Positions 1-64,000 of a stretch of 64,000 bases of DNA are shown in pieces. A model generated the notes under the pieces. The model saw only the letters and a program-made list of their open reading frames with translations. It was not told the DNA's origin and did not search any database. Position 1 is the first letter of the stretch. Each line of letters begins with the position of its first letter. Made by a program: the position numbers and the translations under genes. The stretch lies in the IMG/VR virus record IMGVR_UViG_3300025015_000444; one strand, written 5' to 3'. The DNA comes from an uncultured virus (IMG/VR IMGVR_UViG_3300025015_000444). Its lineage: Duplodnaviria; Heunggongvirae; Uroviricota; Caudoviricetes.

Positions 1-20
1 AGCCCTTCTCTAGTGGTGAG

Positions 21-686
21 GTGGTGGCAGTTCTCCGCAATCACGACGGAAGTCTCCGGTTCTCATCCACTCGCGTGGGTGAATACTGCCGTGACCTGTT
101 CTACTCCCAGCAGATGCCGCAGTACATGGATGATGGCATGGGCCAGCCGACTGACCCGGTTCAGGTGAGTCGCATCACGCAGGGCAAGTTCCCGACCCGT
201 ACCCCGGCAGGGGTCGAGGTGTTCGTGTACGGCCCGAATCAGTCGGCGTGTGATGCTCACGAGTTCGAGATTTTCATCCCGCAACCGGGTGAGTGTCAGG
301 CTGATGCCCCGACCGCAGTGGTCACCCCGCCCATGACCCCGACGGTCAAGGCCAAGCAGATCGCCATTCTCGGGGCCAAGGTTGCTGTCATGAACCTTCA
401 GGCGCACTGTCGTCCGGATGGCAGGTTGGAAATCCCCCGCAACGCTTTCGAGGCGTGTGTCCACCTGGGCGGGCAGCCCATGAAGGGTGGGGATCCCGTG
501 TTCGTCAAGGTCGAACCGGCTCAGGTCATCATCAGTCAGATCGACCCGGAGGATGGTAGCAAGAGCTACAGTCTCACCACGGAACGTGGTCGAGTGCTGA
601 TTCCCGGCAACGGGGTGCAGTTTGCCCCCGGCAAGACGTACCCCCTTCAGATCGGCAAGGGCACCATCACGATCCCCCTGGTGTAG
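21..686 (+). CDS. hypothetical protein (start may lie upstream of window)
   Basis: 221-aa ORF with strong GC3 codon bias, followed closely by a co-oriented ORF. Confidence 0.65.
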   Translation: MVAVLRNHDGSLRFSSTRVGEYCRDLFYSQQMPQYMDDGMGQPTDPVQVSRITQGKFPTRTPAGVEVFVYGPNQSACDAHEFEIFIPQPGECQADAPTAVVTPPMTPTVKAKQIAILGAKVAVMNLQAHCRPDGRLEIPRNAFEACVHLGGQPMKGGDPVFVKVEPAQVIISQIDPEDGSKSYSLTTERGRVLIPGNGVQFAPGKTYPLQIGKGTITIPLV

Positions 687-689
687 CCT

Positions 690-1085
690 GTGGCCGACCC
701 TGGCACACCTACGCCCGATGTTCCAACCCAACCACGGGTGAAGGAGGCTTTGCGAGCCTCCTTCCCCGGGGTTCCTATCGAGGAAACCCAACGAGTTGGG
801 GGCGTCGTTTATACCGTGACCCTCTGGCATTATCGAGTTTCGGTGTCCTTGACTTCCCGACCGACTGTCCCCATGGATCCCATGGGACATATCATGGTTC
901 AGTTCGAGTTCGCCCAGCCAGGGAAACCAGTTGAACTTCTGAGAACTACAGGGGCCGTTGGGATGGTGACCTATGAGAATGCCCTTGTCGAAATCCGAAG
1001 CCAGATTGCAGGAGTGGCTGCTACTCTCATTGTGGCTCTTGATCCACCCCCGGATCCACCCAAGACTCAGTTCTTTGGGGCTTAG
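690..1085 (+). CDS. hypothetical protein
   Basis: ORF packed behind the previous gene; its stop overlaps a GGCTTAG box. Confidence 0.55.
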   Translation: MADPGTPTPDVPTQPRVKEALRASFPGVPIEETQRVGGVVYTVTLWHYRVSVSLTSRPTVPMDPMGHIMVQFEFAQPGKPVELLRTTGAVGMVTYENALVEIRSQIAGVAATLIVALDPPPDPPKTQFFGA

Positions 1086-1106
1086 GGGGGCGGTAGAGTG
1101 AGTAGT
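1079..1106 (+). promoter_or_regulatory. phage promoter-like motif GGCTTAG-N14-GAGTAGT
   Basis: one of 11 copies with an invariant 14-nt spacer, upstream of RBS and ATG 1125. Confidence 0.6.
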
Positions 1107-1124
1107 CCGGGAAGGAGGGTTCAC

Positions 1125-1517
1125 ATGGCTGACAAACTGGTTGTGATTGAGGCTCAGTCATGTTCTGGGATGCCAGATCATGGCGTGTGTCTCGCGTGGC
1201 TACTCGATGAGGATGGAGACATCGGCTATGTGGTTGGCACGGATTCTCCGCAGCCCATTGCTGGCATAGATGACGCCGATGACGCTCTAACTTCATTCGC
1301 GGAAGAGGAAGCGAGACAGTTTCTGGCAGAACACCAGAACTGTGTTTATGTTTCGGACGTGGGTGCGATCATATTCGAGGTGACCAAGGACGCAAAGGCA
1401 GTTCTGGCGAAAGCGAAGGTGCGGTTGGCTTCGTGGAAGAGTAAGAAGCCTTGGCCGGAGTGGGCTATTCAAGCCAAAGCCGCTGGCTGGAAGATGCCGA
1501 AGACTTGGAAGCCCTGA
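1125..1517 (+). CDS. hypothetical protein
   Basis: GGAGG RBS before ATG 1125. Confidence 0.65.
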   Translation: MADKLVVIEAQSCSGMPDHGVCLAWLLDEDGDIGYVVGTDSPQPIAGIDDADDALTSFAEEEARQFLAEHQNCVYVSDVGAIIFEVTKDAKAVLAKAKVRLASWKSKKPWPEWAIQAKAAGWKMPKTWKP

Positions 1518-1564
1518 TTGGACGGACGGTCTGTAGGTAGCCTAACGGGAAAGGAGATCCCAAA

Positions 1565-2545
1565 GTGCCCACGAAAATGAGCCGATCAGACCTCTTGAAT
1601 GAAGCCCGCACCATCGCGGAAGAATATCGGGATGCAGGATATTCTCTTACCTTGCGACAGGCATACTACCAGTGCGTGGCTCGGGGTCTGATCCCCAACT
1701 CACAAGAGTCCTACAAGCGACTGGGGGACGTGTTGGGGGATGCCCGACTAAAGGGCGATTTCGAGATGGATCTGATCGTGGATCGTGGCCGTTCGGCAGG
1801 TGGAAGCAAGCATGTCGAGTGTAAGCTGGATGTTGATGAAGCCAGTTCCGAGGCAGGTGAGTATGTTCGATCAATTCCTCACTGGACAATCATGACGGAC
1901 AAGTGGTTTGGACAAAGCACCTATGTTAGCTGCTGGGTTGAGAAAGAGGCCCTCGCAGGTGTGTTTGAAACACCATGTGAAGATCTAGGCGTAGGGTTCT
2001 TTGCCTGCAAGGGCTACCCTAGTCACTCGGCCCTTTGGGAATGGATACTCAAGTTCCAAGCCGCTTACGAAGCCAGCACCAAGCCGATAACGGATGAACT
2101 TGGTAACTCCTATCAGCCCAACCGAATGCAGGAAGCCGTCATTCTTTATAGCGGAGATCACGATCCGGATGGGTGGCAAATCCCCAGGTCTGCTTTGGAA
2201 ACACTCAGGACACTTATAGATGTTCAGGGACTCACTTTGCCCCGTGTCCGGCTCGAAAGAATTGCCTTGAACATGGATCAGATCCGGCAATACAACCCCC
2301 CGCCGTTTCCCGCGAAGGAATCCTCTAGCCGTTATGCCTCCTATTGCCAGGAACACGGGATCACAGATGCTTGGGAACTGGATGCTCTTGATCCGCCTGT
2401 GTTGGAGGCTTTGATTCGCCAACACGTCCAAAGGTTCTGGTCTGACCACGATCAGCAAGAATGGTTGGACCGAGTGGCAATAAGCCGGAAACGACTCCAG
2501 GCAGAGATGCTCAAGCCTGCTTGGATCAAGACAGCCTTGAAATAG
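1565..2545 (+). CDS. Topoisomerase VI-A/Spo11-like (Mini-A/JetD-like) Toprim protein
   Basis: TLRQAYYQ winged-helix Tyr motif, WVEKEAL Toprim Glu, GDHDPDG DxD motif, WELDAL; AAGGAG RBS. Confidence 0.75.
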   Translation: MPTKMSRSDLLNEARTIAEEYRDAGYSLTLRQAYYQCVARGLIPNSQESYKRLGDVLGDARLKGDFEMDLIVDRGRSAGGSKHVECKLDVDEASSEAGEYVRSIPHWTIMTDKWFGQSTYVSCWVEKEALAGVFETPCEDLGVGFFACKGYPSHSALWEWILKFQAAYEASTKPITDELGNSYQPNRMQEAVILYSGDHDPDGWQIPRSALETLRTLIDVQGLTLPRVRLERIALNMDQIRQYNPPPFPAKESSSRYASYCQEHGITDAWELDALDPPVLEALIRQHVQRFWSDHDQQEWLDRVAISRKRLQAEMLKPAWIKTALK

Positions 2546-2586
2546 GCCCGGTTCGGGTAGTATAGGCTGAAAGGAAGGTGCTTGCC

Positions 2587-3006
2587 ATGAATCGAATCGA
2601 CATGAGAGTGACGGCTGTTACCCTGGATGTACTACACACGCTCAAGAAGAACCGTGAAACCCATGCCCAGATTGTGCAAGAAGCCCGTGAGGGCTACGTG
2701 ACAGCGGCCACAAAGGCTCTTCGAAAGCGACTCTCCCAGCTTCGTAAGGGGGAGATTGCTACTCTCCAGTTCGGGTTGCACCCCCCACAGGATTACACTT
2801 CCTCCTATGACACAGCCATTTCGATGCTTGGGTTGCACACCGGGACCACCCTTGAACTCTCGGCTCAGGACGTACAAACCCTGGTTCTGGACAACTGGGA
2901 TTGGTCGGATTCTTTCCTGGTCTGCAATTCGGCTTACTCCGGTACCGCAGAGGCCGTCTATAAAACCAAGCCAGGTTCGGCTCAGGGATCCGGTTGGGAA
3001 ACGTGA
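2587..3006 (+). CDS. hypothetical protein
   Basis: AAGGAAGG RBS and an upstream CGGGTAG box. Confidence 0.65.
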   Translation: MNRIDMRVTAVTLDVLHTLKKNRETHAQIVQEAREGYVTAATKALRKRLSQLRKGEIATLQFGLHPPQDYTSSYDTAISMLGLHTGTTLELSAQDVQTLVLDNWDWSDSFLVCNSAYSGTAEAVYKTKPGSAQGSGWET

Positions 3007-3377
3007 GACCCAAGAAAGCACCACCCCCAACCCGCTTGGAAGGCTTGGAAGACCGTCTCCAGCAAGCCTTCAGGGGAATCCTTGCTCCCCTGGTGGGGAA
3101 ACGTCTGATTCCGGATCTTCGAGAACAACTGGTTTCTGTTCTCCGAGATACGGTACAAGAACTGTTCTGGGATACCGATGCGGCAAAGGACAGGGTTCGG
3201 ATGCCAACCGGGGTCCAATGCGTGAAATGCTCTTCCAAGTCTGGACGGGTCAAGGTAGACTTGGCGGGTACCACGATCAGTATCGTGTGTGCCGACTGTG
3301 GCGGACAGAAATGGACCCAACCCGTGATGCAATACACCTGGAATATCTCTGAGAAGGAATCCCCGAAACATGGCTAA
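2994..3377 (+). CDS. hypothetical protein with C-terminal Zn ribbon
   Basis: CVKC and CADC pairs; overlapping operon arrangement. Confidence 0.55.
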   Translation: MGNVRPKKAPPPTRLEGLEDRLQQAFRGILAPLVGKRLIPDLREQLVSVLRDTVQELFWDTDAAKDRVRMPTGVQCVKCSSKSGRVKVDLAGTTISIVCADCGGQKWTQPVMQYTWNISEKESPKHG

Positions 3378-3624
3378 GAAACGGTCGCCCCTTCGAATAC
3401 GACACTCCCCCGCTGTTATCCGGGCCTTGCAGGACTTGACCCCGGAAGAGCGGCAAGAGGTAGCCGATCTTGTTACCCAGATAGCAGAAGACCCGGAAGG
3501 CATGGGCAAACCCCTTTTGTGTCCTACTTGCAAGTCCGGTCTGGTACAACACGGGGAGGGCGCTCGTTGTGACCAGGGCCACGTTTGGTCCTTCGAGGAA
3601 CTGGCTGCCTTGGATGAGGATTGA
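3370..3624 (+). CDS. small Zn-finger hypothetical protein
   Basis: CPTC and CDQGH; overlaps the previous stop. Confidence 0.55.
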   Translation: MAKKRSPLRIRHSPAVIRALQDLTPEERQEVADLVTQIAEDPEGMGKPLLCPTCKSGLVQHGEGARCDQGHVWSFEELAALDED

Positions 3625-3627
3625 ACC

Positions 3628-3876
3628 ATGATACAAATAGGACCAAGCCTCAACCTTTGGATCCAGTTTGATGATCGCCCCACGGATCCAGTTCACTGTC
3701 ACAAGTGCGATCCGCAAGGTCAACCCACCCGAGAAACCCTCTGTGGTCTGGAAGCACGAGGGCACTGGCGATTCGATCAAATAGGTGATCACCGCTGCAA
3801 GGTTTGCGAGCGGCTTTTCGAGAACTTTTTCAAGAAAGGATCAAGTAGTGGCTCCGATACCAGTCAGTCATCGTAA
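3628..3876 (+). CDS. small Cys-rich hypothetical protein
   Basis: HCHKC, TLCG, CKVC. Confidence 0.45.
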   Translation: MIQIGPSLNLWIQFDDRPTDPVHCHKCDPQGQPTRETLCGLEARGHWRFDQIGDHRCKVCERLFENFFKKGSSSGSDTSQSS

Positions 3877-4089
3877 GACCGTGTGCCTCGGGCATATTCC
3901 CGGTACTTTGAGTTCAAGTGCTAAGCATGGCCCCAGAGCGTGCCGTTTCCTGACCGCCCACCCTGAGTTGGTTTGGGCTTGTGCCAAATGTGACCCTGTA
4001 CAGGGTCCGGCTTACGAGGCCCGAGCCAAGTCGGGTAGAACCGTGGGGAAAGGGGACAACTGTGCTGGCTTGGTCCTGGAAGCAATCAC

Positions 4090-5301
4090 ATGAAGAGCAG
4101 CCCAAATCTAATCGAGAGGATTCTGTCTCATAGTGCCCATGTGGCGTTCCCCCGAGATTTGTTTGGGACGGATGCCCTCCAAGGTCTGATGGGCCTTTCG
4201 GCACTTGAGCGAGGGATGCCTTTTCACGTTCACTCTTTCTCTGGCCACCTGGACAAATCCGTGGGGGTCGCCTCAATAGAAACCCTGATCCGAGAACCTC
4301 TGCCGATGATACATCAAGTCTATCAGACCTATTTGAACCCAGACCCGGCATCGCTGGACGGCTCCTTGCCCGTTTCTATGCGGCAAATCCGGGCCAGAGA
4401 TGAAGAAGAGAAGCTGTTCCTGTGGCCTGCGGGCTATCTCTTGGTCACGCACAATCCTGGATCCGGTCGGTTGGAAATCGACATGGCTTCTTTCGAGCTA
4501 GTTGAAATCCAACAGGTTCGAGAACGGCTTGTCCCCCTGATACTTAATCAGAAGACCGCCCAGGTGAAGGTGGTGCTGGCCCAGGAAGACGGTCCAGGTT
4601 CGGTTTCCATTGGAGCTGGAGGGGTACCCCTCGTGAGGGAAAACTACACCCCCGCCGTGTTGGCTGCTTTCGACCACATTGTAGATGATCTGAAGTCTGC
4701 TTCTCCCTGTGGTCGTCTGAGCATTTTCACAGGACCGGCGGGTACCGGGAAAACCTATGCCCTAGAAGGTATCGTCCATGCGGTGCCCCATGCCCGGTAC
4801 CTGCTAATCCCTCCGACTCTCATTGCGGGATTGTTGGAACCTTCTCTGTTGTCCGTGCTCTTGAACTCACGGGATGAGGGCCTAGATGATGCCCCTACGA
4901 TTCTGATTATCGAGGATGGGGATGAATGTCTGGTTCCACGGGATGGAAATAATCTCCCGGCCATAGCCAGTCTCTTGAACCTCTCTGAGGGGCTGATCGG
5001 TCGGCGATTGGACATCCGGGTATTGGCTACATCGAATGCCGACCACACCAAGATCGATTCTGCTTTGAGTCGTCCAGGGCGTCTATGTCGTGAGGTGGAG
5101 TTCCTACCGCTGTTGCAGGAACAGGCTGAACAAGTCTTCCGACATCTGGTGACAAACCCTACCGCCATCCTTGACTGGGATGACATGGCTCGCCGGGATT
5201 CGGGCGACGTGGGCTTCTCGGCAGGAGGTTTGGCCCGGCGGGTCACTTTGGCAAAGATCTACCAACAGGCCCGAACTTGGAAATGGCCAGGAACATGTTG
5301 A
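4090..5301 (+). CDS. AAA+ ATPase
   Basis: Walker A GPAGTGKT, Walker B IIEDGDE, SRH-like SALSRPGRL. Confidence 0.85.
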   Translation: MKSSPNLIERILSHSAHVAFPRDLFGTDALQGLMGLSALERGMPFHVHSFSGHLDKSVGVASIETLIREPLPMIHQVYQTYLNPDPASLDGSLPVSMRQIRARDEEEKLFLWPAGYLLVTHNPGSGRLEIDMASFELVEIQQVRERLVPLILNQKTAQVKVVLAQEDGPGSVSIGAGGVPLVRENYTPAVLAAFDHIVDDLKSASPCGRLSIFTGPAGTGKTYALEGIVHAVPHARYLLIPPTLIAGLLEPSLLSVLLNSRDEGLDDAPTILIIEDGDECLVPRDGNNLPAIASLLNLSEGLIGRRLDIRVLATSNADHTKIDSALSRPGRLCREVEFLPLLQEQAEQVFRHLVTNPTAILDWDDMARRDSGDVGFSAGGLARRVTLAKIYQQARTWKWPGTC

Positions 5302-5328
5302 TCCGGTATACCCCCCAGGAGAACTGAG

Positions 5329-5498
5329 ATGGCAAAACCAGAACCCGTCGAAGTCTCTGTCGAGATCAAGGCCAAGACGGCATCCGCCTTCTTGGTATCC
5401 GATGGAACCGTGGATGTTTGGATCCCTTTCAGTCTCATTGACGAGGAGAGCACCCTTGACCAGGAAGCCCAGGTGGGGGAAACGGGAGATCTTCTTAT
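5329..5498 (+). pseudogene. small phage protein interrupted by the IS607-like mini-element (ORF runs on into the element to 5808)
   Basis: protein-like sequence stops at ETGDLLI, exactly at the element boundary CC 5499-5500. Confidence 0.55.
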
Positions 5499-5880
5499 CC
5501 GTTCTCCAAAAACTAATCCAAACAAGGACATTTGGCATTTGGTTCCTGCTTCACGGATGGTAGTTTCGTTTGGGACCGTAGGGCATTCCAAACCAGAGCT
5601 ACCATCTCCACAGGCTTTCTTTCCCGTCTCAAGGAAGGGAAAGGTTCCCGCCGAACTAGCGGTACCATTGACGATCCTAACGAAAGGATTCATCTCGTCA
5701 ACAGTTTTACCCCAGGAACTAATCCTGGGAACCCGTAACCATTGCTTGTTTTCACAGAACAGACATGAACCGAGCTTGGCTATCGCCCGGCTCAGTTTCA
5801 GAAGGTAAACCACAAGTGACCCCGAAGTCAAGAACAAGCCATTCGGCACCGAACAGTCCTTGTTTGGGATTGAAATCACC
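5499..5880 (-). mobile_element. non-autonomous IS607-like mini-element (left end, tnpB 3' remnant, omegaRNA-like right end)
   Basis: minus strand starts GGTGATTTCAATCCCAAACAAGGACT (matches 26673-26698 with one mismatch) and ends TTTTGGAGAACGG; contains GCCTGTGGAGA...GTGAAGCAGGAA and a TASSAG..ACG..SSG tail typical of tnpB 3' ends; GG at both boundaries. Confidence 0.75.
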
Positions 5881-5914
5881 TACTGTTGGCAGCCCCCAAG
5901 ACAAACTCTTGCCT

Positions 5915-6361
5915 ATGTCCCTGGAAGCCTCGGTGATGATCCGGTTGCTTCGATTGAGGCTGAGCCCGGTGAATCCCGTGGACCTGCTCAATGAATCAAT
6001 CCCCTGTACGTGGTGTCCGGAGAACGGGACTTGTTCTATGTGCAAGGGTACCGGCCAGACAACTCGTGCGGAGAATGCGGGCAGATTGATTGCCGAACGA
6101 GCGGACATCATGTTGTTCGGTGGGGGGAAAAAAGGACAGGCGGCCGAGGTGTTCAATGCCTTGGCCGAGATGGTCTCCTACATGGCCTTTCTCCCTGGTG
6201 GAATTACCACGTTCGGGATGCACTTCGAGGCCAAGTGGCCAGATTCGGGTAATATACCCGCAGCCGTTCTGCCCCCTGTTGAAAGCAAGGGGTTACCGGA
6301 TATCGTGGACTTTCTTTTGGACCCTAACCGAGGAACGGATGAACCCGTTCCAGAAAGGTAG
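5915..6361 (+). CDS. hypothetical protein with CxxC..CxxCxGxG Zn finger (start uncertain)
   Basis: CTWC and CSMCKGTG; 5' end abuts the mini-element. Confidence 0.6.
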   Translation: MSLEASVMIRLLRLRLSPVNPVDLLNESIPCTWCPENGTCSMCKGTGQTTRAENAGRLIAERADIMLFGGGKKGQAAEVFNALAEMVSYMAFLPGGITTFGMHFEAKWPDSGNIPAAVLPPVESKGLPDIVDFLLDPNRGTDEPVPER

Positions 6362-6368
6362 CTGACAC

Positions 6369-6602
6369 ATGCTGACCAAGGAAGAAACCCAGATCATCAA
6401 GGACGCAGCAGACCTCATCAAGAGGGAGATTCTGGCTGAACCCCTTACCGAGACCCCGGTCAAGTTGCCGGTTCACGGGTTTGGGGTGTTCAAGACGCAT
6501 ATGACCAAGGAACGCATTGGTCGGAACCCCAAGACAGGGGAACCCGTGACGATTCCGGCCAAGCGTGCGGTCAAGTTCTCTGCCTCCAAGACCTGGCTGT
6601 AA
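6369..6602 (+). CDS. HU/IHF-family DNA-binding protein
   Basis: GFGVF..ERIGRNPKTGEPVTIPAKRAVKF signature. Confidence 0.9.
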   Translation: MLTKEETQIIKDAADLIKREILAEPLTETPVKLPVHGFGVFKTHMTKERIGRNPKTGEPVTIPAKRAVKFSASKTWL

Positions 6603-6726
6603 ATCTCTCAGTCCTGAGTTGTCAGTCGAAGTCACTTGGCCCGTTTGTGGGGGCCTAGGGTATCGCACCTTTGTAGTTCCTGGGCCTGTCCCAGAAACAA
6701 ACCTGTGAACAATCTACCAGAGATCG

Positions 6727-6754
6727 GGCTTAGCTGGCAAGGCTTTCGCGTAGA
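6727..6754 (+). promoter_or_regulatory. phage promoter-like motif GGCTTAG-N14-GCGTAGA
   Basis: consensus match with no gene-sized ORF downstream on +. Confidence 0.65.
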
Positions 6755-6759
6755 CTTGG

Positions 6760-6935
6760 ATGAAGGGCGATGATGATGCCCTCAACAAGGACACTTAGGC
6801 GATGAAACGAATACGAGCCGAGCCGAACTAAACTCTGAAGCGGCCCGAGCCAAAGTGGCCGGGCGGATTTGATTGGCTCAATGTGTTGTGAAAAGGCAAG
6901 GCCCTCGGTCCCCTGAACAAGGATCGGGGGCTTTG
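6760..6935 (+). ncRNA. candidate small RNA or micro-ORF transcript
   Basis: bounded by the promoter motif and a terminator-like hairpin; internal hairpins; only micro-ORFs. Confidence 0.35.
6898..6934. terminator. terminator-like hairpin between convergent units
   Basis: AAGGCCCTCGGTCC / GGATCGGGGGCTTT inverted repeat. Confidence 0.5.
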
Positions 6936-6937
6936 TG

Positions 6938-7873
6938 CTATCTAGAGTCCAGATACCAGGTGACTGCTTTCCGAAGACCTTCCTCGAAAGGAACCGGTTG
7001 CGTGTAATCAAGGTCTTGCCTGGCCCGTGAAACATCTGCCAAGCTGTGCTGAATGTCTCCCGACCGTGGTGGTCCGAGTTTCGGAACGAGGGCTGTTCCC
7101 AGAATCCGATTGAGACTGGCCACAAGGTCAAGCAGGGTCGTGCGTTGACCACATGCGATGTTGTAGACGTTCCCCGGCGCTTTGGGGGCTACCATGGCCT
7201 TGAGGTTGGCCTGAACCACGTTCTCAACGAAACAGAAGTCCCTGGATTGGGTGCCGTCCCCGTGAATGAGCGGTGCTTCCCCTTGAGACATCTTGGTGAT
7301 GAACTTCGGAATGACGGCTGCATAATCACTGTCCGGGCGCTGTCTGGGACCAAACACGTTGAAATAGCGGAGAGCCACACACTCCAACCCATACACTCGT
7401 GTCCAGACCTGACAGAGATGCTCACCAAAGAGCTTGAACATGCCATAGGGGGAGATGGGGGCCGTAGGCATGTCCTCAACCTTGGGGAGCGTTTCGGTTT
7501 CTCCGTAGGCTGACGAGGAAGCCGCATAGACCACTCGTTTGACTTTGGCCTCACGAGCAGCTTCCAGTACCCTCATGGATCCAACCACATTGGCTTCAAA
7601 AGACGCTACGGGGTCTTGTACAGAGCGAGAAACAGACGGGAGGGCCGCTTGGTGCAGGACGTAGTCAACCCCCGCCATGGCCTCTCTCAGAGCCATTGGC
7701 TCCAGGATGCTTTCTCGATAGAAGGCTACTTGATCAACGATCCTGGCCAGGTTTTCCTCTCGCCCGGAAGAAAGGTTGTCAATGATACAAACCTCATCCC
7801 CCCGAGCTACCAAGGCATGGGCCAGACTACTCCCGATGAACCCCGCCCCACCCGTGATCAAGATTCTGTTCAT
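6938..7873 (-). CDS. NAD-dependent nucleotide-sugar epimerase/dehydratase (extended SDR)
   Basis: TGGAGFIG, ASSSAYG, YGMFK (YxxxK), LRYFNVFGPRQ. Confidence 0.92.
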   Translation of the reverse strand: MNRILITGGAGFIGSSLAHALVARGDEVCIIDNLSSGREENLARIVDQVAFYRESILEPMALREAMAGVDYVLHQAALPSVSRSVQDPVASFEANVVGSMRVLEAAREAKVKRVVYAASSSAYGETETLPKVEDMPTAPISPYGMFKLFGEHLCQVWTRVYGLECVALRYFNVFGPRQRPDSDYAAVIPKFITKMSQGEAPLIHGDGTQSRDFCFVENVVQANLKAMVAPKAPGNVYNIACGQRTTLLDLVASLNRILGTALVPKLGPPRSGDIQHSLADVSRARQDLDYTQPVPFEEGLRKAVTWYLDSR

Positions 7874-9540
7874 TGCTTTGCTCCATCTGAAAGGTGATAA
7901 GCCCGCCGCCAAGCAGCCTGCATCTGTTCCCTGAAATCTCTCCGGTCCCAGGCACCTCGTCCGTCAGTGGTCTGGGCAGCCCGCCATTTGTTCCAGGGGG
8001 TGACCAGGCCAACCTTAGTGGGACAGTTCACAATCTCCGGATGCACCCCTAGCCGAAGAGCCGCCTCTCGAAGAACTGCTTTGGACCAGAGTGTGTTGAT
8101 TTTGTGTTTGGTCGGAATCCGGGTTGCCAATTCGATGAGTCGGTAGTCAAAGAAAGGGGAACGGTTCTCTATCGAATGGGCAGCCATCATCCGGTCCGCC
8201 ATCCGAAGGAGACACTGCATGGTGGTGTGCCATTCGACACGGGCCATGTCGGCTACCAAATCCTTGCCAATGGCAAAACGCCGGATCAGGTATAGGGCGT
8301 GATCCAGACACTGATGGTTTGGACTCCGATCAAGCATGGTAGCCAGGATCTGTTCTCTTGAGCCGACAGTCACCAGACTAACGAGGGCCTGGTAGTTCTG
8401 AAGTTGAGGATCCCGATAGGCTTGGGAGAGCCACCATAGGATTCGGTATCGGGAGTACCCCGCGAAGAGTTCATCGGCCCCTTCCCCGGAGAGAACTACC
8501 TTGTGTCCTCGGGCTTTGATCTCTCGGGCCAGGAACCATTGACAGAGTGCGGTCCATGTGGCCGGAGTGTCCAGATGATAGGCAATCTGGTCAAAGTCAT
8601 GTTGAGCCATTTCCAGATTGAATGTGACGGGAACGATTTCAGCCTTCGGGGCGGCTAACCGAGCCATGGGAAGCCAGTCCATGCCGTCCTGTGGGAACGT
8701 GCAACAGAACACTTGGGGGAAGTGTGCAACTGCTTGCACAATGGCCGAATCAAGACCTCCAGACACCAAAGCAGTTGCCGAGACTTCGTTGCTGGTGCGG
8801 ATACGAATGGCATCCGTTAGGATGGCTTCCGTTTGGGCAACCGCTTGGTCCCACGTCATACCCTCGTCAGTTTCGCTGGGAAGAACCCACCATGTTTCCG
8901 GATGTGCTGTAACAAGATCCTTTGGCTTGGAGAGCAAGAGGAACTGTCCAGGTCCGAGCCGGTAGACCCCGCGGAAAGGGGTCCGGTCGAGACAGTCAAA
9001 CTCCAGGACATCCTGTTCGGGGCAGGGGGTTTCGATCAAAGGGACCGGCAGGGCTTTGATCTCAGAGGCAAAGCAGAAGCCATTGTCTTGGTGGGCATAG
9101 AAAAGGGGTTTCTCTCCGGCTCTATCTCGGGCCAGGAATACTTGGTTTGCTTGTAGGTCCACCAAGGCCAGGGCAAACATCCCATTGAGATGTTGCAGCA
9201 TTCCCGGTCCCCAACGTCGCCAGGCATGGGCGACCACCTCAGTGTCACAGTTGGTTTGCCAGGGGATCGCTGGGTCATGGAGGGCTGTGCGGAGTTCCCG
9301 CCAGTTATAGATCTCACCGTTGAAGGAAAGGGCAACTTGCACATGGGGGAAAACGCCGGGTACGGGCACTGGTCCTTCGACATCAACAATAGACAGCCGG
9401 GTAGCACCCAGGGCGACATGCCCCCAGGAAAGCGCCATGTGTTTGATGGCTCGGTCATCTGGTCCTCGGTGATGGAGACAGTAAGGGTTTAGGTCGGGCG
9501 CGGTCGGATCTGTGGTCACGGTTCCAAAAACCCCGCACAT
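7870..9540 (-). CDS. asnB: asparagine synthase-like glutamine amidotransferase
   Basis: N-terminal MCG, HRGPD, FNGEIYN, SGGLDS, SGEGADELFAGY. Confidence 0.9.
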   Translation of the reverse strand: MCGVFGTVTTDPTAPDLNPYCLHHRGPDDRAIKHMALSWGHVALGATRLSIVDVEGPVPVPGVFPHVQVALSFNGEIYNWRELRTALHDPAIPWQTNCDTEVVAHAWRRWGPGMLQHLNGMFALALVDLQANQVFLARDRAGEKPLFYAHQDNGFCFASEIKALPVPLIETPCPEQDVLEFDCLDRTPFRGVYRLGPGQFLLLSKPKDLVTAHPETWWVLPSETDEGMTWDQAVAQTEAILTDAIRIRTSNEVSATALVSGGLDSAIVQAVAHFPQVFCCTFPQDGMDWLPMARLAAPKAEIVPVTFNLEMAQHDFDQIAYHLDTPATWTALCQWFLAREIKARGHKVVLSGEGADELFAGYSRYRILWWLSQAYRDPQLQNYQALVSLVTVGSREQILATMLDRSPNHQCLDHALYLIRRFAIGKDLVADMARVEWHTTMQCLLRMADRMMAAHSIENRSPFFDYRLIELATRIPTKHKINTLWSKAVLREAALRLGVHPEIVNCPTKVGLVTPWNKWRAAQTTDGRGAWDRRDFREQMQAAWRRAYHLSDGAKQ

Positions 9541-10130
9541 TAGAGGTTCTCCTTTTGGGGGTTCGCGTTTTTCAAGGGGTAGACATAGTCAGAGTGGGGG
9601 AGGTCTCTGTTGAGAAAACGACAGAGGGATCGTTCTTTCTCTGTTTCGTCCAAGGAAAGCAACAGTAGACGGTTTGCCCGGTGGCCCTCAAAGTAATTCA
9701 AGACAGCTTGGTGGTGCCGGTCGAACACATCCCCGAATTGGCCTCTGTGAAAGCGTCGAGTACCGAAAGTGCTCATGTTGGATAGGAACGTGTCCGGATC
9801 CTGGTTCAACCCGGCTTCTGCCCTTTCTTGCCACCAGCGTTCGCAGGAGTCAAGCCATGTTTCTCTTGAACGGGTGTTCAGAATGAACAAGCTGTTAGGG
9901 TACTGAAGGTCTAACTGGGAGTAGTATCGGGTACCAAAATGAACCAGGGCATCCCATTGGTCGGGGCACCAGAGGAAGTCAGCCTCTTCCAGGATTTGTT
10001 TGTAGAAAGCCCAGGGGTTGTGAATGGTTCGCAAGCCGAGGTCAGTCAAGGCTTGAGCCAAAGATACGGTTCCTGTTTTTGGTAGCCCGATGGCGAAGAC
10101 CTTGGTTTCGATGGGCACAACCATTGTCAT
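9540..10130 (-). CDS. sulfotransferase-family protein
   Basis: KVFAIGLPKTGTVSL PAPS-binding loop and FILNTRSRETWLDS. Confidence 0.75.
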   Translation of the reverse strand: MTMVVPIETKVFAIGLPKTGTVSLAQALTDLGLRTIHNPWAFYKQILEEADFLWCPDQWDALVHFGTRYYSQLDLQYPNSLFILNTRSRETWLDSCERWWQERAEAGLNQDPDTFLSNMSTFGTRRFHRGQFGDVFDRHHQAVLNYFEGHRANRLLLLSLDETEKERSLCRFLNRDLPHSDYVYPLKNANPQKENL

Positions 10131-10306
10131 TGACAAATCCCCGAACTTTTTGCAGAGCATTGACCGACAAGGCGCTTTGGGCTACGACCTCCATCTCCCG
10201 TAGCGTTGTTCAAAGGTTCTCCATAGCAGCGCCCATGGGTCGTGTTAGGGGATCAGGCTGTGCGAGATCCGTTTCGCCAAAATACGTCGCTATCAGGATC
10301 CGAACC

Positions 10307-12385
10307 TCATATCTCTGCATCAGTGTTTGACCCCTCTACATCCATTCCGAGATATGGGCACTTAGCACAGTCTGGGAACTGTGCTGAGTTCACTTTGCCT
10401 GCTAGGATTTGTTGTCGCAGTTTGCTAAGTTGGTCACCTCGCCATGGATCCTCCATGGCTTGCCCAAGATCAGTGTGGTAGTGGCTTCGGCAGCAGGGAT
10501 GTGCCCGACCATCTATACCTATATCCATTTGCCGCCAAGGCAGCGGGCAGAATCGTCGGCCCGGTCGTACCTCGGGAAGTGCTTCCGGAGCCTTTCGGTC
10601 CGACGCATAGTCGTTGATTAATAGGTTGGGACACAGATCCCGAGCATGATCAATCGCAAGGCTCAGCCGTGGGTCATCCGCCGGGATCCTTCGATATTCC
10701 GCTGGGGTCCCCTCCATTCCGGCCCCAAGAAGGACAGAGAGATAGGAGGTGCCCAGGTCCGAACACAAACGAGCCATCTGAGAAAGATGGGCCAAGTTGT
10801 CCTCGAAAAGGACAAAATTGACGCCCACTCGCCGAAAGGGGTGCTTGTTGGGGTGCTTGACCGCAGTCGTCAGATTGTCGAGCACTTGGTCCCATTTGAG
10901 ACCTCGCCGGATTGTCTCATATGCCTCTCGCTGGGCCGCATCAATAGAGAAAGTGAGGTAGCCTGGAACTGAAAGAAGGGCGAGATGCTGGTGGAGAAGG
11001 GCACCGTTTGTTATGATGTTGAGCATGAATGGGTTACTTTCAATCCTCTGTTGTCGCCTTAGCACTTGGACCATATCCTCAAGGAGGATATCGAATTGAG
11101 GATGCACTAGAGGTTCACCAAAAGAAGAGAACTCAAGGCTGTCCAAGCCCATGCCATATTTGTCCAATAGCCCGCTGAAGATCTGTGGCTTCAGTATGCC
11201 CCTGTGACTATCCGGCCCGCCTCCTGTTCGACGTTGGGCTTGCCAACACATAATACAGTCGGCATTGCAAACATCCCCAATGTAAACCGTAAGGTGCCTG
11301 GGGCCAGAGGAGAAAGCTGTTTCATAGGCTTCACCCGTGGCATATGGCGGTTGTCGTTCTGCTGCCACATAGTCGGGCCAGGTTTGTAAGTCTGCGAGAG
11401 GGCACAATTTCCCCTCTGGTGAAGTGAAGACTAAGGATCTCATGGGGTCAACTGTGGCAAGAGCCGCAGACGTTATTCGGCGATCTAAACCCCCGACCTC
11501 AACAACCTGGAGGCTCTGAGCTTGGGGGGTGTGGATTCCATGTACAGTGTGGGGAATCTCCAAAGTCCCTAGAAGATTGCAAAAGATGGGCACCCTGAGT
11601 TCTTCCGAGTACCCAGCGACGATGCGGCATAGTTTTCGCAAACCCTCCTCGGTCTGGGCTGGGTTTTCTCCAAGTGCCTCTTGAATCTGTTTGTGCCCTG
11701 GCCACGATACGGGCCACGAAAGCCTCATGTAGTCCTGTTGACTGTAACAAGGAAATACCGTGGGGGGAAACTCAATTTGGTAATGCCCCACTTTGCCTAT
11801 GCCGTTTAGAGGACTCGTCCACCAATGCTGTGTGGCAAGCACTACCTCAGGATGAAGAACAACCTCGGAGTAGGACATGATGTGGCCGTCCAAAGGGTGT
11901 CGATAGATCGCTTGAAATCCTCTGAGAACATCGAAAAGATGCCAGGCTCCGTCGTAATATGCTTCACCAACCGTATGCCCACTGATTCCGTCGGTGTGCT
12001 GGAGGGCCAACTCACGCACCTCTATACCCTGGAGATAGAAAGCAAGGAAACCGAAGACCTTCACTTGTTGATCACACCAGCCGTAGCCTTGTCGCAGAAT
12101 GCGGAAAGGTCGGATTTCACCCCCATGCTCCGCCGAACTCTGTAGAGAACCCCCAACCCAGGCCATGAGTCTGAGAAGTCGTTCCTCCATAAAACCCTGA
12201 CCCATACAGACCTTGGCATCCTTTAGGAAGCGTTTCTCAATTTGAATTTCGAGATCGCGCTCCGAGCGCACCATCTGAGCCATTTCGGGGAGGCTACATG
12301 CGGTAAGGATCATCTGAGCAAAGCTCGGCAATCCCTTTGGGGGCGCATTCAACTCGTCGGAGACACCCGAAACGGGAAGGGCCAT
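10307..12385 (-). CDS. transglutaminase-like domain(s) fused to radical SAM/SPASM-twitch enzyme
   Basis: GWCDQ, GHTV, WHLFD triad; CNADCIMC (CxxxCxxC), GEPL, CPLPW..PCC..CAKC. Confidence 0.8.
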   Translation of the reverse strand: MALPVSGVSDELNAPPKGLPSFAQMILTACSLPEMAQMVRSERDLEIQIEKRFLKDAKVCMGQGFMEERLLRLMAWVGGSLQSSAEHGGEIRPFRILRQGYGWCDQQVKVFGFLAFYLQGIEVRELALQHTDGISGHTVGEAYYDGAWHLFDVLRGFQAIYRHPLDGHIMSYSEVVLHPEVVLATQHWWTSPLNGIGKVGHYQIEFPPTVFPCYSQQDYMRLSWPVSWPGHKQIQEALGENPAQTEEGLRKLCRIVAGYSEELRVPIFCNLLGTLEIPHTVHGIHTPQAQSLQVVEVGGLDRRITSAALATVDPMRSLVFTSPEGKLCPLADLQTWPDYVAAERQPPYATGEAYETAFSSGPRHLTVYIGDVCNADCIMCWQAQRRTGGGPDSHRGILKPQIFSGLLDKYGMGLDSLEFSSFGEPLVHPQFDILLEDMVQVLRRQQRIESNPFMLNIITNGALLHQHLALLSVPGYLTFSIDAAQREAYETIRRGLKWDQVLDNLTTAVKHPNKHPFRRVGVNFVLFEDNLAHLSQMARLCSDLGTSYLSVLLGAGMEGTPAEYRRIPADDPRLSLAIDHARDLCPNLLINDYASDRKAPEALPEVRPGRRFCPLPWRQMDIGIDGRAHPCCRSHYHTDLGQAMEDPWRGDQLSKLRQQILAGKVNSAQFPDCAKCPYLGMDVEGSNTDAEI

Positions 12386-12389
12386 TGTC

Positions 12390-13277
12390 TTACCCCTTCT
12401 TGATCCCACGAAGGCTGACCGGAAAATCCCCAAACCAGAGCACCTCAAAACCTGTCTCAATGAACCAGCCCCGGATCTCATTAATGGTGTGCCCACTTCG
12501 ATATTGGGGTGTGTGCCAATCGAAAGTGTCACTGATGCACTCTTCGTCATCCAGGCTGTTACTGGCTCTAAGAACCTGCTGTAGCGGCCCCCATTTTCCT
12601 GCATAGATGTCCCTCAGCCTGGGGGCAAATTGTTCACAGGCTGTATGAAGAGCCTCTGGCGGGCAGGTTTTGGTGAGCATGTGGAGAAACTCTGCCGCCA
12701 AAGCCACCTCAGGATCAACCACTTTCTGGTTCTGATCTCCACCTGGATTGATATAGAGCCAGACGCCCAGTTCTCCTCCGGGCTTGACCGTCCTGGCAAT
12801 CTCCTGAAAGGCAGCTTTGGGGTCGGCTGTGTGGTGGAGGACACCAATGCTGAAGGCTTTGTCCACCGAGGCACTTGCCAAGGGCAGATGCAAGAGATCC
12901 GCCTGTATGAACTGGCCTTTGGGAAGCAGCCTTGCGGCTGCTTCTATCCCATGTTCCGAACCATCCACCCCCACAACGGAAGCCCCCCAAGAAAAGGCGA
13001 TCTCGGAAAAACGGCCACACCCGCACCCAGCGTCTAATACGATTTGTTTTGCAAGGTCCGGGGCTTTCCAGCCCGTCTTCATCTCGAATATGCCTGCGGT
13101 AGTGATCTGGGGCTTGGGGTGTTTCTGCCACCGTTTGTCAAACCCCACATCCACAGTGGTAGTGAATCTAGGTAGCCCCTTTCTGACTGGATACTCTGTC
13201 TGACAGGCCGGGCAGGCGACACAGGAAGTCCCTTTTGCCAGAAGCACTCGGCATTGAGGGCACACTAATTGAAGCAT
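12390..13277 (-). CDS. class I SAM methyltransferase with Trm112-like Zn N-terminus
   Basis: LVCPQC, CPAC..YPV; VLDAGCGCG, GVLHH, KPGG. Confidence 0.88.
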   Translation of the reverse strand: MLQLVCPQCRVLLAKGTSCVACPACQTEYPVRKGLPRFTTTVDVGFDKRWQKHPKPQITTAGIFEMKTGWKAPDLAKQIVLDAGCGCGRFSEIAFSWGASVVGVDGSEHGIEAAARLLPKGQFIQADLLHLPLASASVDKAFSIGVLHHTADPKAAFQEIARTVKPGGELGVWLYINPGGDQNQKVVDPEVALAAEFLHMLTKTCPPEALHTACEQFAPRLRDIYAGKWGPLQQVLRASNSLDDEECISDTFDWHTPQYRSGHTINEIRGWFIETGFEVLWFGDFPVSLRGIKKG

Positions 13278-13344
13278 GGACCTCTCCTTTTGGTTGCCCA
13301 ATAGCGGACATCGGTGGACCCCTGTGTCCCAAAAAAGCAGTTAG

Positions 13345-13920
13345 TCATTTCGTTACCCAGACCCCAAAATTGCAAGCCTGTTCCTGGTCTTGCAGTTCTG
13401 GGCGCGGCGTGATTGTCCAGAATGCGTCCGCAAGCCAGACCTGATAGGAACACCCGGCCAGAAGATCCTTCAGTTCTGTCGGGGTATACTCGCGGGCGTG
13501 AAAACGGTTCATGGCCAAGGTCCTTGGCCCGAAGAAATTCCAGTTGGGGGTTGTGAGAAAGGTTCCAATCGTAGCTACCCGAAGCAGGTGCTGGAAAAAT
13601 GCCCGGTCTTCAAGGACATGCTCAATGACATCGCAGGCAATTGACACATCATATTGTCCTGAGGCGATGTCCTCTATTCGGGTCGGCTGCACGTCTTCTC
13701 GAAGAGGCAACGGGTCCACTCCATGCACTTCTTTGGCTCCCATTGCTTTCAAGAGATCCATGCCATAGCCATCAGCAGCCCCCACATCGAGCACCCGACG
13801 ATCCTGAACAAACAAAGCTCCGAATCGGTACCAAGCTTCCTGATACCGCCCCTGTGTTTCGAGGCGTTGTGCCAAGGAGAGGGTCTCTATGGGGATAAAT
13901 GCTCCGGGTTGGTTAGGCAT
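13345..13920 (-). CDS. class I SAM methyltransferase
   Basis: VLDVGAADG, DVIEHV, TTPN, HAREYT. Confidence 0.85.
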   Translation of the reverse strand: MPNQPGAFIPIETLSLAQRLETQGRYQEAWYRFGALFVQDRRVLDVGAADGYGMDLLKAMGAKEVHGVDPLPLREDVQPTRIEDIASGQYDVSIACDVIEHVLEDRAFFQHLLRVATIGTFLTTPNWNFFGPRTLAMNRFHAREYTPTELKDLLAGCSYQVWLADAFWTITPRPELQDQEQACNFGVWVTK

Positions 13921-16900
13921 TAGAGACTTTTCGAAAGCAGTTGTTCATAACGGGATGCCCAGACTGCCCAAGACCAACGCTCTTGAATTTCCTGCCGGTT
14001 AAGCAAGCCCATCTCTTGTACTCGTTTGGGATCCTTTTTGAGCTTCCGGATGGCCTTCGAAATGGCCTCCAGATTTCGCTCTACCAGAACTATACCCGTA
14101 TCCCCCAAGTGGGCCAGTTGGGATTCGTACATCTCCCGGTGGTTACCTACGTCGGTCGTGATCAAAGCGTGCCCACTGGCCATGGCTTCCATGACTGAGT
14201 TTGAGGCCCCCTCGTATATGCTCACGGATACGGCCAGGTTGGCCTGCTGGTAGAATGCAGGCATGTCCGCAGGGGCAACCCTCTTGGTGTGATACTCGGC
14301 ATAGACAAGAGGAACCCCTGCTGCTTCACAAGCGGGTTGAACCAGGTTGTAGAAACCTTTGACATCGATCCCCGCCACATTGATGTGCTTTGCATTCCCA
14401 TTCCAGCTTGCAACAACCTTATCTCGGATGGGTGTTGGAGAAAGGAACCGTCGCATGTTGACGGGGTTCGTCAGATAAATTGCGCTGGGACAGTGCTTCT
14501 GTAGTTCTCGGAGAGCATCTTGGGTGGTCACATGAAAACCACGGAAACGATTGACCAAGTCGAAAGATTCTTTTGTAGGCGGGCCGGGCCTCTCGGGAAT
14601 AAACCACCGAGTACGAAGGCTGCCCACTGCCCGAGAATAATCCAGACGTTGATTGACATTTGGCCAACGCAGATAGGACACATAGATAACATGGTATCGG
14701 TTTTCCAAGGAGTCCGGCCAAGGGACCTGCTCCCCAACATACCAGAAGTCGAAATTGAACTGGTCCTTTAGATACTCCGCCATGTCTCGAAGGTTGATGT
14801 CAAAGGCCCAGTTGCGGACATCCGCTAGAAGCAAGGCCCGAGGTTTCTGTCCCCTTCCGAGCTTGGGTGCTGTGAAAACCTTGGGGTTTGGTGAGACCTG
14901 TGTGATTGTTCCCTCTTTCGATTCGGTAATGACAGGTGTGGATGCCTGAGCGAAAACCCCGAAACCTCTCTCCTGTAATGCCGCTTGAGTCTGGGCCAGG
15001 AACCCCGGCAAGAGGGAGTCCAAAACATCTCGTTGTGTCTGAACCAGTTTCTGACAACGCTCTGGGTAAGCCAGGAGCTTGACAACCTTCTCCCGGATCT
15101 GAGTCGAAGAAGAAGCCGGACGGACGAGACACAAGTCCTTTGCCCAATCTGGGAGCAGCCCAACCCATTCAACCGCATCCGAAAGAATAACCGGTGTTCC
15201 TAGATGGACCGCCTCTAAAACCAGATAGGGCCAGGTGTCCGTCAACGAAGGATGCACCAGAAGCTGAGCCGAGGCTAAGAGTTTCAGTGTAGCCACTCGG
15301 TTCAGGAAAGGATGCGTTGTGACCTTCTCCCCCGCAAGCACGGTTGTAATGGCGACCCCCCGAGAGCCTTCCAATGATCCTTGCCCTATATGAATGTCCG
15401 CTCCAAACCCCACACAACCAACAACCGAAGCAAGCACATTCTTAGCTGCCGATGGGTAGCTGCTATTGAGACCAACCACAATCCGTTTGGGGACTTTCTG
15501 TACTCCGGTCACAGTATCGCGTAACTTGGACATTGACCACAGGGGTCGAATCTTGATAGCCCCGACAGGTGGCTCATCCTGTCCGGAAAGCCAAACCAAA
15601 GTAATGCACTTGGCCGCCGAAGCTTGTAGAGCCTCCTGAAGGGCTGTTCCCTCATTGAGCAGGTCGGAACCCGTCCATCCTGAATGCCAGAGAACAAAGA
15701 CCTTGCCGGGGAACTCTTTTCCCAGGGTTTCGTAGCCACGGCCCCAACCGTGTAGTAGGACAGGCCGTCCGGCTTCCAAATGGGCACGAAGCCCCGAAAA
15801 GGGTACAGACACAAAACCATAAGCACAAAGCCCCTCCACCAAGGCACTCTGTCCCGGTCCTCCCGCCTCACAAGTGACCATGGGTTGTGAGGGTGCTTTG
15901 AGCCTGGGTGGCGCCGGGACTGGTTCGGAAAGGGGCGGGGTGGCCTGTATCTCTTGGATCAGCGGTGCCCAAGAGGGTACCAACCCTGCTTCTTTCCAGG
16001 TCCCTAAGCCTCGGATCTGAAACGTCCCTTTGCTGGTGCTACTGCCTTTGTCCACCAAAGGTCGGTCCCAGATGTTCTTGCCGTGTTGGAGGCACACGGT
16101 CTTGGCCAGATCATCCGTGAGATCAGCCGGAACGGGCCGCCGTTCAAGTCGTTGGATCCGATCTACCAGAGGCCCGTCTTTTCCCCTCTCAAGCTCGGGC
16201 CATCCCTGAATCTCTCGCAAGAGCTTGGTCGAGAACGAAAGGGATGTCCCGATAAGGCCCACTCGTGGCCCCTCCCATCGGGTGAGACAATCCTGAGCCA
16301 CATGATAGAAATGGCAGATCCGCGATCCTGCCCATTCAAAACCACCTGTGAAGGCGCTAACGGCTGCGGCCAAACGGCCTTGCGGTTGAAGATCATCATC
16401 ATCAGCCAGGATCACAAGCTCGGCATCTGTCTCTTGCAGGAGCTTGTTGAGTTTGGTTGTGACTAGACTAGATGCAACAGATACGAACCGAGTCCGATCA
16501 AAGTCGCCTGCTTCCCAGCGGCCAAGATCTGTTGGCTCCCCCGCAACCAGAATCTCATAGGTCCACCCAGGAGGTACTGTCTGTATGGCAAGAGTTTGGA
16601 GACAAACCCGGAGCAGGGCCGGGCGATGATGGGTCGCAATCAGGAAAGCAGCCTTTTTAGGGATCGGTGTTGGGACTGTTCCAAAGGTAACTGAAACATG
16701 CACTGGTTCAGGTTGGGGAGAAACAAGGGAAGCAGCCTTCTTGGCGACCAAGTCAAGAGGCTCTCTTGCAACAGGGGGTGTCAAAACAGATTCCGGAACA
16801 GCCCGACTACGTACTATGGTTTGTCGTCTGGCCATGGGTGGCTGTATCCTGTTGGTTGTTGCATTTGGTTCGTTTCGGATTCCACCGGAAACCATGTCAT

Positions 16901-17408
16901 GTTCTGTGGTATAGTGTTGCACCTCGGGGTCTTGAAGTCGCCCCAGACCCAGTTTACCCACGATGAAGCTCTTGGCTTGGAAAATGGTAGGTACTGAAGT
17001 CTCAACCCGATCTGCCGACATTGTCGTCGGTCGTGGCCGACCCCCGCTCAACCCCAGAAGCCCCTTGTGTTCATCCTGAATGGCCTCCCAGGAAGCTGTT
17101 GCCACAGGAATCAAGTGGGGATGAGGCACTGCCCCACCTTCCAACACGATGTAGTAGATCGCATGATGCGGGGACAAGATCTCAATCAGTCCCCCCTCAG
17201 AAGATGGGGGGCTTTCACCAAGATGTTGACCCTTGAACTGTCGAAGCAGCTTCCGAGTGGCTTCCGGAGCCGGACCACAGATGTGAATCCGGACTCGATC
17301 CATATCCCGACCTGAACTGAGAATTCGAGACAGAGCCTCTAGGGTAGTGGCAATCTTCTCGCCGTCCGTGCCCAGAAGGGTAAGAAGGATGTCAGGAGCA
17401 CGTCTCAT
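13920..17408 (-). CDS. multidomain glycosyltransferase (GT2-like plus two GT4-like modules)
   Basis: LIATHHRP and LADDDD (GT-A); HPSLTDTWPYLVLEA and SIYEGASNSVMEAMASG..TDVG (GT-B). Confidence 0.82.
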   Translation of the reverse strand: MRRAPDILLTLLGTDGEKIATTLEALSRILSSGRDMDRVRIHICGPAPEATRKLLRQFKGQHLGESPPSSEGGLIEILSPHHAIYYIVLEGGAVPHPHLIPVATASWEAIQDEHKGLLGLSGGRPRPTTMSADRVETSVPTIFQAKSFIVGKLGLGRLQDPEVQHYTTEHDMVSGGIRNEPNATTNRIQPPMARRQTIVRSRAVPESVLTPPVAREPLDLVAKKAASLVSPQPEPVHVSVTFGTVPTPIPKKAAFLIATHHRPALLRVCLQTLAIQTVPPGWTYEILVAGEPTDLGRWEAGDFDRTRFVSVASSLVTTKLNKLLQETDAELVILADDDDLQPQGRLAAAVSAFTGGFEWAGSRICHFYHVAQDCLTRWEGPRVGLIGTSLSFSTKLLREIQGWPELERGKDGPLVDRIQRLERRPVPADLTDDLAKTVCLQHGKNIWDRPLVDKGSSTSKGTFQIRGLGTWKEAGLVPSWAPLIQEIQATPPLSEPVPAPPRLKAPSQPMVTCEAGGPGQSALVEGLCAYGFVSVPFSGLRAHLEAGRPVLLHGWGRGYETLGKEFPGKVFVLWHSGWTGSDLLNEGTALQEALQASAAKCITLVWLSGQDEPPVGAIKIRPLWSMSKLRDTVTGVQKVPKRIVVGLNSSYPSAAKNVLASVVGCVGFGADIHIGQGSLEGSRGVAITTVLAGEKVTTHPFLNRVATLKLLASAQLLVHPSLTDTWPYLVLEAVHLGTPVILSDAVEWVGLLPDWAKDLCLVRPASSSTQIREKVVKLLAYPERCQKLVQTQRDVLDSLLPGFLAQTQAALQERGFGVFAQASTPVITESKEGTITQVSPNPKVFTAPKLGRGQKPRALLLADVRNWAFDINLRDMAEYLKDQFNFDFWYVGEQVPWPDSLENRYHVIYVSYLRWPNVNQRLDYSRAVGSLRTRWFIPERPGPPTKESFDLVNRFRGFHVTTQDALRELQKHCPSAIYLTNPVNMRRFLSPTPIRDKVVASWNGNAKHINVAGIDVKGFYNLVQPACEAAGVPLVYAEYHTKRVAPADMPAFYQQANLAVSVSIYEGASNSVMEAMASGHALITTDVGNHREMYESQLAHLGDTGIVLVERNLEAISKAIRKLKKDPKRVQEMGLLNRQEIQERWSWAVWASRYEQLLSKSL

Positions 17409-18421
17409 CAGAACCAACTGACCCCGTACTGTCGGTCCTTGACTTCATCCCATTGAGGGAGCTTCTGACACTCGGCTTCGGAATAGACTCGGCGGAGTTC
17501 CTTTCCAAAAGTGGACACACCCACGGTCAAACCCAGGACGTTTTGAAAATGCCACCACTCAGCCCCGCCATATTCCCCACCCTGGAAGAAAGACAGACGA
17601 CCAGAAATGGGCAAGAACCCATTTCTGGCCAAGAGAGCCGTCAGATTGAAAGCATCAGCCAACACGGGTTCGGTCAGAATCTGGGTGTACGGTTTCCCTT
17701 TGGCCCCTTTCTTGGTCACGACCTTGGTGACATTCTCGATCAGACTCACACAGGGAACCGTGGCCGGAGCTAGATTGAGCAGGGTTGCCAAAGGCATCGT
17801 AGACCGACACCAAACGGTCCACATTCGGGAACCATCAGGAGCCGTGTTTCGCACGACCAGATAGGGATCCTTGAGCGGATGTTGCATCCCGGTGTCTGTA
17901 GCTAAATCAAAAGCCCGGCCGGTGTAGTGAAAAGAGGTCTGCGAACGGCTTGAACTCATAGCTGCTGATAGGGAGCGTTTCCCACCAGCCGTGGTGAGTA
18001 GTCCGCCTAGACGACGCACCTCGTCATACACTTTTTGATAGGCTGCTGCCGTGTCAGCCCGGAGCGTGAGATGGTTGTAGCCCCCACTCCCTGGGGCTAT
18101 GTCCGCCCGACATTTCTCCCAAGCTAACAAAACATCTTCGGTCGGGGGAGGAGACAACGGAGCCGGGACTTCTACGACTAACCCATAGGTGACTTCGGCT
18201 ACGCCCCCAGCGGCTTTCAGAACCTTGTTGTAGGTCTTGAGAGTAGATGGACCCGCAATACCATCGGCATAGAGCTTGTAACGGGTCTGGAAGGCCACCA
18301 CGGCGAGTTCCGTGAGATGACCGAAGTTCCCATCCGCTGTTCCCGACTTGAAGCCCAGGAAGTTCAAGCCTGCTTGGAGTCGTTTGGCATCCTCGCTCTT
18401 GGAACCGATTTTGAGTACCAT
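17408..18421 (-). CDS. endolysin (peptidoglycan-binding domain plus M15-like Zn peptidase)
   Basis: DGNFG..TE.AV.AFQ..L.ADGIAGP.T; SFHYTGRAFD and EWWH. Confidence 0.82.
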   Translation of the reverse strand: MVLKIGSKSEDAKRLQAGLNFLGFKSGTADGNFGHLTELAVVAFQTRYKLYADGIAGPSTLKTYNKVLKAAGGVAEVTYGLVVEVPAPLSPPPTEDVLLAWEKCRADIAPGSGGYNHLTLRADTAAAYQKVYDEVRRLGGLLTTAGGKRSLSAAMSSSRSQTSFHYTGRAFDLATDTGMQHPLKDPYLVVRNTAPDGSRMWTVWCRSTMPLATLLNLAPATVPCVSLIENVTKVVTKKGAKGKPYTQILTEPVLADAFNLTALLARNGFLPISGRLSFFQGGEYGGAEWWHFQNVLGLTVGVSTFGKELRRVYSEAECQKLPQWDEVKDRQYGVSWF

Positions 18422-18649
18422 GGTGTTCACCTCTCCTGGGGATCATTCTACCCACGGGGGTGACAAGATAGATGGGTTATTCAGTGTCAGTTTTGACTTG
18501 GATGTGCGTCCAACCAAAGCCGGGATCTACTCGGGGTAGCCCATGGATTTGATTTTGTCACGCCCCCTGGCTACGTGCCCTCTAGCCCTTCTGGACGGAT
18601 CCCCCATACATTTGGGTAGGGTCGGTCGCCACCCTCGGTAGACTCGTCG

Positions 18650-19243
18650 CTACTTCGGGTAGATGCCAGCAAGCAGAGTACGGGCTGCTTTCTGAAGTTC
18701 AAGCCGGGCCTGTTTCTTATCGGTGGGTAGCAGTCGAAGGATGAACGCCGGGTGATATAAAGGAATCACTGGGATAGGCTCCCCTGCCCACTGAACCGTG
18801 CGGGGTCGCCAGGTGAGTCCGGGAGTCTCCAGGAACGAGGACACAGCCCCATAACGACAGGTCAGTGTTTCGATGGCCGTTTTGCCAAGAGCGACCAACA
18901 CTTTCGGGTTCACCTGTTGGATCTGTCTCTCCAAACGGGGGAGACAGGCCAGAATCTCGTTCACCTCGGGTTCTCGGTTACTTGGGGGCCGACAACACAC
19001 CACGTTGGTTATGTAAACCCCGGCTCGGGTCAGGCCCACCTGTCTCAGGAGCTTGTTCAGGAGATGCCCGGCTGGACCGACAAAGGGTTCACCCCACTCG
19101 TCTTCCAGTTGGCCCGGCCCCTCTCCAATCAACATGACCTCGGCCTTTGGGTTGCCTATCCCGTAGACCAGATTGGTGCGGGTTGAATGCAGAGAACATC
19201 GGGTACAGGTTGCCCATTCTTGGTACCCTTGAGGGACTACCAT
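18650..19243 (-). CDS. uracil-DNA glycosylase, family 4
   Basis: CTRCSL, GEGPG, PFVGPAG, TNVVCCRPP.NR.P, YHPA. Confidence 0.92.
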   Translation of the reverse strand: MVVPQGYQEWATCTRCSLHSTRTNLVYGIGNPKAEVMLIGEGPGQLEDEWGEPFVGPAGHLLNKLLRQVGLTRAGVYITNVVCCRPPSNREPEVNEILACLPRLERQIQQVNPKVLVALGKTAIETLTCRYGAVSSFLETPGLTWRPRTVQWAGEPIPVIPLYHPAFILRLLPTDKKQARLELQKAARTLLAGIYPK

Positions 19244-19965
19244 TGGGAACTCCGTTTTGTCTTGCCCCGACTGGATTGGGCAGGTTGCTGCCAGGTCTTA
19301 GCCGAGGTGCTTCCTGCGGCCCCACCTAAACTGAAGCTACCTCGGATAAATGGCAGTTCGGGGGCAACGGGCTTGAATCCGATTGGTGTTACACCTTCCG
19401 TCAGAACCAGTTCACAGGCCCGTTCTTCTGTGACCGCCATGAGGAACTCGTTGTCTTCGGCATAGGCAAGGTACTGGTCGTTGAAGATGAGTCCATCGGG
19501 TAGAACAACTTTGTCACCATGAATCAGACGAATCTCACGGATCATGGCGAATGGGCCTTGAGCACGACGTTGGATCCGACCAGCCCAGTCTCGGTCTTGA
19601 TAGATTACCCTGTCAGGGCTTTCACCTAACCTGAGGCTGGTCTGAATGGATCCCATCTCATGTTCCTTGGGTCCAAAAATGAACCGTAATCCTGAGATGT
19701 CAATGACGGTACTTCCAGCACCGAGGGACCGAAGAAAACCACGGGCCTCTGCCAGCCATTGAGTTGTTTCCTTGTGATTTGGGCCGACAAGCAACACGTC
19801 TTTCCTGTCCATCATCTTGAGACAGGCTGTGACCAGCATCCAGGTTGTCGCTCCGAGTCTCCGATAGAGTTCCTGACCTGCTCTGCGGTTCTCCTGGAGC
19901 ATCTTGTGAATGTGCTCATCCAGAGGTTCGAGATCGAGATGGTGGTATGCCTGATCCAGGGTCAT
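19237..19965 (-). CDS. hypothetical protein
   Basis: 242-aa ORF in operon; CGGGTAGA box upstream. Confidence 0.6.
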   Translation of the reverse strand: MTLDQAYHHLDLEPLDEHIHKMLQENRRAGQELYRRLGATTWMLVTACLKMMDRKDVLLVGPNHKETTQWLAEARGFLRSLGAGSTVIDISGLRFIFGPKEHEMGSIQTSLRLGESPDRVIYQDRDWAGRIQRRAQGPFAMIREIRLIHGDKVVLPDGLIFNDQYLAYAEDNEFLMAVTEERACELVLTEGVTPIGFKPVAPELPFIRGSFSLGGAAGSTSAKTWQQPAQSSRGKTKRSSQW

Positions 19966-19972
19966 GTTCTAT

Positions 19973-20203
19973 CTACCCGGATCCGGTATCGGCCTCCAAC
20001 TCATGAAACCAATAGGGAGCCTCTGATCCATCATCTTGTCGAACCCACCATGCTCCAGGATGGTCTACGACCACGCACATAGTCACTCCTCGTGCCCCTT
20101 CACGGCGATTGGCAAGATAGAGCGGATCAGCTAAGAGATGGGATGGGTAAGCCAAACACCGGACCTGAACCCGAACCCGTGGCTGTATGAGAGCAATGTT
20201 CAT
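19973..20203 (-). CDS. hypothetical protein
   Basis: ATGA overlap with the upstream gene. Confidence 0.5.
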   Translation of the reverse strand: MNIALIQPRVRVQVRCLAYPSHLLADPLYLANRREGARGVTMCVVVDHPGAWWVRQDDGSEAPYWFHELEADTGSG

Positions 20204-20691
20204 GGCGTTCCAACAACCTCAAGGAAGAAGAGCAAGGCTTGTTCGGCGAAGAACTGTTGTGTTTGGGTCCGGGTCAAACCGATGGGGGCTTCGATCCTTC
20301 GCACTGATTCGGTACTGCCATTGGTCACGGCGATGTAGGCATGGGGTACTGGAAGGGCTTCAAGGGGTTCCGCATAGCCTGTAGTGGCGACAGCCCAATG
20401 TTTGGCTGTGGGTTCGGGTTTGTCCCGAAACAGAAATCGAACTCCGTGTGCCATTTGAATGGCGACTCTTGGAGAAACACAGTTGACTGAGGCAGCAGGG
20501 GCACGGTCAATGCCCAAGTGGGTAACCTTCTGTTCCAGGTTGTAGGTGGTGATCCCACCCTCAAAATAGGCTGAAGCCCCTGACACCGAAGCAATCAGGG
20601 CTTGAAGATTCCCAGCGGTGACACTCTCGGCCACAACCAGAGTGTAGCCTCTGGCTAGACAGACCTTTTGAACCTGCTGGGCAAAACTCAT
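20200..20691 (-). CDS. CinA/PncC-family protein (NMN deamidase-like)
   Basis: AESVTAG, SGASAYFEGG..TY...K, VS..VA.QMA.G, TTGYA. Confidence 0.85.
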   Translation of the reverse strand: MSFAQQVQKVCLARGYTLVVAESVTAGNLQALIASVSGASAYFEGGITTYNLEQKVTHLGIDRAPAASVNCVSPRVAIQMAHGVRFLFRDKPEPTAKHWAVATTGYAEPLEALPVPHAYIAVTNGSTESVRRIEAPIGLTRTQTQQFFAEQALLFFLEVVGTP

Positions 20692-20921
20692 GGCACCCAC
20701 ACTTTCTCATGGTGTCCCTGTTGAATGACCTGTTGGCAAGCTGGATTCAAGACATCGACTCGTTGTTCCCCAGCTCCGTCGCCAAGATCCATCTCGCACC
20801 ATACGGGCTTGCCCGACTTGTCTGAAACCCCCACGACGGGGACATTAAAGTAACGACCGATCTCGAAATAGAACAGGGCGATAAGTCCGACGGTCGCAAC
20901 GAGGATCCACCACTTGTTCAT
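20688..20921 (-). CDS. small membrane-anchored protein
   Basis: N-terminal hydrophobic helix; ATGA overlaps. Confidence 0.55.
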   Translation of the reverse strand: MNKWWILVATVGLIALFYFEIGRYFNVPVVGVSDKSGKPVWCEMDLGDGAGEQRVDVLNPACQQVIQQGHHEKVWVP

Positions 20922-21223
20922 TTTTCAGTCCAATCCTTTGCATAGGCGGTTGTGAAAAGCCACATCAAAAAGAAGTGCCTTGCCTTGTCGGCTGCATGGA
21001 CAACCTGGGCCGGGCTGAATCCATTAGCAAGGGACCGCTCCAATGCCCGAGCGATATCCAGTGAGCCAATGCTAGCTGGATGGAGACCGTTTTCCCATCT
21101 GTTGACCGTGGCAAAATGGACACCAACTAGCCGGGCCATTTCAGTTTGGGATATACCCAAACGGTCTCGGATACCCTTCAAACGTCTCCCTGTCAGCCGA
21201 GGAGGCTTTGTCTTACTGGGCAC
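20918..21223 (-). CDS. XRE-family helix-turn-helix regulator
   Basis: IRDRLGISQTEMARLVGVHFATVNRWENG. Confidence 0.85.
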   Translation of the reverse strand: MPSKTKPPRLTGRRLKGIRDRLGISQTEMARLVGVHFATVNRWENGLHPASIGSLDIARALERSLANGFSPAQVVHAADKARHFFLMWLFTTAYAKDWTEK

Positions 21224-21500
21224 TTGCAACCCCTCTCGTGTGCCAGAGATACCCTTTAGAGGGGCACTCAGCAACCAGAAGATCCTTGCCTTGATGTTGG
21301 GCATCGAGAACCAGGATCAAAACCTCATGGCCCTGTTTGCAGGGACATGCACCCCGGATCCCATGTTTCACGTTAGCCCTGTGGCCGCCCAGTTCCGGAG
21401 GGAGAGTGACCCAATCTGGAACCCCGTCATAGATCAGGAGTGCCGTGGGTTCCTCTTCATTCTGAAGCACTCTATCACCTGGCTGAACTTGAAAGCGCAT
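21213..21500 (-). CDS. hypothetical protein
   Basis: GGAGG RBS and upstream promoter motif. Confidence 0.55.
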   Translation of the reverse strand: MRFQVQPGDRVLQNEEEPTALLIYDGVPDWVTLPPELGGHRANVKHGIRGACPCKQGHEVLILVLDAQHQGKDLLVAECPSKGYLWHTRGVASAQ

Positions 21501-21519
21501 ATCGAGCCCTCCTGGTCTG

Positions 21520-21547
21520 TCTACCCGACCGGGGGTTATACTAAGCC
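21520..21547 (-). promoter_or_regulatory. phage promoter-like motif GGCTTAG-N14-GGGTAGA
   Basis: consensus match; divergent pair with 21627. Confidence 0.7.
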
Positions 21548-21626
21548 CAAGTTAGCCGGGGTCACTATCCCGGTGGGGCTTGGGGTCCGTGGGTGGTGAC
21601 CCGGCAGCCTATCCGGTCGCAATTGG

Positions 21627-21654
21627 GGCTTAGAGTGATGGCCTGATGCGTAGT
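21627..21654 (+). promoter_or_regulatory. phage promoter-like motif GGCTTAG-N14-GCGTAGT
   Basis: consensus match upstream of RBS and ATG 21676. Confidence 0.7.
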
Positions 21655-21675
21655 AGGTTTGGAAGGAGAACTGCA

Positions 21676-22215
21676 ATGAACCTTTTTGACTGGACCGGCA
21701 AGACGATAACCCGCGTAGAGGGGGATTACGGGAGCTTCTCCTGTAAGACCAAGGTGCCGGATGAGAGGCACCTTCTCAATTTCGACCTGGGAGTGAGTGC
21801 CGGAAAAATCCTCGTCCTGGATCCCTATGGGAATGAAACTTTCCCGAAGGAATTCCAGACGGGGGTGAGCTTTCTCGGCCCTGATCCATACACCATCGGG
21901 ATCATCCGGGAGTCTGGACAGATCTGTGCCGTCCATTTCAGTCAGGAGAAGAAAGCCGTCGTCGTCACCGTCACCCGAATGGAAGAATGGGTCGTACCAA
22001 AGAAGTTCCTCCCCAAACTGGACCACCTCATGTCCTGCAAGCGCCCTTTCTATCTGGGCATGACCGAACGCTCGCTGTTTGACCTTGCAACCAAATGGAT
22101 CGGGCACAAGGACATCGAGGAGAGTCTGGTTGTGGATCTGGACTTCCGCCCCCACAGACTCCAGATTTGGGGACACAATTGGAGAGAAGTCGGGGGATGG
22201 AATTCAGAGGCTTAG
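21676..22215 (+). CDS. hypothetical protein
   Basis: AAGGAG RBS and promoter motif. Confidence 0.65.
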   Translation: MNLFDWTGKTITRVEGDYGSFSCKTKVPDERHLLNFDLGVSAGKILVLDPYGNETFPKEFQTGVSFLGPDPYTIGIIRESGQICAVHFSQEKKAVVVTVTRMEEWVVPKKFLPKLDHLMSCKRPFYLGMTERSLFDLATKWIGHKDIEESLVVDLDFRPHRLQIWGHNWREVGGWNSEA

Positions 22216-22236
22216 GTGCGTGCCTTGTTGCGTAGT
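22209..22236 (+). promoter_or_regulatory. phage promoter-like motif GGCTTAG-N14-GCGTAGT
   Basis: consensus match overlapping the upstream stop codon. Confidence 0.7.
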
Positions 22237-22274
22237 ATGTTTGGAGGGAAGGTTTTCCTTCCTTGGAGGCTCTC

Positions 22275-22499
22275 ATGCGCGGCTATGGTCTTCCCCGTAA
22301 CACTGATGTCGGTGCCCCCGACTGTGCCGATATCAAGGAATACGGCCTTGCCAGCCACAAGGCCCGCCTCCCCGGCAAGGGGGGCGACATCCGCTCCGTC
22401 TTCAAGGACCCTGCTGACAAGGCCCGTGCCCGTCGCCGTTTCGCCCGCAAGGCTCGTGCTGAGAATAAGGCTGTCTGTGAGACTTCCCGATGCGAATGA
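22275..22499 (+). CDS. small basic hypothetical protein
   Basis: GGAGG RBS; Arg/Lys-rich. Confidence 0.6.
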   Translation: MRGYGLPRNTDVGAPDCADIKEYGLASHKARLPGKGGDIRSVFKDPADKARARRRFARKARAENKAVCETSRCE

Positions 22500-22711
22500 C
22501 CCTTGTTGACATGACCCGGCTCTTCTCGTTCGATGCAACATGCTTGGGGTGCTCTACCCGCATGACAGCCGCCAAAAACCGGCCTCCCGTTTACGCGGAT
22601 CTGCATGGTGAACCTTTCAAGGCGTACTACTGCGGCGAATGTGCTCAAAAGAAGATCGGTGGCAGCCACCGACCGCTTCCAGTTGGGGAAGAAGAAGTAC
22701 GGGATGCTTGA
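22490..22711 (+). CDS. small Zn-finger protein
   Basis: CLGC and YYCGEC. Confidence 0.5.
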   Translation: MRMTLVDMTRLFSFDATCLGCSTRMTAAKNRPPVYADLHGEPFKAYYCGECAQKKIGGSHRPLPVGEEEVRDA

Positions 22712-23078
22712 CGTAACCGAATACACAGTGACCGAACACCAGTCTGCTTCAATCAAGCCACAGGGGTTTCGTAACATCCCCCCAGCTGCTAGCCTGACCC
22801 CTCATCGAGAACGTGTCCTTCAAGCAAGTCACGGACTCCGGCTGGCTTTCGTGAGTAAGCCCCTGTTCTATGACAACGCTTTCAGACTCCTCAACAAGAG
22901 GGATCACAAGACTCTACTTGCCCTCCTCTATGGGGGCTGGATTCAGGTCTTTCAAGTAGACGGGGATCTGCCGGGTATCCACCTATTCTCCCGGATCGGA
23001 ACTCGGGCAGGAAGACACTTTCTTCTATGGGATAAGAGACAACCCTTACCGGAGAGAACACGGGCATCCCTAACGTAG
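22704..23078 (+). CDS. hypothetical protein
   Basis: start overlaps the previous stop. Confidence 0.5.
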   Translation: MLDVTEYTVTEHQSASIKPQGFRNIPPAASLTPHRERVLQASHGLRLAFVSKPLFYDNAFRLLNKRDHKTLLALLYGGWIQVFQVDGDLPGIHLFSRIGTRAGRHFLLWDKRQPLPERTRASLT

Positions 23079-23163
23079 GGGGTGCCCCTCCACGGGGGCT
23101 ATCTACAGGAACGGGGCGAAGTCACTTTCGGAAAGGAATCCCGATGACCCCTAATGGACTGCC

Positions 23164-23658
23164 ATGACTTTTCTTGACTGGCTGCTGATGCAACAAGATC
23201 GGGAAGGCCCGGTGGGTGAGTTCGCCCGCGACGTGTGCTTTGCTACGAGAATAAAGAAAGGTAAAGCCTTGTTGGCCCCAACGCTCCGAGCAAATGACCG
23301 TGCCGCATGGTACATCTACTTGCGGTCAGTCAATGCTGGAGCCAAGGCAGAAGAAGCCTTGGAAGCACTTTTCCAGGAATATGAATCAATTACCGATGTC
23401 GCCATAGCGGCGGCATTCTTGGGACATGGGAAACCGAGAGCCTACGATTTGATAGTTTATCGAGGCCACAACAACCGTCTCTGGCCCCAGCGCCCCGCAG
23501 GAATCATAGACAAAGCAACCGGCAAACCCCCCAAAGGGACAGAAATCCTTTGGGGCTACGACGCCCCAAGCCAATCCTTCTGCCCGCTACCTGAATCCGC
23601 AGACATCGAAGTGCGAGTAGATATCCGGGATGGGGATCCCCCCAAAGATTGTCACTGA
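23164..23658 (+). CDS. protein with N-terminal YozE SAM-like domain
   Basis: MTFLDWL..Q.DREGPVGEFARDV...EY pattern. Confidence 0.6.
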   Translation: MTFLDWLLMQQDREGPVGEFARDVCFATRIKKGKALLAPTLRANDRAAWYIYLRSVNAGAKAEEALEALFQEYESITDVAIAAAFLGHGKPRAYDLIVYRGHNNRLWPQRPAGIIDKATGKPPKGTEILWGYDAPSQSFCPLPESADIEVRVDIRDGDPPKDCH

Positions 23659-23689
23659 AACGAATCTCTGGAGTCGGGTAGAATGGGAC

Positions 23690-24316
23690 ATGGCTCGACT
23701 TGCCAGATTCGTGCAGCTTGACGGCATCGACGGTTCCGGGAAAGATTCTCAAGCCGACCTTCTAGTTCAGCATTTTCGTGCCGCAGGTTTGGACCCCCTT
23801 CGTCTGAACGAACCCGACAACACCCTTCCCACGGGGACTCTGCTCCGGCAACTGCTCAAGTCCGGAGAATACCAGGAAGCCCACGCTGCCTTGTTCTTGG
23901 CTGACCGAATGGCCATGTTGACCCGAAGAGTCATTCCCGCCCTTGCTGCGGGCCGTCCAGTGGTTTCCTCTCGGTCGTTCCTGTCAACGCTGGTGTATCA
24001 ACAGGAAAACTGGCCGCTGGAGTGGTTACTGGCCATTCACGCCCAATTGCCTGCTAAAGCGGATCTCTTGATCGTGTTGGACATGGACCCGACCGAAGCC
24101 CTGGCTCGAACCCAGAAACGGGGGCTTGGGCCAGAGGTTTATGAGCGGTTGGACATCCAACGACGTAACCAGAAACGGTACCGGGATCTGGTTCTCGACC
24201 CCTGTATCTTTCAGTTTCTCGCCCCAGGAGGACAGGCCCGTATTCTGGATGCTTCGGGAACCCCAGAACAGGTACAAGAACGAGTGTTAAGCTTGCTGGC
24301 TGAGCGGAGTTGTTGA
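23690..24316 (+). CDS. tmk: thymidylate kinase
   Basis: DGIDGSGKDSQ, EP, LFLADR, STLVYQ (canonical DR appears as SR). Confidence 0.88.
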   Translation: MARLARFVQLDGIDGSGKDSQADLLVQHFRAAGLDPLRLNEPDNTLPTGTLLRQLLKSGEYQEAHAALFLADRMAMLTRRVIPALAAGRPVVSSRSFLSTLVYQQENWPLEWLLAIHAQLPAKADLLIVLDMDPTEALARTQKRGLGPEVYERLDIQRRNQKRYRDLVLDPCIFQFLAPGGQARILDASGTPEQVQERVLSLLAERSC

Positions 24317-24852
24317 TGAAAAACAAGGATCAGGCCCGTACCAAGCGCAACCAAAAAAGAGCTTTGAAGGAAGCCCGCCGACGGGCCGCTAAACCCTCGG
24401 CTCAGGAGCGTGCCCTGGCCAAAGCCAAAAAGCAGGTCACACAGGCGGTTCCAGAATCCTTCGATGAGACTCAGCATCTGTTCTGGATGTGTCACGGGGT
24501 CAACTTCATCATGAGTGATTACGAATCAGGCACTTGGACCCCACTGTTTGAGGGGATTTACGAGGGACGTTTCCCGAGTCCGGCAGAGGTTGGGCGTACC
24601 ATCATGACGCATTTTGGCCCCGACTCTGGCACCTGGCCCCCCGAGGGTCTGCAAGCCATGGCGTGGACCATGCAACCCAAAGCCACGGTCTATGTGTACT
24701 ACCAAGTTGCCCTTCACAAGGCACATCAGGCCAAAGTGGAGAACCCCGAAACTGAGGTGAGCAAACCTGCCAACACCCATGCCTGGGAAACCTTTAACAT
24801 GCTCAAGACGGAGTTGACTCGGAAACAAGAGGCTCGAAAACAGGGAAGATGA
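24316..24852 (+). CDS. hypothetical protein
   Basis: TGATG coupling with tmk. Confidence 0.6.
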   Translation: MKNKDQARTKRNQKRALKEARRRAAKPSAQERALAKAKKQVTQAVPESFDETQHLFWMCHGVNFIMSDYESGTWTPLFEGIYEGRFPSPAEVGRTIMTHFGPDSGTWPPEGLQAMAWTMQPKATVYVYYQVALHKAHQAKVENPETEVSKPANTHAWETFNMLKTELTRKQEARKQGR

Positions 24853-24855
24853 CCA

Positions 24856-25125
24856 ATGACCCACGCGGAGTTTCAAGAACGGGCTGAGGAACTCGAACTG
24901 CTCACGGCGGACGGCTTCGAGGAAGCGGTCGTTGGTCTTGTGGAACGGTTTGGTATGGAAGCCGTTGTGCTCTATGACCGAGACAAGTGCATCCAGATCC
25001 TGATGGACCGGGACGGCATGGACTACGACGGGGCTACAGAATTCCTCGACTCCAACGTGATCGGAGCCTGGGTAGGTGATGCCACCCCCGCCTTCGCAAC
25101 CCTCATTACTCCTGATCCGGCTTAG
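24856..25125 (+). CDS. small acidic phage protein
   Basis: ADGFEEAVVG..YDRDKCI.IL..GM....EF...N..GAWVG..TP pattern familiar from phage hypothetical proteins. Confidence 0.7.
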   Translation: MTHAEFQERAEELELLTADGFEEAVVGLVERFGMEAVVLYDRDKCIQILMDRDGMDYDGATEFLDSNVIGAWVGDATPAFATLITPDPA

Positions 25126-25146
25126 GCCAAAGGAGAGTCGCGTAGA
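25119..25146 (+). promoter_or_regulatory. phage promoter-like motif GGCTTAG-N14-GCGTAGA
   Basis: consensus match overlapping the upstream stop. Confidence 0.7.
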
Positions 25147-25181
25147 GGGGGTAGGGGCAAAAAAGCCCCGAGGAAAAGCCC

Positions 25182-25727
25182 GTGTTTGAACTCACCCCCG
25201 AAGACATCAAGCATCTGTGCAAGATCCGGTATTGGTATTCCGATAATCTTACAGCGTATCAACGGAATGAGATCTGTTCAATCCAGACCCAGGTGGCCGA
25301 ATTCGTCGGTTGGTCTGGTCTGGACGAGCCTCAGCAGCCCCCTGGCCATCGGTCGGATCTGGTTGCGTGGCTCGAAGTGGGTCTGGCTCTTCTCTCAGAT
25401 GATCGCTACAACAAGGATCCTAATCTTCAGTTCCCGAACCATGTCCAGGAAGCCTTCGAAACTCAGGTTGCGGAAGTCTCCGAGTCGGGTTCAGTTGGGC
25501 ATCCCTGGGATGATGACATCCTAGATGCCTGTCGCCGATGGCTGACAGCTACCCCCTACAGGGTCTGGCGGTTCTATCAGGATGTGCAAGGCGCGGCTCA
25601 GGATGCTTTGGAAGAAGTTCTTCTGGACATCGTATCAGAAGGAAGACACGACTTGAAGCGGGCTGTCGAAGAAGCCGTTGACCGGGTCAAGAGCAAGTTT
25701 GTCAAGCAATACCAGGGGGCCAAATGA
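25182..25727 (+). CDS. hypothetical protein
   Basis: ORF downstream of promoter motif. Confidence 0.6.
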   Translation: MFELTPEDIKHLCKIRYWYSDNLTAYQRNEICSIQTQVAEFVGWSGLDEPQQPPGHRSDLVAWLEVGLALLSDDRYNKDPNLQFPNHVQEAFETQVAEVSESGSVGHPWDDDILDACRRWLTATPYRVWRFYQDVQGAAQDALEEVLLDIVSEGRHDLKRAVEEAVDRVKSKFVKQYQGAK

Positions 25728-26026
25728 CCTGCGAAGATCCGGACCTCATCGGCTTGCGAGTGATCATCCGGTCCAACAATGACGAACCCAACATGGTTGG
25801 CACCCTGATTAGTTGGCAGAAATTCCAACATGGTCAGGAGTTCCCCATCGTCCGATTGGACAACGGAACCGAGTTACTCTGCATGGCTGTTCTGCTACCC
25901 TATCAGCCGGAGCTTCTGACCATGCTCAATCTCTTGTCTCACAAAGCGGCCTGGGATCTGGCTGCGGGCATCTCCTTGCTGTGCCAAGTGCGATCCCGCA
26001 AAAGTTCCTATGCCAGGGGTGCATAA
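25724..26026 (+). CDS. hypothetical protein
   Basis: ATGA overlap. Confidence 0.55.
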   Translation: MTCEDPDLIGLRVIIRSNNDEPNMVGTLISWQKFQHGQEFPIVRLDNGTELLCMAVLLPYQPELLTMLNLLSHKAAWDLAAGISLLCQVRSRKSSYARGA

Positions 26027-26028
26027 AC

Positions 26029-26244
26029 ATGCACCCGATCAAGGGCGAGCTTGCTCCTGTGGGTGTCTCCCGGCCTGACAAACACCCGCCCGGTTTGCAT
26101 TGGCTATTCGGACGGCAGTGTCAGACGTGCGGAGCAGAGTGGCACGGCAGGGTTCAGGGTTGGCTACTTCCTGATGGGGGCCGGACAAGCTACAAACCCT
26201 CTTGCTGTTTCGTGAGGGACCATCGACAGGCTTGGGCAACATGA
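26029..26244 (+). CDS. small hypothetical protein
   Basis: fills the gap; ATGA overlap with the next gene. Confidence 0.4.
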   Translation: MHPIKGELAPVGVSRPDKHPPGLHWLFGRQCQTCGAEWHGRVQGWLLPDGGRTSYKPSCCFVRDHRQAWAT

Positions 26245-26723
26245 ACATCGTGTTCTTAGATATCGACGGCGTGCTCAATAACATGGCGAGTGCCCAACGA
26301 CTCAAGACCTTTGACCTCTTCGATCAGGCCAATGTTGCCGCTTTGAACCGCATCTTGGAAGTGCCAGATACGTTCATCGTGGTGTCCTCTGCTTGGCGGG
26401 TCGGGCGCACCATCGAGAAACTCCAAGAGATACTGACCCTTCAGGGGGTTCAGGGATTGGTCTATGACGTGACCCCTCGCAAGGTGGCAAACTTCGCCAC
26501 ACGGGCAGACGAGATTCAGGCTTGGCTTCGGAAGCATCCAGAGGCTACACGGTTTGTTGTTCTGGATGACAGCATCGACGGATGTGACGCTTTCGGAGAA
26601 AGGTTCATCAAGACCAGTCACCTGGAAGGACTCACTGAGGAGCAAGCCGACAGGGCTGTCCAGATTCTAGCCGGTGGTTTCAATCCCAAACAAGGACTTC
26701 CAAGGTCAAAAGAATTCTCTTGA
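26241..26723 (+). CDS. HAD-superfamily protein (Swiss-army-knife RNA repair-like); last ~15 aa derive from the IS left end
   Basis: FLDIDGVLN, VVSSAWR, R..EI.AWL, FVVLDD. Confidence 0.85.
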   Translation: MNIVFLDIDGVLNNMASAQRLKTFDLFDQANVAALNRILEVPDTFIVVSSAWRVGRTIEKLQEILTLQGVQGLVYDVTPRKVANFATRADEIQAWLRKHPEATRFVVLDDSIDGCDAFGERFIKTSHLEGLTEEQADRAVQILAGGFNPKQGLPRSKEFS

Positions 26724-28166
26724 CAGCCAGCAGGACAAGGGGTAGCCTCTAATATCATGAAGGCACGGATAGCCCATGCCCGTCCTGAAACAAACAAAGG
26801 GAAGTTCCTTGCCCTGGATTCCCTTCAGGTTGTCTACCGCGCCTATGTTCAAGAATGCCTTGACTTGATGGTTCAATCCAAGCGTCATCATATCAAGCCG
26901 GCGGATTACCAGAAGTTCTTTTCCAAAGCCAAGAATCTCACGAGCCAGATTCAGAAGAACGCCCGTCAGCACGCTATTCATACTCTGGATTCCTGGAGGA
27001 AGTCCCTTTATCAAGTCACTCTGAAACGCAAGATTCACGAATCTGGCTTTGACGACCATCGGATGATGGAACTCCGATGCGTTGGCAAATTTGGTCTTGT
27101 CAGCGCGGGAAAGTGCGGTAAAGGAGATATTTCCCAAGAGGCTGTTGACCTTTATTGGAGTTGGGTCTGGGATTGCCCGACTCCCAAAGTCTCCGTTGAT
27201 TTCCCAGTGTGGCTTTCAGAAATGACTTGTGCTTTTGGACCGTCCAAGGAATCCAAGTTCTCTGGATGGTGGATTGCCGTCTCTGGATTGATTCGTGGGA
27301 AACGAATCCAAATCCCCTTGAATCCCCACCCGTACTTGACGGACTCGGCCATTCTGGCAAAGTCAGTTCTGATGAGGAAAGACCGTAAGAGACGTTGGAC
27401 TTTCCAGTTTACAGACAAACGGGAAGACGTAGTTCCCATAGGGACAGCGGGCAAAGTTGCTATTGACGTGGGCTTGAACGTCCTGGCAGCCACTTCGGAT
27501 GGTCGTCTTCTAGGTAAGGACTTCAAAATTCCCTTTGACCGGCTTCACAAGAAGGTCAAGACGGTTAGAGCCAACAGACAACGACAAGACCTGAAGGAAG
27601 ATTCCAAGCGATTGATCCGACTTGAAGACCGCTTGACCGGAATGACGAAAACAGCTACGGGCACGGTAGCTAATCAGCTTGTCCGAAGCTATCCAAATCA
27701 TACTTTCGTTGTGGAGAACCTTGACCTTCGTGGATGTCGTGGAAGTAAGAGATTCGCTTACCGTGCCCTTCAACATTCATTAGGTAGGAAGGCTGTCTTG
27801 GAGACAGTCAATCCAGCCTACACAAGTCAGGAATGTCCTTCTTGTGGTTATGTTGCTCGCGGGAATCGCAACGGAACCAGCTTCCGTTGCCTTTCTTGCG
27901 GGAGAATTTCTCATGCTGACGTGGTTGGGGCGATCAATCTGCTCAGACGTTCTGGGGATAAACAGATTGGTTTGAAGGCTTCTCCATGGTTAGTGAGGCC
28001 GATCTTGGAAAAGCGATACCGGAAAGCCCGGGACAGTTCTCCAAGACGGATGGCGAAAGCCACTAGGAGTCCCACCGTTGGACCCGATTCTTACTGTTTG
28101 ATACCGGCAGGCATAGAGTCAAACTCAGGTGTCCTCGCTCTGCGTTGAGGTCATTATGAGGAACGG
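26673..28166 (+). mobile_element. IS607-like tnpB-only element
   Basis: GG at both boundaries (GGTGGTTTCAATCCC ... GAGGAACGG); removing it restores CTA GCC GGC TGA, an immediate stop for the HAD gene; left end shared with 5499-5880. Confidence 0.8.
26757..28148 (+). CDS. tnpB: TnpB RNA-guided endonuclease
   Basis: RuvC AIDVG, VVENL, HADVVGAIN; VNPAYTSQECPSCG..FRCLSCG Zn ribbon. Confidence 0.92.
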   Translation: MKARIAHARPETNKGKFLALDSLQVVYRAYVQECLDLMVQSKRHHIKPADYQKFFSKAKNLTSQIQKNARQHAIHTLDSWRKSLYQVTLKRKIHESGFDDHRMMELRCVGKFGLVSAGKCGKGDISQEAVDLYWSWVWDCPTPKVSVDFPVWLSEMTCAFGPSKESKFSGWWIAVSGLIRGKRIQIPLNPHPYLTDSAILAKSVLMRKDRKRRWTFQFTDKREDVVPIGTAGKVAIDVGLNVLAATSDGRLLGKDFKIPFDRLHKKVKTVRANRQRQDLKEDSKRLIRLEDRLTGMTKTATGTVANQLVRSYPNHTFVVENLDLRGCRGSKRFAYRALQHSLGRKAVLETVNPAYTSQECPSCGYVARGNRNGTSFRCLSCGRISHADVVGAINLLRRSGDKQIGLKASPWLVRPILEKRYRKARDSSPRRMAKATRSPTVGPDSYCLIPAGIESNSGVLALR

Positions 28167-28192
28167 CTGAAGGCCAAGTTTGTGAGGCCCGA

Positions 28193-28585
28193 ATGACCAT
28201 TCAGGACAAGCTCATTCGGCTCTATCAAGAGATGTACAATCTAACCGAGCCTGAGTGTCGCTTGACATGCCGGTGTCCCCGGTCGTGTTGCTCCCCGGAG
28301 TTCTGTCTGGACACCATACGGTATGCCCAGGAAAGTTGGGGGGTCACTCTTACCCCAACAGACCATCCCAAACTGCCCTTGATGGGGCCAACAGGTTGCA
28401 TCGCAGCCCCACATCTCCGTCCCTGTTGCACCATGCACACATGCGACGTGAATGGGATCGGCTTCAAGAAAGGGGATCTTGATTGGAACGAACGATACTT
28501 TGCCCTTCGGAAAAGGATTGACACCCTGGAGTGGCGACGGACTCCTATTCCGGGGGATACAGCCCTCGCAGAGTCAGGAGTGTAA
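28193..28585 (+). CDS. Cys-rich hypothetical protein
   Basis: C..TC.C..SCC...C, GC...HLRP.C..HTC. Confidence 0.6.
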   Translation: MTIQDKLIRLYQEMYNLTEPECRLTCRCPRSCCSPEFCLDTIRYAQESWGVTLTPTDHPKLPLMGPTGCIAAPHLRPCCTMHTCDVNGIGFKKGDLDWNERYFALRKRIDTLEWRRTPIPGDTALAESGV

Positions 28586-28910
28586 TTAGTTCGACAGACC
28601 GCTTCCGGATATCTGATCGCTCATACGCCTCATACGCATCCGCCAGGGCCTGAGCCTTCCAAACAGCTACTGCCGTTTGCCAGGTCTCTGTGAACTCCGC
28701 TTCCGGCATGACCGCCCAAGACCCTGCGGGGACCACATCGATCACGAACTCCCTATCCTTGTGCCGAAGCACCACAAGGAGTTGCTGGGCCTCTGTTTGC
28801 CCCACGAAGATATCAGCAGCAGGGTAGCCCAATCGGCGCAAGGCTTCATGAATGCAAAGGGCTTCCACAAAAGCCGGGTTGAGTTGCTTGAGGTCAATCA
28901 GTTCTTTCAT
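28545..28910 (-). CDS. hypothetical protein
   Basis: 121-aa protein-like ORF. Confidence 0.55.
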   Translation of the reverse strand: MKELIDLKQLNPAFVEALCIHEALRRLGYPAADIFVGQTEAQQLLVVLRHKDREFVIDVVPAGSWAVMPEAEFTETWQTAVAVWKAQALADAYEAYERSDIRKRSVELITLLTLRGLYPPE

Positions 28911-28993
28911 GTTGGTCCAAGTGGTCCAAGTAGGCTTGGAGTTCCGGGGTCATCTGGTCAAACTGAAATGTGGTTTCCATGTCGCCCTCTAAT

Positions 28994-29263
28994 CTACCCC
29001 AACAGAGGCAAACGCATCGGCCCTTTATCCGTGGCAAAAGCCGTGGCCTGATTGTTCAAGTCCGGCTCTCGCCACACTACCGTGGCTCCCCCCACGGGTA
29101 ACACGTCCAGGAGCTTCTTTTCACCAGGCACTTGATAGACGATCACTGTTCCGTTCTGGGGGCCATACCGAGCAGTCCAGCAATCCATCGCGTGAAGAAG
29201 CTGTGCTGTCCGGCGACCTTCGGGGATGTCAGTACGGGTCACAAAGTAGAGGTGGCTTGTCAT
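28994..29263 (-). CDS. Pth2-like (peptidyl-tRNA hydrolase 2 fold) protein
   Basis: LYFVTRTDI..G...AQLLHA and WREPDL.NQ.TAFA..LPLL; ATGA-coupled to the upstream gene. Confidence 0.7.
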   Translation of the reverse strand: MTSHLYFVTRTDIPEGRRTAQLLHAMDCWTARYGPQNGTVIVYQVPGEKKLLDVLPVGGATVVWREPDLNNQATAFATDKGPMRLPLLG

Positions 29264-29625
29264 GTTGCCACCTGCTCCGGCCATTCCCGGCGGCATCCTT
29301 CGGTAATCAGCCACGCCTCAATGATCGGACGCTCTGTCTCGGCGATCTCAAAAATGAGTTGGATACTTGGGGCAATCCGACACTTCTGTTCGATCTGCCG
29401 GTACGTCCGACCCCGAAGGTACCCGTAGGCCAGAAGCCGTTCCCGTTGTCTGTAGTCGATACTTCTCCGAGCCTGAATTGCTTCCTGATGTAGACGGTCT
29501 CTCTCCGTCCCTTTCTCTGTCAAGCGGATCTTGGCAAAACACTCACGGGCATGGTTCCGCAAGTCACGGGTCTGGATTGCAGTGATCTTGATGTCGTTCT
29601 TGAGGGTCTGAAGCTGAGTATTCAT
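29260..29625 (-). CDS. hypothetical protein (LAYGYLRGRTY..IE motif)
   Basis: AAGGAGG RBS; helical basic protein. Confidence 0.75.
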   Translation of the reverse strand: MNTQLQTLKNDIKITAIQTRDLRNHARECFAKIRLTEKGTERDRLHQEAIQARRSIDYRQRERLLAYGYLRGRTYRQIEQKCRIAPSIQLIFEIAETERPIIEAWLITEGCRREWPEQVAT

Positions 29626-29627
29626 AT

Positions 29628-29757
29628 CGGTCCTCCTTGTTGCTCACGCATGAGCAACAAACGGTGTTGCTGCTAACGGATTGACTCCAGGTGAGCAGCA
29701 ACGCGGAGGACCGCGAGCAACCTACGATTCAGAACTGGGGTATCGCGTTCTCATCAT
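29628..29757 (-). promoter_or_regulatory. translational attenuator-like leader: uORF MMRTRYPSSES-UAG (29757-29722) and anti-SD helix
   Basis: CGGTCCTCC (29713-29705) is the perfect complement of GGAGGACCG (29636-29628), enclosing two hairpins. Confidence 0.7.
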
Positions 29758-29762
29758 CGTCC

Positions 29763-29790
29763 AACATAGCAGGTTGGTTACCGCTGTCAA
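29763..29790 (-). promoter_or_regulatory. sigma70-like promoter TTGACA-N16-TATGTT with extended TG
   Basis: perfect -35; predicted start site at or next to the A of the uORF ATG. Confidence 0.55.
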
Positions 29791-29791
29791 G

Positions 29792-29862
29792 TGCCCCCGG
29801 CAGGAATCGAACCCGCGTCCGGACTTTTAGGGAGTCCTGCTCAGCCCCTGAGCTACGGAGGC
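29792..29862 (-). tRNA. tRNA with CUA anticodon (amber suppressor-like; C33 instead of U33; no encoded CCA)
   Basis: GCCTCCG TA GCTC AGGGGCT GAGC A GGACT CCCTAAA AGTCC GGAC GCGGG TTCGATT CCTGC CGGGGGC A folds into a complete cloverleaf. Confidence 0.85.
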
Positions 29863-29876
29863 TCGTCCCCATACCA

Positions 29877-29904
29877 TCTACCCGATTGGGGTTTTGGCTA
29901 AGCC
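29877..29904 (-). promoter_or_regulatory. phage promoter-like motif GGCTTAG-N14-GGGTAGA upstream of the tRNA
   Basis: consensus match 14 nt before the tRNA 5' end. Confidence 0.7.
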
Positions 29905-30025
29905 TAACGGCAGCCAGGGCGACCAGAACACTGGCGGTAGATGAATTCCCGAAACTGGCGGATCTGGGAAAGTAGGAGGTCCGCGACCCGGATTTTCTAG
30001 AAGACGGGTTTCTGATACGGTCGTT

Positions 30026-30280
30026 TCATGGAACCAGCCATCTAGCCAGGGCTGTTCCCAGGAAAGAGGTGACAATAACCACGGTAGCAATTAGGATGGC
30101 CCACTTGGTTTTCATGTCATTAACCTCATCTTTCAAGGTACGTATGTCTGAATGGTGTTCCTCGCAGGACGTTTTCTCTTGCCAGATTTCGACCCGCACC
30201 AATCGAATATCCAGGGCCGCAAGATCTTTCTCGATAACGACGATCAGTTCTTTCTCCCGTTCTGTCATGTCTGCTATCAT
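30026..30280 (-). CDS. coiled-coil protein with C-terminal TM helix (holin/hemolysin-like architecture)
   Basis: heptad N-terminus and WAILIATVVIVTSFLGTAL. Confidence 0.55.
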   Translation of the reverse strand: MIADMTEREKELIVVIEKDLAALDIRLVRVEIWQEKTSCEEHHSDIRTLKDEVNDMKTKWAILIATVVIVTSFLGTALARWLVP

Positions 30281-30320
30281 CCATCCGTTGCAACAGCATT
30301 TAGCACCCTCAACGTATCGC

Positions 30321-31328
30321 TCAGTTCATGCAATAGGCAGTCTGCTTGGTCACGTAGTTGATGATGGAGAACAGTTCCCGAGCCATTGCCTGGCCTTCAA
30401 GATCAGGGAGAAATCTGGGTGATCCCTGTGCTCGACGAAGAGGAACCCCAACGAGTTTCAGGAGCTTCTGGGCCATTGTAGAGTCCGCATGAGCCACGTC
30501 CCGAAGAACATCCTCGGCACTCTGAAGAGTCTCGACGATGATTTGGGAGTTACCCGTAGCTTTCACCTCGGCATGAGCAGCCCGAAGATAATCCACCAGG
30601 CGTTTGAGAGCCGGAATGCATTGGGTTACTGATTGGGAACCCCATCCGAAACCGGTATCCCGTGTGAGACCTACCGGATATTGACCCATCGGGAGCATCT
30701 TGCCGTCCATGGGAGAAACATGGGCGACCCCGAAAGCATCCACGTAGCCATGATCCGTTCGGGTCTGATAATGCTTTGCCAGTTCTCGCTTGGCCTGGGA
30801 CAGGCCAGCAAACCAGAATCTCGGATCCCTGTCGAATTTACCGCCGTCGATGCGACCAGTCATGCCCGAATCGGTGAGAGCACCCCAACGACGAATGACT
30901 CGGAAACCATTGTCTTCTTCGACGATGAGACCCTCATAGAACTTGGAGTTGTTAGCTCCGGCGTCGATCTTGTAGACCATGAAGGCCATGTCCAGACGAA
31001 CAAGCTCCTTGGTGAGTCCCATCGCTTTCAAGATCGCAAAATGAGCCAGCTTGCGAACGGTAGCAACTTTTTCTGGCAAGGTCATGGAAGCCCAACGAGA
31101 GGCTGTCACCACGGCAGGATGTCGTGCATGTACCGCCTGAAAGGCTTCAGTCTCTGCGACAAGATTGAGCCGAGCCTGGTGAACCACCTGAGCCAGATGT
31201 GGCTTGAGGGCCGGGTTCTGACTGGCCAATCGTACAGTTGCCCGAAGAAGGTCACGTTCCTGTTTGGCCCCGCTTCGATTCCGGATGGTGTCGAGCTCTG
31301 GCCAGAGAGTGGTTGATTGGGTAGGCAT
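30321..31328 (-). CDS. WGR-domain-containing protein
   Basis: KIDAGANNSKFY..VIRRWGA..K...GY; AGGAGG RBS. Confidence 0.7.
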   Translation of the reverse strand: MPTQSTTLWPELDTIRNRSGAKQERDLLRATVRLASQNPALKPHLAQVVHQARLNLVAETEAFQAVHARHPAVVTASRWASMTLPEKVATVRKLAHFAILKAMGLTKELVRLDMAFMVYKIDAGANNSKFYEGLIVEEDNGFRVIRRWGALTDSGMTGRIDGGKFDRDPRFWFAGLSQAKRELAKHYQTRTDHGYVDAFGVAHVSPMDGKMLPMGQYPVGLTRDTGFGWGSQSVTQCIPALKRLVDYLRAAHAEVKATGNSQIIVETLQSAEDVLRDVAHADSTMAQKLLKLVGVPLRRAQGSPRFLPDLEGQAMARELFSIINYVTKQTAYCMN

Positions 31329-31382
31329 GGTGAGTTCCTCCTACCCCCTGGCCGATATTGACTAACTATCGAGGCAGAGAAC

Positions 31383-31811
31383 TCAGAAAGGACAGTCCTC
31401 CTCAAAGACTTCCAACAGAATCTTGGCCGACTTGGCCTTTTTCGGCCGAGGCACAGAGGGAGAGTTGGCCAAACCAGCTAGACCCAGAAAGGTGGCCGCA
31501 AACCCCAGCAGCAGTTGCTTGAGTTCCTCCAGACAAGCCTCGAAATCATTGAGGTTGATGCTATGTCTATCCCACAGGAGATGAACTGAGTTCCCAGTTC
31601 GACCTTGGACTCCGTACAAACCGAGACAGATTTGCCCTGCCTTGCCCCGAGGGAGACCTGGGAGCTTGTCTTGAAGAAAGACCCTACAACAAATCCGAAG
31701 CTGACTCATGTCCAGCAAGTCCACCCAACCGGCATCCCCGTATTCATTTCGATGCCAGGTAGCTCCGGGAAACACAGAATCCCGAACAGCCTGGTATTCC
31801 GGGCGAGTCAT
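31383..31811 (-). CDS. hypothetical protein
   Basis: ATGA overlap, GAGGT RBS. Confidence 0.55.
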   Translation of the reverse strand: MTRPEYQAVRDSVFPGATWHRNEYGDAGWVDLLDMSQLRICCRVFLQDKLPGLPRGKAGQICLGLYGVQGRTGNSVHLLWDRHSINLNDFEACLEELKQLLLGFAATFLGLAGLANSPSVPRPKKAKSAKILLEVFEEDCPF

Positions 31812-31990
31812 GGTACCTCAGATTCATCTGGCTTGGCTGATGGACATGCCTGATAGAACGCTTCCAGGGTCTCGTATTCCTTGCCTTCATGCACGAAATA
31901 GGTTCTGTCCTTGCCCGTTTGCGGATCCCACTTGGATACAGTCAAGGGGATAAATGGAACCCAGATGCCTACGGGGATTTCATCAACCAT
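31808..31990 (-). CDS. small hypothetical protein
   Basis: TGATG coupling. Confidence 0.45.
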   Translation of the reverse strand: MVDEIPVGIWVPFIPLTVSKWDPQTGKDRTYFVHEGKEYETLEAFYQACPSAKPDESEVP

Positions 31991-32787
31991 CAGACAGCCA
32001 CCTTGAACAAATCCCGAATGGCTTCGGGATCCACACCGACCCCTTCGGCCTTGGCATGTTGACTTGCCTCGGCCCCGACTTTGATGGTGAGCACCCGTTC
32101 GCGGTCCAAACAGTAACGCACATAGAGGCCCACTGGGAGCCATGCTCGCAAGGTTTCCTTGGCAACAGACTTGGCTTTCTGTTTCGGGTTCCAGTCACCA
32201 TTCTGGGCCGGGGTCAGGATTTTCTCCCCGAGCTTGACCCCATCCAGGTAAATGGTACCCGGCACCGGGGCACGAGAACTCTCCCCTCCTGGTCCCTGAT
32301 AGACTTTGGCTCCTCGTACAGTGACCCCGTCGATGACCAAAGGCTTCCAGATATTCGGGTCATGTTGTTCAACCGGGGAATCGGCACCCTCTTGGGCCGG
32401 AGTATCACTGGGGGATAGAACCTTGGTGAAAGATTGGTCTATTTCCTGAATGGCCTGGGTTATGTCCACCAGAGTCACTTCAGGATGACTGGCCTGAACT
32501 GCCGTGTAAAGAGCAGGAACCAATCCCTGGGGGTTCCCCCACATCTGATTGAGCTTGCGGCGGCTTCTCTCGACCAGGGCCTTGTAGTCAAAGCCCGTCC
32601 AGATGAGGACATGGACGAAATCGTCCCCGTAGATGATCTGACTGTCCGCTGGGCCTCGGGCGACCCCTTTCTTGTGCAAGATGGCCGAAACCAGGGTTCC
32701 TTGACTGAACCCTTCCTCAATGGCGGCTAGGGTTGAAGCCAGGTGGGTGTCGGTAGCATTAGTGACCGGTGTAACCATTGGAGTCAC
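31990..32787 (-). CDS. hypothetical protein
   Basis: 265-aa ORF with TCGGGTAGA box upstream. Confidence 0.7.
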   Translation of the reverse strand: MTPMVTPVTNATDTHLASTLAAIEEGFSQGTLVSAILHKKGVARGPADSQIIYGDDFVHVLIWTGFDYKALVERSRRKLNQMWGNPQGLVPALYTAVQASHPEVTLVDITQAIQEIDQSFTKVLSPSDTPAQEGADSPVEQHDPNIWKPLVIDGVTVRGAKVYQGPGGESSRAPVPGTIYLDGVKLGEKILTPAQNGDWNPKQKAKSVAKETLRAWLPVGLYVRYCLDRERVLTIKVGAEASQHAKAEGVGVDPEAIRDLFKVAV

Positions 32788-32844
32788 CTCACAAGAGTTC
32801 TACCCGATTCTGATCGAAGCTACCCAAAAAAGGGTAGAAGAGGC

Positions 32845-33096
32845 ATGGGTATTCGAATTCACAAGGCGACAACACGAAAGAACGGTTCTCTTGAACCCCG
32901 TCCCGACAAATTACCTGTAGCCGAACACTGGATGTATCAGACGGCGAAAGATTGCGAGCGTTGCCTGACCTGTGGGGTAATCCACTGGCTGCCCCCCAAC
33001 GAAGGTTGGCTTGCTCCTTATGGAGGTAGTGCAGTCAATTACGTTCCGAACTGCTGGTTCATCAAGGAACATGGACAAGCGTGGGAAACGCCATGA
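32845..33096 (+). CDS. small hypothetical protein
   Basis: GGGTAGA box and GAGG RBS; CLTCG. Confidence 0.45.
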   Translation: MGIRIHKATTRKNGSLEPRPDKLPVAEHWMYQTAKDCERCLTCGVIHWLPPNEGWLAPYGGSAVNYVPNCWFIKEHGQAWETP

Positions 33097-33284
33097 GCCA
33101 CAGTTTTTTCACCGACAGATTATGCCGTCTCGGGCGTCACAACTGGTACTACCTGCCACGGGAGAACAAGCCCCCTCTTCGTTATTGTCTCCACTGTGAT
33201 GAACGGGAAGAGGCTCAGTATGACGCCCTGGCCCGAAAGACTTTCTGGGCACATGAGCACCCCACCCCCAATAAAAAGGCTTAG
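33093..33284 (+). CDS. small Zn-binding protein
   Basis: LCRLGRHNW..RYCLHC; ATGA overlap. Confidence 0.55.
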   Translation: MSHSFFTDRLCRLGRHNWYYLPRENKPPLRYCLHCDEREEAQYDALARKTFWAHEHPTPNKKA

Positions 33285-33305
33285 CCCCGCAACCCACTGC
33301 GTAGT
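33278..33305 (+). promoter_or_regulatory. phage promoter-like motif GGCTTAG-N14-GCGTAGT
   Basis: consensus match overlapping the upstream stop. Confidence 0.7.
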
Positions 33306-33331
33306 AGGGACAAGAAGGAGGCAAAAAAGCC

Positions 33332-34180
33332 ATGACACAGATAAGCCAGTTTGACCGACAGACGGTTCGTACCCTTGACAAGGCAGTAGAGGCGGCTCTT
33401 CAGACCGTGGCCCAGGAATTCGGGCTGACCCTCGCTCTCAAGGGTGCCCGATTCTCCCCATCAGATTGCACCGTCAGGGTGGAGTTCAAGACCGTTACCC
33501 AGATGGCATCCGCCACGGGTACCGTCACAAACATCCCGACTGGCTTTGCTCGGGATGCCCGCATGTTCGGACTCCCCGAGGATTGCTTCGGCAAGACCTT
33601 CAAGTTCGGTGCAACCGAGTACACCATTACCGAAATCAATCCTCGTCGGTTCAAGTTCCCTGTGTCGGCAACCGGCCCCCAGGGCGGCAAGTACAAGTTC
33701 CCAGCCGATGCCGTGCTGCGGGGGTTGGTTGGGGTAACGGGAGCCTCCGTGTTTGCCAACCCCTCGAAGTTCCAGATCGGGGATCGTGTCCAGTGGAAGA
33801 GTCCTTTCGGAAACGTGTTCGGCATCATCGACGGACCTGCCATTCAGGGCGGCACCGAACCTCGTTACAACGTGCTCACGCCAAAGGGTCTCCTGACTCC
33901 GGACGAAAAGAACCTCACCCTGGCCGGGACACGCACCGAGAACGAGATCATGTTGAACATCAACGGTTGCTATAACAACCTCTCCCCCGAGAACCTGTCC
34001 TGTGATGGCGAGGCTTCTCGGGCGCACATGGGTCGTACCGGATCGCATTTGAATCGGATGCTCAAGGCCCTGTTCGCGGAAATCGGTCGGACGGTGTCCG
34101 AGGACGAAGCGGGCAAGTGGTGGTGGAAACACCACGCCAAGACTCTCAGCCCGAGTACCGAAACGGCTGCCGCGTGCTAG
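33332..34180 (+). CDS. phage hypothetical protein (LSPENLSCDGE motif)
   Basis: AAGGAGG RBS, strong codon bias. Confidence 0.75.
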   Translation: MTQISQFDRQTVRTLDKAVEAALQTVAQEFGLTLALKGARFSPSDCTVRVEFKTVTQMASATGTVTNIPTGFARDARMFGLPEDCFGKTFKFGATEYTITEINPRRFKFPVSATGPQGGKYKFPADAVLRGLVGVTGASVFANPSKFQIGDRVQWKSPFGNVFGIIDGPAIQGGTEPRYNVLTPKGLLTPDEKNLTLAGTRTENEIMLNINGCYNNLSPENLSCDGEASRAHMGRTGSHLNRMLKALFAEIGRTVSEDEAGKWWWKHHAKTLSPSTETAAAC

Positions 34181-34373
34181 TCCGGATCACCAATCACTGC
34201 ACAATGCTGTGCTCCCACTGCCTGTCGGATACAGTTACCTTGACGGGATGTATTCGATTCCTCGGCCGTTGGCGAGAATCCTACATCGGGCTGCAAATTG
34301 ATTGAGCGTTAAGCGATGCTTCTCCTGGTTCTGGTACCAGAAGATCAGGGCTTGACGACGGGCGTGTCTCAAA

Positions 34374-35375
34374 TCACGTCCCGTGAATATGACCCGGACC
34401 TTCCCAAGCCTGCCCTCTCGGCCCCTGAAGGGCCATTCGCCGAATAACCCTATCGGCCACCTTCTTGACAAGTACCGGTTGCATTCGATGAGGAGCGAAA
34501 GCAATCACTAGAGCCTCCCACTCAGCACGGGCTTCGGGGGTAGGTTCGGGAAATTGACGATAAGGTTTTCCCATCTGACTGCCCGAGTTTTTGTACTCTC
34601 GCCAGCCTTCAAGCAACGTATCCAAACTCGCCCGGGGTAATGAAGCGACATCTGTTTGACTGGTTCCGAGAATGCGGGCCGCGTCATCCACCCATTCATT
34701 CAACTTCCAGGACTGGGTCTGCACCACCTTACGGGAACAGAATGCCCAAACAGCTTGAAGCTCGGCTGGCGAAGCAGGACGACCCCACTCCCGACGATAG
34801 GCCAGATCAACCTCATCAAGAGCACCGTCCATAATGTCCGCAGGTTCATCCCCCACGTACATCTGACCCTCATTGGGATCCACTCCGGGGATGGCATTCA
34901 TCAAGCCACCCTTATCTACCGGGGGATGCACCATCTGACCTGTTTCGGGATGGGCTGCCCACCACCCAGCAGTTTTGAGTCGGGCGACAAGTCGTTTGCC
35001 GAATCGGTGGGCAAAGGCTCGTGCCACTCTTTGAACGGTTCCATACTCGGGGGTGCCATAGGGAGGCAGACAGCCTCCCTCGGAAGTTGCTCCAGGCACC
35101 TTTACGTCAAAGTCCCCGTCGTGCCCTGTAGTGAAACCCGCCCCGCCGTGTTGTCTGATAACTTGGTTCATGGCATCCCAGGTGACTTCGATGTTTGTGC
35201 TGCTATCCCCCGGCCCCCAAAGACCAGCAGCAAAGGCTTCCCAGTTGCCTTCTCGGACTATTCGGTAAAGAGCTTCGGGGGCAATTGCGTAGATGGTGGA
35301 GGTGTCAGTGCCAATTTTGGCAGCAACCTTAATGAGATACTGGCGGGCAACTCGTTGAAGGAGATGTCGGGGCAT
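34374..35375 (-). CDS. hypothetical protein with repeated RVA motifs (possible virion-internal protein)
   Basis: AGGAGG RBS; QRVARQY and QRVARAF. Confidence 0.65.
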   Translation of the reverse strand: MPRHLLQRVARQYLIKVAAKIGTDTSTIYAIAPEALYRIVREGNWEAFAAGLWGPGDSSTNIEVTWDAMNQVIRQHGGAGFTTGHDGDFDVKVPGATSEGGCLPPYGTPEYGTVQRVARAFAHRFGKRLVARLKTAGWWAAHPETGQMVHPPVDKGGLMNAIPGVDPNEGQMYVGDEPADIMDGALDEVDLAYRREWGRPASPAELQAVWAFCSRKVVQTQSWKLNEWVDDAARILGTSQTDVASLPRASLDTLLEGWREYKNSGSQMGKPYRQFPEPTPEARAEWEALVIAFAPHRMQPVLVKKVADRVIRRMALQGPRGQAWEGPGHIHGT

Positions 35376-35602
35376 TCCCCTGCCTCCTGCCAGGAGGCGA
35401 AGTATAGGAGAGTTAGCGGTTCCAATTAGTAGGTCCGTCCAGGCGTCAAACCTGGACGGACCCCCCACCGTGAGGCATTACTTTGAAAGGCCCCGGCGGT
35501 TGGGCCTTCGGAGAGCCTGTCAAGGGAGATCAACCCACCCCACAGCCCTTAACAGTCTGGATGCCCCTCCCAGCTATGGTCACCTGTGGGGGTCATGTTA
35601 TG

Positions 35603-36502
35603 TTACCCGACCTGCTCCTCATCCAGACCATCTGAGTCTACCGGGGGGACAGGGAAAGCGATGGCCAGATCATGATCCAGATTCCTCAAGTAATCTCGAC
35701 CATAGGGACCGTTCTCCAATCGGTCATATAAGGATTGGGCCAGGTTCGCATCTATACCTGGGTGGACCGCTGCTGCGGCCAAAGCCAGAGAGGCCACCGT
35801 GTCCGTGTCCCCCGTGAAAGCGATGCTGGCCTTGAGTACCCCGGTCATGTCCCCCTTGTCTCTGAGAACAGTCAAGGCAGCCCGAACAACATCCAAGCCC
35901 AGGTTTCTCACCTTGCCCTGCCACTTGGTACCCCAAGACATCCCTGGCAGGTACTCCTCAAGGAGACCAGCTAACCCTGCACGGTCAATCCCGATTCGGC
36001 ATCCCCATACCAATAGGGCACCCGCAGCGGCGGCGGTCATGCCATCATAGGTGGCATGGGTTAGGCTTGCCTGCCACATTGCAAAGTCAATAACCTGTAT
36101 GGGGGTGGCCAGAAAGCCACAAGGGGCTGCCCGCATGACGCCCCCTGACTTGTTACTGTGGGGCAGGATCTTGGCCAGGAAGTCGGCCCCATCCTGTACC
36201 TCAACCAGGAACCGATAGAAGCTGTCTGCATAGCCAGGACGAGGATCCCGTTTGAAAACCTTGATTAGAGTATCTGCCAGATTGAGTGGGGTTCGAGCTT
36301 GTCCCGACAACATGAACTCAGCAATGCCCATCGAAAACTGGGTGTCATCCGTGTAATGTCCTGGAAGTTGGGGGCGCTTCGGATGTTGAAGATAGGTCTT
36401 GCCGTCGTTCCAGGTTCGAGACTTAGTGGGCCGGACGAACTCTCGGCCAGCCCCATAGGCATCCCCAATTGCCAGAGCAACCATCAATCCAGGATCCAGC
36501 AT
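35603..36502 (-). CDS. ADP-ribosylglycohydrolase (DraG/ARH family)
   Basis: AIGDAYGA, YTDDTQ, GGVMRAAP, LTH, GDTDTVA. Confidence 0.9.
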   Translation of the reverse strand: MLDPGLMVALAIGDAYGAGREFVRPTKSRTWNDGKTYLQHPKRPQLPGHYTDDTQFSMGIAEFMLSGQARTPLNLADTLIKVFKRDPRPGYADSFYRFLVEVQDGADFLAKILPHSNKSGGVMRAAPCGFLATPIQVIDFAMWQASLTHATYDGMTAAAAGALLVWGCRIGIDRAGLAGLLEEYLPGMSWGTKWQGKVRNLGLDVVRAALTVLRDKGDMTGVLKASIAFTGDTDTVASLALAAAAVHPGIDANLAQSLYDRLENGPYGRDYLRNLDHDLAIAFPVPPVDSDGLDEEQVG

Positions 36503-36535
36503 TTGGTCCTCTTGTTTAGTCCCCGAACCAATCTA

Positions 36536-36563
36536 TCTACCCGAGGCGCATCTCGACTAAGCC
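36536..36563 (-). promoter_or_regulatory. phage promoter-like motif GGCTTAG-N14-GGGTAGA
   Basis: consensus match upstream of the ARH gene. Confidence 0.7.
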
Positions 36564-36618
36564 ATGAACGGGTAAGATAGGGTGTGGGGCTTTCAACAAC
36601 CTGTTTTTGGGAGGACGG

Positions 36619-37320
36619 ATGAACTGCAAAACGGTGATCATTGAAGGTCTGATTTCAGGGGGCAAAACGACACTGACCCGCGAACTAGGACAGGCTCTTG
36701 GACCTTCCACCTTGATTCTGGTTGAACCCGACGAAAAGAACCAAGCCAACCCCTATCTGGCAGACTACTACGGAGACCCGTCCAGGTACTCTTTCACCAT
36801 GCAGTGCCACCTACTGGCCCTGCGATACCGAATGCACCTACATGCCCAATGGCACGCCATGGAAGGCCACGGTCATGCAATTCTCGACAGGTCCTACTTT
36901 GGCGACACCTGTTTTGCCCGACTGCAATTGACTCTAGGTTTGATGACCCAACGAGAGTTTAATACCTACACAGCTCTCTACCATGCGATGACAGCTTCGG
37001 TTCTGCTCCCCGATGTGTGTCTCCGGGTTTTGGTCAGCCCCGAAACAGCCGTTCGGCGTATCGAGTCCCGGATGGAGAAAGAAACAGGACGCAGATGCGA
37101 ATCGGCCGTCTCGTTGGACTACCTTCGGGGACTAGACCATGAGATAGACCACATGATGAGTGTTCTACGCCAACAGGGAGTCACCATTCTGGATGTCCCT
37201 TGGGATCCTGACCGGGACAGCCCCGAAACCCGTCACCAAGCCGTGGAGGGCTTGGCGGCCCGGATTCAAAACCTCCGCCCACCCGATTTCTTCCTGGATC
37301 TGCACCGCCGCACCACCTAG
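36619..37320 (+). CDS. deoxynucleoside kinase
   Basis: IEGLISGGKTT, NPYLADYY.DP.RY.F.MQ, LDRS..GD..FA. Confidence 0.88.
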   Translation: MNCKTVIIEGLISGGKTTLTRELGQALGPSTLILVEPDEKNQANPYLADYYGDPSRYSFTMQCHLLALRYRMHLHAQWHAMEGHGHAILDRSYFGDTCFARLQLTLGLMTQREFNTYTALYHAMTASVLLPDVCLRVLVSPETAVRRIESRMEKETGRRCESAVSLDYLRGLDHEIDHMMSVLRQQGVTILDVPWDPDRDSPETRHQAVEGLAARIQNLRPPDFFLDLHRRTT

Positions 37321-37614
37321 ACCTAAACCCCCCTTGAATCGGGGGGATCCCTGGGGGGTTGCTAAAAAGTCCAGCCTCCGCCCACACTTAGCCCCCAACT
37401 CCCCCACCCCTTTTGGGCTTTCAAACCCGGTCACCAGACGACACTGACTGTCTGAGTTCAACGGTTTTCGGCTCCCCCCAGTTCAGTCGTGATCGTTTGA
37501 AAGACCCTCATTTCATCGGCTTGTGCGAGAAATTGAGGTTGCCCTCTAAGACAGGGGGATTCACTGAAAATACCTGCGTGTGTTCCCGAACGCAATGGGG
37601 GGTTAGACCCCCCG

Positions 37615-38979
37615 TTACTTGGCCACCGGGGTGAAAGTCAAACTAACACCTGAGTTTTTGACCAGATCCAACAGGGTTTGCAGAGTGATCCCCTGAAGAG
37701 GCCGCTCCGGTGTGGCGAGATTGCGGAGGTCTTGGCGTGCAAGGTCCAGTCGGGCTTGTAGCACTTGGACCTCCTGTTCCAGGCTCTTGAGCCGTTCCTC
37801 CACGGCACTCTTCGGTTGCGGCTCAGGCTTGGCCGTTTCAACCGGTGGGGGTACCGGGATAGGAACGGGCTGTTTCTGGACTGGCTCCGGGGTGGATCTG
37901 AAAGCCGGACAGGTGTCCAGAGCCGCTGCCGACGTGAACTCCCAAGGTCGAGCACCGCCCGTCAAGATACCTTTCAACGTGCCTGCTCGAATCAGTTCCT
38001 GTAACGCCTTCCTGGTGGTGTGTATCCCTCGTTGGTCAAGCACAATAACTGCTGAAGGAAGCCCGATGAGTTCTCTGGCCCATTCCCCAAACACCTGCGC
38101 CCGGACATCCTTGATGTAGGAATGAGGGTACAGGATATGGAACAGCTTCAGACTAGCTGCCTGAATCGCCCGTGTGGCCGGATAGCCTTGCCCGGTTTTC
38201 TGGAAAGACTGGAAATCGTTCCGAAGCCAGGCTTCCATCAAAGCCCGTTTGGCGGGATTCGAGGCGGGAAGCCCCCGCCAATGAGCCACCTGACTCTGAA
38301 CTTCCGTCTCAAGTTCTGGAGAGGCCGCACCCAGCAAATCGGTGACATAGGCAAGAAGGCTTGGAACATTCCCCAACCTGGAGGGGTCTTCTTCGATGGC
38401 TACCTGTACCCATTCAGCCAAGGTCGTGCCTGGAGTGGGCGCATTCGTCGGAGTCTCACCTACCCAAACCGTTTTCTCCACACTCGCACGAATGGCACGA
38501 CTGGTCCAATCTCGGTGCTGAGCCGATGTGATGAGCAACTGACTCCCGAAAGCTCGCCGAAGGGCTGCCACAATTTCATGGGTGGCCGGGATCCGACCCC
38601 CTTCCCGTTCGGCCTGAAGGTAGGCCACACCAACTTCGCGGAGATCCTCTTCAGTAACTATTGCCGGTGGAGGCACCTTGCCGTTGACCGGTTTCAGGAA
38701 GCCCTGTACCCGCAGTACCTGTTGGGCTGTAGACCATTTCCGAGGGATGCAGGCAAAAGGAACCCCGGCCTTACGTGCGGCTTCGTTGACTCGGTAATAA
38801 TAGGGGTGAGAGATCATGTCCCGGATGACGATCACCCCCGCGCAATCCGTGGGGATTACATCCTTGAATTGGGCTGGGGTTGGAGCATGTTGTCCGATTT
38901 CAATGCCTTCCTGACTGAGATTGCGGGCCAGATTCCCTTCCACTAACGACGGTTCCCCACCCGCGATGAAAACGCGCAT
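37615..38979 (-). CDS. hypothetical protein
   Basis: 454-aa ORF with AGGAGGT RBS and promoter motif. Confidence 0.7.
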   Translation of the reverse strand: MRVFIAGGEPSLVEGNLARNLSQEGIEIGQHAPTPAQFKDVIPTDCAGVIVIRDMISHPYYYRVNEAARKAGVPFACIPRKWSTAQQVLRVQGFLKPVNGKVPPPAIVTEEDLREVGVAYLQAEREGGRIPATHEIVAALRRAFGSQLLITSAQHRDWTSRAIRASVEKTVWVGETPTNAPTPGTTLAEWVQVAIEEDPSRLGNVPSLLAYVTDLLGAASPELETEVQSQVAHWRGLPASNPAKRALMEAWLRNDFQSFQKTGQGYPATRAIQAASLKLFHILYPHSYIKDVRAQVFGEWARELIGLPSAVIVLDQRGIHTTRKALQELIRAGTLKGILTGGARPWEFTSAAALDTCPAFRSTPEPVQKQPVPIPVPPPVETAKPEPQPKSAVEERLKSLEQEVQVLQARLDLARQDLRNLATPERPLQGITLQTLLDLVKNSGVSLTFTPVAK

Positions 38980-39000
38980 TGAGCACCTCCTACGAAAGGA

Positions 39001-39028
39001 TCTACCCGGAATCGAGTTAGCCTAAGCC
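39001..39028 (-). promoter_or_regulatory. phage promoter-like motif GGCTTAG-N14-GGGTAGA
   Basis: consensus match overlapping the tdk stop. Confidence 0.7.
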
Positions 39029-39585
39029 GAAGGTGCGGGAGGTGGCTCAAAACATTGGCGGCAACGTGGTTCATAGGCGTCTTTGCCGCCTACCAGAATC
39101 TGTTCCGCGCCCTGAATGATTCGTTGGGTTCGGTTGGCAGGGCGCCCGCAACGACAAGTGGCCATTGTGAAGGTGATCTGATGAGCCATCTCTTGCAAAG
39201 CTGGAACCGACCCGAACGGTTCGCCACGATAATCCAAGTCCAAGCCAGCCAAAAGAACGCGCAACCCGTTCTGAGCCAAGGTCTGAACAACAGGCACCAG
39301 ACCGGGTGAGAAAAACTGAATCTCGTCTATCCCGACCATCCGAACCCCTGGTTGAACCAAGGATAGAATCTTCTCGGGGTCGGTGTGAGACACCTCGATA
39401 GCCGGAAGCCAATCACCGTCATGGGACACAATCCGGTCATGACCATAACGTCCGTCAAGGGTGGGCTTGACAACTCTGTATTCATTGGGGGATCTTGACT
39501 GGAGACGTTGAATCAAGAGCTTGGTTTTCCCGGCAAACATGCAGCCAACTATCAAATTTATCTTGCCGGGTTGATGGTTTTCCAC
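39022..39585 (-). CDS. tdk: thymidine kinase
   Basis: GCMFAGKT, IDEIQFF, AGLDLDYRGEPF, GG..YEPRCRQC. Confidence 0.92.
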   Translation of the reverse strand: MENHQPGKINLIVGCMFAGKTKLLIQRLQSRSPNEYRVVKPTLDGRYGHDRIVSHDGDWLPAIEVSHTDPEKILSLVQPGVRMVGIDEIQFFSPGLVPVVQTLAQNGLRVLLAGLDLDYRGEPFGSVPALQEMAHQITFTMATCRCGRPANRTQRIIQGAEQILVGGKDAYEPRCRQCFEPPPAPSA

Positions 39586-40424
39586 AGGATATCCTTGGTT
39601 CGGTTGGTTGTGATGGCAAGTAGAAAGGGGACCCGATGTTCGATACACCATTGCTCGACCGCAACACATTTGGTTCCACGGATGTAGCGATCCACCAAAT
39701 GGGGGCCTTTGCCTTCAACAACCACTTGGTGGCCATCAGCGTAGGTCACGAGAAAATCCGGAAGGGCATGTCGCTTCGTTCCATCGGCGTCAACGAAACG
39801 AACTACGAAAGGGGACTCCCACATCACAACTTCCGGGGTTGCATCGAACAATTGCATGAGCCGAAGTTCGATACTGGTTGAACGATAAGGAACAACTGAA
39901 CCTTTGGCTTTGGGTGAAATGTGGTATCCCTTCACGTTGAAGTCCAGTCCGAGTAGACCCCGTCGAACATTGTTCCGGGAAGTGGCTTCCCTCCTGGATC
40001 TGTTCGCGGGTGTGGTTGGATCCTTCTGCGATTCAGACATCCTGCGGCGGGTCTCCTCAGATTTCGGGATCCCCTTTCTGGCCGCTGACATCTTTTCTTT
40101 CGTGCTTTGTTTTGCGGTTCGACCCAAGAGTGCTTTATGGATCTTCGCCTTTGTTTCCGCAGAATGTCTCTTCCCGTGAAAGGTTCCCTTATGCGGATGC
40201 GGCTTGCCGCGACGGGCTGCCGACATTTTTGCTCTTGTTTCTGTACTGGCCCTTCTCCCTAATGCGGCCACGCGCATTTTTTCTTTGGCCTCCTCGGTAT
40301 GGGGGTGCAGTTTCTTTCCAATGCGGGTAGCCGACATCTTGGCCCTGGTCTCTGCACTGGCCTTTCTCCCTAGATTGGCTTGACGAATCTTTTCCCTGGC
40401 TACTTCGGAATGATGCCAAATCAT
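39558..40424 (-). CDS. homing endonuclease-like protein (NUMOD3 repeats plus TnsA-like PD-(D/E)xK domain)
   Basis: repeated (H)SxET(R/K)xKMS units; YRS..E, PDFLV...VVEGKG. Confidence 0.8.
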   Translation of the reverse strand: MIWHHSEVAREKIRQANLGRKASAETRAKMSATRIGKKLHPHTEEAKEKMRVAALGRRASTETRAKMSAARRGKPHPHKGTFHGKRHSAETKAKIHKALLGRTAKQSTKEKMSAARKGIPKSEETRRRMSESQKDPTTPANRSRREATSRNNVRRGLLGLDFNVKGYHISPKAKGSVVPYRSTSIELRLMQLFDATPEVVMWESPFVVRFVDADGTKRHALPDFLVTYADGHQVVVEGKGPHLVDRYIRGTKCVAVEQWCIEHRVPFLLAITTNRTKDILWKTINPAR

Positions 40425-40455
40425 TGACCACCCCCACTCTCAGAATAGCAGAGGG

Positions 40456-40977
40456 TCAACCAATGTGCAACACCCCGCGAACATGCACCCAACCACCAAC
40501 TCTATCCGACCTGGCACCTGCTGCCCCCAACCCATGTTCGCACAGGGCTGCTTGATGGTGATGTATCTCAGCAACCCGTGCCACTATACCACGAGGATCG
40601 AAAACCAAGGGGGCCAGGGCCTTTCGCAGAGCCCTCACCTCCTGAGCCAAAGTCGGAGCCTGACACTCATTGACAACCCCGACTTCCCAAGTCCTAACCA
40701 GGGCCGCCAATTTCTCGGCAAATTCCCGGTACACCCCTGTTTGGTCCAGAGCCGTAGCCTCTTCAGCCAAGGCTTCTACGGTCAGGAGATGCTTCTGAAT
40801 GCAATCCAGACAGCGTTTCCGAGGGTGTACCAGATGGTCTTCCAACAGAATCAGATGTTTGGCAATCTCTCGTAGGTTAAACAGAGGGTCGGTCAAGTCC
40901 AGACGCCCTTGTAGGAAGCGAGTGGCTACTCGGGTAATCCTGGCTGCTTGACGGCGAAGAGTCTGATGTCGCTCCAT
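40456..40977 (-). CDS. hypothetical protein
   Basis: LLEDHL.HP.KRC.DCI.KH; RVA motifs. Confidence 0.65.
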   Translation of the reverse strand: MERHQTLRRQAARITRVATRFLQGRLDLTDPLFNLREIAKHLILLEDHLVHPRKRCLDCIQKHLLTVEALAEEATALDQTGVYREFAEKLAALVRTWEVGVVNECQAPTLAQEVRALRKALAPLVFDPRGIVARVAEIHHHQAALCEHGLGAAGARSDRVGGWVHVRGVLHIG

Positions 40978-41016
40978 GTCTCGTAGCTCCCCATACTGGT
41001 CGGGCAGATAGAGGAG

Positions 41017-41640
41017 TTACCGGGCGATGGGGCCTTTAGGGGTTAGCTTGACCTCTTCACCTGCCTGTTGGGTGACTGTGATCCGTTTGGCAACATCATC
41101 GGCCCGGCTCCAGGCAGCATCGTCCTCAACGGTATGGAGCACCGACTTCTGAAGGGGGGTCAGAAGCATGTTCCCCTCACGGGTCGCTGCCCCGGTGTCC
41201 TTGTCCAAACGCCGGGAAGTCAGTCCCATGGCTCCTGGCTTGAGAGCTTTTACGAGTCGGGGATCCATGTGGTCAATGGCGATGTCCCACACCATGTCCA
41301 GGAAGATTCCGGCTCCCAGTTGGATGGGCTGTCCCCCTAGAGTTGCAGGCATCCGTTGTCGAAACAAGGACCGTCCATCCCGGAGCTTGAGTTCCATGTC
41401 CAAGTAGTGAACAGGGATCGGAACGGCGGGACTAAGACAGTCCAGACGGATCTTGATAGCCACTCGTTTGTCGCCAAAAGTCAGCAATGGAGCATCCACT
41501 TGGCCCCAACCGTGAATAACGAGTTGAAGGTTCTTGCTTGCCACCAATCGAGCCAAAACCTCTTGTTCATCCTCGCTCATGGGGACATAGAGACCGTGAG
41601 GGTTCAGTCCCCCGAAAATGTTCTTGCCGTCGTTGCTCAT
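41017..41640 (-). CDS. hypothetical protein
   Basis: ATGA overlap. Confidence 0.65.
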   Translation of the reverse strand: MSNDGKNIFGGLNPHGLYVPMSEDEQEVLARLVASKNLQLVIHGWGQVDAPLLTFGDKRVAIKIRLDCLSPAVPIPVHYLDMELKLRDGRSLFRQRMPATLGGQPIQLGAGIFLDMVWDIAIDHMDPRLVKALKPGAMGLTSRRLDKDTGAATREGNMLLTPLQKSVLHTVEDDAAWSRADDVAKRITVTQQAGEEVKLTPKGPIAR

Positions 41641-42125
41641 ACACACACCTTCACATGACAGGCCCGGGGTTTCCCTTGCCTGATACCAGCATAGAACACT
41701 ACCGATTGCCCAACCAGGGGAATTTTGCCGTCTTGCACCTCACTCCGATGAAGGTGGTAGACTGATTGACTGTCCCCTTTCACGAATCCAAAGCCCCGAA
41801 GATGGTCGAAAGACTCAACCCGACCATGAACCGCCACCGGATCAGTCAAACGCACCACCGAGAGTGCCCGTGGCGCTTTCCCTGAAACAGGAACTTGGGT
41901 GAGGTCAATATCGACCTCAACGGCCTCGCCCAGAATAGGGGGCGGGACACCTTCAATCCAGTAACAGGTTTCCCGACGAATGCACTTGAGACATGAGAGA
42001 AAAGGTTTGCTACGGGCCTCTGATCGAAACATGCCAAGATGAAAGAAGACCTCACCTATCGAGCCCTCCAGAAAACCGAAGAGCTTGTCCGGGATATACT
42101 TGGTCACGAACATGTGGTGACCCAC
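41637..42125 (-). CDS. tandem cold-shock (OB-fold) domain protein
   Basis: FGFL..EVFFH and RGFGFV..YHLHRS motifs. Confidence 0.75.
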   Translation of the reverse strand: MGHHMFVTKYIPDKLFGFLEGSIGEVFFHLGMFRSEARSKPFLSCLKCIRRETCYWIEGVPPPILGEAVEVDIDLTQVPVSGKAPRALSVVRLTDPVAVHGRVESFDHLRGFGFVKGDSQSVYHLHRSEVQDGKIPLVGQSVVFYAGIRQGKPRACHVKVCV

Positions 42126-42134
42126 TGAGTCACC

Positions 42135-42512
42135 CTAGCCTACCAGCCCTTTGATCACACCTGACAGGATCAGCCCCAACACGTAGGAAACCTTCGTCAA
42201 ATAGTCCCGAATGGTCGAGTGTTGATCGGCTTCCGCCTGTTGCATCTGAGCTAAGATGTCGCTGGCTGTTCGCAGATCCGCCCAATCCATGGCCGGGGCT
42301 TTTCCGGCCAATGCGTCATTAATGGCCGCCAAAGCTAGGTCTACGCCTTGCGGACCATGTGTTGCCACAGCCTGAGCCATCAAAGCCAGGGCCGTTTTTT
42401 TCCACGGTTCTTGGGCATCGTTTTCAAGGTCGTGTAACAAATCCTTGATGGCGATGAGTGCTTCCTTCCCCAGGTGGGAACCAAGTGCAGCAATCAAACC
42501 TTGAATGTCCAT
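42135..42512 (-). CDS. hypothetical protein
   Basis: AAGGAGG RBS. Confidence 0.65.
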   Translation of the reverse strand: MDIQGLIAALGSHLGKEALIAIKDLLHDLENDAQEPWKKTALALMAQAVATHGPQGVDLALAAINDALAGKAPAMDWADLRTASDILAQMQQAEADQHSTIRDYLTKVSYVLGLILSGVIKGLVG

Positions 42513-42522
42513 GTGACCCTCC

Positions 42523-42867
42523 TTATGGGTTGACTATTGGAGCCGGACACAGGGTCTCTGCCAAAGGTACCATAGGGGGTTCCTTTGAGGGGGCCTTTCC
42601 CAGATCCGCATTGTACAGCATCATCGCTTTGTGCCAGGGAACCCGATGCTTGATCACCAAAGCATCATCCGCTGCTTGACGGCAATCCTCCGTGACGAAC
42701 TTGCCATCAGTACAAGTACAGGCGAGAGCCACGAACTTTTCCAGATGAGCCGCAGCCCGTGTCGATGCCTGTTCCATGAAGGTCACTTCTGTTTGATACA
42801 CCGCGGCATCCCTAATCACCTGGCCACAACCCCCAAGGCATACAAGAAACACTAACAGTTTTCGCAT
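42523..42867 (-). CDS. predicted lipoprotein
   Basis: MRKLLVFLVCLGGC lipobox-like signal; AGGAG RBS. Confidence 0.6.
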   Translation of the reverse strand: MRKLLVFLVCLGGCGQVIRDAAVYQTEVTFMEQASTRAAAHLEKFVALACTCTDGKFVTEDCRQAADDALVIKHRVPWHKAMMLYNADLGKAPSKEPPMVPLAETLCPAPIVNP

Positions 42868-42952
42868 ATCTGGGTCTCCTTGTTGTCCAAGACCGTGCTC
42901 GGACTTGTAGTTTGACTCTACCGAGGAGAGGTGGGTTTGATAGTGAGAAACG

Positions 42953-43255
42953 CTATTGCTTGCCGCCTCTGGGACCACAAGTCAAGATGCGTTGGGTGTT
43001 CAGACGGTGCTGGAAGGTGTCGATTTCAATCTGTGTGTCGAAGTAGCCAGCATATCGAGCCAGGGCATTGAGACGGGTTTGCTCTGCCTGAAGCATCTGG
43101 GGAACCAACCGGGCAAAAGAATCTCTTGCCTCCGGGATGCGGCTCAGGAAATCCAGAATGTAGTTGTCTCTCATTCGGATGGGGTTGGTTTCATCTCCAT
43201 CAACCCCAGCCAAGAGGTTGTCGCCTTCGTTCGAGACCCACCATTCCCCGATCAT
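42953..43255 (-). CDS. hypothetical protein
   Basis: co-oriented ORF filling the gap. Confidence 0.45.
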   Translation of the reverse strand: MIGEWWVSNEGDNLLAGVDGDETNPIRMRDNYILDFLSRIPEARDSFARLVPQMLQAEQTRLNALARYAGYFDTQIEIDTFQHRLNTQRILTCGPRGGKQ

Positions 43256-43290
43256 CGGCCAACCCCCACCCTTTCAGAAATATAAACGAG

Positions 43291-44001
43291 CTAGGCTGAC
43301 CCGGACGAAGAATCTGACTCGGGCAAAGGATCCGGAATCGGGGTCAGAATCGCCTCGATGTCTATCTCCTGACTCTGCTTGGCCAAAACCTTGAGGTTTC
43401 GGCGTCCCGTACCGGGAGCAGGAACAATCACCGGAGGAGGCACAACCACGGCCACTGGTGGGGTCGATTGGGGGTCCACCAAGCCATCCAGAATGTCCTC
43501 AGCGAGGCCGGGTCGTCCGAAAGGTAGACTGTCCGGGTTCACGATCACCGGTTGTGTCAAAGCCGGGGCCGTCTTGAACATCTTCTTCACGGGGGGCTTG
43601 GAGTCTTCTTGTTTGTCCATGGCCTCTTTCCGGGCGTCAATGCTATGTTGTAACTGTTTTCTGGACCGGCCGCAAGTAAGAGGGTCGATCCCCAATGCAA
43701 CTGCCTTCTCCCGGAGTTTCTTCAAGGAACCCAGGGGGGTAGTCGCTGCCCCATAGATGACTTCCAGGTACACAATACCATCAGGGGTGACAATCACTGA
43801 TGGTACCCCCCGTTTCCGACTCTCTTGAAGAGCCGCCCTGGCCACCATGGGGACCAGAGAATGATTGGTCAGAATCTCTTGGGCCTCCTGAACCCTGGCA
43901 GCCAGTTGGGTACGGAGATCCCGAAGATGGTTGTGGAGATCGCCCAGGAGAGATTGTGCCCAATCCTCCCGGAGTGGGACTCGGATGCGGGTGCTGGCCA
44001 T
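43291..44001 (-). CDS. hypothetical protein
   Basis: GGAGG RBS and TCGGGTAGA box upstream. Confidence 0.6.
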   Translation of the reverse strand: MASTRIRVPLREDWAQSLLGDLHNHLRDLRTQLAARVQEAQEILTNHSLVPMVARAALQESRKRGVPSVIVTPDGIVYLEVIYGAATTPLGSLKKLREKAVALGIDPLTCGRSRKQLQHSIDARKEAMDKQEDSKPPVKKMFKTAPALTQPVIVNPDSLPFGRPGLAEDILDGLVDPQSTPPVAVVVPPPVIVPAPGTGRRNLKVLAKQSQEIDIEAILTPIPDPLPESDSSSGSA

Positions 44002-44045
44002 TGGTATAGACCCTCCATCCGCTTCTACCCGAAAAGCCAAACAAC

Positions 44046-44073
44046 GGCTTAGTTGTTTGCTGTTTCGTGTAGT
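44046..44073 (+). promoter_or_regulatory. phage promoter-like motif GGCTTAG-N14-GTGTAGT
   Basis: consensus match upstream of the exonuclease gene. Confidence 0.65.
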
Positions 44074-44118
44074 AGAGATGTGAGGGGACCAAACAACGGC
44101 CCCGAAAGTTTGGTGACT

Positions 44119-44688
44119 ATGGCTAAGATGGCCCTTCGAGACCGCCCTCGGGTCTATCTTGACCTGGAAACCACTGGCTTGAATCCGGCCAATCACGAAA
44201 TCATCGAGATTGGTTTTGTCAGAGACGATGGTTTCTCTTGGCACATCAAGATTCACCCGGAGCATCCCGAAACAGCCGAACCCAAAGCCTTAGAGGTCAA
44301 TGGGTACACCCCGGAAGAATGGGAAACACAAGGGGCCACCTGCTTGATCCTGGCCTTGAGACAACTCCGGGTTTTTCTCGAAGACTGCGTGATCGTTGGG
44401 CATAACGTGGCTTTCGACGTGGCCTTCCTAGAAGAAGCCTTCCGGAAGGCTTCTGACAAGCCCTGGCACGCCTATTATGCCATTGACACAACCACTCTAG
44501 CCTACGAGCATCTGGTCCCTCTTGGACTCAAGAGCGTGAGTCTCAAGCACGTCTGCGAGTTCTTGGGACTCTCTCCTGAGCCAGACCAGCATCGGGCTTT
44601 GGCTGGGGCAGAGACTTGTCGCAAGGTGTATCAGAAGTTGGCTCGGGCTGGTTGGCTACAACGATTGTGGTGGGGACTCAGTTACTAA
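44119..44688 (+). CDS. DEDDh 3'-5' exonuclease (DnaQ-like)
   Basis: LDLETTGL, EIIEIG, GHNVAFD, IDT, HRAL (last Asp appears substituted). Confidence 0.88.
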   Translation: MAKMALRDRPRVYLDLETTGLNPANHEIIEIGFVRDDGFSWHIKIHPEHPETAEPKALEVNGYTPEEWETQGATCLILALRQLRVFLEDCVIVGHNVAFDVAFLEEAFRKASDKPWHAYYAIDTTTLAYEHLVPLGLKSVSLKHVCEFLGLSPEPDQHRALAGAETCRKVYQKLARAGWLQRLWWGLSY

Positions 44689-45500
44689 ACATCCCGGAAG
44701 ATGCCCCATAGCCAAGTCGGACCGGGGAGTTGCTTTGTGTCTGCCATCGGATACTTGACGGCTAGCTCGGCGAAGGTCTTTTCGGCATAGGTCTCAGCCT
44801 GCAACCGTAGGTCTACCCGTAGTTGTTCCTTGCGACGTTTCAGAAACTCCCCAGCCTTTCGGGTGGCATCCGCAGTGGCTCCCCAACCGGGTCGGTCTTC
44901 AAGTTGGATCCCTGCTGCGATGAGTTTCAGAACCGATCTCGGACCTTCTTCCTCGGCCTGTTCTACAACGGTATGCCGATACAAAGCCTTCGAAGATCCC
45001 CTCTGGCTGCTAAAAGCATTGGTCGAGCTTCCCAGTAGCATCAGCCGCCCTTTGTATTCAGCAGGCTCATAGATGGGAGCAATGTTGGCCGCCAATACTC
45101 TCAAGGAACTTGCACGTTCGATGGCCTCAGACTTGAGGAGCCATTTTTCAAATGCTTCCTCAGCCTTCTCAGGCGTCTTGTAGGAAGACACCCAGCTGTC
45201 ATACCGGTCCCCTTGCTTGGCTGCAAACTGTGGCTGGATTTTTTGATTGTGTTTCTTGTTGTCCTGGATGTATTCCGTGAGTCGCTTTTCCCCGTCCTGG
45301 ATCTCCTCATCCCGCAAATAGCCGTTATGCAACCCAGACATCAGTTGAATCTGGACGGGCTTGTAAAGGCCCGGCTTGTCAAAGTAAGCCAGATCCTTGC
45401 GGGTGATCGCAGCTTGGTGAAAGAGGGGGACTAGATGCTGACGGGTTTCAGGATGCTCTTGAGCGATCCGTTTCAGCCCGGCTAGTAGGGATTTGGACAT
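44685..45500 (-). CDS. hypothetical protein (shared N-terminal motif; possible virion-internal protein)
   Basis: LKRIAQEHPETRQHLVPL N-terminus. Confidence 0.65.
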   Translation of the reverse strand: MSKSLLAGLKRIAQEHPETRQHLVPLFHQAAITRKDLAYFDKPGLYKPVQIQLMSGLHNGYLRDEEIQDGEKRLTEYIQDNKKHNQKIQPQFAAKQGDRYDSWVSSYKTPEKAEEAFEKWLLKSEAIERASSLRVLAANIAPIYEPAEYKGRLMLLGSSTNAFSSQRGSSKALYRHTVVEQAEEEGPRSVLKLIAAGIQLEDRPGWGATADATRKAGEFLKRRKEQLRVDLRLQAETYAEKTFAELAVKYPMADTKQLPGPTWLWGIFRDV

Positions 45501-45517
45501 GAGACTCCCCCTGTCAT

Positions 45518-46348
45518 CTACTTGGCAGAGTCGCCAGCAGCTTCGGCCTCCACCAACATCTTGGCGAATTCCTGTTTCCAGCCACCGGGACGATGACCAA
45601 TGACGCCCAGGTAGAGAACCTGACCCTTCCCCGGATTGAACGAGGTCACATCCATCTCCCGCTGTTGAGGAAACACGGTGAAATAATAGCCGTTCTTGCC
45701 CATCCCCTGCTTGAGACAGAGACCGGTGTAATAGACCTTTGCCCGAGACTCACCCTTGGTGACCCCCTTGTCCACATACTCCTGAACCTGCTCGATCCGT
45801 TTCGGGTCGGGCTTGGCATTCTTGTCCCGGATGTAGACCACCTCAACCAAGGCCCGACGGTCAGAACCACCGGCTCCTGGCGGGGTGTAGCGATAAAGAC
45901 CCGTATCCTTGCCAGAGGTAGTCCCCTCGAACCGTTCTTTCTCGGTTCCGAACTCGACCACCAAGGCATCCCCGTCCACGTCTGTGACCGAGCCAACCTG
46001 CTCGTTACGACGGGCGCAAACATCGGTGTTCTTCGGGTTGGCATTCTTGGTTGCATCCACACGAACCATCTCACCCTTGGCAAGTGGTCCGCGTGTTGCG
46101 GTCGTGGCCTCAACGAAAGGAACGTCGATCTTGTCCAGCACCCGCTGACATTCCGAGGCAGTGAAGATGTCCTCCTTTTTCATCAGACACCAAGCCACGA
46201 ACTGTTCGGACTCGGTGTTGAATGCCTTACGAAGCACGGCAGCCACTCGGCCTGGATGCTCTTGCTGAATGACCGGGAGAAGTTCGGCCTGAAGATGGGG
46301 ATACTGCTGGGCCATCTTCAGAAGCCGTGTCAGAGTGGGGTTTGCCAT
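45518..46348 (-). CDS. hypothetical protein (shared N-terminal motif; possible virion-internal protein)
   Basis: LLKMAQQYPHLQAELLPVI N-terminus; strong codon bias. Confidence 0.7.
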   Translation of the reverse strand: MANPTLTRLLKMAQQYPHLQAELLPVIQQEHPGRVAAVLRKAFNTESEQFVAWCLMKKEDIFTASECQRVLDKIDVPFVEATTATRGPLAKGEMVRVDATKNANPKNTDVCARRNEQVGSVTDVDGDALVVEFGTEKERFEGTTSGKDTGLYRYTPPGAGGSDRRALVEVVYIRDKNAKPDPKRIEQVQEYVDKGVTKGESRAKVYYTGLCLKQGMGKNGYYFTVFPQQREMDVTSFNPGKGQVLYLGVIGHRPGGWKQEFAKMLVEAEAAGDSAK

Positions 46349-46402
46349 GTCTCATATCCTTTTTTGAGCGGTCATCGCCCGCTATCCTAGCCCTTGTATA
46401 AC

Positions 46403-46660
46403 CTAGTTATCGAGAGGAGGTCCATCAATCCGAAGCCGGGTTTGTTCCTCGGTCTGTTCCTCAGTATAAACCTCGACCTTGGCACCCTGTTCTTCCATGA
46501 CTGCCTGGGCCATTTCAGCGAGTTTGACGGTCCCGACCATCTTCCAAATGGTCAGCGAGCCGTTATGGATGAGAGGCGGATTCTGGGGTAGCCCCATGCT
46601 GAAGGAGGTCCCGCCCCGGATAAGAAAAGTCCAGACCTTCTGAAGATAGTGCAGGTCCAT
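46403..46660 (-). CDS. hypothetical protein
   Basis: TGATG coupling. Confidence 0.5.
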   Translation of the reverse strand: MDLHYLQKVWTFLIRGGTSFSMGLPQNPPLIHNGSLTIWKMVGTVKLAEMAQAVMEEQGAKVEVYTEEQTEEQTRLRIDGPPLDN

Positions 46661-47739
46661 CAGATCAACTCACCAACCGGGGTCGGGGCTACCAGACAAG
46701 CCCCCCAGCCAACCTCTCGGTCACTCACGGTGTTCACTGGATAGACATACAACAACACAGCCCTCAGGGTGCAGCCATTGGCCAGTACGGTAGCCAATGC
46801 CCGAGTAGCCGTATCCAGGAAGGAGAAAGCGGGTTGCGTCCCACCCGCCCCAGCCATTTGAACCACCCATTGATGCTTGACCAGTATGCGGTCAATCTTG
46901 AGGTGCTCCGTCCCCACTTCGACCTGAAAGCCCTTCTGTTCCAGGAAGGTCTTGATCCCATCCTGAAGCGTTCCCAAGGCTGATCGTCGGCCCTGAGTTG
47001 TGGATAGAAACCGCCAGGCGTGTTCCCGTTCTTCCTCGGGGGTCATCCGGGCTAGGGCAGACCCAGAAGGAATAGGCACCGTAACTGGGGCAGGGACTTG
47101 GCCACGACGGTATGTCGGATGGTCCGTCTCGGCTGAACCCCAGACAACCAGGGAGGCATCCTGGTCCACGGGTACCAATTCCTCGGCAGCATGTTTCATG
47201 ACATCCAAAGCACCGTCTGGCACCTGAAAGGCTTCTCCAGCCCCCCTCAGTCTCTTGGCTTCATGAACTGTTATGTCCTCGGCAACAGCAACAGAGGCAT
47301 CCTGCAAGAGTTTCCCAATCAGGATCGGGTTCCGGGCATTGGTGTGAATGGGAACAGCCGGGGCAACCCCTTTCGGAAGCGGTCCTGTACGAAACTCAGG
47401 GATGTCGCCGTCAAACTGGGATCTTTCAATGAGAGCAGCCTCATATAGCGGATTGAGTCGGGGAAGGCCGACCCCAGTATCAATCACGCCTGTCGGTAGG
47501 AGTAGTACATCCCGATTCTGGTTGGGGGATCGTAAGACTGCTGTGGCCTCACGGGCCTGTTCCTGGAAACGCCGCGCCAAACTGGGATCATGGGAGACCT
47601 GGGCTAGAAGTTGTTGCATGGCTTCGGTTTCGGAAAGACGACCCGACTTGGCAGCATCCAGAACCTCAACCAGTTCCGGACATGTGTTCCGCAACCGTGT
47701 GAGTAGATTGTCGAAGGCTCCCCGAATCTGATCATTCAT
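46660..47739 (-). CDS. hypothetical protein
   Basis: long ORF in operon. Confidence 0.65.
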   Translation of the reverse strand: MNDQIRGAFDNLLTRLRNTCPELVEVLDAAKSGRLSETEAMQQLLAQVSHDPSLARRFQEQAREATAVLRSPNQNRDVLLLPTGVIDTGVGLPRLNPLYEAALIERSQFDGDIPEFRTGPLPKGVAPAVPIHTNARNPILIGKLLQDASVAVAEDITVHEAKRLRGAGEAFQVPDGALDVMKHAAEELVPVDQDASLVVWGSAETDHPTYRRGQVPAPVTVPIPSGSALARMTPEEEREHAWRFLSTTQGRRSALGTLQDGIKTFLEQKGFQVEVGTEHLKIDRILVKHQWVVQMAGAGGTQPAFSFLDTATRALATVLANGCTLRAVLLYVYPVNTVSDREVGWGACLVAPTPVGELI

Positions 47740-48463
47740 CGCCGGGTTCTTTCTGGGGTTCTCCCATTCTGATGGTGGCTCCTGGTGCCACCACCTTACC
47801 TTTGGGGGGTGGCGGAGTCCAGGGGTCTTTGGCAGACCGACTCGATGGGGGTGAAGGACCGCTGACCATTCGGCCACCTACGGGCACGGATGTGTTTCCC
47901 AGACTCGGCGGCGGACCAGGTACCCGGACAGGGGGTGGGGGAGAGACAGCCACCGGTTCCGGCTCGGCATCCAAGATAGTCTCGGGATAGTCTCCTTGCT
48001 GAAGTTCCCGTGCAGCCTCTTCAGCGAATTCATCTTGATGAACCTCAACGGGATCCGGAAGGACCGGTTCTTCCTGTCCTTTGGCCTTGGCCAGAGTTCG
48101 GACAGCAGCATCAACAGCCTGAGTGGTTGCGACCCGTGCAGGAACCACACGGCCATCCAGAATCGGAACCTCAGGGATCTCCCAATCCTTTCGTTGACCG
48201 GCGAGTTCCAAACGCATGGCTTCTCGGAGCAGGGACGGGAAATCTGCAATCTGGGCATACTTTGGGTTCTTGGGATCAGCCTGAGGAGTATGAAACAGTC
48301 GTTCAATCTGGGTGTTGACGCGAGCACCAAATTTGTCCTGTGACCATTTGGCATGGGCACAGTTGGTGTTCCGACAACGGGCACAAAAGGTTGCCTGGAA
48401 CCCTGTGAAATCCCGATCCCCTGGCGAGATGTCCGTGATGCAGTCGTTGAGAAAGTCTGACAT
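47732..48463 (-). CDS. hypothetical protein (Cys motif, Pro-rich tail)
   Basis: FCARCRN.NC; operon overlap. Confidence 0.65.
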   Translation of the reverse strand: MSDFLNDCITDISPGDRDFTGFQATFCARCRNTNCAHAKWSQDKFGARVNTQIERLFHTPQADPKNPKYAQIADFPSLLREAMRLELAGQRKDWEIPEVPILDGRVVPARVATTQAVDAAVRTLAKAKGQEEPVLPDPVEVHQDEFAEEAARELQQGDYPETILDAEPEPVAVSPPPPVRVPGPPPSLGNTSVPVGGRMVSGPSPPSSRSAKDPWTPPPPKGKVVAPGATIRMGEPQKEPGDE

Positions 48464-48464
48464 G

Positions 48465-48908
48465 TCAGGTTTTCGCTTTCTGGGTGTCCTCATACTGAGC
48501 CTGTTCCAACCAAGCAGCTTGTCTGGTAGCCCCCGGGGTGCCGGGGGGACGATTGAATGTTTCGAGATGTTCCCGATGAGAAGGCTGAAGGGACATCGTG
48601 GGTATGTCCAAAGCCGGGCTTCGCTTGGTTCCATCCGGAGATACATACATCGGGGGTTGCCCCTGGTCAGAGATGTTCAGAAAACGGGCGTGGCTACAGG
48701 TCAGGCATTTGTCTTTGGTCATTTTGAGTAAGCCACAGATCCGTTGCCAAACCTGGAGACGTTGGAACTCCGTGTTGCTGAGATTCTTGGCACGCCAATC
48801 CCCGACAGCATCTGTACTGGCCGCCCCTGGTGGTGGGAAAGCCCTCCAATGAAGACACACCAGGTTTTGTTGTTGCTCCTCATGAACGACCCGAAGGGTT
48901 GCCATCAT
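48465..48908 (-). CDS. hypothetical protein
   Basis: ATGA overlap. Confidence 0.55.
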   Translation of the reverse strand: MMATLRVVHEEQQQNLVCLHWRAFPPPGAASTDAVGDWRAKNLSNTEFQRLQVWQRICGLLKMTKDKCLTCSHARFLNISDQGQPPMYVSPDGTKRSPALDIPTMSLQPSHREHLETFNRPPGTPGATRQAAWLEQAQYEDTQKAKT

Positions 48909-49378
48909 AAGATTTGTCTCCGGGTCGTCAGTTGGGAATCCAACTCTGCCAACTGGGCTTTCAACTGGGTCGCAGCAGCTTGAAAACCTTCCAACAAGGA
49001 AGGCTCTTGCACCTCGACCATCGCTGACTCTACCAGAGCCAGCCGTTCAGTCATCTGTTTCTTCTGAACCTTGAGGAGGGCTTGCTGTAGCGTTCCAGGA
49101 AGAAGAACATGTTGGTTCTCCAGTTCTTCAAGCATGTAGCGTAGGGTTTGCTGTATCTCCAGGGATTGTTGAACCCCCTGCTGAATCTGGGCAAGGGGGT
49201 TGTTCCAAAGAGGGCACGACTCGGAGCATGTGTCTTGGGGACATCCCCCAGGTGCGCCTGGGCAATTTCTGGTTCCGTCCTCGATACCTAGAATGGTTTC
49301 CAGGAAACGTACTCGTTGGAGCAGGGCTGCTTTAGAAGAGGCCACGGTCCCTCGCCAGATAATAGAATGCCTGATCAT
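48905..49378 (-). CDS. coiled-coil hypothetical protein
   Basis: operon position after the polymerase. Confidence 0.5.
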   Translation of the reverse strand: MIRHSIIWRGTVASSKAALLQRVRFLETILGIEDGTRNCPGAPGGCPQDTCSESCPLWNNPLAQIQQGVQQSLEIQQTLRYMLEELENQHVLLPGTLQQALLKVQKKQMTERLALVESAMVEVQEPSLLEGFQAAATQLKAQLAELDSQLTTRRQIL

Positions 49379-52300
49379 CCACCAACACCGGAGAGTCTGA
49401 GTCCCAACCCTCTAGCATCTCTCCGGAGGGAGCCACCAACCGCAAGGTCTTGGTCCCCTGCCCCCGGCATTTGTGGATCAACTCGGCCAACACATGCAAG
49501 AGGGATGGAACCAGGGGCACACCGATACGGAACTCATAGACCCCCCCTGGGGGAGTGTTGGGTGGTCCCATTTTGAGAGATGGTGGGATCGGGGTGGACT
49601 CAGGCTTTGCGGCCGAACCCACCCCGAGAATCGGTGGGGTAGAACCCGTAGGGGAGTTTGATGAGGATGGTGTGGTTGGGCTTTTCCCTCCGTCAGAGGG
49701 GGTGGGAACGCCTTGAGCGACCGGAAACCAGGGTCGCAGAGAATCGGGCCAAGAGGGCAACGAATCCCAGTCTGCTCCATCCGGGAGTTTGGATTTGTCT
49801 TTGTACTTCTTGTCCCCAATGAAACGTGCCTCACGAGCCACCATACTATTCAAATCCCACGGCACTGTCCAGTTCGGACCGATCTCGACATCCGAGACAA
49901 AGGGGATTGGCCAGTTTCGTTCCAGAATGAGCTTGTTACGAGTCATGTGTCCAACGATGACCGGAAGAGCCTCCTCAAGAATATCCGCGTCAATCTCGAA
50001 CACCAACTCATCGTGCATACAGGCAACCAACAGAATCTTGGTGAGCCAGCCACGAGCTTTGCATTCTTTGTGGATCATTGCCATAGCCAGCTTGATCATG
50101 TCTCCGCCGCTGTTATGGACAACAGCCCCATCACAAACGAAAGCATGGTCCTCATCGAAGATCTCGATGTCATACATGGTTACGGTCTTCCCCATGTCTT
50201 CCGTGCCTGTTACCCGTTCGTAATCGTATTCCAGCACCTCACGTAGGAGTGAAGGAACCTCTAAGGTAGGAACTTGGTCCAGATACCTCAGACATTGGGG
50301 GCGACTTCCGGATCCGACGACCAATCGGAGGACTGCTGATTTCTGTGCTCTGGGTAAAGCGGCATAGATAGAGGAAGCGTACACAGTTTGCCCCACCCAA
50401 CGAATGATATCGGGGGGGAGCAAATGCCAATGATTGAGACAGTAACCGTCTTCACGCACTTGGGCCAAACGGTCGTTTTTGTACTGGATCAAGAACCCTA
50501 CTTTTGCCCGGAACGCAATTCGGTCAAGTACCGTGACCCGAAGACAGGAAGCCGTCCAACTTGCTCGGATACCTATACTGTTTAGAAGAGCCTGTGCATC
50601 TTCAAGTAAACCTTGGTTGACACTCCGTACAGAAACCGTATCCCCAGTAGCCGAGACACTGCCATCCGCACTGAAATACCCTCTTAGGAATGCAGCCCTA
50701 TTTTGTTGCGACTCAGACCATAAGGTACGGGGGAACCGTTTGGTGTAAGTGTTCTGATCTTCGACCCCTAACACTTGTCGGCAGAAGTCTCGAAAACCCT
50801 TGTTGTAAACCCGAATCTGCCACAGAGGTTGTCTGTGGGTCTCATCAGGAGGCCGCTCTTTTTTACCCACTGTCGCCTCAAGACTCGGCAAAGCACTGTT
50901 CAGTTTGTCAGCATAGGTGTGAGTCCAAGTCTCGGGATCAAACCCCAAAGCAAGATTTGGACCCACATGGAGAACAAAATCGTTGGTGTGGATCGAACCA
51001 TCGCCATAGATGAGGCCCAGAAACTCCCACAGCACCTCAGAATTTCCCTGGAGAGAAAACCGTTTGGTATTGTGCGGGGTCATTCCCGAAGAAAACAGAT
51101 GCCCGTCTTGGGGAGTGCGGGCGGTTTGCCACATATAAGACGGTTCCGGATACTCTATCGAACACCTGTTTGTGGCTACCCAGGTATTCGGCGTCAAATC
51201 CTCTTGCCGTAACCACTCAAAGCACTCCGAGTGTTGCCCCCCTTGAGCCGCCCATGTCCGAAATAGGTGGTCCGGACTCGTTCGTAAATGGCGTCCGCTC
51301 TCCAGGGTGGTTTGGCAAAGCTGTTTCTCCCCTGAGAACCGTGCCCGACCTGCTTGCCACGTCCGCCCTGTCCAAACCCGAAAACCCCCATTTCCGGCTT
51401 CCTGTCTGTCCCAAAGTTCTTTCACGGACAGCAAACCAAGAGATGTGGGTATACGGCTGTCCGGATGCAAACAACCCTGAATAGGACCATTAACTGCGTT
51501 TCTCTCAGCTTTGGATCTGAACCCCCCATCGGCATTGTCGATGTCTGGCACCGGGTACATTCGGTTGAAAGCTGTCCGCACGAACTTGTGTTTGCGGGCG
51601 AAGGCATGTTGATTCAGCCACCAGGCTTTCAAGCCTCGATAGGTAGCATCAAACTGTCTCTTGATCCGATGAGCTTCATTCTGGTCGCAGCCGGTTGATC
51701 GTTGAACAGCACTTGGCCCACCACCATAGCTCAAGGCAAAGTTGGCTTTCTTGGCTGAGTCGCGTTTCTTCTTCCAATCCGCGGCCTTGATGGCTTCACG
51801 TCCGTAAACTTCCAGACCGGTGAGGGTATGCAGATCCCCGATTTTGTCTGACCCACAGTTGGGACAGCGACGTGGTGGGGCTTCGGGGGTGGTTTGACCA
51901 TCACCTCGGTCAAAGGTGCGATCACAATCGGCACAATGGAAAAACTCAGCCACCCATTTAGGCTCTCCTGATAGGTTCGTGGCAAGTCTTAATTCTTCCC
52001 CTGAATAGTCGGCAGATACCAGGTACTTCGGAGGAGTACCCGCCGGAGTCGGTCGGGGTGTGATGCACTCTCGCAGGCGAAGCATACACTCCGGTCGCTT
52101 CGTGTCATAGGTCGCCGGAAGACCTTGAAGGTTGATTTGTGGGAACCCCTTGAGCTTCCCCCGTTCGCTATCCCGCGACGGGGTAGCATACCTACCAGTA
52201 TCAGTCCCATCCTGACGGAAGTTGATTCTCATCGTGTCATCGGTTGGTTCACTGTCCAGGAGCATGGGGTAGAGATAGCTGGATAAAGCCTTGCCGGTTT

Positions 52301-53654
52301 CCCTGAACTTCTTGATCTTCTGCATGAAGGGGAAAGTCTCTCCGGCTTCTTCCACAACCCGGTCAAGTTCATCCTTTGAGGTCTTGACTTGTCCGGATTT
52401 CTCGGTGAACTTGAGGCCCGGTACATTCATCTCCTGGAACATGCGCCCCAGTTGTTGTGGGGAACTGAGGTCGTACACGGGGGGAAAGGCTTCTTTCTCT
52501 CGCATGATGGGAGAAACCGGATTCGGATACTGACTGGGGGCTATGACCTCTGCCCGTTCCACTTGTTGGGACACCAGTTGGTTGCGGTCATCGGCCTTGA
52601 AGTTATCCCGAAGAGCCTTGTATGCACCCGGCATGACATCCCGGCCAAGAATCTCGGATGCCCCCTGATATACCTCCATGACCGATGCGAACCATTCCTT
52701 CTGGCCCAGTACCGTCAACTCCCAAACCTTGTTCATGTCCAGATGAATCCGGTTTCGTTCCATCCATCGGGTTGCCGTCACACAACCTTTCTCGATCTTG
52801 TAGACCCCTTTCTGGGTCCTCTCATCCGAGGCGGGTTCCAACACCGCAGGGGCCAGAACCGGATATAGCAACACGGTACAGATGGCATCGCCTCCAGCGT
52901 AGATCAGGACTTCGGGGTCAGTTGGGTCAAGGAGAGAGAAATTCTTGTCCCCCCGATAGTCCTTGGGGAACAACTCCTCAAGCTCAACCATTTCTATCCC
53001 AAGCAGTTCCTTGGCGAGCTTTTTCAAGCCTCTGGACCTTGCCCGGCTGTCCCGCAAATAGGCCATGAGCATCATGCAATCCCAGGTCTTGACCGCTTCC
53101 CATGTCCCCCACGGTTCCTGACCGTTGAACTGCAAGAACTCTTGGTCGAATTTGGCATGGAAAAACGTGGCAATGGTCTTACCCGCCTCAGTAGATGTTA
53201 GGAGTCGGCGGAAGGCAGGGTCAAAAACAGACATGGGGATGTTGCACGCTCTTGCTGTGCGCGTTCCGTTCAACTCTATTTTGTAGTGGTTCAGCGGGAT
53301 GTAGTAGCCCGTGATCCCATCAGGAGACAGACAAATGCCCGCAATCTTATCCTGTGTGACCAGTCGTTCCCCGTCCGGGAAAACCCGATTATCCAGACCG
53401 GAGGTCTCCAGGTCAATCCCGTATCGCCCTGAAGCAATACAGAGATTCATGATGAGGTCCAGGTTGTCCACGGTACCCAGAATGAACTGTTTCTGCTCCA
53501 TCCAGGGTCTACGGGTGATTTGCGTCTGTTGCCCTGTAAGCTCATCAAACAGGTCAACGGCATTTGCCGGGGTCTTGTGCGTTGGCGGAAGCAATATCTG
53601 AGGGGTCGGAGGATCCTCATCGAGGTCCAACAGGCCCAAAGCATCCTCACTCAT
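49332..53654 (-). CDS. polA: family A DNA polymerase with 3'-5' exonuclease and intein
   Basis: IDLETSG, HAKFD, TDTGR, ADYSGEELR (A), AKKANFALSYGG (B), NGPIQG, MHDEL (C). Confidence 0.93.
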   Translation of the reverse strand: MSEDALGLLDLDEDPPTPQILLPPTHKTPANAVDLFDELTGQQTQITRRPWMEQKQFILGTVDNLDLIMNLCIASGRYGIDLETSGLDNRVFPDGERLVTQDKIAGICLSPDGITGYYIPLNHYKIELNGTRTARACNIPMSVFDPAFRRLLTSTEAGKTIATFFHAKFDQEFLQFNGQEPWGTWEAVKTWDCMMLMAYLRDSRARSRGLKKLAKELLGIEMVELEELFPKDYRGDKNFSLLDPTDPEVLIYAGGDAICTVLLYPVLAPAVLEPASDERTQKGVYKIEKGCVTATRWMERNRIHLDMNKVWELTVLGQKEWFASVMEVYQGASEILGRDVMPGAYKALRDNFKADDRNQLVSQQVERAEVIAPSQYPNPVSPIMREKEAFPPVYDLSSPQQLGRMFQEMNVPGLKFTEKSGQVKTSKDELDRVVEEAGETFPFMQKIKKFRETGKALSSYLYPMLLDSEPTDDTMRINFRQDGTDTGRYATPSRDSERGKLKGFPQINLQGLPATYDTKRPECMLRLRECITPRPTPAGTPPKYLVSADYSGEELRLATNLSGEPKWVAEFFHCADCDRTFDRGDGQTTPEAPPRRCPNCGSDKIGDLHTLTGLEVYGREAIKAADWKKKRDSAKKANFALSYGGGPSAVQRSTGCDQNEAHRIKRQFDATYRGLKAWWLNQHAFARKHKFVRTAFNRMYPVPDIDNADGGFRSKAERNAVNGPIQGCLHPDSRIPTSLGLLSVKELWDRQEAGNGGFRVWTGRTWQAGRARFSGEKQLCQTTLESGRHLRTSPDHLFRTWAAQGGQHSECFEWLRQEDLTPNTWVATNRCSIEYPEPSYMWQTARTPQDGHLFSSGMTPHNTKRFSLQGNSEVLWEFLGLIYGDGSIHTNDFVLHVGPNLALGFDPETWTHTYADKLNSALPSLEATVGKKERPPDETHRQPLWQIRVYNKGFRDFCRQVLGVEDQNTYTKRFPRTLWSESQQNRAAFLRGYFSADGSVSATGDTVSVRSVNQGLLEDAQALLNSIGIRASWTASCLRVTVLDRIAFRAKVGFLIQYKNDRLAQVREDGYCLNHWHLLPPDIIRWVGQTVYASSIYAALPRAQKSAVLRLVVGSGSRPQCLRYLDQVPTLEVPSLLREVLEYDYERVTGTEDMGKTVTMYDIEIFDEDHAFVCDGAVVHNSGGDMIKLAMAMIHKECKARGWLTKILLVACMHDELVFEIDADILEEALPVIVGHMTRNKLILERNWPIPFVSDVEIGPNWTVPWDLNSMVAREARFIGDKKYKDKSKLPDGADWDSLPSWPDSLRPWFPVAQGVPTPSDGGKSPTTPSSSNSPTGSTPPILGVGSAAKPESTPIPPSLKMGPPNTPPGGVYEFRIGVPLVPSLLHVLAELIHKCRGQGTKTLRLVAPSGEMLEGWDSDSPVLVDDQAFYYLARDRGLF
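50112..51473 (-). mobile_element. intein (454 aa) with LAGLIDADG homing endonuclease
   Basis: IQG|CLHPDS start, TSPDH block B, LGLIYGDG and LRGYFSADG, VVHN|S end. Confidence 0.93.
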
Positions 53655-53674
53655 CTCATTTCCCTCCCCCTCTA

Positions 53675-54130
53675 TTACCCGACCGGATAACCAAACTCCG
53701 TGTCTGTCGGCACAATCACGTATCTTTCCTCAGCCCAGGCCAATACCACTATGGTTGCCGCCTCCTGGGCTTCTGGAGAATTCAAGCCGGGGGGAACGAA
53801 ACAGTTTGGTACCCTGACACAAGGATGACACTCCTTCTGAGCCAACGGACAGGATTTGGACATAGAACACTGTCTGTGGCCCTCTGGGATGCGTCGGAGC
53901 AGCATCTTGGGTGCTGGCCCTATCTGAGTCATCAGGGGCCGTAAATGCCCCCGTAGGGCATGAGACAGGGCTTCCCCACTGACCTCTGCTATCAAATCCC
54001 CCCAGGGTGTGCCCCGGAGAGATGTGAGAACCCCCCACCGGTCCCCTCTGAAAGGAACAGGACGCAGGATCTTGATTTCGCCCCATTGGGGGTGCTCAAC
54101 AGTGAAACGAGCGGTTCCGTCGTCTGTCAT
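53675..54130 (-). CDS. hypothetical protein
   Basis: ATGA overlap; Cys cluster. Confidence 0.6.
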   Translation of the reverse strand: MTDDGTARFTVEHPQWGEIKILRPVPFRGDRWGVLTSLRGTPWGDLIAEVSGEALSHALRGHLRPLMTQIGPAPKMLLRRIPEGHRQCSMSKSCPLAQKECHPCVRVPNCFVPPGLNSPEAQEAATIVVLAWAEERYVIVPTDTEFGYPVG

Positions 54131-54729
54131 CCGAGCATTTCCTTGGTCAACCGGTGATGAAGCTCCCCAATCTTCTGTTTGGCCAGTCGCTCATCTAACC
54201 CGGCTTGTGTGGCCTGATAGGTTAGATAGTCATAGGTCTCCCAATAGGCCAGGAGGCGGTCAAGAGCCAGACTCCGTTCGAAACTGGCTCTGTCTAGGAT
54301 GTCCTTTACTCGACCCCGACCAGCTTCAAACGTGACCGGAGGAGTGATCCGGGTCAGGCACTCATCTGTCAAGCCCCGCGAATCTCCCGGTCTAACCGTT
54401 TGAGGCTCTGGTCCTTCCCAGGGAAGCGGTTGGAGTCCATATTGGGACTCCAACCAGGACATGGCTTCGGGGAAGCTCAGGTTCTTCTTGATCCGGACAA
54501 GCTCAATGGCATCCCGGCTTCTGTCACATGCAAAACAGTAAAATTGCTGAGAATCAGGATAAACCCGTGCCGAAGGCTTGTTGTCCCGACCGTCCCCGTG
54601 GAGATCACAGGGGAACTGTTGTTCTCGGCCCCCACCGTCAGACCGAACCTGATAACCGAACGAAGCCAAGACGGCGATGATCGGGATCTCTTTCTTGATC
54701 CTCTCGACCCGTCGTTTCGGCCAACCCAT
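54127..54729 (-). CDS. CHC2 zinc-finger (primase N-terminal-like) protein
   Basis: FPCDLH..D.KPSA.VY...FYCFAC...DAI.LV...SF.EA..WL. Confidence 0.82.
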   Translation of the reverse strand: MGWPKRRVERIKKEIPIIAVLASFGYQVRSDGGGREQQFPCDLHGDGRDNKPSARVYPDSQQFYCFACDRSRDAIELVRIKKNLSFPEAMSWLESQYGLQPLPWEGPEPQTVRPGDSRGLTDECLTRITPPVTFEAGRGRVKDILDRASFERSLALDRLLAYWETYDYLTYQATQAGLDERLAKQKIGELHHRLTKEMLG

Positions 54730-54732
54730 GCC

Positions 54733-54963
54733 CTAATCTACCCGACCACGGGAGGGAGTCCCACCACCGTAACCATCCGCTGCCCAACCGCCGCCGACCA
54801 ACTGAAAATGCGAAGCTGAAACCAACTTGCGGGTGGTGCTCCCACAAGGTTCCTGGTTCTCCTTTGAAGGCTTCGGACATGGGGGATTGGGACTATCGGC
54901 TCGGGGCACCAACTCCTCAAAACGGTACCCGCAGACTTCACAGGTGTATTCATACAGGGGCAT
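54733..54963 (-). CDS. FmdB-family zinc ribbon protein
   Basis: MPLYEYTCEVCG..FE, CP, F.L.GGGW..DGY. Confidence 0.85.
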   Translation of the reverse strand: MPLYEYTCEVCGYRFEELVPRADSPNPPCPKPSKENQEPCGSTTRKLVSASHFQLVGGGWAADGYGGGTPSRGRVD

Positions 54964-54973
54964 CCGGTTTCCT

Positions 54974-55069
54974 TCACCCGTTGATGTTCAGTCCACCCGG
55001 TCCATGTTTCAACACGTTGGCCGCCACTGAACCGATCAGGGGTTTCCTGGCTAGAGTCAGGACGATCAC
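54974..55069 (-). pseudogene. truncated MTase-middle cassette E
   Basis: MIVLTLARKPLIGSVAANVLKHGPGGLNING, then TGA where cassettes A and D have Cys. Confidence 0.7.
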
Positions 55070-55377
55070 CCCTGTTTCCCAACCTGTTTGAAGAACCGAC
55101 AGGAGACATCTCCCATAACCCCAGCCTGCAAAATCAGATTCGCGGGCCATCTCCCGAGAGGATTCGGATTATAGCCGTTGTCTTCTTCACCGGCATAGTA
55201 GCCCCAGGATCGAAACTCACGCACATCGGAGAGTAAGCCTCCCGACCCCCCATGTAGGTGTTCTATGGTGGCGAGACGACATTGATCAATGTTCAAACCA
55301 CCCACTCCGTGCTTCAGGAGGTTGATCGTCAACGAGCCTTCTGAACAGGGTTTCCTGGCCAGGGTTAGGGTGATCAT
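55066..55377 (-). CDS. MTase-middle cassette D
   Basis: MITLTLARKP..GGLNID..GRWPANLIL..RFFKQV. Confidence 0.75.
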   Translation of the reverse strand: MITLTLARKPCSEGSLTINLLKHGVGGLNIDQCRLATIEHLHGGSGGLLSDVREFRSWGYYAGEEDNGYNPNPLGRWPANLILQAGVMGDVSCRFFKQVGKQG

Positions 55378-55997
55378 GGTTCTCCGGATCCCCCAACCTG
55401 CTTGAAAAACCGAGAGGCTCCCCCAACGTCATAATGCGAATTACTTCTCCTGTCTTTACCCCCAAATCCAAACATCCCGCCCGATTGCGCTCCTCTTTGA
55501 CTCGGCCGTCCTGTTGCAGGTAGGGTACCACTTAGTTCGTCCAAACCAGACACAGGACAGCCCGATTGACAATCCCACGTATCCACGGTTTCCATTCCGT
55601 CGGTATTCGAATAACCCCGTCGAGTGGCGTCAGTAGGACGGAATCGCCAATTGGTCTTGTCTTGCCGACCATCATCCCCACTAGGTCGAGTATCCGTGCG
55701 ATTACCCCGCACCTGTTGGATTCCCCTCTTTCGGCATCCTGGAAGGTGGCACAGAATCAAGTTCGCGGGCCAGCGTTCCGTTGCTATTGGTATAGGTGGG
55801 GTTCCTTGTGGATAGGGGGCGGGTCGATAACCCAGAAGAGCTAACTGAGCATTGTAGCGATCCATTCCCGAAGGGAGTTTGCTGGCAGCAGTCCCAACCC
55901 GACTCTCGTCGATGTTGATCCCCCCAGTTCCGTGCATCAAGACTGTTTGAGCAACAGAACCGATCAAGGGCTTCCTGGCTAGAGTCAAGACAATCAC
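55374..55997 (-). CDS. MTase-middle cassette C
   Basis: same conserved blocks plus CHLPGC..WDC..GCPV. Confidence 0.8.
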   Translation of the reverse strand: MIVLTLARKPLIGSVAQTVLMHGTGGINIDESRVGTAASKLPSGMDRYNAQLALLGYRPAPYPQGTPPIPIATERWPANLILCHLPGCRKRGIQQVRGNRTDTRPSGDDGRQDKTNWRFRPTDATRRGYSNTDGMETVDTWDCQSGCPVSGLDELSGTLPATGRPSQRGAQSGGMFGFGGKDRRSNSHYDVGGASRFFKQVGGSGEP

Positions 55998-56596
55998 GGT
56001 AGCCGACCCCCAACTTGTTTGAAGAACCGGGCAGCTCCTCCTGAGTCTCCCCGCAACCATTCTGATCGTACTGGTTGTCTGTTGAACGGTTGAATGACCC
56101 AACTAGGGTTTTTCTCCGTGGTCTTGGCCCCACCGCCACTCATCCCAGGACAATCCCCACTCTGTTCATCCAAGGCAGCCACAGGGCACTCTAATTGGCA
56201 GTCCCAGAGATCTACTTGTTCGACTGGTGTCGTTGTCCCCTCATAGGGGTGTCCTGCCCCGCCCCCGAAGGGCTTGGCACCATCAGACCAACGATTGATC
56301 TGATACCCGGGAACCGTGGTAGTCCCTGTCTTTCGGCAGCCGGGAAGATGGCACAGAATCAGGTTTGCGGGCCAACGCCCCATCGGGTTTGATTTCACAT
56401 TAGTAGCCAAAACAGATCCGTCTGAGGGTCTACGTGTTCCGTAACCGCCGCCCCGTATGTCTGTTTGCGTCCCCCATTTCCAAGCTGAACCCAAAATACG
56501 GGTGCCGTCGATATTAATTCCTCCAGTTCCGTGCTCCAAGGCGTTGACAGCCACGGACCTAATCAGAGGCTTCCTGGCTAGGGTCAAAACGATCAC
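55994..56596 (-). CDS. MTase-middle cassette B
   Basis: same conserved blocks. Confidence 0.8.
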   Translation of the reverse strand: MIVLTLARKPLIRSVAVNALEHGTGGINIDGTRILGSAWKWGTQTDIRGGGYGTRRPSDGSVLATNVKSNPMGRWPANLILCHLPGCRKTGTTTVPGYQINRWSDGAKPFGGGAGHPYEGTTTPVEQVDLWDCQLECPVAALDEQSGDCPGMSGGGAKTTEKNPSWVIQPFNRQPVRSEWLRGDSGGAARFFKQVGGRLP

Positions 56597-56647
56597 CCCT
56601 GTCTCCCAACCTGTTTTCGGATGCTCTCCTGGTTCATGGCATATCTC

Positions 56648-57679
56648 CTATTCGGGTTTCCTACCAACTACAAACGGTTCCCACGCAGGCTTGAGCGCCG
56701 TTCCCCATCCCTCGAACTGTTTGGCCTCGGGAGTGGCCGCTTTGGTTACGGGAATCGTAACAGCAACCTGTTTGGCCCCCGTTCCGTAAGCCCCCACACC
56801 TTTACCCCCCGGGTCGTCTGTAGTACGGATCTCGTCTGCCTCGTTGACAATGTCGTTGAGGTTTTCTCCCCCAACACCCTGCTGATAGCCAATGACCTCT
56901 CGCTGGTCACTTGCACCGAGGTGGCGGTCTATCGCTTTTGCCACATTTAGTGATTTGGGGAAACCTGAACCGTAGCACCATGCCGTTAGCATGAGATTTT
57001 CGAACCCTACAGATTCCATTGCGGCAGCGAGCCTGTGAAATGTGCGCGTGGCCGAAAAAGCCTTGATCACACCCCCCGGCTTCAACACTCGAAAGACCTC
57101 TATCAGCCAAGCCGTGTGCCAAATCTGCATGGACTCAGCCTGTTGCAAACGGACGTTTGGGAAGGACGGGTCTTCACACTGACATCGGGTAAATCCTTCA
57201 CGGTCATTCCCCCGCTGTGTCCCCCCACAGTTCTCACAGATGGGGTTCGGGGAACCGTTGAAAGAAGGGAGGTTCGTATTCTGGAATCTGTCGCTTCCAC
57301 CTGAAGTGAAACTCGCCCCACCTGTCGCCACACGGGGTTTGCCCAAAGGCTTCCAGTGGTCATGTGGCTTCTCACAGGTACATTTCTTAGCCCCCCGTAG
57401 ACGACCCCCACAGACGGCACACGTTGGATTTGCCGTGCCAAACTGAGCGTTGCTGGAGAACGAGGGCCAGTCTGTCTTGCGATCCCCAATGCCGGGTTTC
57501 GAGAAACCCCCTGACATTAACCATGCTTGTGGGATCTCTAACCTATCCCACTCTTTTCCCATAAATTCAAGGCCATATGGGGGATCACAAACAACTGCCC
57601 CAATTGATTGATCTTCCATCCCCCTGAGAACCTCGAAAGAGTCTCCCAACCGAAGCTGAAGAAGCTGTTGCGTCATCAC
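56648..57679 (-). CDS. N4/N6 DNA methyltransferase, catalytic (DPPY) half
   Basis: GDS, VCDPPYGL.FMGK.WD, RVLKPGG, YGSGFPKS, GWGTALKPAWEP; no FxGxG motif. Confidence 0.88.
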   Translation of the reverse strand: MMTQQLLQLRLGDSFEVLRGMEDQSIGAVVCDPPYGLEFMGKEWDRLEIPQAWLMSGGFSKPGIGDRKTDWPSFSSNAQFGTANPTCAVCGGRLRGAKKCTCEKPHDHWKPLGKPRVATGGASFTSGGSDRFQNTNLPSFNGSPNPICENCGGTQRGNDREGFTRCQCEDPSFPNVRLQQAESMQIWHTAWLIEVFRVLKPGGVIKAFSATRTFHRLAAAMESVGFENLMLTAWCYGSGFPKSLNVAKAIDRHLGASDQREVIGYQQGVGGENLNDIVNEADEIRTTDDPGGKGVGAYGTGAKQVAVTIPVTKAATPEAKQFEGWGTALKPAWEPFVVGRKPE

Positions 57680-58491
57680 ATCTCCTCCCCGAACCCGAAG
57701 AAATTGTCGAAGCTAATCACCCCCGCATCTTCCTTTGGCCGTTCAGGAGCATCGGACTGAATCTCGACCCCTTGATTGGCGGGAGTGGTGAGTTTCCAAT
57801 CCCAATGCCGAACCCTGGCATCTGCAATAACCAAGTAGTCAGGTTCCCGCTCTATCCCGATGAAAGCATGCCCCGTCTTGAGACATGCAATCCCAGTTGA
57901 ACCGCTACCCATGAAAGGATCCAGCACTGGACCTTGATCCGTCGGCACATCTCGGAGTAGCTTTTCCATGATTGCCATTGGCTTACATGTTGGGTGAAAG
58001 TTGTGGACTTGTCCTGCTGTGCGCCCCGCCCCTGCCCTCGGGGATTCGAGCCCTGCCGTATCCTCTTCTCGGTCTACGGCTTCTGCCCCTGACCTGGCTG
58101 GAAGATGCGCGCACCCGGCTTCCCGTTCCGCCCGTGCTGCCTTAGGTACGTAATGAAACCGCCCGGGTTCGGTAACGAACAGAATGGAGTCCCGTATCTC
58201 AAACCCGGCATCCTCAATGGTACATGCTCCCGTATGACCCGTAGGCTCTTCGTCGGGAGCAATCAAGATCAAGTGTGCTCCTGGCTTCAAGACACGAAGA
58301 AACTCCACGGACTGTTCTTCCGTGGGGGTTCCTCGTATGATGAGTCCTGTGACGGACTCTTTCTCCCATCCCGCTACAGTCTGCATCGTGGAATCATTGA
58401 TCTCTGTCAGGTAGACCGCCTTGACATAAGGCTCTGGCGGGGAAATCAAGGTAATCAGGTAACTGATCAGATCGTCAGGCATCGTTGTCAT
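57676..58491 (-). CDS. N4/N6 DNA methyltransferase, SAM-binding half
   Basis: HPTCKP, VLDPFMGSGSTG, FIGIE; no DPPY. Confidence 0.88.
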   Translation of the reverse strand: MTTMPDDLISYLITLISPPEPYVKAVYLTEINDSTMQTVAGWEKESVTGLIIRGTPTEEQSVEFLRVLKPGAHLILIAPDEEPTGHTGACTIEDAGFEIRDSILFVTEPGRFHYVPKAARAEREAGCAHLPARSGAEAVDREEDTAGLESPRAGAGRTAGQVHNFHPTCKPMAIMEKLLRDVPTDQGPVLDPFMGSGSTGIACLKTGHAFIGIEREPDYLVIADARVRHWDWKLTTPANQGVEIQSDAPERPKEDAGVISFDNFFGFGEEM

Positions 58492-59120
58492 TTTGGTTGC
58501 TCCTGAACTTGCTTGAAGAAGCGGGAAGCCCCACCCGCTTCTCCGAATCCTGGATCCACAGCCGTGTGCTCCGTAGTAAAGCCTGTTGGCCCCAAACCAG
58601 TGAAAGCCCCCTTGGCGTTCCCTATCCGGCCCCCCGTGGATACGGATACCCCACTCTGTTGATCAAGGTCTCGAACGGGGCACCCTGGTTGACAATCCCA
58701 GGCATCTACGGTTTCCAAGCCTGCTGTATCAGCAAAGCCCCCACCCAAATAAAGGTCTGTTCGTCCTGTCCCATATAGGTTCGCAGCCCCGAAACCTCCT
58801 GGGGCGGTTCCGTGATTACCTGTCCTGACTTTTCGTTCTCCAACGCACCGGCAACCCGGCAAATGACACAAGATCAGGTTCGCGGGCCAACGCCCAGCTT
58901 GTTTATACAGGTCTTGCTGAGAACCATCGGCATTGTTTTTACCCGTTCCTGGAGAATAATCGGAAGAGGCAAGATGCTTATAGCCTTGGGTTACGCGAGG
59001 TTCTCCTTTTTTCAAAGAAACTCGGCACCCATCAATGTTGATCCCCCCAGCCCCATGTTTCAACACGTTGACCGCAACAGAACCAATCAAGGGTTTTCTA
59101 GCTAGGGTCAGAACGATCAC
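58488..59120 (-). CDS. MTase-middle cassette A
   Basis: MIVLTLARKPLIGSVA..GGINIDGCRV..GRWPANLILCHLPGC..GGASRFFKQV. Confidence 0.8.
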   Translation of the reverse strand: MIVLTLARKPLIGSVAVNVLKHGAGGINIDGCRVSLKKGEPRVTQGYKHLASSDYSPGTGKNNADGSQQDLYKQAGRWPANLILCHLPGCRCVGERKVRTGNHGTAPGGFGAANLYGTGRTDLYLGGGFADTAGLETVDAWDCQPGCPVRDLDQQSGVSVSTGGRIGNAKGAFTGLGPTGFTTEHTAVDPGFGEAGGASRFFKQVQEQPK

Positions 59121-59446
59121 CGAAGGTCTCCGCTACCTGTAAGTTGGCCCCGTGCTTTGCGTGAAGCCAGCTTGTCAATGTTCAGTCGGGCGACATTTTC
59201 CAGACTGAGCCCCAGTTCCCGAGCCAGGGCACTCACGTACCAAAGCACATCGCCCAGTTCTAAAGCTAGAGCATTGAGTCGGGCGTCACTGATTAGTCCC
59301 CCGTCATCCCGAAGGGCCTTTTTGATCTTTTCGCAGACCTCTCCGGTTTCCCCAGCCAAGCCTAGAGCCGGGTACACCACGTTGTGCCCTTTGTCCGGGT
59401 ACACCGCTGTGTCGAAACTGTGCTTCTGGTACTCGTCAAACGTCAT
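59117..59446 (-). CDS. MazG-like nucleotide pyrophosphohydrolase
   Basis: LGLAGETGEV.EK.KK, ELGDVLWY, NIDKL.SR..RG...GSGD.R. Confidence 0.9.
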   Translation of the reverse strand: MTFDEYQKHSFDTAVYPDKGHNVVYPALGLAGETGEVCEKIKKALRDDGGLISDARLNALALELGDVLWYVSALARELGLSLENVARLNIDKLASRKARGQLTGSGDLR

Positions 59447-59461
59447 CCGGGCATATCCCTG

Positions 59462-61060
59462 TTACACTAACGAATCCACGATCCCATCAGCTACCCGATC
59501 CCCCTGTGCCTTCATGTCATTCCGGGTGCGCCCCGCAGGCAACACCATGTCTGCACAGGTATAGAGCCTTCTACAAGGCCACTCTACCCGTGCTTGAAAG
59601 AGTGGGAAAGGTGGTTCATCACGAGCCTTCAAGCACTGGAACTGAACCCTGTTGGATCCCCTCAAGTCGTCATCAAGCCAGGAGGCTGTAATCACGTCGG
59701 AAGACCTCTCCGCTTCGTTTGCGTAAGAAAGGTGAACCAGGTCATAGCTTGCCTCTCCGGTCTTGTCTTTTCGTTTCATAGCGGACCTGAATCCCTCACG
59801 GTTGATCTGGAACATCCCAACTACAGCCATCCCTGACCCTCTGTTGAAAGACATAGCCAAGCGTTTGAGATCCCGCATGACCTCATTGAGTCGATCCGTG
59901 GTAGAGGAAACCCACTTGCGAGGAGCCATCAACCCGGCGTGATCCACGAACAGAACTCTGTAGGGGATCTTGCCATACAAGGTCTCGGCACGATGCCTGA
60001 GATCTGCCATCGTGAAATCGTTCTTGTCCGGGTCAGCCACCTCGATCTGAATGTTGCCGTAGTTCTTTGGGTCAGGCCACGGTCGATGGGTGTAGGGGTC
60101 TTCCCCTTCCACGACTAACTTGCCATTGAAATCGGGGATCACGTAGTCGAACAGGAAAGCCCGGCCGTTCGGGTGCCACTTGTGCAAGTCGGCATCCCGA
60201 ATGTGCCTGTAGGGCAATCCCATCTGGTCATCCGGGAACTTTTGCAGCCCCAGTTTGTGCCGGATTGCCTTGAACTTGTCGTGGGCAGAGTGCATGGCAT
60301 ACAGGATGTTCCGACACTGGACGTAGGGCATCTCCAGCGAGAAAATCAGGCTGCTTTGGAGGAAATAGGAGGCTTGAATGTATGCCCAGTTTAGCAATAA
60401 CGTCGATTTTAGATGCCCGGTGAAAGCAGCATGGAGCCAGAGTTCATATCTCTTGGCCCCGCCCAGGATGTCCATCTGGGCTAACCCGGTTGGACAGCCC
60501 ACACCGGCAAGAGGGTCACTCTCGATTCGGATGTAATTCTCTGATATCCCTTTGCCGTCTCGTGTGACCTCACCAGATAGCGATGAGCCAATGGCCGGAG
60601 CCAGTATGTCATGTCCTTGATCCATGACATACTTGACGGCATCCTCTGGGCCTTGCAGGAACTTAGTCTGCCCCTTGCCCAGATCGATCTTGACCCCGGT
60701 TCCAACGATAGTGCTGGCTTCCTTCAGAATCTCGGATATCCGTCGCAGCTTGCGTTCGGCAACCTTGCCTTTGACGTAGTTTTCAAAGTCTCCCTGGAGC
60801 TTGAGAGGGAGTCCCGACAGTTCGTTGAGTCGGTCAGTGATCCGGTCTTCTTTGGCCCGGTGGAAGTGATCCTGAAGAGTGGCCAAACCGGGGGCATGTC
60901 GGTGAGTGAGAATGAACTCTCGAACGAACGCAAAGATGACCTCATCTTCGAGGATGTCAAAAGTCAGACCGGCTCCCAAAAACACCTGGAAGTTCTGGAG
61001 CATCAGATCCTTGGGATCTGTTGGGGTTGCTGCAAACAGGGAACGGAGGATCGTCTTCAT
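59462..61060 (-). CDS. DnaB-like replicative helicase
   Basis: AFTGHLKST (variant Walker A), FSLEM, FVDHAGLM, QINREG, AERSSDVI, LKAR. Confidence 0.82.
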   Translation of the reverse strand: MKTILRSLFAATPTDPKDLMLQNFQVFLGAGLTFDILEDEVIFAFVREFILTHRHAPGLATLQDHFHRAKEDRITDRLNELSGLPLKLQGDFENYVKGKVAERKLRRISEILKEASTIVGTGVKIDLGKGQTKFLQGPEDAVKYVMDQGHDILAPAIGSSLSGEVTRDGKGISENYIRIESDPLAGVGCPTGLAQMDILGGAKRYELWLHAAFTGHLKSTLLLNWAYIQASYFLQSSLIFSLEMPYVQCRNILYAMHSAHDKFKAIRHKLGLQKFPDDQMGLPYRHIRDADLHKWHPNGRAFLFDYVIPDFNGKLVVEGEDPYTHRPWPDPKNYGNIQIEVADPDKNDFTMADLRHRAETLYGKIPYRVLFVDHAGLMAPRKWVSSTTDRLNEVMRDLKRLAMSFNRGSGMAVVGMFQINREGFRSAMKRKDKTGEASYDLVHLSYANEAERSSDVITASWLDDDLRGSNRVQFQCLKARDEPPFPLFQARVEWPCRRLYTCADMVLPAGRTRNDMKAQGDRVADGIVDSLV

Positions 61061-61995
61061 GTCAGATCCGTCCCCTTCTTGGGTTTTTTCTTGGCCCTGT
61101 ACTTCTTAGGTTCCTGCTCCCCTTCCACAACCTCACCTAGCTCGGAATGGTATGCAGGATTGGTCACAGAGCGTTGTTTGGGTGCTGAAACCGTTTCTGT
61201 CTCCTCTTCCTGTTCTGGAACCAACGATTCGACGATGGGACCAACGGCCACTTCTGGAACCGACGGTAGGGGGGTTGCAGGGATTGGAGTTGGGTCCCCA
61301 AGGGTGTGTTGAGGCCAACCCTGAAGAAAAACAGCGACCGATTCATCGAAGGCCAGATGTCCTTTAGCTAGACGTTGATCTGGTTGGTCTGCAAGCCACG
61401 TTGGCTTGTCAAGAAAGGCCCGGTGTTGAAGGGCTTCCAGGAGCACCTCAGGCATAGCTACGTTTCTGGCTGCTTTGACGCCCAATCGGATGACCAACAA
61501 CGTCGGGGGACCAACCAAACTAACCAAGGCAGCATAGCGACTCGGGGGTTCTGGTTGGGATTGTCCTGTTCGCCGTTCGGCTACATCTCCGTCAAGTACG
61601 TCTTCTAAGCCTTTGGAGAGCCAGGCATCCATCAGGTCTACGTCACTAATGACCCGGAAGAAAAATCGGGGTTGCGTCCGACCCAGAACCAAGAAGGCCC
61701 GAGCCAGATGTTCCCGAAGAGCCGTCTGACTCCCGGTGATCCATAGATCTTCTTCGTGTTTCCCCTCCAGGGGGGAGGGTTGTTTGGCGTGTTGTACCTG
61801 AGACAGTCCTCGCCAACCCCGTTCCATGTTGGCATAGATGTCCCGGAGACGAACACATTGGCAGGGTTCTGTGATAGGCACAATGCAATTGGGGGGCATT
61901 CGTTCAGGCGGCACCTGAACCACTCCCCGACCATGACACCGGTCACAATCCTGTCGTCCGTCACCTTGGGGGTAATCTATGTAGCCCACTGTCAC
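61057..61995 (-). CDS. DnaC/IstB-like helicase loader, degenerate ATPase
   Basis: CDRCHGRG..PCQC, LWITG, LLVIRLG, HRAFLDKPTW; adjacent to DnaB. Confidence 0.55.
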   Translation of the reverse strand: MTVGYIDYPQGDGRQDCDRCHGRGVVQVPPERMPPNCIVPITEPCQCVRLRDIYANMERGWRGLSQVQHAKQPSPLEGKHEEDLWITGSQTALREHLARAFLVLGRTQPRFFFRVISDVDLMDAWLSKGLEDVLDGDVAERRTGQSQPEPPSRYAALVSLVGPPTLLVIRLGVKAARNVAMPEVLLEALQHRAFLDKPTWLADQPDQRLAKGHLAFDESVAVFLQGWPQHTLGDPTPIPATPLPSVPEVAVGPIVESLVPEQEEETETVSAPKQRSVTNPAYHSELGEVVEGEQEPKKYRAKKKPKKGTDLT

Positions 61996-63716
61996 AGAAG
62001 TTGATCCCAATCCGTTACTTGTGAAGGCGTGTCCCACTCCTGTTTGGGTCTGGGGAATAATCCACTTGAGTCCGGGTTCGTTTGAGTCCTTTTGGTAGGG
62101 GGTGCTTTCATCAAGGCATCTTCCCGCAACGAGGCAAACAGTTCTTGAATGGTGTCCCCATCTTGAAGAACCATCGGAGTACAGTCCCCCTTGAAACGCC
62201 GACCCAGGGCTGCCTCAATCAAGTGCATCTTCTTCCCCAACACCTGTAATACCCGGTGATCCACCGTCTTGGAGAATAAATCGCTTCGGGCAACCAGATG
62301 AATGACATGACACACAGTATGTTCGGACCCGATACGGATCATACGGCCAAGCAGTTGAAGGAAATCACCTGCGGACCAAGGGGTGTCAAGACAGATGAGC
62401 AAGTTCGCGGCCTGAAGGTTGATGGCCTCTGACCCGGCTGTTGTGATGCAGATAACCCGAGTGGGATCATCAGGGTTCAGAAAGGCCGTCTTGGCAGTCT
62501 CCCGTTGTCGGTCATTCTCAGAACCCGTGATCCGAACAGCCTTGATCTTGGCTTTGGCCAACACAGGCATCAAAAGGTCGATCATCTTCCGGAAACGAGT
62601 AAATATGATCACCTTAGCATCCGCAAAATCGCCCTCAGTCAATAGGTCAACAATGGCCTGGATCTTGGGGGAGTCGTCGGGATCTTCGATGTCAAAGAGA
62701 TCAAGGGAGTTGGCGATCTCCTGACAATAGGTGATGGCGGTGAGCTTGGTCACCTCCTTGACTACTACCTCGTCCTTTTTGCCAGTCAAATCCAGGAGTC
62801 CTGCCAGAGCTTCCTGGTACTTGGTCTCCTGAGCAGGCGTCATGTCTACTTCGAGAATGACTGGGGGCAACAGAGCCGGTAGCTCAGAAGCCACCTCGTG
62901 TTTAGCCCGACCCAGATAGTAGGCGTCGATTTCCTGTCGAAACTCGGCAATCTTCTGGGGCAAGTAGCCCACGATGATCGGGACTTGGCGGCCTCGGGCC
63001 ACGGTCTGAAGTCTGGTGATGGCGTAGTACATCATGAAATTCCGCTCGGTCATCTGAAACAGATCCGGCACCACGACCTTGAAAACACCGTAACCCTCCA
63101 TCAAGTGGTTCTTGATGAGGGTGGCGGTTAGGCCCCAGCAGCGGCTGGCTGAATCTGCCATGAATTTGCAGACCTGATGTACTTGAGTCTTGGTGTTTTT
63201 GAATACCGTGGCTTCATCACAGATCAAGATGTAATCCTTCCAGGGCTGAATGGCCCGGAAGTCCTGTACGGCAGTTCGGTACCCTGTGATGAACACCGTG
63301 GGTCCGGTTGATTGCTCGAACAGTCGCCGAGCCATGTTGCGAGCAGCCGGTGGTCCCTGTCCGACAATGACCCGGATACCACGGGTGAACTTGCTGAATT
63401 CGTTGGCCCACTGCCGAGTAGCACTCTTGGTTGTCAGAACAACAACCCTGGTGTTAGGATCCTTCTCCCAAAGGTAGCAGAGGGCTAGGATGGCCTCCAA
63501 AGTTTTTCCGAGTCCAGTGTCATCACCAAGCAGGAACCGTCGCATCACGGCCAGGTGCAAGACTCCCTGGACCTGGTAATACCGGATAGACAAGGGCCGT
63601 TCCTGCCCGCTGAAATCCGTGAATGTGTCCTTGAGATGCTTGAGGGGCTTGAGTTTCAGATCGGTTCTGGTTCGCAGTTCTCGGAGCTTTTCATGCGTTT
63701 TGAGTTGGTTTGGCAT
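61992..63716 (-). CDS. SNF2-family helicase
   Basis: LGDDTGLGKT, DEAT, LTAT, IFTRF, INLQ.A, Q..GR..RIG. Confidence 0.92.
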   Translation of the reverse strand: MPNQLKTHEKLRELRTRTDLKLKPLKHLKDTFTDFSGQERPLSIRYYQVQGVLHLAVMRRFLLGDDTGLGKTLEAILALCYLWEKDPNTRVVVLTTKSATRQWANEFSKFTRGIRVIVGQGPPAARNMARRLFEQSTGPTVFITGYRTAVQDFRAIQPWKDYILICDEATVFKNTKTQVHQVCKFMADSASRCWGLTATLIKNHLMEGYGVFKVVVPDLFQMTERNFMMYYAITRLQTVARGRQVPIIVGYLPQKIAEFRQEIDAYYLGRAKHEVASELPALLPPVILEVDMTPAQETKYQEALAGLLDLTGKKDEVVVKEVTKLTAITYCQEIANSLDLFDIEDPDDSPKIQAIVDLLTEGDFADAKVIIFTRFRKMIDLLMPVLAKAKIKAVRITGSENDRQRETAKTAFLNPDDPTRVICITTAGSEAINLQAANLLICLDTPWSAGDFLQLLGRMIRIGSEHTVCHVIHLVARSDLFSKTVDHRVLQVLGKKMHLIEAALGRRFKGDCTPMVLQDGDTIQELFASLREDALMKAPPTKRTQTNPDSSGLFPRPKQEWDTPSQVTDWDQLL

Positions 63717-63759
63717 CGGGACTCCTCACCTCCCATCCTCTTACCCGAATGGACAGAAC

Positions 63760-63999
63760 TCAGAGCCAGTGGATGAAGTCCAACACGCGGTCGAGTAACT
63801 GGGTGTGGTCCTCGATACGACCAGGGTTGTTACGGGCAACCTGACGTAGCTTCAGAAGGAGTTTCGTAGCCGAATCCGTTGCCGGGATCTTCAAGATCTT
63901 CTCGACCTCTGGGGCGAATGCCTTGACCTTCTGGCCGAGTCCTCGCCAGAGGATGTCTCGCAGGGGCTTGTCTGCCCAGACGGCTAACCCCAGGATCAC
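63760..63999 (-). CDS. hypothetical protein (5' end may lie outside window)
   Basis: open to the window edge. Confidence 0.5.
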   Translation of the reverse strand: MILGLAVWADKPLRDILWRGLGQKVKAFAPEVEKILKIPATDSATKLLLKLRQVARNNPGRIEDHTQLLDRVLDFIHWL

Positions 64000-64000
64000 C

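Follow-up and report, generated by a model that had tools for sequence, protein, structure and literature searches.

The leader described here is probably a translational switch that reports working nonsense suppression and turns on two genes, X and a Pth2-like gene (Pth2L); we put the probability of this reading at about 75%. It lies on the minus strand of a 64,000-nucleotide stretch of DNA from an uncultured phage, hereafter the window, and consists of a short upstream open reading frame (uORF) closed by a single stop codon, an Arg-Gly-Pro-Pro (RGPP) motif in frame beyond that stop, and an anti-Shine-Dalgarno (anti-SD) sequence within the RGPP codons. A tRNA whose anticodon matches the stop is encoded next to it. 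Comparison with related phage loci establishes this anatomy, its conservation and the agreement between stop and anticodon.

A suppressor tRNA, a stop-gated leader and a two-gene operon

A first-pass annotation, made from the letters of the window, had proposed a UAG-sensing circuit at this locus, and all the sequence features that it listed were located on the minus strand, save a promoter motif that it had left unspecified. The parts are as follows:

29791..29862, minus strand: CUA-anticodon suppressor tRNA (ARAGORN; Rfam RF00005, 53.6 bits)
29763..29790, minus strand: sigma-70-type promoter, TTGACA/16-nt spacer/TG-TATGTT, matching 10/12 consensus positions
29790-29785 and 29768-29763, minus strand: its hexamers, TTGACA and the TG-extended TATGTT, respectively
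29722..29757, minus strand: leader uORF MMRTRYPSSES, ATGATG...TCG TAG, with the gating UAG at 29724-29722
29644..29721, minus strand: read-through extension VARGPPRCCSPGVNPLAATPFVAHA, with its stop TGA at 29646-29644
29704..29715, minus strand: RGPP codons CGC GGT CCT CCG, where ribosome arrest is predicted
29705..29713, minus strand: anti-SD CGGTCCTCC within the RGPP codons, beginning 8 nt past the TAG
29637..29702, minus strand: two perfect hairpins, of 9 bp and 10 bp, nested between anti-SD and SD
29702-29694/29674-29666 and 29660-29651/29646-29637, minus strand: the arms of these hairpins
29628..29636, minus strand: Shine-Dalgarno (SD) GGAGGACCG of gene X, predicted to be sequestered by the anti-SD
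29260..29625, minus strand: gene X, 121 aa, start ATG at 29625, directly downstream of the leader
28994..29263, minus strand: Pth2L, 89 aa, ending in TAG, its start overlapping the X stop (ATGA)
28545..28980, minus strand: two tightly packed ORFs of 28 aa (28980-28894) and 121 aa (28910-28545)

The tRNA belongs to class I, measures 71 nt up to its discriminator base (A73) and does not encode its CCA. Its Rfam score compares with a gathering score of 29, and its cloverleaf and stop-complementary anticodon (ARAGORN) mark it as a suppressor tRNA. Its anticodon loop reads C32-C33 in place of the canonical U33, which is found in all 39 other suppressor tRNAs of the related loci, and the C33 may make it a weak decoder. 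The same tRNA sequence, C33 included, recurs in contigs of three runs from one study. The contigs compared, from four runs in all, carry the label groundwater metagenome, and three of these runs may themselves be the source of the window. Among the ORFs neighbouring the tRNA, neither an aminoacyl-tRNA synthetase nor a release-factor family was found.

Abutting the 3′ end of the tRNA is the TTGACA/TATGTT pair, the sole promoter-like site on the minus strand within 28400-30400; no such site was detected there upstream of the tRNA, where the first-pass annotation had placed a phage promoter motif. The transcript would be expected to start on or beside the uORF AUG, yielding a leaderless mRNA, and in all 13 leaders displayed a TTGAC(A/T/G) -35 element, followed ~17 nt further by a TAnnnT -10 element, stands 5′ of the uORF. 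Beyond the gating UAG, the frame spells V-A-R-G-P-P and then continues to the TGA at 29646-29644. As the annotation had stated, the anti-SD is the exact complement of the SD of X (predicted duplex energy -20.0 kcal/mol), and the two perfect hairpins sit inside this helix, the predicted minimum free energy of the leader being -49.2 kcal/mol with all three helices included. The SD is predicted to be held, as in arrest leaders, within a helix that a stalled ribosome could open. Apart from the tRNA, Rfam returned only sub-threshold matches near the leader (osmY, 22.8 bits; Plastid-ycf2, 23.4 bits), and no other stop-gated R[G/A/S]PP element was found in the 64-kb window.

The ATGA overlap between X and Pth2L implies translational coupling of the two genes. 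By their spacing, the 28-aa and 121-aa ORFs further downstream may be part of the same operon, and no family was found for either of them.

Conservation of the gating stop, its cognate tRNA and RGPP

We searched a comparative set of 62 non-redundant related phage loci (272 kb) for the leader design, defined as a short ATG uORF, one stop, 1-10 sense codons and an in-frame RGPP. It is present at 28 places on the gene strand and at one on the opposite strand, compared to a mean of 1.28 and a maximum of 4 in 50 shuffles. An X-family gene lies 61-90 nt after the element in 26/28 cases, giving 26 of the 62 loci with the full design, while the stop-gated RGPP matches in L013 (at 6816) and L035 were put aside as chance. 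Throughout the 26 elements the uORF is 2-15 codons long, the spacer between stop and RGPP measures 1-10 codons, always a multiple of three nucleotides, and a single stop occupies the same place. The gating uORF is in the RGPP frame in 26/26, by selection, and a gating uORF is found in the +1 frame in 2/26 and in the +2 frame in 2/26. Viewed from the gene, all 31 X genes with upstream sequence are stop-gated, 26 of them with RGPP, one with RAPP, one with RSPP and three with another sequence; in these last three leaders, read-through just reaches or crosses the anti-SD.

The gating stop is cognate to the neighbouring suppressor tRNA in 24/24 loci in which both were seen: UAG is paired with a CUA tRNA in 19 loci (L004 included via its longer copy, L028), UAA with a UUA tRNA in four (L020, L023, L029 and L057) and UGA with a UCA tRNA in one (L010, where the tRNA is on the opposite strand). 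No suppressor tRNA was present in the fetched flank of seven element-bearing loci (L001, L002, L011, L025, L026, L027 and L072). The Pth2L tree places the UUA type as having arisen at least three times, with four changes needed for this label and at least three of them forced by well-supported branches. The first-pass annotation had suggested that homologous loci be examined for a CUA tRNA, for R(G/A)PP behind a uORF that ends in UAG, and for preserved anti-SD pairing. The related loci bear this out, and their conservation goes further than had been suggested, in that the stop codon shifts along with the anticodon (TAA/UUA, TGA/UCA).

These sequences argue that selection targets the peptide and not merely the anti-SD, because the RGPP codons vary synonymously (six codons for Arg, four for Gly and four for each Pro among the 26 elements), because the RGPP codons of AT-rich loci, CGTGGCCCACCA and AGAGGACCACCA for instance, spell no anti-SD, and because RAPP takes its place in L057 and RSPP in L006. 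This answers the concern, raised in the first-pass annotation itself, that Gly-Pro-Pro might simply be what an anti-SD spells, as RGPP is found in frame also where the anti-SD codons are missing. In the available part of PMC12992588, RGPP is described as the strongest RAPP-like arrest motif, which tolerates different N-terminal contexts and, being refractory to EF-P, stalls bacterial ribosomes robustly and independently of this factor. That characterisation was made in other peptides, and the nascent chain predicted here would be only ~14-25 residues long at the stall. As is typical of arrest peptides, the ORFs of the 26 loci are small and have R-(A/G)-P-P in frame towards the end, as does that of L057 (RAPP), with RSPP in L006. 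By inspection, the peptides are short, variable and devoid of a hydrophobic segment, and hence of a signal or membrane segment that could monitor localisation.

Pairing of the leader is predicted in most of the related loci as well. RNAalifold, applied to a MAFFT alignment of 21 leaders, returned just two pairs, an almost structureless result that arises because the variable inner hairpins fail to align, and so we judged the structure by folding each leader singly, by duplex energies and by counting the pairs of a named structure. The minimum-free-energy folds of the 26 leaders mostly join the SD or start codon to the RGPP region or to nucleotides immediately 3′ of it, and such pairing is seen in 19/21 leaders of the close clade (L027 and L032 being the exceptions). 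Mean duplex energy was -15.7 kcal/mol for cognate pairs vs -12.6 kcal/mol for non-cognate ones, and the named helix was paired in 73% of cells, compared to 37-51% when it was slid. Covariation is weak, the helix being mostly invariant, and its score was reached in 107/500 shuffles, which is not significant.

TAG serves as a genuine stop in the window in which the gating UAG lies. TAG ends 23/79 called genes of the window, among them a complete thymidine kinase, and 61/348 called genes of a complete 315-kb relative (G002), in which reading TAG as sense adds no more coding cover than do the TGA and TAA controls. No domain-bearing gene of the window needs TAG read-through, and none of four candidate fusions in the window, read with TAG as Gln, has a Pfam domain across its junction. 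The view that the phage is not recoded genome-wide, already held in the first-pass annotation, thus stands for the window and for the complete relative. The median in-frame extension past TAG in the window is 26 codons, compared to 15 for TGA and 17 for TAA, a difference that falls short of demonstrating programmed fusions.

The X and Pth2L proteins and a proposed second gate

X is a 121-aa all-helical protein with an N-terminal helical hairpin (AF2 pLDDT 91.9) and a conserved motif, R..LAYGYLRGRxYxxIE, in its family alignment. The family is unnamed: none was found in Pfam, PHROGs or NCBIfam, any one Pfam family being matched by at most 1/29 members, and Foldseek gave no match to the fold at E <= 0.001. 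A homologue in phage XacN1 was likewise not detected at E <= 0.01. The ESM Atlas structure list for X contains a release-factor PCRF row (TM 0.54) that comes from a low-confidence model, is below the bar for naming and serves as a lead only; the resemblance was not recovered with the AF2 model of X.

Both its fold and a profile bridge to Pfam PTH2 (PF01981) support the description of the 89-aa second protein as Pth2-like. Foldseek, run on its predicted structure, detects a Pth2 alpha/beta fold, the best 13 chains listed being all Pth2-family entries (probability 1.00, TM 0.56-0.66). No Pfam family matches the window's own protein at E <= 0.1, and a sequence search of solved structures with the Pth2L profile gave no meaningful match. 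Of 52 relatives, sampled from 150 listed in a family that totals 379 cluster representatives at E <= 0.001, 37 match PTH2 at E <= 0.05 and 15 exceed its 23-bit cut-off, and hhalign joins the window clade to these relatives with 99.3% probability (E 9.5e-21). Pth2L is ~25 residues shorter than archaeal and eukaryotic Pth2; its family-invariant polar residues are R10, D12, H24, E66, D68 and T74, and the Lys that we take to be the catalytic residue of Pth2 varies in the family alignment.

The family is found in 219 cultured phage records. In a sister clade, an in-frame TAG stands within the first codons (2-7) of Pth2L itself, clearly so in 18/36 loci and ambiguously in five more, and by its position this UAG reads as a second gate, independent of the arrest leader. 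The cultured mycobacteriophage Alice displays TTGACA, a 17-nt spacer, TACCGT, 6 nt and then ATG TAG GTG at the start of Pth2L, its gp150, and the cultured mycobacteriophage ScoobyDoobyDoo starts the gene with GTG TAG GTG; in each, an annotated CUA tRNA lies 180-250 nt downstream. An apparent TGA gate in L054 and L055, which encode a UCA tRNA, proved to be part of a TTGACA hexamer preceding an N-terminally shortened Pth2L match and was not counted. Ungated relatives of Pth2L occur in ordinary tRNA arrays without a suppressor, as in Klebsiella phage RaK2.

A probable switch read by nonsense suppression

We infer from this anatomy that the leader works by read-through, stalling and unmasking of the SD. 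In the off state, transcription would begin on or beside the uORF AUG and, if no active suppressor tRNA were present, the ribosome would terminate at the UAG, leaving the anti-SD, that is, the Gly-Pro-Pro codons, paired to the SD of X and keeping both X and the coupled Pth2L silent. In the on state, the phage CUA tRNA would decode the UAG, V-A-R-G-P-P would be translated and the ribosome would arrest on RGPP, holding the anti-SD in its mRNA channel and so freeing the SD ~70 nt downstream; X would then be translated, followed by Pth2L via ATGA coupling. The arrest would thereby act as an amplifier, converting rare read-through into a long-lived open state. As for the products, Pth2L may serve in damage control, recycling peptidyl-tRNAs that result from read-through, arrest or drop-off, a role to which we give somewhat less than an even chance. 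It is rather unlikely, though conceivable, that Pth2L, X or both act in turn on the supply of charged suppressor tRNA or on competition with release factors, as in a homeostatic or commitment switch. Nearly an even bet is the broader proposal of a self-contained module that measures suppression with two sensors, the arrest leader and the TAG in Pth2L, and whose two proteins both influence translation in return (via the pool of charged suppressor, competition with release factors or the recycling of peptidyl-tRNAs), such that the phage would set, or commit to, a level of read-through in a standard-code host.

The first-pass annotation had the UAG switch the operon through either read-through or slow termination, and only the former fits the comparison. 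Slow termination is unsupported because the stop lies 1-10 codons ahead of RGPP, so that in most loci ribosomes held there would miss the anti-SD. The window by itself is kinder to a sensor of the termination rate, in which a ribosome pausing at the UAG when RF1 is scarce or attacked would open the SD without read-through: here the UAG lies just 8 nt before the anti-SD, and a paused ribosome could reach the first bases of the helix. Given that the spacer varies in multiples of three and puts the stop too far away in most loci, and that an in-frame, synonymously varying RGPP/RAPP/RSPP would be left unexplained, we consider such a sensor improbable. We think it quite improbable, too, that TAG is a sense codon of a recoded phage and that this is an ordinary RAPP-type arrest leader answering to some other signal, such as export or a metabolite. 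Bacterial RAPP/RGPP uORFs do stand ahead of genes with many different functions (PMC12992588, part available), and stop-recoded phages do exist (Borges preprint 10.1101/2021.08.26.457843, part available), but a sense codon does not account for one stop at the same place in 26/26 leaders, whose identity tracks the tRNA anticodon, nor for the genuine TAG stops of the window and its 315-kb relative, and the peptides look too short and variable to hold a signal or membrane segment.

An action of the leader on transcription or mRNA stability, through Rho access or RNase protection and with the uORF just loading ribosomes, would suit its high degree of structure, and engineered UAG-gated leader peptides can indeed control transcription (PMC6412442, as far as its available text goes). 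The leader, however, has no terminator-like site, and its conserved pairing engages X at the SD or start codon, which points to control of initiation and makes this explanation very improbable. That everything is coincidence, Gly-Pro-Pro being the spelling of an anti-SD and the uORF meaningless, has in its favour that CCUCC is bound, in one frame or another, to yield Pro or Leu/Ser codons; it is hardly credible in view of the 28 elements against one on the opposite strand and 1.28 after shuffling, the Arg codon that is always there though outside the core anti-SD, the persistence of RGPP with non-anti-SD codons and a stop that matches the anticodon in every locus tested.

The read-through switch that we favour has relatives among known systems. 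Arrest-peptide leaders sense protein export, antibiotics or metabolites, and in SecM it is stalling that opens the SD. Similar to ApdA, ApdP and ApcA (RAPP/RGPP) and to SecM (RAGP), the leader has a small upstream ORF with R-(A/G)-P-P, at which a ribosome stalled with the Pro codons in its P and A sites would open an SD-hiding helix (PMC12992588, in the part available). It differs from all of these in that the motif lies beyond a stop codon and can be reached solely by nonsense suppression, in that its input would be the state of the genetic code and not export, with no signal or membrane segment, and in belonging to a phage with a suppressor tRNA of its own. In prfB, the gene of RF2, an early in-frame UGA gauges termination against +1 frameshifting, thereby sensing RF2 and autoregulating the gene. 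Here, too, an early stop would weigh termination against alternative decoding and set the output, but escape would occur via a suppressor tRNA, either directly, at the Pth2L TAG of the sister clade, or through the arrest leader.

The code change module of Borges and colleagues comprises a suppressor tRNA, an aminoacyl-tRNA synthetase as well as a release factor, and suppression was proposed to time expression (10.1101/2021.08.26.457843, part available); 'hydrolase', 'arrest' and 'sensor' have 0 occurrences in the portion of the preprint available, which mentions neither Pth nor arrest peptides nor sensors. The locus resembles that module in clustering a phage suppressor tRNA with translation-related genes, but it has no synthetase or release factor beside the tRNA, and the window and the complete relative are not recoded; the module's combination of such a gene with in-frame recoded stops was not found at the window. 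In engineered UAG-gated leaders and suppressor circuits, UAG read-through in a leader peptide likewise decides downstream expression (PMC6412442, in its available text), but these are synthetic and mostly transcriptional, whereas the window leader is natural, predicted to be translational and coupled to an arrest motif. In the openly accessible papers and preprint texts searched, we found no account of a stop-gated arrest leader, no published description of a genetic-code sensor of this kind and no mention of Pth2-like genes that are under the control of suppressor tRNAs or connected with them.

If this reading is true, the leader would be a natural sensor of genetic-code state, made of components that synthetic biology has so far put together artificially. 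The broader two-sensor module, if real, would be the first regulatory element in nature to take as its input how a stop codon is being decoded, and it would explain why standard-code jumbo phages and cluster C mycobacteriophages have 'orphan' suppressor tRNAs. The authors of the XacN1 study state, in the available part of their paper, that the target genes of its suppressor tRNAs were not identified (PMC5852040), and the leader would supply a concrete cis-target for the suppressor tRNAs of cultured standard-code phages. Being compact (~130 nt), it could act as a reporter of suppressor-tRNA activity, and the widespread Pth2-like family, once tied to suppression, would become a marker family for it.

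Anatomy of the locus and its Pth2-like protein

The window (55% G+C) is densely coding in the standard code and encodes a DNA polymerase, helicases, a primase, methyltransferases, MazG, thymidylate and thymidine kinases and an endolysin-like protein. Contigs recorded with the product of its 121-aa gene (gene X) reach 331 kb, and the public runs carrying the window's DNA, labelled as groundwater metagenome, include contigs of up to 332 kb, which points to the window being part of a jumbo phage. The tRNA, promoter, uORF, anti-SD, SD, read-through frame and coupled genes described in the first-pass annotation were all found on the minus strand where it had placed them, while the unspecified promoter motif it reported upstream of the tRNA was not seen there.

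Features of the module
29862-29791, minus: tRNA-CUA
29790-29763, minus: promoter (TTGACA, 16-nt spacer, TG-TATGTT)
29757-29722, minus: uORF, MMRTRYPSSES followed by UAG
29713-29705, minus: anti-SD, CGGTCCTCC
29646-29644, minus: TGA stop of the read-through frame (VARGPP...)
29636-29628, minus: SD, GGAGGACCG
29625-29260, minus: gene X, overlapping the 89-aa gene by ATGA
29263-28994, minus: 89-aa gene (Pth2L), its start overlapping the end of X (ATGA)

Several neighbors of the module were recorded alongside it. Upstream of the tRNA lies a gene for a 335-aa WGR-domain protein (30321-31328, minus; 25.2 bits, cut-off 22), and just past the module, on the opposite strand, a TnpB/Cas12f-like gene (26757-28148, plus; Cas12f1-like TNB domain, E 3.7e-14; OrfB_IS605 below the cut-off). 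Also downstream and on the opposite strand is a gene for a Cys-rich protein of ~130 aa (28193-28585, plus), which recurs in a related locus (L001:3499-3888, minus) with a similar N-terminus (…L(I/Y)(R/Q)LY.E…). Farther away, four or five DNA-methyltransferase genes or fragments lie in a run (55374-59120, minus), where a second copy of an 'ARKPL...GTGG(I/L)NIDG' segment begins a separate ORF.

The 89-aa protein had no Pfam match of its own and matched one unannotated PHROG weakly. A structural model built from 23 homologues (pLDDT 88.5) was submitted to Foldseek, and the best 13 chains listed were all Pth2-family entries. A profile search yielded 379 cluster representatives at E <= 0.001, and among 52 relatives sampled from 150 listed, 37 matched Pfam PTH2 at E <= 0.05 and 15 scored above the curated cut-off; hhalign linked the window clade to these sampled relatives with a probability of 99.3%. 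Together, the fold matches and this link bear out the earlier label "Pth2-like": as modelled, the protein has a Pth2 fold. X belongs to a diverse, all-helical, unnamed family with no informative match in family, sequence and fold searches. Where X precedes Pth2L, the two genes abut or overlap, and the codons of a frequent C-terminal "-EAA" of X double as the SD and ATGA of Pth2L.

A stop-gated leader upstream of gene X

A stop-gated leader precedes all 31 X genes with upstream sequence (four more are cut by contig ends), even where X lies away from Pth2L (L005, L044, L047 and L049), and the regulated gene, as judged from this arrangement, is predicted to be X. The first 13 leaders inspected all contained a TTGAC(A/T/G) -35 element with TAnnnT as the -10 some 17 nt downstream, as well as a short uORF, one stop, a spacer, an in-frame RGPP and an SD 61-90 nt on. 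The comparison drew on 11 viral and 61 metagenomic loci encoding relatives, of which 62 were left after deduplication with the window counted. A systematic scan of these gave 28 elements on the gene strand, whereas the opposite strand yielded 1 and shuffled sequences averaged 1.28; two of the 28 were set aside as chance, since they had no X downstream and atypical spacing. A stop-ended uORF followed by RGPP, which the first-pass annotation had proposed to look for with UAG as the stop and R(G/A)PP as the motif, is kept in 26 of the 62 loci. At the RGPP sites, each of the other two frames showed such a gating uORF in only 2 of 26 cases.

Properties of the 26 elements
uORF length: 2-15 codons
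Stop-to-RGPP spacer: 1-10 codons
RGPP-to-X-start distance: 61-90 nt
Codon preceding the stop: ACG in 11/26
Base following the stop: G in 20/26

The earlier annotation had itself raised the doubt that Gly-Pro-Pro might simply be what an anti-SD spells. The RGPP codons vary synonymously across elements, and in AT-rich loci RGPP is retained with codons incapable of pairing with the SD, the bases that pair with the SD or the start codon lying just 3' of RGPP, within reach of a ribosome stalled there. This codon usage argues that RGPP is a peptide signal beyond a mere anti-SD, with stalling predicted. RAPP and RSPP replace it in one locus each (L057 and L006, respectively), and three loci (L038, L065 and L008) have no arrest motif, their read-through frame extending up to or over the anti-SD. 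Published work shows RGPP to be the RAPP-like motif that arrests ribosomes most robustly, across several peptide contexts and without relief by EF-P (PMC12992588); phages, stop codons and suppressors go unmentioned in the available part of that source.

In the window leader, the anti-SD:SD helix encloses two nested perfect hairpins, and all three helices are present in the minimum free energy fold (-49.2 kcal/mol). In 19 of 21 close-clade leaders (all but L027 and L032), such folds have the RGPP region paired with the SD or with the start codon, cognate arm pairs form more stable duplexes than non-cognate ones (-15.7 vs -12.6 kcal/mol), and on the leader alignment 73% of the cells of the named helix are paired, against 37-51% when it is slid. 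One pair, between base 3 of the Arg codon and base 1 of the start codon, changes on both sides (CG in five sequences, UA in five). As for the anti-SD covariation that had been proposed as a check, pairing is kept, but the shuffle control was not significant and relatedness is a confounder, and so covariation lends weak support. The case for the predicted helix rests on conservation and energetics.

Suppressor tRNAs and their cognate stops

A suppressor tRNA lies within the fetched flank in 37 of the 62 loci (25 of 34 loci of >= 4 kb and 12 of 28 shorter ones). Suppressors account for 40 of 106 tRNA calls, lie on the gene strand in 39 of 40 cases and are the sole tRNA in 27 loci; their anticodon is mostly CUA, with UUA in L020, L023, L029 and L057 and UCA in L010 and L054/55. 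A counter-example is Klebsiella phage RaK2, whose Pth2L relative sits among ordinary tRNAs with neither suppressor nor gate. The window's suppressor has C33 (loop C-C-C-U-A-A-A, 29828-29834, minus), unchanged in contigs from three runs of a single study, where all 39 other suppressors of related loci have U33, and its decoding efficiency is therefore in question. Three loci additionally have a tmRNA just downstream of the CUA tRNA and Pth2-like gene (L007:3925-4300, L048:4866-5231 and L065:2407-2774), grouping three rescue- or termination-related elements. Directly downstream of Pth2L in two others (L022:4376-4634 and L024:2244-2645) are arrays of 84-86-nt tRNA-like genes, labelled Glu(ttc), Ala(agc/ggc) or "???" by ARAGORN, in which a UUCG-type loop caps a long anticodon-arm stem or the "anticodon" has 2 or 4 bases; these may be tRNA-like RNAs without decoding function.

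The gating stop fits the suppressor anticodon in all 24 loci with both visible: TAG with CUA in 19 (L004 counted via its longer copy, L028), TAA with UUA in four (L020, L023, L029 and L057) and TGA with UCA in one (L010, its tRNA on the opposite strand). The proposed tRNA linkage held in these loci; in seven element-bearing loci the flank contained no suppressor tRNA. On the Pth2L tree the UUA label needs four changes, at least three of them forced by well-supported branches, and so the match is not one inherited state; the window's nearest neighbor is a UUA/TAA locus, L023.

In a sister clade (26-44% identity), the Pth2L frame itself reads SD, ATG, a few codons and an in-frame TAG, at codons 2-7 as judged from the starts. 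Of 36 loci, 18 show this arrangement clearly and five more ambiguously, and the gated genes contain no second in-frame stop within the gene body. Searching with Pth2L retrieved 219 records of cultured phages, 206 of which belong to Mycobacterium phages, and gene starts were read in two of the 219, plus XacN1 and RaK2. In mycobacteriophage Alice, TTGACA, a 17-nt spacer, TACCGT and 6 nt precede ATG TAG GTG, with an annotated "tRNA-suppressor (cta)" 250 nt downstream; ScoobyDoobyDoo has GTG TAG GTG and a CUA tRNA 180 nt downstream. Xanthomonas phage XacN1 has an in-frame ATG AAG TAG seven codons upstream of where ORF364, which fuses an HD-like domain to Pth2L, is annotated to start; the authors of the XacN1 study reported CUA suppressor tRNAs whose targets could not be identified (PMC5852040). 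From these reading frames we infer that the TAG of Pth2L is a second gate, independent of the leader. The additional domain, which matches HDIG weakly and below threshold, is N-terminal in ORF364 (L073:1967-2806) and C-terminal in another fusion, P0105, both sharing the stretch "...H(S/A)NA(N/A)MFGG..SDSFK.K".

Recoding and the role of the module

TAG terminates 23 of 79 called window genes, a complete thymidine kinase among them, and no other stop-gated element was found within the window. The complete 315-kb relative G002 has eight tRNAs, of which the one CUA tRNA adjoins the module, and of its 348 called genes 61 end in TAG; treating TAG as a sense codon there raised coverage no further than the TGA and TAA controls did, and its single TAG-gated RGPP element sits at the X-Pth2L locus. 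The TAG-ended genes and the coverage test agree with the earlier view that this is not whole-genome recoding, and given the single gated element, the module itself would be the only designed suppressor target found in these phages. In four TAG-ended window genes the frame stays open past the TAG for 165-468 codons, into the following ORF:

39022-39669, minus: TAG-ended gene; next ORF 37615-38979
47878-48384, minus: TAG-ended gene; next ORF 46660-47877
56648-57679, minus: TAG-ended gene; next ORF 55994-56596
42135-42512, minus: TAG-ended gene; next ORF 41637-42125

The median in-frame extension in the window is 26 codons for TAG-ended genes versus 15 for TGA-ended and 17 for TAA-ended ones. No Pfam domain crosses any of the four TAG junctions, and programmed fusions are thus unsupported.

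The reading that fits all the data is a putative suppression-dependent ON switch, which would operate via ribosome arrest in the window clade, via plain read-through in three loci and via a direct in-frame stop in the sister clade. We found no description in the literature of an amber- or stop-gated arrest leader of the RAPP/RGPP type; the closest published systems are RAPP/RGPP arrest peptides, prfB autoregulation, the phage code-change module and engineered UAG-gated leaders.

Since both architectures tie Pth2L and X to suppression, their function should concern some consequence of suppression, or its control. One of three possibilities is peptidyl-tRNA recycling, a natural idea given that phage lambda's short "minigene" ORFs are toxic to Pth-limited cells; the other two are negative feedback on the charged suppressor tRNA and positive feedback, e.g., through release-factor competition.
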